Below, in pieces: positions 1 through 64,000 of a stretch of 64,000 nucleotides of DNA (within the stretch, counting starts at the first letter, position 1; each line of letters starts with the position of its first letter). Source of the DNA: Escherichia coli. Its GTDB lineage: Bacteria; Pseudomonadota; Gammaproteobacteria; Enterobacterales; Enterobacteriaceae. The stretch lies in the NCBI RefSeq assembly GCF_044647545.1, contig NZ_CP172818.1. One strand, 5' to 3'. The notes under the pieces were generated by a model that saw nothing but the letters and a program-made list of their open reading frames with translations, was not told the origin of the DNA and did no database searches. A program made the translations under genes and the position numbers.

Positions 1-47
1 CAAAATAAAAATTATACATTTAAATAGTGATGCGTTATTCTTCGCGG

Positions 48-152
48 GTTATATGCCTTTATTGTCACAAAGATTATTTTCTGTTGGACCCTTGTTACTG
101 TTTATCCAACAAATAATGAGACAAGCCCGAACAGTCGTCCGGGCTTTTTTTT
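48..152 (+). ncRNA. micC: MicC small regulatory RNA (OmpC-repressing, Hfq-dependent)
   Basis: 5' end GTTATATGCCTTTATTGTCACA matches the MicC seed as I remember it; 3' end is a GC hairpin (GCCCGAACAGTCGTCCGGGC) plus T8 intrinsic terminator; sits immediately beyond the ydbK stop as in K-12. The middle of the RNA was not verified. Confidence 0.7.
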
Positions 153-180
153 AGAATTGGATAATCCTTATCCAGAGCAT

Positions 181-3100
181 TTAATCGGTGTTGCTTTTTT
201 CAGCTTTTCCGGCCATTTGTGCCAGGAAGTCATAGCGTTTTTGCAAATCAGCTGCAGCATCTTTCCATAACTGTTCTGCCACTTCTGGCTGCTGCGAATT
301 CAGACGACGGAAACGCTGCTCGTGAAGTAACGTTTCTTCCAGTGCTTCTGACGGCGGGCGTGAATCCAGCGCCAGCGGTAGTTTGCCTTCATCGGCACGA
401 CGAGGATCAAAGCGATATAACGGCCAGAAGCCGGTAGCAGTGAGTTGGCGCATCTGGTCGTGGCTGAGAGCCAGATCGTAACCATGCTCTTCACACGGGC
501 TATAAGCAATGATCAGCGATGGTCCCGGATACGCTTCCGCTTCCTGAATCGCTTTCACCGTCTGGTTCAGCTGCGCGCCGAGAGAAATCTGCGCCACATA
601 AACATGACCGTACATCATCATACTGACGCCAAGATCTTTACGCGCTTTACGTTTGCCGTGCTCGCCGAACTTAGTTACTGCACCCAGCGGTGTCGCTTTC
701 GACGCCTGACCACCAGTGTTGGAATAGCATTGCGTATCCAGCACCAGAATATTGACGTTTTCCGTCAAACTCAATACATGATCCAGACCACCAAAGCCGA
801 TATCGTAAGCCCAGCCGTCACCACCAATCAGCCAGATTGATTTTTCCACCAGAGCATCTGCGTCACGTAGCAGTTCATGTGCTTCGGCAACATCGTTGAG
901 TTGCTGGCGTAAAGCTGCAACCTGTTCACGACGAATCTCTGGCGTAGCGTCTGATTTCAACGCAGTCAGTAATTCCGCCGGGATTTTATCGGCAAATTGA
1001 TCCAGCAGACGCAGCACGCGGACACGGTGTTGATCGACCGTCAGGCGGAAACCCAGGCCAAATTCGGCGTTATCTTCAAACAGCGAGTTCGCCCATGCCG
1101 GCCCGCGACCGTTGGCATCGGTAGTATACGGTGTAGAGGGCAGGTTACCGCCATAAATTGAAGAACATCCCGTAGCGTTAGCGATCAACATCCGGTCGCC
1201 ATACAGCTGAGTCAGCAATTTAATATACGGCGTCTCGCCACAACCGGAGCAAGCACCGGAATATTCAAACAGCGGTGTAATCAGCTGTGATGTACGAATA
1301 TCAATACGTTCCAGTTTGCTACGGTCGATTTCTGGCAGGTTGAGGAAGAAATCGTAATTGATTTTCTCTTCTTCGACATGTTCCAGCCGCGACATCATAT
1401 TGATGGCTTTAATCTCTGGATTCTGACGGTCTTTCGCCGGGCAAACTTCGACGCACAGGTTACAACCGGTGCAATCTTCCGGAGCCACCTGCAAGACATA
1501 TTTCTGCCCGCGCATATCACGCGATTTCACATCCAGCGAATGCAGGCTGGCAGGGGCGTTTTCCATCGCTTCAGGCGGTACCACTTTTGCGCGAATAGCT
1601 GAGTGTGGGCAAGCAGCGACGCAGTGGTTACATTGGGTACAGAGTTCCTCTTTCCAGATGGGGATCTCTTCGGCGATATTGCGTTTTTCCCAGCGCGTGG
1701 TGCCCATCGGCCAGGTGCCGTCTGGCGGCAGCGCCGAAACGGGGAGGGCATCACCAAGCCCGGCGAGCATCGCCGCGGTTACGGTTTTCACGAAATCAGG
1801 GGCGGCATCGGAAACCACTGGCGGTCGATTGGCGCTGTGCGGATTTACTGGTTGCAGCGGAACTTCTTCTACGGATTCACGTGCCAGCGCCAGAGCCTGC
1901 CAGTTGCGTTCCACCAGATCCTGACCTTTGCTACTGTAACTTTTGGCAATCGCACCCTGCAATTCTGCGAGGGCGCTATCGCCAGGCAGAATTTGCGTAA
2001 GATGGAAAAAAGCCATCTGCATGACGGTATTAATACGGGCCGCCAGGCCACATTCGCGGGCGATTTTCGCCGCGTTAATCACATAGAAGCGCGCTTTTTT
2101 CTGGTTTAACACGGCCTGAACTTCCTGCGGCAAGCGCGACCATACTTCATCTGCGCTGTACGGCGTGTTGAGCAGGAAAATGCCGCCAGGTTTTAAACGT
2201 TCAGCCATCTGATATTTATCGATAAACTGCAACTGGTGGCAGCCAACAAAATCAGCCTGGGGAATCAGATAAGCGGAACGAATCGGCTGCTCGCTCACGC
2301 GAAGGTGAGAAACCGTCAGGCCGCCCGCCTTTTTGGAGTCGTAAACAAAATAGCCCTGTGCGTACCACGGCGTGGAATTACCGATAATCTTGATATTGTT
2401 TTTGGTCGCGGAAACGCTGCCATCACTACCAAGGCCATAAAACAAGGCTTCAAGTTTCGCCGAGTTTGGCAGGGTGTTATCCGGCAACGGCAGTGACAGA
2501 TTGGTCACATCATCGTAAATACCAACCGTAAAGCGCGCTTTCGGTTTAGCCGCGTTGAGCTCGGCAAATACCGCCAGTACACAGTCCGGGCCAAATTCTT
2601 TGGATGAAAGACCATAGCGCCCACCAATGACACGGGGCAGGGTTTCGCGCTCACCATTATTAAAGGCTTCTGCCAGTGCGGTCATCACATCCAGATAGAG
2701 CGGTTCTGCCTGGGCACCGGGTTCTTTGGTTCTGTCCAGTACCGCCACGCTGCGTACGGATCCCGGCAGAGCTTGTAGCAAGTGTTTGGCGGAGAAGGGA
2801 CGGTACAGGCGAACTTTCAGCACGCCGACTTTTTCGCCACGGGTTAGCAGTTCATCAACCACTTCTTCACAGGTGCCAATGGCAGAGCCCATCAGGATAA
2901 TCACCCGTTCCGCTTGCGGATGCCCGTAATACTCAAACGGCTGATACTGACGACCTGTCGCGGCAGCGAAATCATTCATCGCCTGTTCAACATGGTCATA
3001 GACCGCGTTGTACCAGGGGTTGGTGGCTTCGCGAGACTGGAAATAAGTGTCAGGATTGGCGGACGTACCGCGGATCACCGGATGTTCCGGGTTGAGCGCC

Positions 3101-3705
3101 CGGGCGCGATGAGCATCAATTTCGGCCTGCGGCATGAGATCAAGAATAGTGTCATCGGCCAGCGGGACAATTTTATTGATTTCGTGGGACGTGCGGAAAC
3201 CATCAAAGAAATGAATAAATGGCACGCGGCTCTTCAGCGTTGCGATGTGCGAAATGAGAGCAAAGTCTTGCGCTTCCTGGACGTTAGCCGCACACAACAT
3301 CGCGCAACCCGTCTGGCGCACCGCCATAACGTCGGAATGATCGCCAAAAATAGAGAGTGCATGTGTGGCAACGGTACGTGCCGCTACATGCAGGACAAAT
3401 GGCGTCAGTTCGCCTGCCAGTTTGTACAGCGTCGGGATCATCAGCAGCAAACCCTGCGATGACGTAAACGATGTTGAAAGGGCACCCGTCTGCAAAGCGC
3501 CATGCACGGTAGCGATAGCACCCGCTTCCGACTGCATTTCAACCACGCGTGGTGTGTCTCCCCAAACGTTCTTCAAGCCGTTTCCGGCCCAGGCATCAGC
3601 CTGTTCTGCCATCGTGGAACTGGGGGTAATAGGGTAGATGGCGATAACTTCACTGGTGCGAAACGCCACCGAAGCAACCGCGCCATTACCGTCAATAGTA
3701 ATCAT
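181..3705 (-). CDS. ydbK: pyruvate:flavodoxin/ferredoxin oxidoreductase (PFOR, NifJ-like), 1174 aa
   Basis: Single 1174-aa ORF; two 4Fe-4S ferredoxin motifs (CTQCNHCVAACP, CTGCNLCVEVCP) and a TPP-binding GGDGW motif visible in the translation; length matches YdbK. Confidence 0.95.
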   Translation of the reverse strand: MITIDGNGAVASVAFRTSEVIAIYPITPSSTMAEQADAWAGNGLKNVWGDTPRVVEMQSEAGAIATVHGALQTGALSTSFTSSQGLLLMIPTLYKLAGELTPFVLHVAARTVATHALSIFGDHSDVMAVRQTGCAMLCAANVQEAQDFALISHIATLKSRVPFIHFFDGFRTSHEINKIVPLADDTILDLMPQAEIDAHRARALNPEHPVIRGTSANPDTYFQSREATNPWYNAVYDHVEQAMNDFAAATGRQYQPFEYYGHPQAERVIILMGSAIGTCEEVVDELLTRGEKVGVLKVRLYRPFSAKHLLQALPGSVRSVAVLDRTKEPGAQAEPLYLDVMTALAEAFNNGERETLPRVIGGRYGLSSKEFGPDCVLAVFAELNAAKPKARFTVGIYDDVTNLSLPLPDNTLPNSAKLEALFYGLGSDGSVSATKNNIKIIGNSTPWYAQGYFVYDSKKAGGLTVSHLRVSEQPIRSAYLIPQADFVGCHQLQFIDKYQMAERLKPGGIFLLNTPYSADEVWSRLPQEVQAVLNQKKARFYVINAAKIARECGLAARINTVMQMAFFHLTQILPGDSALAELQGAIAKSYSSKGQDLVERNWQALALARESVEEVPLQPVNPHSANRPPVVSDAAPDFVKTVTAAMLAGLGDALPVSALPPDGTWPMGTTRWEKRNIAEEIPIWKEELCTQCNHCVAACPHSAIRAKVVPPEAMENAPASLHSLDVKSRDMRGQKYVLQVAPEDCTGCNLCVEVCPAKDRQNPEIKAINMMSRLEHVEEEKINYDFFLNLPEIDRSKLERIDIRTSQLITPLFEYSGACSGCGETPYIKLLTQLYGDRMLIANATGCSSIYGGNLPSTPYTTDANGRGPAWANSLFEDNAEFGLGFRLTVDQHRVRVLRLLDQFADKIPAELLTALKSDATPEIRREQVAALRQQLNDVAEAHELLRDADALVEKSIWLIGGDGWAYDIGFGGLDHVLSLTENVNILVLDTQCYSNTGGQASKATPLGAVTKFGEHGKRKARKDLGVSMMMYGHVYVAQISLGAQLNQTVKAIQEAEAYPGPSLIIAYSPCEEHGYDLALSHDQMRQLTATGFWPLYRFDPRRADEGKLPLALDSRPPSEALEETLLHEQRFRRLNSQQPEVAEQLWKDAAADLQKRYDFLAQMAGKAEKSNTD

Positions 3706-3978
3706 ATGACACCCTTACATTGCGCAAATGAGGGGCGCACGAAATTGCTGCGCGCCCAGTAGTTATCTTTCAATTTTAGCAAATGGCTTTCTTCTGCATT
3801 TTCGCTTTTGTGTCCCCCATATCAGTGTAATGAATGTTTTGATCAAACAGAGGGCAAAAAAATAGCCATAAAAAAGTAAAAATGCGGGGCAACGCGCAGG
3901 ACAGCTCTCGACGCCGCCCTCTGTGCTGCCTATTATTTATGGCGGTGTCGTTTGGCTTGAAGATCAGAGGAAGAAAAG

Positions 3979-4245
3979 ATGCGAGCAGCGTTTTGGGTAG
4001 GGTGTGCCGCTTTATTATTGTCGGCGTGTAGTAGTGAACCTGTTCAGCAGGCGACTGCGGCGCACGTAGCGCCAGGTTTAAAAGCGTCGATGTCCAGTAG
4101 TGGAGAAGCAAATTGTGCAATGATCGGCGGTTCGCTTTCTGTTGCCCGTCAACTGGATGGTACGGCGATTGGGATGTGTGCATTACCCAACGGCAAACGC
4201 TGTAGCGAACAGTCACTTGCCGCCGGGAGCTGTGGCAGCTATTAA
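3979..4245 (+). CDS. ydbJ: small lipoprotein (DUF333 family), 88 aa
   Basis: 88-aa ORF with lipoprotein signal and lipobox (LLLSAC); position between ydbK and hslJ. Confidence 0.8.
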   Translation: MRAAFWVGCAALLLSACSSEPVQQATAAHVAPGLKASMSSSGEANCAMIGGSLSVARQLDGTAIGMCALPNGKRCSEQSLAAGSCGSY

Positions 4246-4664
4246 TTCATTAAATCCGCCAGCTTATAAGTTAATGTCTGTTTCGCGGTCGCCAGCGTTA
4301 ACTGGTTCGCGGTCAGATCCACTTGTGCACCTTCTTTCAGCATTTCGCTAATGGTGTTATCGAGTTCATTAAGCTGTGGGTTGGCGCACATCATACGGGT
4401 CATTGCCAGTCCTTTGGCTGTCAGTTCACCATTAGACAGTTTGCCTTCACCGCTAAAGCGGTTACACATGCTGCCGGAAATCATCATTTTTTCACCAAAG
4501 CTGATTTCTGGCGGATTTTTATCGCTGGTCACGGGCTTACCGTTTACGCTTTCCAGCACAAAGCGATGATGCTGTAGCTGTTCTGGGGTTACAGCAATTT
4601 TGTCATTACTTACACATCCCGCCATCAGCAGGCTTAGCGCAACAAACGCGGCTACTTTCTTCAT
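4242..4664 (-). CDS. hslJ: heat-shock lipoprotein HslJ, 140 aa
   Basis: ORF 4242-4676 trimmed to the MKKVAAFVALSLLMAGC start (lipobox); 140 aa fits HslJ. Confidence 0.85.
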   Translation of the reverse strand: MKKVAAFVALSLLMAGCVSNDKIAVTPEQLQHHRFVLESVNGKPVTSDKNPPEISFGEKMMISGSMCNRFSGEGKLSNGELTAKGLAMTRMMCANPQLNELDNTISEMLKEGAQVDLTANQLTLATAKQTLTYKLADLMN

Positions 4665-4774
4665 TGTGGTTCTCAATTACAGTTTCTGACTCAGGGCTAT
4701 TTTAAGAATAGAGGATGAAAGGTCTTTGGGGATTATCTGAATAAGCTCCCCTGGAATGCAGGGGAGCGGCAAGA

Positions 4775-5764
4775 TTAAACCAGTTCGTTCGGGCAGGTTT
4801 CGCCTTTTTCCAGATTGCTTAAGTTTTGCAGCGTAGTCTGAGAAATACTGGTCAGAGCTTCTGCTGTCAGGAATGCCTGATGCCCGGTAAACAGCACGTT
4901 GTGGCAGGCAGACAGGCGACGGAATACGTCATCCTGAATTACGTCGTTGGATTTATCTTCAAAGAAAAGATCGCGTTCGTTCTCATACACGTCCATACCC
5001 AACGAACCAATTTTCTGATTTTTCAGCGCTTCAATTGCTGCCTGAGAATCAATCAATGCACCGCGACTGGTATTGACGATCATCACGCCATTTTTCATCT
5101 GTTCGAAGGCAGCTTCGTTCAACAGATGATAGTTTTCCGGTGTCAGCGGGCAGTGCAGAGAGATAACGTCTGATTCAGAGAACAGGGTTGGCAGATCGAC
5201 ATACTCCACACCGAGTTCCAGTGCCGCCGCACTTGGATACGGATCGAACGCCAGCAGACGCATACCAAAACCTTTCAGAATGCGCAGCATCGCCACACCG
5301 ATTTTGCCGGTACCGATAACGCCTGCCGTTTTGCCATACATAGTAAAGCCGGTCAGACCTTCCAGAGAGAAGTTGGCGTCACGGGTACGCTGATACGCGC
5401 GGTGAATACGGCGGTTCAGCGTCATCATCATACCGATGGCATGTTCAGCAACGGCTTCTGGATCATAGGCTGGAACACGGACTACTTTCAGCCCCAGTTC
5501 TTTTGCCGCGTCAAGGTCGACGTTATTGAAACCGGCACAGCGCAGGGCGATATATTTAACGCCGTGCTTTTTCAGCTCTTCCAGCACCGGGCGGCTGCCG
5601 TCATCGTTTACGAAAATACATACCGCTTCGCAGCCATTGGCAGTTTTAGCGGTTTTTTCCGTCAGCAGAAAGTCAAAAAATTCCAGCTCAAAGCCAAAGG
5701 ACTCGTTCACCTGTTGCAGGTACTTCTTGTCGTACTGTTTTGTGCTATAAACGGCGAGTTTCAT
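4775..5764 (-). CDS. ldhA: fermentative D-lactate dehydrogenase (NAD-dependent 2-hydroxyacid dehydrogenase), 329 aa
   Basis: 329-aa ORF MKLAVYSTKQYDKKYLQQVNE..., with the NAD-binding GVIGTGKIG motif of D-isomer 2-hydroxyacid dehydrogenases. Confidence 0.95.
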   Translation of the reverse strand: MKLAVYSTKQYDKKYLQQVNESFGFELEFFDFLLTEKTAKTANGCEAVCIFVNDDGSRPVLEELKKHGVKYIALRCAGFNNVDLDAAKELGLKVVRVPAYDPEAVAEHAIGMMMTLNRRIHRAYQRTRDANFSLEGLTGFTMYGKTAGVIGTGKIGVAMLRILKGFGMRLLAFDPYPSAAALELGVEYVDLPTLFSESDVISLHCPLTPENYHLLNEAAFEQMKNGVMIVNTSRGALIDSQAAIEALKNQKIGSLGMDVYENERDLFFEDKSNDVIQDDVFRRLSACHNVLFTGHQAFLTAEALTSISQTTLQNLSNLEKGETCPNELV

Positions 5765-5971
5765 AAGACTTTCTCCAGTGATGTTGAATCACATTTAAGC
5801 TACTAAAAATATTTTACAAAATTTCAAATATAATTGAAAGCTATGGCGATATTGAAAAATTCATCAACAACTATGCTTAGTGTAGGCGCAACCTTCAACT
5901 GAACGGTTAAACATGCCACAATACCCGTATTGAATGCTTAATTTTTCGCTAAATCAGGATATTAACTACCC

Positions 5972-8611
5972 ATGCTGGGTAAATATAAAGCCGTTCTCGC
6001 GCTGTTATTACTGATTATTCTTGTGCCGTTGACGCTGCTGATGACGCTCGGGCTGTGGGTTCCTACGCTGGCGGGCATCTGGCTACCGCTCGGGACACGT
6101 ATTGCATTAGATGAAAGCCCACGCATTACGCGTAAAGGTTTAATCATTCCCGATCTCCGTTATCTGGTGGGAGATTGTCAGCTTGCGCATATCACCAACG
6201 CCAGCCTTTCACATCCCAGCCGCTGGTTATTGAACGTCGGCACGGTAGAACTTGATTCTGCTTGTCTGGCGAAATTGCCGCAGACGGAGCAATCGCCAGC
6301 CGCTCCAAAAACCCTCGCGCAGTGGCAGGCCATGTTGCCTAACACCTGGATCAATATCGATAAACTGATTTTTTCTCCCTGGCAGGAATGGCAGGGAAAA
6401 CTCTCTCTCGCATTAACCTCCGATATCCAGCAACTGCGTTATCAGGGCGAAAAAGTTAAATTTCAAGGCCAGCTGAAAGGGCAACAACTTACAGTCAGCG
6501 AACTGGATGTCGTCGCGTTTGAAAATCAGCCGCCGGTTAAACTGGTGGGGGAATTTACTATGCCGCTCGTGCCGGATGGACTTCCGGTAAGTGGGCATGC
6601 TACTGCGACGTTAAACTTGCCGCAGGAACCGTCACTGGTGGATGCAGAGCTGGACTGGCAGGAAAATAGCGGGCAATTGATCGTGCTGGCACGGGATAAC
6701 GGCGATCCGTTGCTCGATTTGCCGTGGCAAATTACTCGTCAACAATTGACCGTAAGCGATGGTCGCTGGAGCTGGCCGTATGCAGGTTTTCCTTTGAGTG
6801 GCCGACTGGGTGTCAAAGTCGACAACTGGCAGGCAGGGCTCGAGAACGCTCTGGTCAGCGGACGACTGAGTGTGCTGACCCAGGGGCAAGCGGGTAAGGG
6901 CAACGCGGTGCTTAATTTTGGCCCTGGAAAATTAAGCATGGATAACAGCCAGCTGCCTATGCAGCTGACCGGTGAAGCGAAACAGGCGGATCTCATTTTA
7001 TACGCCCGCTTACCTGCGCAGCTAAGCGGAAGTCTGACTGACCCAACGCTGGCCTTTGAGCCAGGCGCGTTATTACGTTCGAAGGGAAGAGTCATCGATT
7101 CGCTGGACATCGATGAAATCCGCTGGCCTTTAGCGGGTGTAAAAGTCACCCAACGTGGTGTTGACGGACGTTTGCAGGCCATTTTGCAGGCGCATGAAAA
7201 TGAACTGGGCGATTTCGTGCTGCATATGGATGGACTGGCGAATGATTTTCTCCCTGACGCTGGCCGCTGGCAGTGGCGCTACTGGGGAAAAGGCAGTTTT
7301 ACACCGATGAATGCCACCTGGGATGTCGCAGGAAAGGGTGAGTGGCATGACAGCACGATTACGCTGACCGATCTCTCCACCGGTTTCGACCAGTTACAAT
7401 ACGGTACGATGACGGTTGAAAAGCCGCGACTAATTCTCGACAAGCCCGTCGTCTGGGTACGTGACGCACAGCATCCCTCCTTTAGCGGCGCGCTGTCACT
7501 GGACGCCGGGCAAACGCTGTTCACTGGCGGCAGTGTGTTACCGCCATCAACCTTAAAATTTAGCGTCGATGGACGCGATCCGACGTATTTCCTCTTTAAA
7601 GGCGATTTACATGCTGGTGAGATTGGCCCGGTTCGGGTAAATGGTCGCTGGGACGGTATTCGTCTGCGCGGTAACGCCTGGTGGCCTAAACAATCACTGA
7701 CCGTATTCCAGCCGCTGGTGCCACCCGACTGGAAGATGAACTTACGCGATGGCGAACTATATGCCCAGGTCGCATTTTCTGCTGCGCCTGAACAAGGATT
7801 CCGCGCGGGAGGGCACGGTGTGTTGAAAGGCGGTAGTGCCTGGATGCCAGATAATCAGGTTAACGGTGTCGATTTTGTCCTGCCTTTCCGTTTTGCCGAT
7901 GGAGCCTGGCATCTGGGGACTCGCGGCCCCGTTACGTTGCGAATTGCCGAAGTGATTAATCTGGTGACAGCGAAAAATATTACGGCTGATTTGCAAGGTC
8001 GTTATCCGTGGACTGAAGAAGAACCATTGCTGTTGACTGATGTTAGCGTTGATGTGTTAGGCGGTAACGTACTGATGAAACAATTACGTATGCCGCAACA
8101 TGACCCGGCGCTGTTGCGGCTGAATAATCTTTCCTCCAGCGAACTGGTTAGCGCCGTCAATCCGAAACAATTCGCCATGTCCGGGGCATTTAGTGGTGCA
8201 TTGCCGTTATGGCTAAACAACGAAAAATGGATAGTGAAAGATGGTTGGCTGGCAAATAGCGGGCCAATGACCTTGCGGCTGGATAAAGACACCGCAGATG
8301 CGGTGGTGAAAGACAATATGACTGCGGGTTCAGCAATTAACTGGTTGCGCTATATGGAAATTAGCCGTTCATCGACAAAAATTAATTTAGATAATCTCGG
8401 TTTATTAACCATGCAGGCCAACATTACAGGTACCAGTCGCGTTGATGGTAAAAGCGGTACGGTAAATCTTAATTACCATCATGAAGAGAATATTTTTACG
8501 CTGTGGCGCAGTTTACGCTTTGGCGATAATCTCCAGGCATGGTTGGAGCAGAACGCACGTCTGCCGGGAAATGACTGTCCGCAAGGAAAAGAGTGTGAGG
8601 AAAAACAATGA
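5972..8611 (+). CDS. ydbH: AsmA-like large inner-membrane-anchored periplasmic protein, 879 aa
   Basis: 879-aa ORF with N-terminal transmembrane anchor; stop overlaps the ynbE start (ATGA), indicating translational coupling. Confidence 0.9.
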   Translation: MLGKYKAVLALLLLIILVPLTLLMTLGLWVPTLAGIWLPLGTRIALDESPRITRKGLIIPDLRYLVGDCQLAHITNASLSHPSRWLLNVGTVELDSACLAKLPQTEQSPAAPKTLAQWQAMLPNTWINIDKLIFSPWQEWQGKLSLALTSDIQQLRYQGEKVKFQGQLKGQQLTVSELDVVAFENQPPVKLVGEFTMPLVPDGLPVSGHATATLNLPQEPSLVDAELDWQENSGQLIVLARDNGDPLLDLPWQITRQQLTVSDGRWSWPYAGFPLSGRLGVKVDNWQAGLENALVSGRLSVLTQGQAGKGNAVLNFGPGKLSMDNSQLPMQLTGEAKQADLILYARLPAQLSGSLTDPTLAFEPGALLRSKGRVIDSLDIDEIRWPLAGVKVTQRGVDGRLQAILQAHENELGDFVLHMDGLANDFLPDAGRWQWRYWGKGSFTPMNATWDVAGKGEWHDSTITLTDLSTGFDQLQYGTMTVEKPRLILDKPVVWVRDAQHPSFSGALSLDAGQTLFTGGSVLPPSTLKFSVDGRDPTYFLFKGDLHAGEIGPVRVNGRWDGIRLRGNAWWPKQSLTVFQPLVPPDWKMNLRDGELYAQVAFSAAPEQGFRAGGHGVLKGGSAWMPDNQVNGVDFVLPFRFADGAWHLGTRGPVTLRIAEVINLVTAKNITADLQGRYPWTEEEPLLLTDVSVDVLGGNVLMKQLRMPQHDPALLRLNNLSSSELVSAVNPKQFAMSGAFSGALPLWLNNEKWIVKDGWLANSGPMTLRLDKDTADAVVKDNMTAGSAINWLRYMEISRSSTKINLDNLGLLTMQANITGTSRVDGKSGTVNLNYHHEENIFTLWRSLRFGDNLQAWLEQNARLPGNDCPQGKECEEKQ

Positions 8612-8793
8612 AAATTTTACTGGCTGCGTTGACGTCATCTTTTATGCTGGTTGGCTGTACGCCTCGCATTGAAGTCGCTGCCCCTAAGGAACCGATCACT
8701 ATCAATATGAACGTTAAAATTGAGCATGAGATCATCATCAAGGCAGACAAAGATGTCGAAGAGCTGCTTGAAACTCGTAGCGATCTTTTCTGA
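8608..8793 (+). CDS. ynbE: small lipoprotein YnbE, 61 aa
   Basis: 61-aa ORF MKILLAALTSSFMLVGC with lipobox; overlaps ydbH stop by 4 bp. Confidence 0.85.
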   Translation: MKILLAALTSSFMLVGCTPRIEVAAPKEPITINMNVKIEHEIIIKADKDVEELLETRSDLF

Positions 8794-8800
8794 GGCGATG

Positions 8801-9127
8801 ATGAAGAAAACATTACTTCTTTGTGCGTTTCTTGTTGGGCTGGTAAGCAGCAATGTAATGGCATTGACTCTGGATGAAGCCAGAACTCAGGGGCGGGTAG
8901 GTGAAACATTTTATGGTTATCTGGTTGCGCTGAAAACAGATGCTGAAACAGAGAAATTAGTAAACGACATTAATGCCGAACGTAAAGCGAGTTACCAACA
9001 ACTGGCAAAGCAAAATAATGTGTCGGTAGATGATATCGCGAAACTCGCCGGGCAAAAGCTCGTAGCTCGGGCCAAACCGGGGGAATATGTACAAGGGATA
9101 AACGGTAAATGGGTGCGAAAATTTTAA
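8801..9127 (+). CDS. ydbL: periplasmic protein YdbL (DUF1318), 108 aa
   Basis: ORF 8720-9127 trimmed to MKKTLLLCAFLVGLVSSNVMA signal peptide start, 8 bp after the ynbE stop; 108 aa. Confidence 0.8.
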   Translation: MKKTLLLCAFLVGLVSSNVMALTLDEARTQGRVGETFYGYLVALKTDAETEKLVNDINAERKASYQQLAKQNNVSVDDIAKLAGQKLVARAKPGEYVQGINGKWVRKF

Positions 9128-9260
9128 TAGCAAAACCGCACTATCGGGATAACGCTACAGGAGAAGGCGATTAATCTATTTTCCGGAAACAAGATGATTA
9201 TTCAAAAACTCCTGTCAAATTGCCTTTCGCCCTGAAAATGAATAGTCAAATATCTGTTTT

Positions 9261-9299
9261 AACTAATTAGCGTTGCTGTACATGCAACGCTAATTAGTT
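9261..9299. repeat. 39-bp hairpin-forming palindrome (16-bp perfect arms, 7-nt loop) at the 3' ends of ydbL and feaR
   Basis: AACTAATTAGCGTTGC-tgtacat-GCAACGCTAATTAGTT read directly; abuts the feaR stop codon (9298-9300); no flanking T-run. Confidence 0.8.
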
Positions 9300-10203
9300 A
9301 GCGGAATTTACGTCGATACTCGCCTGGCGTCATCCCAAAGCGTTGCTTAAATACCGTTGAAAAATGACTCTGGTCGGAAAATCCCCAATGAAAGCCAATG
9401 CCTGCCAGTTTTTCATCATCTGCGGCATGGCGAATCGCATCTGCACAAAAATCGAGACGACGGTTACGGATATATTGCGCGACTACCAAACCTTTATCGG
9501 CAAACATTCGGTACAAACTACGTACTGACATACCTGTCTCTCCGGCTATCCACTCCGGGCGTAATATCTCTTCGCGAATATTATCGTCTATCAACGTAAC
9601 CACTTTTTGAAACTGACGTTCACGACGAGGTTGAACAGATTCCCGCTGATGAAGTACCGGGCGCAGCAGACACACCATCGCCTGTAGCGCAGCTTCACTT
9701 TCTGTTTCAGAAAGTGCCGGATTATTCATGCTCTCCTGTAACAGGCGATGACTGAGTTGCACCATGGGTAAGTCAGCGTCCAGTCTTTCTGCGCAGATAG
9801 GTTTTTGATGGGGAAAATATTGTTCCAGCAGAGTGCGTGGCAAAAGTAATGAAATCTGTTTAGAAGACTCCTGCCAGTAAAGCGAACAGGGGCGTGAGGC
9901 ATCGAGTAACGTAATATCGCCAGCGCCAATCTGCACCTGACGCTCATCCTGCTCCATTATTGCCTGACCACTAAGCTGAAAAACGGTGTAAAACCAGGCA
10001 TCGTCGCTGCCTTTTACTTCCTGCCAGGTGCGGGATAAATTCACCCCGCTGGTTGTCACGGTACTCAGCTTTAGTCCTTTGGCAAAATGCGTGTCCAGTA
10101 CACCCGTGTAACGCTCAGTCAGCAGGCGTCCGGTAAAATTTCCGCATACCTGATTGATTTGGGAAAGCCATTGCTGAAACTCATTATCCACTGCGGGGTT
10201 CAT
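9298..10203 (-). CDS. feaR: AraC/XylS-family transcriptional activator of feaB/tynA, 301 aa
   Basis: 301-aa ORF with C-terminal AraC-type HTH; divergent from feaB. Confidence 0.9.
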   Translation of the reverse strand: MNPAVDNEFQQWLSQINQVCGNFTGRLLTERYTGVLDTHFAKGLKLSTVTTSGVNLSRTWQEVKGSDDAWFYTVFQLSGQAIMEQDERQVQIGAGDITLLDASRPCSLYWQESSKQISLLLPRTLLEQYFPHQKPICAERLDADLPMVQLSHRLLQESMNNPALSETESEAALQAMVCLLRPVLHQRESVQPRRERQFQKVVTLIDDNIREEILRPEWIAGETGMSVRSLYRMFADKGLVVAQYIRNRRLDFCADAIRHAADDEKLAGIGFHWGFSDQSHFSTVFKQRFGMTPGEYRRKFR

Positions 10204-10322
10204 GGCACGTTTTCGCTCTGTGAAATGTATTTTTATTGTTGCATTTGTGTTGCAATAAACGAAGCTAATGAGCCTGACTATAGGAAATAAGTCTTGTCAG
10301 GCATAGAGACATAAGCGGTTAT

Positions 10323-10368
10323 TGTCACGATTTGCGGAGCTTGTCACAGCTGACAAAGCGAATGTCAC
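10323..10368 (+). promoter_or_regulatory. three direct TGTCAC repeats in the feaR-feaB intergenic region (candidate FeaR operator / feaB promoter)
   Basis: TGTCAC at 10323, 10342 and 10363, spaced 19-21 bp, about 70-110 bp upstream of the feaB ATG. Confidence 0.45.
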
Positions 10369-10435
10369 AGCGAAAAAAGTGACTTTTCTTGTCGCTGCGT
10401 ACACTGAAATCACACTGGGTAAATAATAAGGAAAA

Positions 10436-11932
10436 GTGATGACAGAGCCGCATGTAGCAGTATTAAGCCAGGTCCAACAGTTTCTCGATCGTCAACACGG
10501 TCTTTATATTGATGGTCGTCCTGGCCCCGCACAAAGTGAAAAACGGTTGGCGATCTTTGATCCGGCCACCGGGCAAGAAATTGCGTCTACTGCTGATGCC
10601 AACGAAGCGGATGTAGATAACGCAGTCATGTCTGCCTGGCGGGCCTTTGTCTCGCGTCGCTGGGCCGGGCGATTACCCGCAGAGCGTGAACGTATTCTGC
10701 TACGTTTTGCTGATCTGGTGGAGCAGCACAGTGAGGAGCTGGCGCAACTGGAAACCCTGGAGCAAGGCAAGTCAATTGCCATTTCCCGTGCTTTTGAAGT
10801 GGGCTGTACGCTGAACTGGATGCGTTATACCGCCGGGTTAACGACCAAAATCGCGGGTAAAACGCTGGACTTGTCGATTCCCTTACCCCAGGGGGCGCGT
10901 TATCAGGCCTGGACGCGTAAAGAGCCGGTTGGCGTAGTGGCGGGAATTGTGCCATGGAACTTTCCGTTGATGATTGGTATGTGGAAGGTGATGCCAGCAC
11001 TGGCAGCAGGCTGTTCAATCGTGATTAAGCCTTCGGAAACCACGCCACTGACGATGTTGCGCGTGGCGGAACTGGCCAGCGAGGCTGGTATCCCTGATGG
11101 CGTTTTTAATGTCGTCACCGGGTCAGGTGCTGTATGCGGCGCGGCCCTGACGTCACATCCTCATGTTGCGAAAATCAGTTTTACCGGTTCAACCGCGACG
11201 GGAAAAGGTATTGCCAGAACTGCTGCTGATCACTTAACGCGTGTAACGCTGGAACTGGGCGGTAAAAACCCGGCAATTGTATTAAAAGATGCTGATCCGC
11301 AATGGGTTATTGAAGGCTTGATGACCGGAAGCTTCCTGAATCAAGGGCAAGTATGCGCCGCCAGTTCGCGAATTTATATTGAAGCGCCGTTGTTTGACAC
11401 GCTGGTTAGTGGATTTGAGCAGGCGGTAAAATCGTTGCAAGTGGGACCGGGGATGTCACCTGTTGCACAGATTAACCCTTTGGTTTCTCGTGCGCACTGC
11501 GACAAAGTGTGTTCATTCCTCGACGATGCGCAGGCACAGCAAGCAGAGCTGATTCGCGGGTCGAATGGACCACCAGAGGTATTATGTTGCGCCAACGCTA
11601 GTGCGGTAAAATCCCGATGCTAAATTGCGCTTAACTCGTGAAGAGGTGTTTGGTCCGGTGGTAAACCTGGTGCGAGTAAGCGGTGGAAGAGGCGTTACAA
11701 CTGGCAAACGACACGGAATATGGCTTAACTGCCAGTGTCTGGACGCAAAATCTCTCCAGGCTCTGGAATATAGCGATCGCTTACAGGCAGGGACGGTGTG
11801 GGTAAACAGCCATACCTTGATTGACGCTAACTACCGTTTGGTGGGATGAAGCAGTCAGGAACGGGCCGTGATTTTGGCCCCGACTGGCTGGACGGTTGGT
11901 GTGAAACTAAGTCGGTGTGTGTACGGTATTAA
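10436..11932 (+). pseudogene. feaB: phenylacetaldehyde dehydrogenase, frameshifted in its 3' third
   Basis: First ~385 codons intact (ORF 10436-11623, aldehyde dehydrogenase family); expected length 499 aa. Remainder recoverable only in shifted frames (ORF 11625-11849 [18 protein letters not shown]...); original stop context ...KSVCVRY* at 11930-11932. Confidence 0.8.
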
Positions 11933-11953
11933 TATTGGTTCGCTAATTAAGTA

Positions 11954-11979
11954 AAAAACGGCACCTGGTGCCGTTTTTT
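11954..11979. terminator. bidirectional intrinsic terminator between convergent feaB and tynA
   Basis: A6-CGGCACC..GGTGCCG-T6 hairpin flanked by A and T runs. Confidence 0.7.
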
Positions 11980-11991
11980 GTCTGAAAACAA

Positions 11992-14283
11992 TCACTTATC
12001 TTTCTTCAGCGCCCCTAGCGTTGGCGTTTCATAAAGAAGTTCCATGGTTTAAGCAGAGTATGTACCCATTCGGTCGGCATAATCGGCCACTCTTCAGCAC
12101 GGGCCACATGTGTGGTGCCGGTGGGTCATCCAGACAACGGCGTCGGTGTTGTCCAGCGACTCGTTATCTTTACTGTATTGTCCAAGACCGGTGTCATCAG
12201 TAGAACGGTTCAGGATATTTGCCTTCCGGGAAACGCTCGCCAGGATGATAACGCGTTACCCAGAAAGCTGCTTTGTCCATAAAGCTTAAACGATGATAGA
12301 TCCACTCATCCCAGGCGCCACTGGGCACCTTTTGCTACCGGGTGAGTACCGCCTGCATAAGGAATAATTTGATAGGAAACTGGATTGCCCATGCGGTTCT
12401 CTTTGTTGCGGGTTACTCAACAGACGAATCATGCCCCGGATCAAACTACGGCATCCTGTTCATTGCCGATGTTGTACTGATTAACTTGCATCAAGGTACT
12501 GGTGCGTCGGCCACCGGCAGTATTCGGTTTCCACTGGGTCCATCGCCACCAGGCTGTTATTCTCGCCATCTACATAAGGAATCGAGGCAGAAATTATCGA
12601 TCTGTTTGGTGTCAGTACCCACGATACTGTGATCGATAAGCGTGCCGTAGCGCGTGTCATCTTTCGCCGTCTCATCGTGCATGGTTTTCGCTTTAACACC
12701 TTTCACCGCTTCGATGCCCGTAGCACCGGCATCAATGCCAATAGTGCCGTTTTCATGGAAGATCCAGTCAAAATGTAGTCATAGTTACCCACTGTACTGA
12801 TCCAGCGCACCACTGACTCCCAGCATTCAGGTACTGACGTTGGGCTGGCCCATTTCCTGATGCTTATACTCCGGCCCGGCATAACGTTTCAAATACCGCG
12901 ATAGCGCGAGGATCTCCATCGGCACGCCAGTGTAGTCGGCGATGGTTTCATTAAGGAGCACTGCGTTAGACGGGGCATCTTTACCACGGCGAAATTGGTG
13001 AGGTTAGCGTGCCCATACCGTAGTCACCAGAGTCCAGATACGCTTTAAAGTACCAGCCAATATCCAGGATCACCGTAAGGCACAATAATGTCGCCGAGGA
13101 GAACCTTCGTGCATGACTTTGCGTTTGGTGCCGATATTGGTATATAGTCACGGTGGAGATCATAGGCCCGACGCGAGAGTTCATGCTGAGGTGAAAATCC
13201 CAGTTCCGCCAGTGAATAGTATCTCGCCAGTAATGGTGTAATTTTTACCTTCAGGCTCAATGATTTGCATAGGCTTGACTGCCGGAGCAACGCGGTCACG
13301 GCTATCAAATGGGCGTGCGGTCATTCACACGGAACTCCGGACCTTCTTCAATCTTAACGATTTTTTTCTGTTTCTGATCAACGACCGCCACCAGGTTTTC
13401 GATGGGATGTGCCCAGTAGTTCCATCGCCGACAGTCAAGATAGCTGATGACTTTGAGCAACCGGGCATCTTGTTTCAGGCCATCTTTACCATCGAAATAA
13501 CCTACGGTCAGCGGCGTGGTAATCACTTTTTTCGCATCAGTAATACCGCGTTTCTTCACGGCAGCGGCAAATTCTTCACTGTTGTTAATAATGTTCTGCA
13601 CACTGGCGAAATCATCCAGCAACACCATACCCGTGGCGTGTTTAATGGGTTCCAGGAGAGCAGTTTGTTGTTTTGCAGATCCACCACCGCTTCGATGATA
13701 TGTTTGCCGTCGAGCATAATGACGTCGGCTTTGCGCGGCTGGTCAACCGGTTTGTTTTCCAGCGCAAACGCCCAGACAGCTTCTTTATCTGGCGGTAGCA
13801 GGAGATCTCAGTAAAACAGGGTATTGGGTTTGAAGTCCCGCGGAAGCTTTAACAATTTCAACGGCCTGTTTAATTTCGTACCACAGTTCACGCATTAAGT
13901 GGGTGAGGGCGCTTTTATTACCTGAAAGGTTTGATCCAGACCGGACTGGAAAACATCGTTAATAAAGGTGTCGCAAAACCCAGGCCTTATTGTCTTTCAT
14001 ACGCTCCCGGCACTTGCAGTGCCAAGGTAGCCATTAACAATTGCTGTTTTGCGCACCAGGCTTCACTTTCACGTACGCGCCATCTTTAATCAGGGTAAAG
14101 ATCTGGGCGTAGTCGTCCCACTGCACATCGGCACCAAATTCTTTAAGCGTTTCATCCATTGGCACCATATGCGCTTCACCACCGTGGGCAAATACCGGCG
14201 CTTGCCAGGCGAAACTTAAGGCGACTGCCAACGCCAGGGTTGTTTTACGGGCAGAATCCGGAGAAAGAGGGCTTCCAGTTATT
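11992..14283 (-). pseudogene. tynA: copper/topaquinone amine oxidase (tyramine oxidase), heavily frameshifted
   Basis: Minus-strand fragments 14034-14315, 13305-13628, 13045-13308, 12981-13184 and 12481-12699 translate to successive pieces of TynA (e.g. ARKTTLALAVALSFAWQAPVFAHGGEAHMVPMD; MVLLDDFASVQNIINNSEEFAAAVKKRGITDAKK) separated by frame changes; stop ...LKKDK* at 11992-11994; start codon region also altered. Expected 757 aa. Confidence 0.75.
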
Positions 14284-14485
14284 AACCTCGTCAGATGTTG
14301 TGTTCTTGTTAGCAACCGCGCTCTGTGGGCGGTTTAGTCAGGTTCACATTATGAGTACTGATGCAAAGAAATCCTGCACCTCAGAGTTATTTGGCAGGTG
14401 TGCCCACTTTTTCATACAGTGGGTGCCCTGAAAATCAATGTACACATCATGCATAATGTGACAACGTCACAAAAGTTAGTGAAAT

Positions 14486-14516
14486 GAAAAAGGGCAACTG
14501 TTCGGGCCGTTGCCCT
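14486..14516 (-). terminator. intrinsic terminator downstream of paaZ
   Basis: GGGCAAC..GTTGCCC hairpin followed on the minus strand by a T5 run. Confidence 0.6.
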
Positions 14517-14527
14517 TCATTCACCGA

Positions 14528-16563
14528 TTAATCGACAAAATCACCATATCCTGGCCACCAGCGTCAGAATTGAATACAGCGCCACCGGGGTTTGATGCTG
14601 ATTGAATACCTCTACCGCCCATTCCACCACCTGTTGGTTTTTCTTCTGCGCTACGCTGTTTTTTCAGCGTCTTGCGCTTACAGGTGAGACGCACCTGGAT
14701 GGTATCGCCTGGCTTTACGGGTTCGATAAGCGCAAGTTTTCCAGCCCATAATTAGCAATGACCGGACCGACACCGGCATCGACAAACAGACCCGCAGAGC
14801 CGCAGAAAAAGCACAAAATACCCATGCACCACACGCTCACCGAAAATAGATTCGGCAGCAGCAGAATATTATCCATATGCGCATAGAAATAATCGCCGCT
14901 GAGGCAAGCAAAGTTAACAATATCGGCCTCTGTCATTGTGCGGCGGGAGTGGCAGGTATCCGCCTGGTTGTAGCTCCTCAAAATATTTGCGGAACGGATG
15001 AATACGATCTTCTTCGACTTTCGCACCACGCACCCACTGTTTACTGATAGCTGCAAGCATCGTCGGACTACCCTGAACAGCGGTTCGCTGCGTGTGATCC
15101 TTCACCCGCTCGTAAACCACCTAATTCTTCACCGCCTCCTGCGCGACCAGGCCCACCATGTAACAGTTGTGGCAGTCGGAGAGCCATGCCGGTGGATTCT
15201 TTTGCCGATTCCTCATTGAGGATCTGAATTCGCCCATGCGTACGTGCCGCGTCGGTAATAAACTGACGCGCAATTTGCGGATCAGCCGTCACCAGCGTTC
15301 CGCAAGGCTACCGCCGCCTGCACAAGCCAGTTGCAGAGCATGTCGCTGGTTTTGTGCTGGCATCAGCGTTGCGACAGGGCCAAAGGCTTCTGTTGCATGT
15401 ACCGCCGGTGTTTCATCCGGCTGCGGACAGTACAATAAGGTTGGCGGGAAAGAGCACCCGCAGCAGATAAATCCGCCTGACCACCGAGGCGAATCTCGCA
15501 TCCTGCAGCCAGCAATATGTTCACTTTTTCCTGCACATCGGCACGCTGCTCAGCATTTACCAGTGCGCCCATATTCACGCCTTCCTGAGCAGGATCACCG
15601 ACCACGACTTTCTGTAATCGCGCAACCAGGACGATTCACTGACAGCATTAACCAATGCCTGCGGCGCGATAATCCGCCGGATTGCCGTACATTTTTGCCC
15701 GGCTTTTGTGGTCATCTCACGCACAACTTCACGAATAAACAGCGCAAACTCCGAGTTAAATGCGGGTAACATCTTCGCCCAGTACGCAGCAGTTCAGGGA
15801 ATCAGCTTCCATAGTGAAGGGGATAGATTTGGCGACGATATTTGGCTGAACTCGCGGCGTCTCTGCAGGTCGCCGCTGACCCGTGAAAGTCACCACATCC
15901 TGGCTGTCCAGATAATCCAAAAGGTCGCCCGCACTACCGCAGATCAGACTAATTGCGCCTTCGGGAACAAGACCACTATCGACAATTGATTTCACCATCG
16001 CCTGAGTACGTTGGGCCGTCGCGGTAGCTGGTTTGATGATGGCTGGCATTCCGCCCAGCCACGTTGGTGCCAGCTTCCGGCGTTTTGCCACAGGGGAAGT
16101 TAAAGGCGTTAATATGCACTGCCACGCCTGAGCTTTGAGGTCAGTACATGGCGCGCGGCAAATCCACCTTCTTTCGATAAGGGGATCAATTCATCTTCCG
16201 GCCACAGCGTATCGTCGGCGGCTGCCCGGCTACCGAGGCTGGCGTAAGTAAATAACGTCCCAATGCCACCTTCAAATCAACCGAACTGTTGCCGCGTTGC
16301 GCCTGTTTGCGCAGAAAGACATAGAAGCGCTCTTTTTTCACTCAGCAGATGTTTAGCGACCGCTTTAAGCATCGCCGCACGTTCGATAAAGGTCATCACG
16401 CAGAAGCAGCCTTTTCAATGGCAAACTGCAACGGGCCACCGCCATATAGACCTTTCACTGGTCACTTCCCATAACGCCTCGCCGCTGATAGCGTGGTGAA
16501 TCAAACGGCTACCACCCCGCCAGACTGCCAGGTACCGGATAAGAAACTGGCTAACTGCTGCAT
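14528..16563 (-). pseudogene. paaZ: bifunctional oxepin-CoA hydrolase / aldehyde dehydrogenase, multiply frameshifted
   Basis: ATG intact at 16561-16563 and stop ...GDFVD* at 14528-14530, but interior split into fragments (15756-16091, 15575-15772, 15363-15605, 15068-15292, 14715-15056) that each match PaaZ segments; span 2036 nt versus 2046 expected (681 aa). Confidence 0.75.
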
Positions 16564-16792
16564 CGCTACTCTCCAGATGTTTCACATTTATGTTGCTAAT
16601 AGTTAAATTGCGAATCATAAAAAGCAAGGGTTCTTTTAACGAAATGTTAACTATGCAAATATGTATCACAACTGCGGAAAACATTAATGCACTGATAAAT
16701 AATGATTTATAAAAAATCGGGTGCGAAATCCGTCACAGTTCAAGCATACAAAATTTGTGATTTTAGTTAACCATTGTGTAACTTTCATAAAC

Positions 16793-16834
16793 AATGTGAT
16801 TCGTGTTTTTAATTAATTCGCGAACTTGGAATCG
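16793..16834. promoter_or_regulatory. PaaX-type operator half-site in the paaZ-paaA divergent promoter region
   Basis: AATGTGATTCGTGTT at 16793-16807 fits the PaaX box consensus WWTRTGATTCGYGWT as I remember it; an imperfect inverted partner GAATCG lies 26 nt downstream. Confidence 0.45.
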
Positions 16835-16847
16835 TAAAGGTAATAAC

Positions 16848-17773
16848 ATAACCCAAGAAGAACGCTTTGAGCAACGGATAGCCCAGGAAACGGCTATCGA
16901 GCCGCAGGACTGGATGCCAATAAGAAAGCACTGATCCGCCAGATTGGGCAGCATGCACACTGCAAATTGTGGTATGTTCCTGAAGGTAACTGGATCACTG
17001 GCGCACGACCTTTTGCAGCATAAAGCCATTCTGTTCGCCAAAGTCCAGGATGAAGCCGGTCATCGTCTGTATCTCTATAGCGCCGCCGAAACACTGGGCT
17101 GCACAGAGAAGACATCTACCAAAAAATGCTCAAACAACGATAAATATTCCTCCATCTTTAATTATCCGACATTGGTCTCCAGGGGCTGATATCGGCGTTA
17201 TCGGCTGGCTGGTGGAGTAGCAGCGATCGTCAATCAGGTGGCGTTATGTCGCACTTCTTATGGCCCGTATGCCAGAGCAATGGTGAAGATCTGCAAAGAA
17301 GAGAGTTTTTCACCAGCGTCAGGGGTTTGAAGCCTGCATGGCACTGGCGCAGGCGGCGAAGGACGCTCAAAAGCAGATGTTGCAAGACGCCATTAACCGT
17401 TTCTGGTGGCCAGCCTTAATGATGTTCGGGCCAAACGATGATAACTCGCCAAACAGCGCCAGAAGTACCGCCTGGAAAATCAAACGTTTCACCAACGACG
17501 AACTCGCCAGCGTTTCGTGGATAACACCATTCCACAGGTTGAAATGCTCGGTATGACCGTTCCTGACCCGGATCTGCATTTTGACACTGAAAGCGGTCAC
17601 TACCGCTTTGGTGGAAATCAACTGGCAGGAGTTTAACGAAGTAATTAACGGTCGCCGGAATTTGTAATCAGGAGAGGCTCGACGCCAAACGTAAAGCCTG
17701 GGAAGAAGGTACCTGGGTACGGGAAGCAGCGCTGGCCCATGCACAAAAACAACTTGCCCGTAAGGTCGCATAA
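16848..17773 (+). pseudogene. paaA: ring 1,2-phenylacetyl-CoA epoxidase subunit A, start codon lost and frameshifted
   Basis: Conserved N-terminus reads I-TQEERFEQRIAQETAIEPQDW with ATA in place of ATG at 16848-16850; later pieces (e.g. 17338-17556 MALAQAAKDAQKQMLQDAINRFWWPALMMFGPNDDNSPNSARS) in other frames; stop at 17771-17773. Expected 309 aa. Confidence 0.75.
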
Positions 17774-17784
17774 GGAGATTCAAA

Positions 17785-18069
17785 ATGAGTAATGTTTATT
17801 GGCCGTTATACGAAGTTTACCCGTTCGTGGCAAACAGGGCTTATCACACCGCCATGTTGGCAGTTTTTACATGCTGCCGATGAGCGGATGGCACTGAAAA
17901 TGCCGGTGATTGTTACACCGTCGTAGCGAAGGATGTTCAATTTGGGTGGTGAAGGCGAGTGAAATTGTTGCCTCGCAACCGGAAGAACGCGGTGAATTTT
18001 TTGATCCGGCTGAAGCAAGGTCTATCGCCATCCAACGTTTTACACCATCCCTGATGGCATTCAACATGA
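17785..18069 (+). pseudogene. paaB: epoxidase subunit B, frameshifted
   Basis: ATG at 17785 with MSNVYWPLYEV N-terminus; body recovered in a shifted frame (17910-18149 ...SEGCSIWVVKASEIVASQPEERGEFFDPAE...). Expected 95 aa; 3' end approximate. Confidence 0.65.
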
Positions 18070-18077
18070 GGTCGGAA

Positions 18078-18820
18078 ATGAATCAGTTAACGGCTTACAC
18101 CTTCGCCTGGGCGATAACTGCCTGGTGCTTCCAGCGGTTGGGTGAATAGTGCGGTCATGCACCGGAACTGGAAATCGATCTCGCACTGGCAAATATTGGA
18201 CTCGATTTATTAGGCCAGGCACGCAACTTCTTATCGTATGCCGCTGAATTAGCGGGAGAAGGCGATGAAGATACCCTGGCCTTCACCCCAACAAGCACCA
18301 GTTCAGCAACTTATTGTTGGTTGAACAGCCAAACGGCAATTTTGCCGACAACCGTCGCCAGTATTTCATCGATGCATGGCATGTGGCGCTCTTTACCATT
18401 CTGATGGAGAGCCGTGATCCGCGACTGGCGGCGATTTCTGCAAAGCGATTAAAGAAGCGCGTTATAGCCTGCGTTTTATTCGTGGCTGGCTGGAGCAACT
18501 GGGCAATGGTACTGACGTATACGGGCGAAAGAATGCCAGCAGGCCATCAACAAGTTGTGGCGTTTTACCGCCGAACTGTAGATGCCGACGAGATTGATAT
18601 TGCACTGAGTGAAGAGGGTATTGCGGTTGATCCACGCGCTTTTACGCGCAGCGTGGGAAGCCGAAGTTTTTGCCGGGATCAACGAAGCCACATTCAACGT
18701 ACCGCAGAGCAGGCGTATCGCACTGGCGGTAAAAAAGGACTGCATACCGAACACCTTGGACCCATGCTGGCAGAAATGCAGTTATTGTTTGAGCGTGTCT
18801 TGCCCGGTCAGCAATGGTAA
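18078..18820 (+). pseudogene. paaC: epoxidase subunit C, frameshifted
   Basis: Start MNQLTAYT at 18078; C-terminal portion in ORF 18314-18820 ends ...LPGQQW*; span 743 nt, not a multiple of 3, versus 747 expected (248 aa). Confidence 0.7.
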
Positions 18821-18834
18821 CAGAGGAGGTGGGT

Positions 18835-19325
18835 ATGCAACGTATCAGCCACCATTCCGCCGCCACAGGTTCATCCAGATATGGGCGCTACTGGGCGCGA
18901 TCCCGGACCGGAGATCCCGGTGCTGACCATTACCGATTTAGGCATGGTGCGTAATGTGACACAGATGGAAAGAATGGGTGATCGGCTTTACGCCGACTTA
19001 TTCCGGTTGTCCGGCAACGGAACGTTGATTGGCGCGATACGTGAGGCAATGACAACCCACGGGTTTACCCGTACGGTTGTGCTGCAACTCGACCCGGCAT
19101 GGACCACCGACTGGATGACCCCCGATGCCCGTGAGCGTCTGCGACGGTATGGCATTAGCCCGCCCGGCCGGAACAGTTGCCGGCCCATTTGCCGCCAGAA
19201 GTACGTTGCCCGCGCTGCGCCAGCGTCCATCCACACTTATCAGTGAATTTGGTTCCACGGCCTGCAAAGCATTGTACCGCTGCGATAGTTGCCACAAACC
19301 TTTCGATTATTTCAAATGTATTTGA
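18835..19325 (+). pseudogene. paaD: epoxidase subunit D, frameshifted
   Basis: ATG at 18835; fragments 18881-19246 (IPVLTITDLGMVRNVTQM...) and 19125-19325 (...CDSCHKPFDYFKCI*) in different frames. Confidence 0.7.
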
Positions 19326-19332
19326 GGATGCC

Positions 19333-20397
19333 ATGACAACGTTTCATTCCTTAACAGTGGCAAAAGTGGGCCCGGAAACCCGTGATGCGGTGACCATTAC
19401 CTTTGCATGCAGCCTTTGCAGGAGGCGTATCACTTTCGCCCCGGTCAACATTTGACCTTAAAAGCCAGTCTTGATGGTGAAGAATTAGCCATTGTTCTCC
19501 ATTTGCCGCAGCTACCTGCCTGGCGAAATTAGTGTGGCGGTGAAAGCCATTGAAGGCGGACGTTTCTCCCGCTATGCCCGCGAACACATCCGCCAGGGTA
19601 TGACGCTGGAGGTCATGGTGCCGCAGGGGCATTTCGGCTATCAGCCACAGGCCGAACACCAGGGCCGCTATCTGGCTATTGCAGCAGGATCAGGTATTAC
19701 GCCAATGCTGGCGATTATCGCCACCACTTTCAAACCGAGCCTGAAAGTCAGTTCACCCTGATCTACGGTAACCGTACCAGCCAGAGCATGATGTTTCGCC
19801 AGGCACTGGCAGACCTGAAAGACAAATATCCTCAGCGTTTACAGTTGTTGTGCATTTTCAGTCAGGAAACCCTCGACAGCGATCTGCTTCACGGGCGTAT
19901 TGACGGTGAAAAATTACGTGGCTTGGGGCCTCGCTCATTGATTTTTCGTCTTTATGATGAGGCGTTTGCTTTGTGGTCCGGCGGCGATGATGGATGAGAC
20001 GGAAGCCGCCTTAAAAGCACTGGGAATGCCAGATAAAACCATTCATCTGGAGCGGTTTAATACGCCTGGCACGCGCGTCAAAGCGTCGCGTTAACGTGCA
20101 AAGTGACGGACAAAAGTGACTGTACGTCAGGATCGGCGGGATCGGGAAATCGTGCTTAATGCCGACGATGAAAGCATTCTCGATGCGGCATTGCGCCAGG
20201 GGGCTGATCTGCCCTATGCCTGCAAAGGCGGCGTCTGTGCGACCTGCAAATGCAAAGTGCTGCGTGGCGAAGTGGCGATGGAAACCAATTACAGTCTGGA
20301 ACCGGATGAACTGGCCGCAGGTTATGTGTTGAGTTGCCAGGCACTGCCGCTGACCAGCGATGTGGTGGTTGACTTTGACGCGAAGGGGATGGCATCA
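19333..20397 (+). pseudogene. paaE: epoxidase reductase subunit E (ferredoxin-NADPH reductase), frameshifted and stop codon lost
   Basis: Start MTTFHSLTVAK at 19333; fragments 19492-19761 and 20116-20406 (2Fe-2S motif CKGGVCATCKCK) in different frames; the expected overlapping TGA stop reads TCA at 20395-20397. Confidence 0.7.
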
Positions 20398-21172
20398 GCG
20401 AACTGATCGTCAGCCGTCAGCAACAGGTGCTTGCTGCTGACCCTTAACCGTCCCGCCGCACGTAATGCGCTGAGAATAATGCCCTTCTGACGCAACTGGT
20501 AAATGAACTGGAAGCTGCGGCTACCGATAGCAGCATTTCGGTCTGTGTGATTACCGGTAATGCACGCTTTTTTGCCGCTGGGGCCGATCTCAACGAAATG
20601 GCAGAAAAAGATCTCGCGGCCACCTTAAACGATACACGTCCGCAGCTATGGGCGCGATTGCAGGCCTTTAATAAACCACTTATCGCAGCCGTCAATGGTT
20701 ACGCGCTTGGGGCGGGTTGCGAACTGGCATTGTTGTGCGATGTGGTGGTTGCCGGAGAGAACGCGCGTTTTGCGTTGCTTTTTACAGGAAATCACTCTCG
20801 GCATCATGCCAGGCGCAGGAGGAACGCAACGTTTAATCCGTAGTGTCGGTAAATCGTTAGCCAGCAAAAATGGTGCTGAGCGGAGAAAGTATCACCGCTC
20901 AGCAAGCACAGCAGGCCGGGCTGGTTAGCAACATCTTCCCCAGCGATTTAACCCTCGAATACGCCTTACAGCTGGCATCGAAAATGGCACGTCACTCGCC
21001 GCTGGCCTTACAAGCGGCAAAGCAAGCGCTGCGCCAGTCGCAGGAAGTGGCTTTGCAAGCCGGACTTGCCCAGGAGCGACAGTTATTCACCTTGCTGGCG
21101 GCAACAGAAGATCGTCATGAAGGCATCTCCGCTTTCTTACAAAAACGCACGCCCGACTTTAAAGGACGCTAA
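20394..21172 (+). pseudogene. paaF: 2,3-dehydroadipyl-CoA hydratase (enoyl-CoA hydratase), start codon lost and frameshifted in the 5' two-thirds
   Basis: N-terminus reads I-SELIVSRQQ with ATC in place of ATG at 20394-20396; frame breaks near 20775 and 20850; last 100 codons (20870-21172) intact, ending ...RTPDFKGR*. Expected 255 aa. Confidence 0.75.
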
Positions 21173-21960
21173 TGATGGAATTCATCCTCAGTCATGTAGA
21201 AAAGGGCGTGATGACACTAACGCTCAACCGCCCGGAACGCCTGAACAGTTTTAATGATGAGATGCACGCACAACTGGCAGAGTGCCTGAAACAGGTCGAG
21301 CGCGACGACACTATCCGTTGCCTGTTACTTACAGGTGCCGGGCGCGGATTTTGTGCTGGTCAGGATCTTAACGATCGTAACGTTGATCCCACAGGCCCCG
21401 CACCGGATTTAGGGATGTCAGTTGAACGTTTCTATAACCCACTGGTACGTCGCCTGGCAAAACTGCCAAAACCGGTGATCTGTGCAGTCAATGGCGTGGC
21501 GGCAGGGGCAGGCGCAACACTGGCACTGGGGGGCGACATCGTTATTGCTGCCCGTTCAGCAAAATTCGTCATGGCGTTTAGTAAGTTAGGCTTAATACCC
21601 GATTGCGGTGGAACCTGGTTACTGCCACGCGTTGCCGGACGAGCGCGCGCCATGGGGCTGGCACTGCTGGGGAATCAACTGAGTGCTGAACAGGCGCACG
21701 AATGGGGGATGATCTGGCAGGTTGTTGATGATGAAACGCTGGCAGATACCGCGCAACAGCTGGCACGGCATCTGGCGACACAACCGACATTTGGTCTTGG
21801 ACTTATCAAGCAAGCGATAAATAGCGCTGAAACCAATACGCTCGATACGCAACTGGATCTGGAACGTGACTATCAGCGACTTGCCGGACGGAGCGCAGAT
21901 TATCGTGAAGGTGTCAGTGCGTTCCTGGCTAAACGCTCACCGCAGTTCACGGGGAAATAG
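21172..21960 (+). CDS. paaG: 1,2-epoxyphenylacetyl-CoA isomerase (crotonase fold), 262 aa
   Basis: Intact 262-aa ORF MMEFILSHVEKGVMTLTLNRP...; start overlaps paaF stop by 1 bp. Confidence 0.9.
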   Translation: MMEFILSHVEKGVMTLTLNRPERLNSFNDEMHAQLAECLKQVERDDTIRCLLLTGAGRGFCAGQDLNDRNVDPTGPAPDLGMSVERFYNPLVRRLAKLPKPVICAVNGVAAGAGATLALGGDIVIAARSAKFVMAFSKLGLIPDCGGTWLLPRVAGRARAMGLALLGNQLSAEQAHEWGMIWQVVDDETLADTAQQLARHLATQPTFGLGLIKQAINSAETNTLDTQLDLERDYQRLAGRSADYREGVSAFLAKRSPQFTGK

Positions 21961-21961
21961 C

Positions 21962-23389
21962 ATGATGATAAATGTGCAAACTGTGGCAGTGATTGGGAGC
22001 GGCACCATGGGGGCAGGCATTGCTGAAGTTGCTGCCAGTCATGGACACCAGGTTTTACTGTATGACATTTCTGCTGAAGCGCTGACCCGCGCAATCGACG
22101 GGATACACGCGCGGCTAAATTCACGCGTGACGCGGGGAAAACTGACTGCTGAAACCTGTGAACGCACATTGAAACGCCTGATCCCGGTGACCGATATTCA
22201 CGCGCTGGCAGCTGCGGACCTGGTCATTGAAGCGGCGTCTGAACGTCTGGAAGTCAAAAAAGCGCTCTTTGCACAGCTGGCGGAAGTTTGCCCGCCACAA
22301 ACGCTATTGACCACTAACACTTCGTCAATCTCTATAACCGCGATTGCTGCGGAGATAAAAAATCCTGAACGTGTTGCGGGGCTGCATTTTTTTAACCCGG
22401 CACCGGTGATGAAGTTGGTGGAGGTGGTCAGTGGGCTGGCAACGGCGGCGGAAGTTGTTGAGCAGTTGTGTGAACTAACGTTGAGTTGGGGTAAGCAGCC
22501 TGTGCGCTGTCATTCGACTCCTGGATTTATCGTTAACCGTGTTGCGCGTCCTTATTATTCCGAGGCCTGGCGGGCACTGGAAGAGCAGGTTGCTGCACCA
22601 GAAGTGATTGACGCTGCACTTCGCGATGGCGCTGGTTTCCCGATGGGGCCGCTGGAATTAACCGATCTGATTGGTCAGGACGTCAATTTTGCTGTCACCT
22701 GTTCGGTGTTTAACGCTTTCTGGCAGGAGCGTCGTTTTTTACCTTCGCTGGTGCAACAGGAACTGGTGATTGGTGGACGGTTGGGCAAGAAAAGTGGGCT
22801 GGGCGTGTACGACTGGCGCGCGGAACGTGAGGCAGTTGTTGGCCTGGAAGCGGTAAGCGACAGTTTTAGCCCAATGAAAGTAGAAAAGAAAAGTGACGGT
22901 GTCACGGAAATTGACGATGTTTTATTGATTGAGACACAAGGCGAGACGGCACAGGCGCTGGCAATACGACTGGCACGCCCGGTGGTAGTGATCGATAAAA
23001 TGGCGGGCAAGGTGGTGACCATTGCTGCTGCAGCGGTGAACCCGGACTCAGCGACCCGCAAGGCCATTTATTACCTGCAACAGCAGGGCAAAACAGTGCT
23101 GCAAATTGCAGATTACCCAGGAATGCTGATTTGGCGAACGGTAGCAATGATCATCAATGAAGCCCTTGATGCGCTTCAAAAAGGCGTGGCCTCTGAACAG
23201 GATATCGATACCGCCATGCGTCTTGGGGTGAATTATCCATATGGCCCACTTGCCTGGGGAGCGCAACTTGGCTGGCAGCGAATATTAAGGCTCCTTGAAA
23301 ATCTACAGCATCACTATGGCGAAGAACGCTATCGCCCATGTTCATTGCTGCGCCAACGGGCGCTTCTGGAGAGCGGTTATGAGTCATAA
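21962..23389 (+). CDS. paaH: 3-hydroxyadipyl-CoA dehydrogenase, 475 aa
   Basis: ORF 21866-23389 trimmed to MMINVQTVAVIGSGTMGAGIA (Rossmann motif) directly after the paaG stop; 475 aa. Confidence 0.9.
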   Translation: MMINVQTVAVIGSGTMGAGIAEVAASHGHQVLLYDISAEALTRAIDGIHARLNSRVTRGKLTAETCERTLKRLIPVTDIHALAAADLVIEAASERLEVKKALFAQLAEVCPPQTLLTTNTSSISITAIAAEIKNPERVAGLHFFNPAPVMKLVEVVSGLATAAEVVEQLCELTLSWGKQPVRCHSTPGFIVNRVARPYYSEAWRALEEQVAAPEVIDAALRDGAGFPMGPLELTDLIGQDVNFAVTCSVFNAFWQERRFLPSLVQQELVIGGRLGKKSGLGVYDWRAEREAVVGLEAVSDSFSPMKVEKKSDGVTEIDDVLLIETQGETAQALAIRLARPVVVIDKMAGKVVTIAAAAVNPDSATRKAIYYLQQQGKTVLQIADYPGMLIWRTVAMIINEALDALQKGVASEQDIDTAMRLGVNYPYGPLAWGAQLGWQRILRLLENLQHHYGEERYRPCSLLRQRALLESGYES

Positions 23390-23801
23390 GGCCTGGCAAA
23401 ATGCCCATGCAATGTATGAGAACGATGCCTGCGCCAAAGCGCTTGGCATCGACATTATCTCAATGGATGAAGGCTTTGCTGTAGTGACCATGACCGTCAC
23501 TGCACAAATGCTTAACGGTCATCAAAGTTGCCACGGCGGGCAGCTATTTTCACTGGCTGATACTGCCTTTGCCTACGCCTGCAATAGCCAGGGGCTGGCA
23601 GCCGTCGCTTCTGCCTGCACGATTGATTTTTTGCGTCCAGGCTTTGCCGGAGACACCTTAACTGCTACTGCGCAGGTACGTCATCAGGGCAAGCAAACCG
23701 GTGTTTACGACATCGAAATTGTTAACCAACAACAAAAAACGGTTGCGCTGTTTCGCGGTAAATCTCACCGCATCGGCGGCACCATTACAGGAGAAGCCTG
23801 A
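23379..23801 (+). CDS. paaI: hotdog-fold acyl-CoA thioesterase, 140 aa
   Basis: ORF 23295-23801 trimmed to MSHKAWQNAHAMYEND; 140 aa. Confidence 0.85.
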   Translation: MSHKAWQNAHAMYENDACAKALGIDIISMDEGFAVVTMTVTAQMLNGHQSCHGGQLFSLADTAFAYACNSQGLAAVASACTIDFLRPGFAGDTLTATAQVRHQGKQTGVYDIEIVNQQQKTVALFRGKSHRIGGTITGEA

Positions 23802-25006
23802 TGCGTGAAGCCTTTATTTGTGACGGAATTCGTACGCCAATTGGTCGCTACGGCGGGGCATTATCAAGTGTTCGGGCTGATGATCTGGCTGCTATCCCTT
23901 TGCGGGAACTGCTGGTGCGAAACCCGCGTCTCGATGCGGAGTGTATCGATGATGTGATCCTCGGCTGTGCTAATCAGGCGGGAGAAGATAACCGTAACGT
24001 AGCCCGGATGGCGACTTTACTGGCGGGGCTGCCGCAGAGTGTTTCCGGCACAACCATTAACCGCTTGTGTGGTTCCGGGCTGGACGCACTGGGGTTTGCC
24101 GCACGGGCGATTAAAGCGGGCGATGGCGATTTGCTGATCGCCGGTGGCGTGGAGTCAATGTCACGGGCACCGTTTGTTATGGGCAAGGCAGCCAGTGCAT
24201 TTTCTCGTCAGGCTGAGATGTTCGATACCACTATTGGCTGGCGATTTGTGAACCCGCTCATGGCTCAGCAATTTGGAACTGACAGCATGCCGGAAACGGC
24301 AGAGAATGTAGCTGAACTGTTAAAAATCTCACGAGAAGATCAAGATAGTTTTGCGCTACGCAGTCAGCAACGTACGGCAAAAGCGCAATCCTCAGGCATT
24401 CTGGCTGAGGAGATTGTTCCGGTTGTGTTGAAAAACAAGAAAGGTGTTGTAACAGAAATACAACATGATGAGCATCTGCGCCCGGAAACGACGCTGGAAC
24501 AGTTACGTGGGTTAAAAGCACCATTTCGTGCCAATGGGGTGATTACCGCAGGCAATGCTTCCGGGGTGAATGACGGAGCCGCTGCGTTGATTATTGCCAG
24601 TGAACAGATGGCAGCAGCGCAAGGACTGACACCGCGGGCGCGTATCGTAGCCATGGCAACCGCCGGGGTGGAACCGCGCCTGATGGGGCTTGGTCCGGTG
24701 CCTGCAACTCGCCGGGTGCTGGAACGCGCAGGGCTGAGTATTCACGATATGGACGTGATTGAACTGAACGAAGCGTTCGCGGCCCAGGCGTTGGGTGTAC
24801 TACGCGAATTGGGGCTGCCTGATGATGCCCCACATGTTAACCCCAACGGAGGCGCTATCGCCTTAGGCCATCCGTTGGGAATGAGTGGTGCCCGCCTGGC
24901 ACTGGCTGCCAGCCATGAGCTGCATCGGCGTAACGGTCGTTACGCATTGTGCACCATGTGCATCGGTGTCGGTCAGGGCATCGCCATGATTCTGGAGCGT
25001 GTTTGA
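23801..25006 (+). CDS. paaJ: 3-oxoadipyl-CoA / 3-oxo-5,6-dehydrosuberyl-CoA thiolase, 401 aa
   Basis: Intact 401-aa thiolase ORF ([19 protein letters not shown]...CIGVGQG). Confidence 0.9.
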
Positions 25007-25032
25007 GCATATCAACCTGCGAGTACCCTACA

Positions 25033-26346
25033 ATGATAACCAATACAAAGCTTGACCCGATTGAAACCGCGTCTGTTGATGAGTTACAGGCGTTGCAAAC
25101 ACAGCGTCTGAAATGGACGCTCAAACACGCGTATGAAAATGTGCCGATGTATCGGCGCAAATTCGACGCAGCAGGCGTACATCCTGATGATTTCAGGGAA
25201 CTTTCAGACCTGCGTAAATTTCCCTGTACCACCAAACAGGATCTGCGCGACAACTATCCCTTTGACACCTTTGCCGTGCCAATGGAACAAGTGGTGCGCA
25301 TTCATGCTTCTTCGGGAACCACAGGTAAACCGACAGTTGTCGGCTATACGCAAAACGATATTGATAACTGGGCCAATATTGTAGCGCGTTCTTTGCGTGC
25401 GGCAGGGGGCTCGCCCAAAGACAAAATTCATGTTGCCTATGGTTACGGCCTGTTTACTGGTGGGCTGGGTGCGCACTATGGTGCCGAACGTCTGGGCGCT
25501 ACGGTGATCCCGATGTCTGGCGGGCAGACGGAAAAACAAGCGCAACTGATCCGTGATTTTCAACCAGATATGATCATGGTTACGCCATCTTATTGCCTTA
25601 ACCTGATTGAAGAGCTGGAGCGGCAGTTGGGCGGTGATGCCAGCGGTTGCTCGCTGCGGGTTGGAGTATTTGGTGCTGAGCCGTGGACACAGGCCATGCG
25701 TAAAGAGATTGAGCGTCGCCTGGGGATCACCGCACTGGATATTTATGGCCTGTCAGAAGTGATGGGGCCGGGGGTGGCGATGGAGTGTCTGGAAACTACC
25801 GACGGCCCAACCATTTGGGAAGATCATTTCTATCCTGAAATTGTTAATCCTCATGACGGCACACCGCTTGCCGATGGTGAACATGGCGAACTGTTATTCA
25901 CCACGCTGACCAAAGAAGCATTGCCGGTCATTCGTTACCGCACGCGTGATTTAACCCGACTGTTACCAGGAACGGCGCGGACTATGCGCCGCATGGATCG
26001 CATCAGCGGACGCAGCGATGACATGTTGATTATTCGCGGTGTAAATGTCTTTCCGTCACAACTGGAAGAAGAGATTGTCAAATTCGAACATTTATCGCCG
26101 CATTACCAACTGGAGGTGAACCGCCGGGGGCATCTTGATTCACTTTCTGTGAAAGTGGAGTTGAAAGAAAGTAGCCTGACATTGACGCATGAGCAGCGTT
26201 GCCAGGTATGCCACCAGCTGCGCCATCGGATTAAGTCGATGGTGGGGATCTCTACCGATGTGATGATCGTTAACTGTGGCAGTATCCCGCGTTCAGAAGG
26301 CAAGGCGTGTCGGGTGTTTGATCTGCGCAATATTGTTGGTGCCTGA
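25033..26346 (+). CDS. paaK: phenylacetate-CoA ligase, 437 aa
   Basis: ORF 24949-26346 trimmed to MITNTKLDPIETASVDELQALQ; adenylate-forming motif SSGTTGKPT present. Confidence 0.9.
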   Translation: MITNTKLDPIETASVDELQALQTQRLKWTLKHAYENVPMYRRKFDAAGVHPDDFRELSDLRKFPCTTKQDLRDNYPFDTFAVPMEQVVRIHASSGTTGKPTVVGYTQNDIDNWANIVARSLRAAGGSPKDKIHVAYGYGLFTGGLGAHYGAERLGATVIPMSGGQTEKQAQLIRDFQPDMIMVTPSYCLNLIEELERQLGGDASGCSLRVGVFGAEPWTQAMRKEIERRLGITALDIYGLSEVMGPGVAMECLETTDGPTIWEDHFYPEIVNPHDGTPLADGEHGELLFTTLTKEALPVIRYRTRDLTRLLPGTARTMRRMDRISGRSDDMLIIRGVNVFPSQLEEEIVKFEHLSPHYQLEVNRRGHLDSLSVKVELKESSLTLTHEQRCQVCHQLRHRIKSMVGISTDVMIVNCGSIPRSEGKACRVFDLRNIVGA

Positions 26347-26446
26347 CGTATCGTCTGGCCCTGGTGGGGTAAAGCGCCAGGGCCAGAAGTCGATACGACC
26401 TGTGCTATGATTCATAAATCACAACAATAACAACAGACTGAAGCGA

Positions 26447-27397
26447 ATGAGTAAACTTGATACTTTTATCCAACATGCTGTAAACGCTGTTCCGGTCAGT
26501 GGCACATCTTTGATCTCCTCTCTGTATGGTGATTCGCTTTCCCATCGTGGTGGTGAAATCTGGTTGGGTAGTCTGGCTGCTTTGCTGGAAGGGCTGGGAT
26601 TTGGTGAGCGTTTCGTGCGCACCGCTTTGTTTCGTCTTAATAAAGAAGGCTGGCTGGATGTTTCCCGCATCGGGCGACGCAGTTTCTATAGCCTCAGTGA
26701 TAAAGGCTTGCGCCTGACGCGACGGGCAGAAAGTAAAATTTATCGCGCAGAGCAACCTGCATGGGATGGTAAATGGCTCCTGTTGCTCTCGGAAGGTTTA
26801 GATAAATCAACGCTGGCTGATGTCAAAAAGCAGTTGATCTGGCAAGGTTTTGGCGCACTGGCACCCAGCCTGATGGCATCGCCGTCGCAAAAACTGGCCG
26901 ATGTACAGACACTTTTGCATGAAGCGGGTGTGGCGGATAACGTGATTTGTTTTGAAGCGCAAATACCACTGGCGCTTTCTCGCGCAGCACTGCGTGCCAG
27001 AGTAGAAGAGTGCTGGCATTTAACTGAACAAAATGCCATGTACGAAACCTTTATTCAGTCATTCCGCCCGCTGGTGCCGCTTTTAAAAGAGGCGGCAGAC
27101 GAGTTAACCCCGGAGCGGGCATTTCATATTCAGCTTTTACTGATCCATTTTTATCGCCGTGTCGTCCTTAAAGACCCATTGTTGCCGGAGGAGTTGCTTC
27201 CGGCACACTGGGCAGGGCATACGGCGCGTCAGCTGTGTATCAACATTTATCAGCGCGTAGCGCCTGCTGCTTTAGCGTTCGTTAGTGAAAAAGGTGAAAC
27301 CTCGGTCGGTGAATTGCCTGCGCCGGGAAGCCTGTATTTTCAACGTTTTGGCGGCTTGAATATTGAACAGGAGGCGTTATGCCAATTTATCAGATAG
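26447..27397 (+). CDS. paaX: phenylacetyl-CoA-responsive transcriptional repressor of the paa operon, 316 aa
   Basis: Intact 316-aa ORF; preceded by a TGATTC motif at 26407. Confidence 0.9.
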
Positions 27398-28038
27398 ACG
27401 GTCTGACTCCGGTTGTGCCAGAAGAGAGTTTTGTCCATCCGACAGCGGTATTGATCGGCGATGTTATTCTCGGCAAGGGCGTTTACGTTGGGCCAAATGC
27501 CAGCCTGCGTGGCGATTTTGGTCGTATCGTGGTGAAAGATAGCGCGAACATTCAGGATAATTGCGTTATGCACGGTTTTCCCGAGCAGGATACTGTCGTG
27601 GAAGAAGATGGACATATTGGTCATAGCGCTATCCTTCACGGCTGCATTATCCGCCGCAATGCATTAGTGGGAATGAACGCGGTAGTGATAGACGGTGCGG
27701 TGATTGGCGAGAACAGCATTGTTGGCGCATCCGCATTTGTGAAAGCCAAAGCAGAAATGCCAGCTAATTACCTGATTGTCGGCAGCCCGGCGAAAGCGAT
27801 TCGTGAACTCAGTGAGCAGGAGTTGGCATGGAAAAAGCAGGGTACGCATGAGTACCAGGTGCTGGTGACACGCTGTAAGCAGACGTTACATCAAGTCGAG
27901 CCATTGCGGGAAGTTGAACCTGGAGGCAGCGCCTGGTATTTGATGAGAATCTGCGACGAAACAGTAACAGATGTAAAATTATTTTGTCCCTTTAATTATA
28001 AAGCAGAGTTATGTTTAAGCTCTGCTTTATTTATTTGA
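27379..28038 (+). CDS. paaY: hexapeptide-repeat (gamma-carbonic-anhydrase-like) thioesterase PaaY, probably frameshifted near the 3' end
   Basis: ORF of 219 aa overlapping the paaX stop by 19 bp; expected 196 aa. The last ~30 codons read through a terminator hairpin, and an out-of-frame TAA at 27965-27967 sits where the native stop should be if two single-base deletions near 27925-27960 are restored. Confidence 0.7.
28001..28037 (+). terminator. intrinsic terminator after paaY
   Basis: AAGCAGAG (28001-28008) and CTCTGCTT (28020-28027) stem with 11-nt loop followed by a T-rich tail. Confidence 0.6.
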
Positions 28039-28297
28039 GTATTAATTCATACCGTTTTTTCATCATATAATTATTTATAATGAGAATGTGGTTTTAATTT
28101 GTAATTTATATTATATACACAATTTATATATTTCATGGTCTTTTTTTATTCACCTGAATTATAATTGTGAATTATAGGAAAGTATGTTTGATTAGATAAT
28201 AATCTACTGGCAATATTGGATGTCTTCTATGTTTTAAATAACTAATTGGTCGGGTTAGTGCATCCGGCTTTCTTTATATTCGCCAGAAGGATTTATT

Positions 28298-30820
28298 ATG
28301 CAAAGGAAAACTCTATTGTCGGCCTGTATTGCATTAGCTCTGAGTGGTCAGGGTTGGGCGGCAGATATCACAGAGGTAGAAACCACCACAGGTGAAAAGA
28401 AAAATACCAATGTGACTTGTCCGGCAGACCCAGGAAAACTCAGTCCGGAAGAGCTTAAACGCTTACCCTCTGAATGCTCTCCTTTAGTCGAACAAAACCT
28501 GATGCCATGGCTTTCCACAGGCGCTGCTGCGTTAATCACGGCCTTAGCCGTAGTGGAACTAAACGACGATGATGATCATCATCATCGCAACAATTCTCCA
28601 CTCCCACCGACACCCCCTGATGATGAATCAGACGACACTCCAGTTCCCCCAACTCCTGGCGGAGATGAGATAATACCGGACGATCCGGATGATACGCCTA
28701 CACCTCCCAAACCGGTTTCGTTTAATAATGACGTTATTCTCGATAAAACAGAAAAAACGTTAACTATTCGCGATTCAGTTTTTACTTATACCGAGAATGC
28801 TGACGGGACTATATCTCTGCAAGATAGCAATGGTCGTAAGGCAACGATTAATCTTTGGCAGATTGATGAAGCGAATAACACTGTTGCCCTTGAAGGGGTG
28901 AGCGCAGATGGCGCAACGAAGTGGCAATATAATCACAACGGTGAGCTTGTTATTACGGGTGATAATGCCACAGTAAACAACAATGGCAAAACCACCGTTG
29001 ACGGTAAAGATTCCACCGGTACGGAAATCAACGGTAATAACGGGAAAGTGATTCAGGACGGCGATCTGGATGTCAGCGGCGGCGGTCACGGTATTGATAT
29101 CACCGGTGACAGCGCGACGGTGGATAACAAGGGCACCATGACCGTCACCGATCCGGAGTCCATGGGTATCCAGATCGACGGTGACAAGGCCATCGTCAAT
29201 AACGAAGGCGAGAGCACCATCACCAACGGTGGCACCGGCACCCAGATTAATGGTGATGACGCCACGGCAAACAACAACGGCAAAACCACCGTTGACGGCA
29301 AGGATTCCACCGGTACGGAAATCAACGGTAATAACGGAAAAGTTATTCAGGACGGCGATCTGGATGTCAGCGGCGGCGGTCACGGTATTGATATCACCGG
29401 CGACAGCGCAACGGTGGATAACAAGGGCACCATGACCGTCACCGATCCGGAGTCCATCGGTATCCAGGTTGACGGCGACCAGGCGGTTGTTAACAACGAA
29501 GGCGAGAGCGCCATCACCAACGGTGGCACCGGCACGCAGATTAACGGTGATGACGCCACGGCAAACAACAACGGCAAAACCACCGTTGACGGCAAGGATT
29601 CCACCGGTACGGAAATTGCTGGCAATAACGGGAAGGTGATTCAGGACGGCGATCTGGATGTCAGCGGCGGCGGTCACGGTATTGATATCACCGGCGACAG
29701 CGCAACGGTGGATAACAAGGGCACCATGACCGTCACCGATCCGGAGTCCATCGGTATCCAGATTGACGGCGACCAGGCCATCGTCAATAACGAAGGCGAG
29801 AGCACTATCACCAATGGCGGCACCGGCACTCAGATCAACGGTAACGACGCCACCGCGAATAACAGTGGAAAAACCACTGTTGATGGAAAAGATTCCACGG
29901 GTACCAAAATCGCGGGCAATATCGGCATTGTAAATCTGGATGGTAGCCTGACTGTTACAGGCGGTGCGCATGGTGTTGAGAACATTGGTGACAACGGCAC
30001 GGTTAACAACAAAGGAGATATTGTTGTTTCCGATACTGGATCGATTGGCGTGCTCATCAACGGTGAGGGGGCAACAGTATCCAATACGGGTGATGTTAAC
30101 GTTAGCAATGAAGCGACAGGGTTCAGCATCACAACCAACAGTGGGAAGGTTTCGCTGGCAGGCAGTATGCAGGTTGGCGATTTCTCGACCGGGGTAGATC
30201 TTAATGGCAACAATAACAGCGTGACGCTGGCGGCAAAAGATCTAAAAGTGGTCGGGCAGAAAGCGACGGGCATAAACGTTTCTGGCGATGCGAATACAGT
30301 GAATATCACTGGTAACGTTCTGGTTGATAAGGATAAAACCGCAGACAATGCGGCGGAATATTTCTTCGATCCATCCGTGGGTATCAACGTTTACGGCAGT
30401 GATAATAACGTGACGCTGGATGGAAAGTTAACTGTTGTATCAGACAGTGAGGTTACTTCTCGTCAGAGTAATTTATTTGATGGCAGCGCAGAGAAAACGT
30501 CAGGTCTGGTTGTGATTGGCGATGGCAATACCGTTAATATGAATGGTGGACTTGAACTGATTGGAGAGAAAAACGCGCTTGCAGATGGGTCGCAGGTTAC
30601 TTCCTTGCGCACAGGATATAGTTATACCAGCGTTATTGTCGTTAGTGGTGAGTCGTCGGTATATCTGAATGGAGATACGACAATCAGCGGAGAATTCCCT
30701 CTGGGGTTTGCCGGGGTTATTCGGGTACAGGATAAAGCTTTGCTGGAAATTGGCAGTGGCGCTACGCTAACAATGCAGGATATTGACAGTTTTGAACATC
30801 TGGTGACAGTAGTACCCAGG
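28298..30820 (+). pseudogene. ydbA: autotransporter adhesin, N-terminal (signal peptide plus passenger) fragment truncated by IS2
   Basis: ORF begins MQRKTLLSACIALALSGQGWA (signal peptide), followed by a Pro/Asp-rich linker and G/T/N/D-rich beta-helix-type repeats; reading frame runs straight into the IS2 terminal inverted repeat at 30821. Confidence 0.85.
28967..29990 (+). repeat. tandem 294-bp (98-aa) coding repeats, about 3.4 copies, in the ydbA passenger domain
   Basis: Unit ATxNNNGKTTVDGKDSTGTEI.GNNGKVIQDGDLDVSGGGHGIDITGDSATVDNKGTMTVTDPES.GIQ.DGD.A.VNNEGES.ITNGGTGTQINGxD starts at about 28967, 29261, 29555 and 29848; copies 2 and 3 are about 94% identical at protein level. Confidence 0.85.
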
Positions 30821-30831
30821 TGGATTTGCCC

Positions 30832-31737
30832 CTATATTTCCAGACATCTGTTATCACTTAACCCATTACAAGCCCGCTGCCGCAGATATTCCCGTGGCGA
30901 GCGATAACCCAGCGCACTATGCGGATGCCATTCGTTATAATGCTCGAACGCCTCTGCAAGGTTCTTTGCTGCCGTTAACCCGTCTGGTTTGGGCATGATA
31001 CTGATGTAGTCACGCTTTATCGTTTTCACGAAGCTCTCTGCTATTCCGTTACTCTCCGGACTCCGCACCGCCGTGTTCTTCGGTTCAAGTCCCAACATCC
31101 GGGCGAACTGGCGTGTTTCATTAGCCCGGTAGCATGAACCATTATCCGTCAGCCACTCCACTGGAGACGACGGAAGATCGTTGCCGAAGCGGCGTTCCAC
31201 CGCTCCCAGCATGACGTCCTGTACTGTTTCACTGTTGAAGCCGCCGGTAGTGACCGCCCAGTGCAGTGCCTCACGATCACAGCAGTCCAGCGCGAACGTG
31301 ACACGCAGTCTCTCTCCGTTATCACAGCAGAACTCGAACCCGTCAGAGCACCATCGCTGATTGCTTTCTTTCACGGCCACTCTGCCTGTATGTGCCCGTT
31401 TCGATGGCGGTACAGCAGGTTTTCGCTCAAGCAACAGCGCATTCTGGCGCATGATCCGGTAAACACGTTTGGCATTGATCGCAGGCATACCATCAAGTTC
31501 TGCCTGTCTGCGAAGCAGCGCCCATACCCGACGATAACCATACGTTGGCAGCTCTCCGATAACATGGTGTATACGGAGAAGCACATCCGTATCATCAGTG
31601 TGACGACTGCGGCGGCCATCCATCCAGTCATCGGTTCGTCTGAGAATGACGTGCAACTGCGCACGCGACACCCGGAGACAACGGCTGACTAAGCTTACTC
31701 CCCATCCCCGGGCAATAAGGGCGCGTGCGCTATCCAC
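30832..31737 (-). CDS. insD: IS2 transposase OrfB (InsD), 301 aa
   Basis: 301-aa ORF with DDE integrase-core motifs; overlaps insC as expected for the programmed -1 frameshift fusion. Confidence 0.9.
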
Positions 31738-32060
31738 TTTTTTGCCCGTCCATATTCAACGGCTTCTTTGAGGAGTTCATTTTCCATCGTTTTCTTGCCG
31801 AGCAGGCGCTGGAGTTCTTTAATCTGCTTCATGGCGGCAGCAAGTTCAGAGGCAGGAACAACCTGTTCTCCGGCGGCGACAGCAGTAAGACTTCCTTCCT
31901 GGTATTGCTTACGCCAGAGAAATAACTGGCTGGCTGCTACACCATGTTGCCGGGCAACGAGGGAGACCGTCATCCCCGGTTCAAAGCTCTGCTGAACAAT
32001 TGCGATCTTTTCCTGTGTGGTACGCCGTCTGCGTTTCTCCGGCCCTAAGACATCAATCAT
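31695..32060 (-). CDS. insC: IS2 OrfA (InsC) HTH protein, 121 aa
   Basis: ORF 31695-32105 trimmed to [24 protein letters not shown]. Confidence 0.85.
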
Positions 32061-32206
32061 CTGTTCTCCAATGACTAGTCTAAAAACTAGTATTAAGACT
32101 ATCACTTATTTAAGTGATATTGGTTGTCTGGAGATTCAGGGGGCCAGTCTAAACCCCAGAACTTACTTATGCTGATTCCGGTGCGAAAATTGTTAATAAA
32201 GGTACT

Positions 32207-45972: not shown

Positions 45973-48900
45973 ATGACAGAACAACAAAAATTGACCTTTA
46001 CGGCCTTGCAGCAGCGGCTGGATTCGCTGATGCTGCGTGACAGACTGCGTTTTTCCCGCCGTCTGCACGGCGTGAAGAAGGTTAAAAATCCTGATGCACA
46101 ACAGGCCATTTTCCAGGAGATGGCGAAAGAGATTGACCAGGCGGCAGGGAAAGTCCTGCTGCGTGAAGCGGCACGTCCGGAAATTACTTATCCTGACAAT
46201 TTGCCGGTTAGTCAGAAAAAGCAGGACATTCTCGAAGCGATTCGTGATCACCAGGTGGTGATCGTCGCCGGGGAAACCGGTTCCGGTAAAACGACTCAGC
46301 TACCGAAAATCTGTATGGAGCTGGGGCGCGGTATTAAAGGGCTGATCGGTCATACCCAACCGCGTCGCCTGGCGGCACGAACGGTGGCGAACCGTATTGC
46401 GGAAGAGCTGAAAACGGAGCCGGGCGGTTGCATCGGTTACAAAGTGCGTTTCAGCGATCACGTAAGTGATAACACGATGGTCAAGCTGATGACCGACGGT
46501 ATCCTGCTGGCGGAGATCCAGCAAGACCGCCTGCTGATGCAGTACGACACTATCATTATTGACGAAGCGCACGAACGCAGCCTGAATATCGATTTTCTGC
46601 TCGGCTATTTGAAAGAGTTGCTGCCGCGGCGTCCTGACCTAAAAATCATTATCACTTCCGCGACTATCGACCCGGAACGCTTTTCGCGCCACTTTAATAA
46701 TGCGCCGATTATCGAAGTCTCCGGTCGTACCTATCCGGTGGAGGTGCGTTATCGCCCGATTGTTGAAGAAGCTGATGACACCGAGCGCGACCAGTTGCAG
46801 GCGATTTTTGATGCCGTAGACGAACTGAGCCAGGAAAGCCCTGGCGACATTCTGATTTTTATGAGCGGCGAGCGAGAAATTCGCGATACCGCCGATGCGC
46901 TGAACAAGCTGAACTTACGCCATACGGAAATCTTGCCGCTTTATGCGCGGCTTTCGAACAGCGAACAGAACCGCGTCTTCCAGTCGCACAGTGGACGGCG
47001 CATTGTGCTGGCGACCAACGTCGCGGAAACCTCGCTGACCGTACCGGGTATTAAATACGTTATCGACCCCGGTACAGCGCGTATCAGCCGCTACAGCTAT
47101 CGCACCAAAGTGCAGCGTTTGCCGATTGAACCCATTTCGCAGGCGTCTGCCAATCAGCGTAAAGGCCGCTGTGGTCGTGTGTCCGAAGGGATCTGTATTC
47201 GTCTCTATTCCGAAGACGATTTCCTTTCGCGCCCGGAATTTACCGATCCGGAGATTCTGCGTACCAACCTGGCCTCGGTTATTTTGCAGATGACTGCGCT
47301 GGGGCTGGGCGATATCGCTGCGTTCCCGTTTGTTGAAGCACCGGATAAACGCAATATCCAGGATGGCGTGCGTCTGCTCGAAGAACTGGGCGCGATCACC
47401 ACGGATGAACAGGCCAGCGCCTATAAACTGACGCCGCTCGGTCGCCAGCTCTCGCAGTTGCCTGTCGACCCACGTCTGGCGCGTATGGTGCTGGAAGCGC
47501 AAAAACATGGCTGCGTGCGTGAGGCGATGATTATCACGTCCGCGCTCTCCATTCAGGATCCGCGCGAGCGTCCGATGGATAAACAGCAGGCATCGGACGA
47601 AAAACATCGCCGCTTCCACGACAAAGAATCCGACTTCCTCGCGTTTGTAAATCTGTGGAATTATCTTGGCGAGCAGCAAAAGGCGCTTTCTTCCAACGCC
47701 TTCCGTCGCCTGTGTCGTACCGATTATCTCAACTATCTGCGCGTGCGCGAATGGCAGGATATCTACACCCAGTTGCGCCAGGTGGTGAAAGAACTTGGCA
47801 TTCCGGTTAACAGCGAACCGGCGGAGTATCGTGAAATTCACATTGCGTTGCTGACGGGTTTACTTTCCCATATCGGCATGAAAGATGCCGATAAACAAGA
47901 ATATACCGGCGCACGTAACGCGCGTTTCTCCATTTTCCCCGGTTCCGGCTTATTTAAAAAGCCGCCGAAATGGGTAATGGTGGCGGAACTGGTAGAAACC
48001 AGCCGCCTGTGGGGGCGCATTGCTGCGCGTATCGACCCGGAATGGGTAGAACCCGTTGCTCAGCATTTGATTAAACGCACCTACAGCGAACCGCACTGGG
48101 AACGGGCGCAGGGCGCGGTGATGGCAACGGAAAAAGTCACTGTTTATGGTTTGCCGATTGTTGCTGCGCGTAAGGTCAACTACAGCCAGATCGATCCGGC
48201 GTTATGTCGTGAACTCTTTATTCGCCACGCTCTGGTGGAAGGTGACTGGCAGACGCGTCACGCATTCTTCCGTGAAAACCTGAAACTGCGGGCCGAAGTG
48301 GAAGAGCTGGAACACAAATCACGTCGCCGCGATATTCTGGTTGATGACGAAACGCTGTTTGAGTTCTACGACCAGCGCATCAGCCACGATGTAATCTCCG
48401 CTCGTCACTTCGATAGCTGGTGGAAAAAAGTCAGCCGCGAAACGCCTGATTTGCTCAACTTTGAAAAGAGCATGTTGATCAAAGAAGGGGCGGAAAAAAT
48501 CAGCAAGCTGGATTATCCGAACTTCTGGCATCAGGGCAATCTCAAGCTGCGTTTGAGCTATCAGTTTGAGCCCGGCGCGGATGCTGACGGTGTGACTGTG
48601 CATATCCCGCTGCCGCTGCTTAATCAGGTAGAAGAGAGCGGGTTTGAATGGCAAATCCCCGGCCTGCGCCGCGAACTGGTGATTGCTCTGATTAAATCGT
48701 TGCCGAAACCGGTACGCCGTAATTTTGTGCCTGCACCAAACTACGCAGAAGCGTTTTTAGGCCGCGTCACACCGCTGGAGTTACCGTTGCTCGACAGCCT
48801 TGAGCGCGAGTTACGGCGGATGACTGGCGTCACCGTTGACCGCGAAGACTGGCACTGGGATCAGGTGCCCGATCACCTGAAAATCACCTTCCGCGTGGTG

Positions 48901-49875
48901 GATGAAAAAAACAAGAAGCTAAAAGAAGGGCGCTCATTACAGGATCTGAAAGACGCCCTGAAAGGCAAAGTGCAGGAAACGCTGTCTGCCGTGGCGGATG
49001 ACGGTATCGAGCAGAGCGGCTTACATATCTGGAGTTTTGGTCAGCTGCCGGAAAGCTACGAGCAGAAGCGCGGCAACTACAAAGTGAAGGCGTGGCCGGC
49101 GCTGGTGGATGAACGCGACAGCGTGGCGATCAAACTGTTTGATAATCCGCTGGAACAAAAGCAGGCAATGTGGAACGGTCTTCGCCGTCTACTGCTGCTG
49201 AATATTCCATCGCCGATCAAGTATTTGCATGAAAAGTTACCGAACAAAGCCAAGCTGGGGCTGTACTTTAACCCGTATGGCAAAGTGCTGGAGCTGATCG
49301 ACGACTGTATCTCCTGCGGGGTGGATCAACTGATCGACGCCAATGGTGGCCCGGTCTGGACGGAAGAAGGCTTTGCTGCGCTGCATGAGAAAGTGCGTGC
49401 CGAACTGAACGACACGGTGGTGGATATTGCGAAGCAGGTCGAGCAAATTCTTACGGCAGTGTTCAATATCAACAAACGTCTGAAAGGGCGGGTGGATATG
49501 ACCATGGCGCTGGGGCTTTCTGACATTAAAGCGCAGATGGGCGGGCTGGTGTATCGCGGTTTTGTGACTGGTAACGGCTTCAAACGGTTGGGCGACACGC
49601 TGCGTTATTTGCAGGCGATTGAAAAACGGCTGGAAAAACTGGCGGTTGACCCACATCGCGACCGTGCTCAGATGCTGAAAGTCGAAAATGTCCAGCAGGC
49701 GTGGCAGCAATGGATCAATAAACTGCCGCCCGCACGTCGTGAGGATGAAGACGTGAAAGAGATCCGTTGGATGATAGAAGAGTTGCGCGTTAGTTACTTC
49801 GCTCAACAACTTGGTACGCCTTATCCGATTTCAGATAAGCGTATTTTGCAGGCGATGGAGCAGATTAGCGGTTAA
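45973..49875 (+). CDS. hrpA: DEAH-box ATP-dependent RNA helicase HrpA, 1300 aa
   Basis: Intact 1300-aa ORF with Walker A (GETGSGKTTQ), DEAH box (IIDEAHERS) and C-terminal HA2/OB region. Confidence 0.95.
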   Translation: MTEQQKLTFTALQQRLDSLMLRDRLRFSRRLHGVKKVKNPDAQQAIFQEMAKEIDQAAGKVLLREAARPEITYPDNLPVSQKKQDILEAIRDHQVVIVAGETGSGKTTQLPKICMELGRGIKGLIGHTQPRRLAARTVANRIAEELKTEPGGCIGYKVRFSDHVSDNTMVKLMTDGILLAEIQQDRLLMQYDTIIIDEAHERSLNIDFLLGYLKELLPRRPDLKIIITSATIDPERFSRHFNNAPIIEVSGRTYPVEVRYRPIVEEADDTERDQLQAIFDAVDELSQESPGDILIFMSGEREIRDTADALNKLNLRHTEILPLYARLSNSEQNRVFQSHSGRRIVLATNVAETSLTVPGIKYVIDPGTARISRYSYRTKVQRLPIEPISQASANQRKGRCGRVSEGICIRLYSEDDFLSRPEFTDPEILRTNLASVILQMTALGLGDIAAFPFVEAPDKRNIQDGVRLLEELGAITTDEQASAYKLTPLGRQLSQLPVDPRLARMVLEAQKHGCVREAMIITSALSIQDPRERPMDKQQASDEKHRRFHDKESDFLAFVNLWNYLGEQQKALSSNAFRRLCRTDYLNYLRVREWQDIYTQLRQVVKELGIPVNSEPAEYREIHIALLTGLLSHIGMKDADKQEYTGARNARFSIFPGSGLFKKPPKWVMVAELVETSRLWGRIAARIDPEWVEPVAQHLIKRTYSEPHWERAQGAVMATEKVTVYGLPIVAARKVNYSQIDPALCRELFIRHALVEGDWQTRHAFFRENLKLRAEVEELEHKSRRRDILVDDETLFEFYDQRISHDVISARHFDSWWKKVSRETPDLLNFEKSMLIKEGAEKISKLDYPNFWHQGNLKLRLSYQFEPGADADGVTVHIPLPLLNQVEESGFEWQIPGLRRELVIALIKSLPKPVRRNFVPAPNYAEAFLGRVTPLELPLLDSLERELRRMTGVTVDREDWHWDQVPDHLKITFRVVDEKNKKLKEGRSLQDLKDALKGKVQETLSAVADDGIEQSGLHIWSFGQLPESYEQKRGNYKVKAWPALVDERDSVAIKLFDNPLEQKQAMWNGLRRLLLLNIPSPIKYLHEKLPNKAKLGLYFNPYGKVLELIDDCISCGVDQLIDANGGPVWTEEGFAALHEKVRAELNDTVVDIAKQVEQILTAVFNINKRLKGRVDMTMALGLSDIKAQMGGLVYRGFVTGNGFKRLGDTLRYLQAIEKRLEKLAVDPHRDRAQMLKVENVQQAWQQWINKLPPARREDEDVKEIRWMIEELRVSYFAQQLGTPYPISDKRILQAMEQISG

Positions 49876-49900
49876 CACTGCTATTTGCCTGATAAATCTA

Positions 49901-49932
49901 AAACCCGGTAAGCATTTAGCGCCGGGTTTTTT
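49901..49932 (+). terminator. intrinsic terminator after hrpA
   Basis: AACCCGG..CCGGGTT hairpin followed by T6. Confidence 0.7.
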
Positions 49933-50147
49933 ATTAATTCTAAAAACGGTATGGGAAAAAATTCAGGAGTTCAGAAAAATACAATTCTCTGCTGCAAGAT
50001 GAATAATGTTTATCTACAGCATTTCCTTAAAAGATATGTCAGGCTTGCGGAGTGGCGGTTAAGGAAATACGACTTCCTCCTTTCAGAGTGCTCCGCTTCT
50101 CACTATTATCTCACGCAGTATTCTTAAGGGAACGATAAGGAGGAACC

Positions 50148-50948
50148 ATGAACATTACCCCGTTTCCGACGCTTTCGCCGGCAACCATAGATGCCATAAA
50201 TGTTATCGGACAGTGGCTGGCGCAGGATGATTTCTCCGGTGAGGTGCCGTATCAGGCCGATTGCGTGATCCTTGCAGGCAATGCGGTTATGCCGACTATC
50301 GATGCGGCATGTAAGATTGCCCGCGATCAGCAAATTCCTTTACTGATTAGTGGTGGTATCGGTCACTCGACAACTTTTTTGTATAGCGCCATCGCACAGC
50401 ATCCGCACTACAACACTATCCGCACCACTGGCAGAGCAGAAGCTACCATTCTGGCGGATATCGCTCATCAGTTCTGGCACATTCCGCATGAAAAAATCTG
50501 GATTGAAGACCAGTCAACAAACTGCGGTGAAAACGCACGCTTTAGCATCGCGCTATTGAATCAGGCCGTAGAACGAGTTCACACAGCTATCGTTGTTCAG
50601 GACCCCACCATGCAGCGGCGCACGATGGCGACGTTCCGCCGTATGACCGGGGACAATCCCGATGCACCACGCTGGTTAAGTTATCCCGGATTCGTTCCTC
50701 AGTTAGGAAATAACGCAGACAGTGTAATCTTTATTAATCAGTTACAAGGATTATGGCCGGTTGAGCGTTATCTATCACTACTCACTGGCGAGCTGCCGCG
50801 TTTACACGATGATAGCGATGGCTACGGCCCCCGCGGGCGAGATTTTATCGTTCACGTTGATTTTCCTGCAGAAGTCATTCAGGCATGGCAAACGCTGAAA
50901 CACGATGCGGTGCTCATCGAGGCGATGGAAAGTCGCTCGTTACGTTAA
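50148..50948 (+). CDS. ydcF: DUF218-family protein, 266 aa
   Basis: Intact 266-aa [27 protein letters not shown]. Confidence 0.85.
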
Positions 50949-51144
50949 AAATTGCCCGTTTGTGAACCACTTGTTTGCAAACGGGCATAACTCCTGCCTT
51001 TTATTTCTGCCTCTTATTCCTTTTACACTTGTTTTTATGAAGCCCTTCACAGAATTGTCCTTTCATGATGCCGTCTCTCTGATGATTGATGTTAATTAAC
51101 AATGTATTTACCAAAAACAAACATATAAATCACAGGAGTCGCTC

Positions 51145-52584
51145 ATGTCAGTACCCGTTCAACATCCTATGTATATTGATGGACAGTTTGTTACCTGGCG
51201 TGGAGACGCATGGATTGATGTGGTAAACCCTGCTACAGAGGCTGTCATTTCCCGCATTCCCGATGGTCAGGCCGAGGATGCCCGTAAGGCAATCGATGCA
51301 GCAGAACGTGCACAACCAGAATGGGAAGCGTTGCCTGCTATTGAACGCGCCAGTTGGTTGCGCAAAATCTCCGCCGGGATCCGCGAACGCGCCAGTGAAA
51401 TCAGTGCGCTGATTGTTGAAGAAGGGGGTAAGATCCAGCGGCTGGCTGAAGTCGAAGTGGCTTTTACTGCGGACTATATCGATTACATGTCGGAGTGGGC
51501 ACGGCGTTATGAAGGCGAGATTATTCAAAGCGATCGTCCAGGAGAAAATATTCTTCTGTTTAAACGTGCGCTTGGCGTGACTACCGGCATTCTGCCGTGG
51601 AACTTCCCGTTCTTCCTCATTGCCCGCAAAATGGCTCCCGCTCTTTTGACCGGTAATACCATCGTCATTAAACCCAGTGAATTTACGCCAAACAATGCGA
51701 TTGCATTCGCCAAAATCGTCGATGAAATAGGCCTTCCGCGCGGCGTGTTTAACCTTGTTCTGGGGCGTGGTGAAACCGTTGGGCAAGAACTGGCAGGTAA
51801 CCCAAAGGTCGCAATGGTCAGTATGACAGGCAGCGTCTCTGCAGGTGAAAAGATTATGGCGACTGCGGCGAAAAACATCACCAAAGTGTGCCTGGAACTG
51901 GGGGGTAAAGCACCGGCTATCGTAATGGACGATGCCGATCTTGAACTGGCAGTCAAAGCCATCGTTGATTCACGCGTCATTAATAGTGGGCAAGTGTGTA
52001 ACTGTGCAGAACGTGTTTATGTACAGAAAGGCATTTATGATCAGTTTGTCAATCGGTTGGGTGAAGCGATGCAAGCGGTTCAATTTGGTAACCCCGCTGA
52101 ACGCAACGACATTGCGATGGGGCCGTTGATTAACGCCGCGGCGCTGGAAAGGGTCGAGCAAAAAGTGGCGCGCGCAGTAGAAGAAGGGGCGAGAGTGGCG
52201 TTGGGGGGCAAGGCAGTAGAGGGGAAAGGATATTATTATCCGCCGACATTGCTGCTGGATGTTCGCCAGGAAATGTCGATTATGCATGAGGAAACCTTTG
52301 GCCCGGTTCTGCCGGTGGTCGCATTTGACACGCTGGAAGAGGCTATCTCAATGGCGAATGATAGTGATTACGGCCTGACCTCATCAATCTATACCCAAAA
52401 TCTGAACGTCGCGATGAAAGCCATTAAAGGGCTGAAGTTTGGTGAAACTTACATCAACCGTGAAAACTTCGAAGCTATGCAAGGCTTCCACGCCGGATGG
52501 CGTAAATCCGGTATTGGCGGCGCAGATGGCAAACATGGCTTGCATGAATACCTGCAGACCCAGGTGGTTTATTTACAGTCGTAA
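51145..52584 (+). CDS. aldA: NAD-dependent lactaldehyde/glycolaldehyde dehydrogenase, 479 aa
   Basis: Intact 479-aa aldehyde dehydrogenase ORF (catalytic region LELGGKAP...NSGQVCNCAERVYV). Confidence 0.95.
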   Translation: MSVPVQHPMYIDGQFVTWRGDAWIDVVNPATEAVISRIPDGQAEDARKAIDAAERAQPEWEALPAIERASWLRKISAGIRERASEISALIVEEGGKIQRLAEVEVAFTADYIDYMSEWARRYEGEIIQSDRPGENILLFKRALGVTTGILPWNFPFFLIARKMAPALLTGNTIVIKPSEFTPNNAIAFAKIVDEIGLPRGVFNLVLGRGETVGQELAGNPKVAMVSMTGSVSAGEKIMATAAKNITKVCLELGGKAPAIVMDDADLELAVKAIVDSRVINSGQVCNCAERVYVQKGIYDQFVNRLGEAMQAVQFGNPAERNDIAMGPLINAAALERVEQKVARAVEEGARVALGGKAVEGKGYYYPPTLLLDVRQEMSIMHEETFGPVLPVVAFDTLEEAISMANDSDYGLTSSIYTQNLNVAMKAIKGLKFGETYINRENFEAMQGFHAGWRKSGIGGADGKHGLHEYLQTQVVYLQS

Positions 52585-52594
52585 TGAATGAAAG

Positions 52595-52617
52595 AGGCGG
52601 AGGTTTTTCCTCCGCCT
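52595..52617. terminator. bidirectional terminator between convergent aldA and gapC
   Basis: AGGCGGAGG-TTTTT-CCTCCGCCT hairpin. Confidence 0.7.
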
Positions 52618-52624
52618 GTGCTGG

Positions 52625-53625
52625 TCAGAGTTTGGCGAATTTTTCCAGGGTACGAATGAGTTGAGTGACGAAACCATACTCGTTATCGTACCAGGCGACG
52701 GTCTTCACCAGTTGTAAATCGCCCACTGCGGTGATTTCCGTTTGGGTCGCATCAAACACCGAACCGAAATGGCTGCCAATGATATCGGAAGAGACAATTT
52801 CTTCGTCGGTATAACCAAACGATTCGTTATCGGTTGTTGCTTTTTTAAGTGCGTTATTCACCTCTTCAGCAGTCACTTTTTTCCCCAGGATAGACACCAG
52901 CTCGGTCACTGAACCTGTTTTCACTGGCACGCGTTGCGCATGGCCTTTAAGTTTGCCGCTAAGTTCGGGGATCACCAGACCAATGGCTTTTGCCGCACCT
53001 GTAGTGTGGGGAATGATATTTTCTGCCGCTGCACGTGAAGCGCGTAAATCTTTACCTCGCGGACCATCCACCAGTGACTGAGTGCCGGTATAGGCATGAA
53101 TGGTCGTCATCGTGCCGACTTCTATTCCGAAACTGTCATGCAAGGCTTTTGCCATCGGAGCAAGACAGTTAGTGGTACAGGATGCCACGGAAACAATGGT
53201 GTCGTTGCATCCAGAGTGTCGTCATTGACGTTATAAACGATAGTTTTCATTTCACCGGCAGGGGCGGAAATCAACACCTTCTTCGCGCCAGCATCGAGAT
53301 GCGCCTGAGATTTCTCGGCGGAGGTATAAAAGCCAGTACATTCGACAATGATTTCTGCGCCTTTCGCTTTCCACGGAATATTTTTAGCCTCTTTTTCGGC
53401 GTAAACCGCGATACTTTTCCCATCAACGATAAGTGAATCTTCCGTAAAATCAACGCTCCAGGGGAACGGTCCGTAGTTTGAATCATGTTTCAGCAGGTAG
53501 GCGAGAATTTTTGGGGAAGTGAGATCATTAATAGCGACAATGTCTATGTTGCTTTTGACTTCAAGTAATCGACGCAACACCAGTCGACCGATACGACCAA
53601 AACCGTTAATACCAACTTTACTCAT
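52625..53625 (-). pseudogene. gapC: glyceraldehyde-3-phosphate dehydrogenase paralogue, split by frameshift
   Basis: Two overlapping minus-strand ORFs (53122-53625 N-terminal NAD-binding [19 protein letters not shown]; 52625-53188 C-terminal domain) together spanning one GAPDH-length gene. Confidence 0.85.
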
Positions 53626-53813
53626 GGTCTTCTCCTGTCAGGAACGTTCGGATGAAAATTGATCCTTTCCAGGCTTAGACCAGGATGGCGGGATGGGCAA
53701 TCTACATTCTTGCAGTGAAACGTAACGTACTGAAAACGGGTGAACAATATTTAATGAAATTTTAAGAAAAGCCCGTTATGTTAACGGAAAATTATGTTAA
53801 AGCAGGAAATGTT

Positions 53814-54344
53814 ATGGGAAATAAATACTCAAGGTTACAAATCAGCATTCACTGGCTGGTCTTTTTGCTGGTTATCGTAGCGTATTGCGCAATGGAGTTT
53901 CGTGGTTTCTTCCCACGTAGCGATCGGCCCCTCATCAACATGATTCATGTTTCCTGTGGCATCTCAATTCTCGTACTGATGGTGGTTCGTCTTTTGTTAA
54001 GGCTGAAATACCCAACCCCGCCGATTATACCTAAGCCAAAACCGATGATGACGGGACTGGCGCATTTGGGACATTTGGTGATCTATCTCCTGTTTATTGC
54101 GCTGCCAGTGATTGGTTTGGTGATGATGTATAACCGGGGTAACCCGTGGTTTGCGTTTGGTATGACGATGCCTTATGCATCAGAGGCCAATTTCGAACGG
54201 GTTGATAGCTTAAAGTCGTGGCATGAAACGCTGGCGAATCTGGGATACTTTGTCATCGGGTTGCACGCTGCGGCTGCACTGGCACACCACTATTTCTGGA
54301 AGGACAACACACTTCTACGCATGATGCCGCGTAAACGTTCCTGA
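53814..54344 (+). CDS. cybB: cytochrome b561, 176 aa
   Basis: ORF 53778-54344 trimmed to MGNKYSRLQISIHWLVFLLVI; four TM helices with conserved His residues. Confidence 0.9.
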   Translation: MGNKYSRLQISIHWLVFLLVIVAYCAMEFRGFFPRSDRPLINMIHVSCGISILVLMVVRLLLRLKYPTPPIIPKPKPMMTGLAHLGHLVIYLLFIALPVIGLVMMYNRGNPWFAFGMTMPYASEANFERVDSLKSWHETLANLGYFVIGLHAAAALAHHYFWKDNTLLRMMPRKRS

Positions 54345-54354
54345 AGGATATTTA

Positions 54355-54418
54355 AAGAAAACGCCTGTACTAAAACCGACCCGTGGTACAGGCGAAGAAT
54401 ACGGGTCTACATCGGAAG
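54355..54418 (-). ncRNA. rydC: RydC small regulatory RNA (Hfq-dependent), 64 nt
   Basis: Reverse complement reads CTTCCGATGTAGACCCGTATTCTTCGCCTGTACCACGGGTCGGTTTTAGTACAGGCGTTTTCTT, matching the RydC sequence as I remember it; lies in the cybB-ydcA intergenic region. Confidence 0.85.
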
Positions 54419-54588
54419 CGCCTATTATATTTATTTGTATGACAAATAAAACCATAATCCTGGTCCATACGTCCATCTGGCTTATCTTTAATCAATTCAC
54501 CCGATCTTTGATCTCATCAACGGTATCAAAATAAACCAGCGTATAACGTTCAAATCGAACATAAGATTCGATAAACCATGGAGGTTAT

Positions 54589-54762
54589 ATGAAAAAACTG
54601 GCACTTATCTTGGTTTTAGGAGCGCTTGTTTCCTTTTATGCCGATGCCGGGCGCAAACCCTGTTCTGGTTCGAAAGGGGGGATCTCACACTGTACGGCAG
54701 GCGGCAAATTTGTCTGTAATGATGGTTCTATTAGTGCATCGAAAAAAACATGCACTAACTGA
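54589..54762 (+). CDS. ydcA: small secreted Cys-rich protein, 57 aa
   Basis: ATG at 54589 with RBS GGAGG upstream; MKKLALILVLGALVSFYADA signal peptide; below the 60-aa ORF track cutoff. Confidence 0.75.
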   Translation: MKKLALILVLGALVSFYADAGRKPCSGSKGGISHCTAGGKFVCNDGSISASKKTCTN

Positions 54763-54833
54763 AGTGTAAAAGGGGTGCCATGAGAAAATGAATCTGCTAG
54801 TCAGATGCGCGGGGAAAATCCCCGCGCTTGCCC

Positions 54834-54983
<150 letters not shown>

Positions 54984-55357
54984 AGCCTTTCTCCTTGCCG
55001 GATGGCGGGTAAGAGGCTAACAAAATGGGTGCAGTACAGTTGATAGAAATATCGGTCGGGGCCTTCGTCTTTCTGATTCCCGGTTAGCCTGAAAACAGAA
55101 AGTCTCAGGCACCCGCAGGCATCCTATGAGGTTTCCTTAGGGACGAAAATAATCACTTGACGAAATTGCGTGCTGTTTTCCAGAATTTTTCGTCATTCGG
55201 TTTAGCCGTTCGTTACTCTCTTCATTCCAATGGCATTATTCTTCTCTGCCATAATTGTTGTAAAAATGTGACGCAAAGAGGTTTTTGGTCATAAGTAATT
55301 ACCGTCAAGTGCCGATGACTTTCTATCAGGAGTAAACCTGGACGAGAGACAACGGTA

Positions 55358-56998
55358 ATGAATACAACTCCCTCACAGCGATTAGGTTTTTTGCATCACA
55401 TCAGGCTGGTTCCGTTATTTGCCTGCATTCTTGGCGGTATCTTAGTTCTATTAGCATTAAGTTCTGCTCTGGCTGGCTATTTCCTCTGGCAGGCCGATCG
55501 CGATCAGCGTGATGTTACTGCGGAGATTGAGATTCGGACCGGGTTAGCGAACAGTTCAGATTTTTTGCGTTCAGCCCGGATCAATATGATTCAGGCCGGT
55601 GCTGCGAGTCGTATTGCGGAAATGGAAGCAATGAAGCGAAATATTGCGCAAGCCGAATCGGAGATTAAACAGTCGCAGCAAGGTTATCGTGCTTATCAGA
55701 ATCGGTCGGTGAAAACACCTGCTGATGAAGCCCTCGACACTGAATTAAATCAACGCTTCCAGGCTTATATCACGGGTATGCAACCGATGTTGAAATATGC
55801 CAAAAATGGCATGTTTGAAGCGATTATCAATCATGAAAGTGAGCAGATCCGACCGCTGGATAATGCTTATACCGATATTTTGAACAAAGCCGTTAAGATA
55901 CGTAGCACCAGAGCCAACCAACTGGCGGAACTGGCCCATCAGCGCACCCGCCTGGGTGGGATGTTCATGATTGGCGCGTTTGTGCTTGCCCTGGTCATGA
56001 CGCTGATAACATTTATAGTGCTACGTCGGATCGTCATTCGTCCACTGCAACATGCCGCACAACGGATTGAAAAAATCGCCAGTGGCGATCTGACGATGAA
56101 TGATGAACCGGCGGGTCGTAATGAAATCGGTCGCTTAAGTCGTCATTTACAGCAAATGCAGCATTCACTGGGGATGACTGTAGGGACCGTTCGACAGGGC
56201 GCGGAAGAGATTTATCGTGGCACCAGCGAAATTTCCGCTGGCAATGCGGACCTTTCATCTCGCACCGAAGAACAAGCGGCGGCAATTGAACAAACTGCCG
56301 CCAGCATGGAGCAACTCACTGCGACGGTGAAACAGAATGCAGATAACGCGCATCATGCCAGCAAACTGGCGCAGGAGGCTTCTATTAAAGCCAGCGATGG
56401 CGGGCAGACGGTTTCCGGTGTAGTAAAAACGATGGGCGCTATCTCCACGAGTTCGAAGAAAATTTCTGAGATCACCGCCGTCATCAACAGTATTGCTTTC
56501 CAGACGAATATTCTGGCACTGAATGCTGCCGTTGAAGCCGCGCGAGCGGGTGAGCAAGGACGTGGATTTGCCGTTGTCGCCAGCGAAGTACGGACACTCG
56601 CAAGCCGCAGCGCTCAGGCGGCGAAAGAGATTGAAGGCTTGATCAGTGAATCAGTCAGATTAATTGACCTGGGATCGGATGAGGTGGCAACGGCAGGGAA
56701 AACCATGAGCACTATTGTTGATGCCGTCGCGAGTGTCACACATATCATGCAGGAAATTGCCGCCGCCTCGGATGAACAAAGCAGAGGCATAACGCAGGTT
56801 AGCCAGGCGATTTCAGAAATGGATAAGGTGACGCAACAGAATGCTTCTCTGGTAGAAGAGGCCTCAGCGGCGGCGGTGTCCCTTGAAGAACAGGCGGCAC
56901 GATTAACTGAGGCGGTGGACGTATTCCGTCTGAACAAACATTCTGTGTCGGCAGAACCTCGCGGAGCGGGTGAATCAGTTAGTTTCGCTACGGTGTGA
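55358..56998 (+). CDS. trg: methyl-accepting chemotaxis protein III (ribose/galactose sensor), 546 aa
   Basis: Intact 546-aa ORF with two TM segments, HAMP domain and conserved MCP signalling domain. Confidence 0.95.
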
Positions 56999-57010
56999 AA
57001 ATGTTCAAGG

Positions 57011-57030
57011 AAGGGATCGACAGATCCCTT
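57011..57030. terminator. hairpin between convergent trg and ydcI
   Basis: AAGGGATC-gaca-GATCCCTT perfect stem between the two stop codons; no clear T-run. Confidence 0.45.
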
Positions 57031-57036
57031 CACCTT

Positions 57037-64000: not shown

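What the first reader, a model, noticed from the sequence alone, without database searches (positions are those of the whole stretch)
54355..54418. RydC sRNA on the minus strand between cybB and ydcA
RydC matches the 64-nt sequence I remember exactly and lies where expected, so it is a second control locus and suggests this part of the window is reference-like.
Basis: partly seen in the sequence, partly recalled or inferred. Interest (0 to 1): 0.3.

Follow-up and report, generated by a model that had tools for sequence, protein, structure and literature searches.

The report
RydC small RNA, confirmed and ordinary
This 64-base stretch is the well-known E. coli regulatory RNA RydC, intact with its promoter and repressor-binding site, so it is a valid control locus and not a discovery.

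Summary
Confirmed. Window 54418..54355 (minus strand) is a full-length match to Rfam RydC (RF00505): 92.5 bits against a threshold of 48. It is 64/64 identical to MG1655 rydC (b4597) and sits between cybB and ydcA as in K-12.

The family features I could test are all met:
- invariant single-stranded 5' seed;
- H-type pseudoknot, with 100% of pairs kept in 9 alleles and 4 compensatory pairs in stem 2;
- terminator hairpin plus U-tail;
- perfect TATAAT box 6 nt upstream of the start;
- a perfect 9-3-9 palindrome next to the -10 box that matches the published YieP repressor motif 15/15;
- an intact seed-binding site in the cfa mRNA leader of the closest complete genome.

The likely mechanism is the published one. 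The RNA is Hfq-bound, its 5' seed pairs with cfa mRNA at -99..-107 and masks an RNase E site, and transcription is repressed by YieP.

One correction: the surrounding DNA is not K-12-like in sequence. The flanks are 97.6% identical to K-12 and about 100% identical to ST648-type strains, so the identity of rydC reflects conservation.

In passing, the window is a composite. It has an ST648-type backbone, K-12 sequence exactly where ST648 has deletions, and a 9.7-kb stretch riddled with indels.

Novelty: already known. Interest: low.

The parts
54354..54418 (-). rydC gene. Transcript starts at C 54418. The Rfam match ends at 54355; the MG1655 annotation runs one T further, to 54354.
   Evidence: RF00505 92.5 bits, model 1-64/64; 64/64 identical to b4597.
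54408..54418 (-). Single-stranded 5' seed, RydC nt 1-11 (CUUCCGAUGUA).
   Evidence: Nt 1-12 are invariant in 9 distinct alleles from Escherichia, Salmonella-type and C. koseri-type loci. The seed is unpaired in the fold. It pairs with the cfa leader at -99..-107. The published duplex is nt 2-11 with -99..-109 (PMC4337610).
54401..54407 (-). Pseudoknot stem 1, 5' half (nt 12-18, GACCCGU).
   Evidence: All 7 pairs are standard in 9 alleles. Two pairs vary only through G-U wobbles: A13G and A35G.
54378..54384 (-). Pseudoknot stem 1, 3' half (nt 35-41, ACGGGUC).
   Evidence: Published G37C/G39C mutations here destabilise RydC (PMC4337610).
54386..54394 (-). Pseudoknot stem 2 / terminator hairpin, 5' half (nt 25-33, CGCCUGUAC).
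   Evidence: Perfect 9-nt inverted repeat I1; it is the MFE hairpin; 4 of its 9 pairs show compensatory double changes across genera.
54362..54370 (-). Pseudoknot stem 2 / terminator hairpin, 3' half (nt 49-57, GUACAGGCG).
54354..54361 (-). 3' U-rich tail (UUUUCUUU): terminator tail and contact for the proximal face of Hfq.
   Evidence: Read directly from the sequence. The Hfq contacts are published for RydC (PMC4337610).
54424..54429 (-). Promoter -10 box TATAAT, at -11 to -6 from the start. There is no recognisable -35 box.
   Evidence: Sequence. The consensus scanner finds no two-hexamer promoter, in line with the published description of a perfect -10 and no obvious -35 (PMC11340327). The box is conserved in all Escherichia and Salmonella-type loci and reads TATACT in C. 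koseri.
54430..54450 (.). Probable YieP operator: a perfect 9-3-9 palindrome, TTTATTTGT-ATG-ACAAATAAA on the + strand, directly next to the -10 box. The core is at 54433-54447.
   Evidence: Inverted repeat I2. The core ATTTGTATGACAAAT matches the published YieP ChIP-exo motif atTTGTaTGAcaAAT 15/15 (PMC7642389). It is the only match in the 64-kb window. The ATTTGT-N3-ACAAAT arms keep the same position upstream of rydC in Escherichia spp., Salmonella-type and C. koseri-type loci, while the DNA further upstream diverges. That YieP binds this exact site is inferred.
53814..54344 (+). cybB (cytochrome b561), convergent with rydC. Its stop codon lies 10 nt from the RydC 3' end.
   Evidence: ORF; annotation in MG1655 and ST648.
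54589..54762 (+). ydcA (57-aa secreted protein of unknown function), divergent from rydC. It shares the intergenic region that holds the YieP site.
   Evidence: ORF; annotation. ydcA is listed among YieP ChIP-exo targets (PMC7642389).

Best explanation
This is the genuine, intact rydC gene.

Shown here: it is a full-length member of the RydC family. It has an invariant unpaired 5' seed, a pseudoknot made of stems nt 12-18/35-41 and nt 25-33/49-57, a hairpin-plus-U-tail terminator, a perfect -10 box, and a palindrome matching the YieP motif directly next to that box. The seed's target site in the cfa leader is intact in the closest complete genome.

Taken from published experiments on the identical E. 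coli sequence, and not retested here: the ~64-nt transcript is bound by Hfq, with the U-tail in the proximal face. The pseudoknot and Hfq together make the RNA stable. [quoted passage not shown] This stabilises the mRNA and raises cyclopropane fatty acid synthase, which changes membrane lipids and acid resistance. RydC weakly represses trpE and pheA. Transcription is kept low by the GntR/FadR-family repressor YieP and is relieved indirectly by FnrS. [quoted passage not shown]

Inferred: YieP acts by occupying the 21-bp palindrome that spans -12 to -32, which would block RNA polymerase.
For: - Rfam RF00505: 92.5 bits against a gathering score of 48, full length.
- 64/64 identity to MG1655 b4597 and the same cybB/rydC/ydcA/hokB/trg arrangement.
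- The 64-mer is single-copy in 5411 of 5426 E. coli genomes.
- Pseudoknot: 144 of 144 cells form standard pairs in 9 alleles, against 26-47% when the partners are slid. Four stem-2 pairs have changes on both sides; stem 1 varies only by wobbles.
- The seed duplex falls on cfa -99..-107, across the published RNase E cut at G-100/A-99 (PMC6755755; PMC4337610). That site is unchanged in ST648, ST131 and the most divergent E. coli allele.
- TATAAT lies at -11..-6 (PMC11340327).
- The palindrome matches the YieP ChIP-exo motif 15/15, is unique in the window, and keeps its position across three genera.
- YieP represses rydC 20-fold in E. coli and 7.5-fold in Salmonella (PMC11340327).
- yieP is present in 5424 of 5426 E. 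coli genomes.
Against: - Nothing in the sequence argues against it.
- Expression, Hfq binding and regulation cannot be shown from DNA.
- The nested-only MFE fold is not better than shuffles (z = -0.48), as expected when half of the structure is a pseudoknot.
- Stem 1 has no compensatory changes, so its support here is conservation plus published mutagenesis.
- The consensus scanner calls no sigma-70 promoter because there is no -35 box.
- The YieP motif was not found upstream of yieP itself with up to 2 mismatches, so the motif alone does not explain all reported YieP regulation.
Confidence: 0.97

Rival explanations
1. The rydC stretch is not the sample's own sequence but K-12 reference carried over by whatever process built this composite window, so it says nothing about the source organism.
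For: Other parts of the window are K-12-identical fill exactly where the ST648 lineage has deletions. The 194 nt at 54249-54442 are identical in K-12 and in ST648-type strains, so they cannot be told apart.
Against: The block 36916-64000 is continuous with ST648 and differs by only 2 mismatches in 27 kb. The nearest informative sites on both sides of rydC (54248, 54443) carry the ST648 allele, not the K-12 allele. Natural ST648-type genomes contain this exact 1.6 kb.
Confidence: 0.02
2. The sequence is RydC, but it is silent or functionless in this genome, with only its sequence conserved.
For: RydC is barely detectable in wild-type E. coli under standard growth because of YieP repression (PMC11340327). 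This allele has a perfect operator, which could repress even more tightly than in K-12.
Against: The promoter, seed, both stems, the tail and the cfa target site are all intact. The seed and stems are held invariant or compensated across genera, which indicates selection for function. Repression is a regulatory state and is not the same as loss of function.
Confidence: 0.02
3. The element is only the terminator of cybB, or part of a small protein gene (the 53-aa ORF at 54315-54476, minus strand), and is not an sRNA.
For: The hairpin lies 10 nt after the cybB stop codon. An ATG-initiated 53-aa ORF spans the interval on the same strand.
Against: The U-tract follows the hairpin on the minus strand only. 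On the cybB strand the hairpin is followed by AAGAAUA. The ORF starts 58 nt upstream of the mapped transcription start, in DNA that is not conserved even within Escherichia. Salmonella-type RydC also has two single-base insertions that would shift the reading frame. The variation seen is RNA-like (paired compensatory changes), not codon-like.
Confidence: 0.01

Closest known systems
RydC of E. coli K-12 MG1655 (b4597; Rfam RF00505)
   Same: Identical over 64/64 nt, with the same strand, neighbours, -10 box, start site and terminator.
   Different: Only outside the RNA. The operator position -25 (window 54443) is G on the rydC strand, which makes the palindrome perfect; K-12 has A there, giving 14/15 to the YieP motif. 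Three more SNPs lie further upstream (54462, 54464, 54486). The window's 54-nt promoter/operator form is the majority one in E. coli, found in 3936 of 5415 genomes, and it is shared with E. albertii, E. whittamii and the cryptic-clade species. The K-12 form is therefore the derived one.
RydC of Salmonella enterica, the form used for the Hfq co-crystal and cfa studies (L060 and L063 are Salmonella-type by gene context)
   Same: Same seed, same stem 1, same fold, same cybB-adjacent position, same TATAAT box and the same ATTTGTCATACAAAT operator core.
   Different: It is 66 nt long, with one extra base in loop 1 and one in loop 3. The top three stem-2 pairs are swapped by compensatory changes (U-A, A-U, C-G become C-G, G-C, U-A). 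The upstream neighbour is a SAM-methyltransferase gene instead of ydcA.
ArrS and CpxQ, the other sRNAs acting on the long cfa 5' UTR
   Same: [quoted passage not shown] ArrS uses an overlapping binding site (PMC6755755).
   Different: They are unrelated in sequence, locus and biogenesis. ArrS is antisense to the gadE leader, and CpxQ is processed from the cpxP 3' UTR and represses cfa. Neither is in this window.

Membership tests
RydC (Rfam RF00505) | Covariance-model score at or above the curated gathering score, over the full length | tested here: met
   92.5 bits against 48, model 1-64/64, E = 5e-17. The K-12 locus scores the same 92.5 bits.
RydC (Rfam RF00505) | Conserved, unpaired 5' seed CUUCCGAUGU | tested here: met
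   Nt 1-12 are invariant in 9 distinct alleles from three genera. The seed is unpaired in the MFE and centroid folds.
RydC (Rfam RF00505) | H-type pseudoknot: stem 1 (nt 12-18/35-41) interleaved with stem 2 (nt 25-33/49-57) | tested here: met
   100% of 144 cells form standard pairs, against 26-47% in the slid controls. Stem 2 has 4 pairs with changes on both sides. Stem 1 has 5 invariant pairs and 2 wobble-only pairs, so it is supported but has no compensatory evidence here. The sample is small (9 alleles, 3 genera).
RydC (Rfam RF00505) | Rho-independent terminator hairpin with a 3' U-rich tail (Hfq proximal-face ligand) | tested here: met
   A 9-bp perfect hairpin followed by UUUUCUUU. Physical binding to Hfq is published for this RNA (PMC4337610) but was not tested here.
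RydC (Rfam RF00505) | Conserved genomic position: convergent with and directly downstream of cybB | tested here: met
   The same holds in Salmonella-type L060 and C. koseri L056, as published (PMC11340327).
RydC (Rfam RF00505) | [quoted passage not shown] | tested here: met
   TATAAT at 54429-54424, 5 nt before C 54418. This agrees with PMC11340327. Promoter activity itself was not tested.
RydC (Rfam RF00505) | Seed complementarity to the cfa long 5' UTR at the RNase E site (-99..-109) | tested here: met
   A 9-bp duplex between nt 3-11 and cfa -99..-107. Extended pairing gives -19.5 kcal/mol, against a shuffled mean of -14.4; 23 of 1000 shuffles do as well. The site is identical in ST648, ST131, N96 and K-12. 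cfa itself lies outside the window.
RydC (Rfam RF00505) | Expression as a ~64-nt Hfq-dependent RNA that activates cfa | not testable with these tools
   Rests on published work with the identical sequence (PMC4337610, PMC6755755, PMC11340327).
YieP regulon (GntR/FadR-family repressor) | Palindromic site matching the ChIP-exo motif atTTGTaTGAcaAAT in the promoter | tested here: met
   15/15 match at 54433-54447, inside a perfect 9-3-9 palindrome. It is the only match in 64 kb, and the arms are conserved across three genera. Occupancy of this exact site by YieP is inferred; rydC and ydcA were reported as ChIP-exo targets.

The most novel reading that the evidence does not exclude
The 21-bp perfect palindrome next to the rydC -10 box is the YieP operator. 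[quoted passage not shown] The laboratory reference K-12 carries a derived G-to-A change in that operator (window 54443), shared by about a quarter of E. coli genomes. If so, rydC repression and its release, and through them cfa and membrane cyclopropanation, could be set differently in K-12 than in most natural E. coli, including this lineage.
Probability: 0.3. Interest if true: 0.25.

Novelty: already known. Interest (0 to 1): 0.07.

Why it matters
As a control, this locus shows that the scan can place a 64-nt sRNA to the exact base, and that this end of the window is natural, unrearranged E. coli chromosome. It also shows a limit of such controls: an exact match to a highly conserved sRNA says nothing about which strain the surrounding DNA comes from. 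A small practical point comes out of the promoter analysis. The published YieP motif can be pinned to one palindrome next to the rydC -10 box, and K-12 carries the minority, imperfect version of it.

Tried and rejected
1. A genome-contig scan with CTTCCGATGT-N11-CTTCGCC found rydC only in six Escherichia genomes, plus about 47 chance hits in unrelated phyla.
2. A metagenome scan designed to exclude Escherichia returned only four C. koseri-type loci and one Salmonella-type locus, with no Klebsiella or Enterobacter forms. The covariation sample therefore stays at 9 alleles from 3 genera.
3. The cybB neighbourhoods of C. rodentium, Enterobacter, Klebsiella grimontii and one unnamed contig contain no RydC. 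This agrees with the published relocation of rydC in some genera.
4. The consensus promoter scan found nothing, which the missing -35 box explains.
5. Nested-only folding gives z = -0.48, which is uninformative for a pseudoknot.
6. The scanner flagged a terminator-like hairpin inside RydC at 54393-54379. I rejected it because it competes with both pseudoknot stems and loses a pair in the Salmonella allele.
7. I rejected the 53-aa same-strand ORF at 54315-54476; the reasons are given under the rival explanations.
8. The YieP motif was not found within 480 bp upstream of yieP in K-12 with up to 2 mismatches.
9. My duplex pairs RydC C4 with cfa G-100 and C5 with G-101, whereas PMC6755755 describes the compensatory pair as RydC C4G with cfa G101C. 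I treat this one-base offset as a numbering difference and did not resolve it.

Full report
**Observation**

Read on the minus strand, window 54418..54355 is CUUCCGAUGUAGACCCGUAUUCUUCGCCUGUACCACGGGUCGGUUUUAGUACAGGCGUUUUCUU. A scan of the whole window against Rfam 15 places RydC (RF00505) on exactly these coordinates and this strand. The score is 92.5 bits against a gathering score of 48, E = 5e-17, and all 64 model positions are matched.

MG1655 annotates rydC (b4597) at 1491442-1491506 between cybB and ydcA. The window's 64 bases are identical to it, and the 65th annotated base (T) is also present at 54354. The same 64-mer is single-copy in 5411 of 5426 complete E. coli genomes. It is exact in 4063 of them, and 1346 have one to three differences.

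**Context**

The order is gapC pseudogene, cybB (53814-54344, +), rydC (-), ydcA (54589-54762, +), yncP, hokB (54834-54983, -) and trg (55358-, +). This matches both MG1655 and the ST648 genome NZ_CP008697.1.

The sequence, however, is not K-12. Over 2177 aligned bases around rydC there are 52 mismatches and 5 indels (97.6% identity), while 53700-55300 is 100% identical to a set of ST648-type strains. No mismatch to K-12 falls between 54249 and 54442. At the local divergence of 52 in 2177, a 194-nt clean stretch has a chance of about 0.01 (my arithmetic). This fits purifying selection on the end of cybB, rydC and its core promoter.

**Anatomy of the RNA**

Nt 1-11 are unpaired and form the seed. 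The nested fold finds only the 9-bp hairpin of nt 25-33 with nt 49-57, followed by UUUUCUU(U), which is the terminator. Nt 12-18 can pair with nt 35-41, which lie inside the loop of that hairpin, and this gives the published H-type pseudoknot.

I tested that structure on nine distinct alleles:
- the window/K-12 form;
- two E. coli variants (A13G, and strain WL297 with A13G, U20C, C22U and A35G);
- E. albertii, E. whittamii and a divergent "E. coli" species cluster;
- a Salmonella-type locus and two C. koseri-type loci.

All 144 pair cells are standard pairs, against 26-47% when the 3' partners are slid by one to three columns. Four of the nine stem-2 pairs change on both sides. Stem 1 is invariant apart from two G-U wobbles. 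Stem 1 therefore has no compensatory support here. Published G37C/G39C mutations in it cut the RNA's half-life from more than 32 min to about 2 min (PMC4337610). Nt 1-12 are invariant in every allele.

**Promoter and operator**

TATAAT lies at 54429-54424, ending 5 nt before the start at C 54418. There is no -35 match, and the consensus scanner accordingly reports nothing. This is how the promoter is described in PMC11340327.

Directly next to the -10 box is a perfect 9-3-9 inverted repeat at 54430-54438 and 54442-54450. Its core ATTTGTATGACAAAT equals the YieP ChIP-exo motif atTTGTaTGAcaAAT at all 15 positions, and that study lists rydC and ydcA among the YieP targets (PMC7642389). It is the only match to ATTTGT-N3-ACAAAT in the 64 kb, even allowing one mismatch.

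Upstream of rydC the ATTTGT-N3-ACAAAT core keeps the same position in five further Escherichia loci, in Salmonella-type loci and in C. koseri-type loci, where the central triplet is inverted. The E. coli E69 locus has the K-12-type A in the left arm. The DNA further upstream is unrelated between genera.

YieP represses rydC 20-fold in E. coli and 7.5-fold in Salmonella (PMC11340327), and yieP is present in 5424 of 5426 E. coli genomes. I infer that this palindrome is the YieP operator and that a bound dimer blocks RNA polymerase. That step is not shown.

K-12 has A instead of G at the position corresponding to window 54443, which breaks one arm pair. The window's exact 54-nt promoter and operator is found in 3936 of 5415 genomes, against 1479 with one or two differences.

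**Target check**

cfa is not in the window, so I used MG1655 and the ST648 genome. The seed (nt 3-11) forms a 9-bp duplex with cfa UACGUCGGA at -107..-99. This spans the RNase E cut between G-100 and A-99 reported in PMC6755755 and matches the published duplex of nt 2-11 with -99..-109. The site and its surroundings are identical in K-12, ST648, ST131 and the most divergent E. coli allele found.

**Mechanism**

Shown here:
- family membership;
- seed, fold, terminator and promoter intact;
- operator motif present;
- target site present in the lineage.

From published experiments on the same sequence:
- Hfq binds the U-tail on its proximal face, and the RNA needs both Hfq and the pseudoknot for stability.
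- Pairing with the long cfa isoform blocks RNase E decay and Rho termination and raises CFA synthase.
- trpE and pheA are weakly repressed.
- YieP, FnrS (acting through yieP) and OmrB (a sponge) set RydC level and activity.

Inferred: YieP occupies 54430-54450.

**Rivals**

- Reference carry-over is unlikely. The informative SNPs on both sides are ST648-type, and the 27-kb block containing rydC differs from ST648 by two bases.
- A terminator-only role for cybB is unlikely, because the U-tract is on the rydC strand only.
- The 53-aa ORF over the interval begins upstream of the transcription start in non-conserved DNA, and the Salmonella insertions would shift its frame.

**Seen in passing**

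The window as a whole is colinear with K-12 1437074-1501108 at 97.6% identity, but it is a composite.
- It equals ST648 at 1-9505, 27242-27968 and 36916-64000.
- ST648 naturally lacks feaR-to-paaX and ydbA. The window carries those segments as K-12 sequence with essentially no differences, including K-12's IS2D and IS30C insertions in ydbA.
- Between about 11.2 and 20.9 kb that K-12 template carries roughly 3.5% substitutions and 189 indels. Most indels are 1-2 nt, they split about evenly between insertions and deletions, and only six are multiples of three.
- As a result feaB, tynA, paaZ and paaA-F are all broken. No complete E. coli genome matches window 9300-21800, which contains this stretch, better than 96.3%.

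This looks like reference-guided fill-in or deliberate degradation and not natural sequence. I did not pursue it further.

**Verdict**

This is a correct identification of a well-characterised sRNA, useful as a control. It is already known and of low interest. The one thing worth carrying forward is the operator allele difference between K-12 and most E. coli.

Noticed in passing
window 1-64000 (blocks 1-9505, 9506-27241, 27242-27968, 27969-36915, 36916-64000): The window is a composite. It has an ST648-type backbone (100%, 99.6% and 99.99% identity in the three matching blocks). K-12 MG1655 sequence fills exactly the segments that the ST648 genome lacks: feaR-paaX and ydbA, including K-12's IS2D and IS30C insertions. 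This looks like reference-guided fill-in or an engineered splice, not a natural chromosome.
   Followed up: partly
window ~11200-20900: A K-12-derived stretch with about 3.5% substitutions and 189 indels (152 of 1 nt, 30 of 2 nt; 100 deletions and 89 insertions; only 6 are multiples of 3). feaB, tynA, paaZ and paaA-F are all shattered, and the largest ORF is 200 aa. Window 9300-21800, which contains it, has a best match of only 96.3% among 5426 complete E. coli genomes.
   Followed up: partly
window 30800-30820: A cluster of 8 differences from K-12 near the ydbA/IS2D junction (my coordinate estimate), inside an otherwise K-12-identical block. This may be a seam of the composite.
   Followed up: no
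window 54978-55114 (-), with gaps at 55023-55036 and 55200: The hokB/mokB/sokB locus lacks about 15 nt in the mokB/sokB overlap and 9 nt further on, relative to K-12. Its Rfam 'sok' (RF01794) score is 72 bits, against 110 in K-12 and 109-114 in other Escherichia. HokB has R instead of K-12's H at residue 3 (from the SNP at 54976; the K-12 residue is recalled from memory). This is the natural ST648-type allele. The Rfam 'sok' hit lies on the hokB mRNA strand, not on the strand annotated as sokB in MG1655.
   Followed up: partly
window 45-160 (+): MicC sRNA (RF00121): 105.7 bits against a gathering score of 90, full length. It sits at the position expected from K-12, upstream of ydbK/nifJ.
   Followed up: no
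window 54355-54418; RefSeq records H16-H27: PGAP-annotated RefSeq genomes list no feature under rydC ('none'). Among the records examined, only the curated MG1655 record annotates it. Absence of annotation in the E. coli genome collection is therefore not evidence that the gene is absent.
   Followed up: no
L064 (metagenome contig OATL01003055.1), ~70 nt upstream of its rydC: A C. koseri-type rydC whose left YieP-operator arm is replaced by unrelated sequence following a terminator-like hairpin. Only ...CAGCAAAT remains before the TATACT box. This is a natural variant that may escape YieP repression.
   Followed up: no
window 54345-54354; L056 ~3032-3067: In E. coli the cybB stop codon is 10 nt from the RydC 3' end, and cybB has no intrinsic terminator of its own on the + strand, so cybB transcripts may read antisense through rydC. 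In C. koseri a separate GC hairpin with a T-tract (CCCCGCGTAATGCGGGGTTTCTTTT on the cybB strand) sits between the two genes.
   Followed up: no
window 53122-53625 (-): gapC is a frameshifted pseudogene here, as in K-12 and ST648. The 167-aa N-terminal ORF ends prematurely.
   Followed up: no
E. coli genome collection: Five of the roughly 5400 rydC matches are on records labelled as plasmids. These are probably mislabelled chromosomal fragments or large chromosomal inserts.
   Followed up: no
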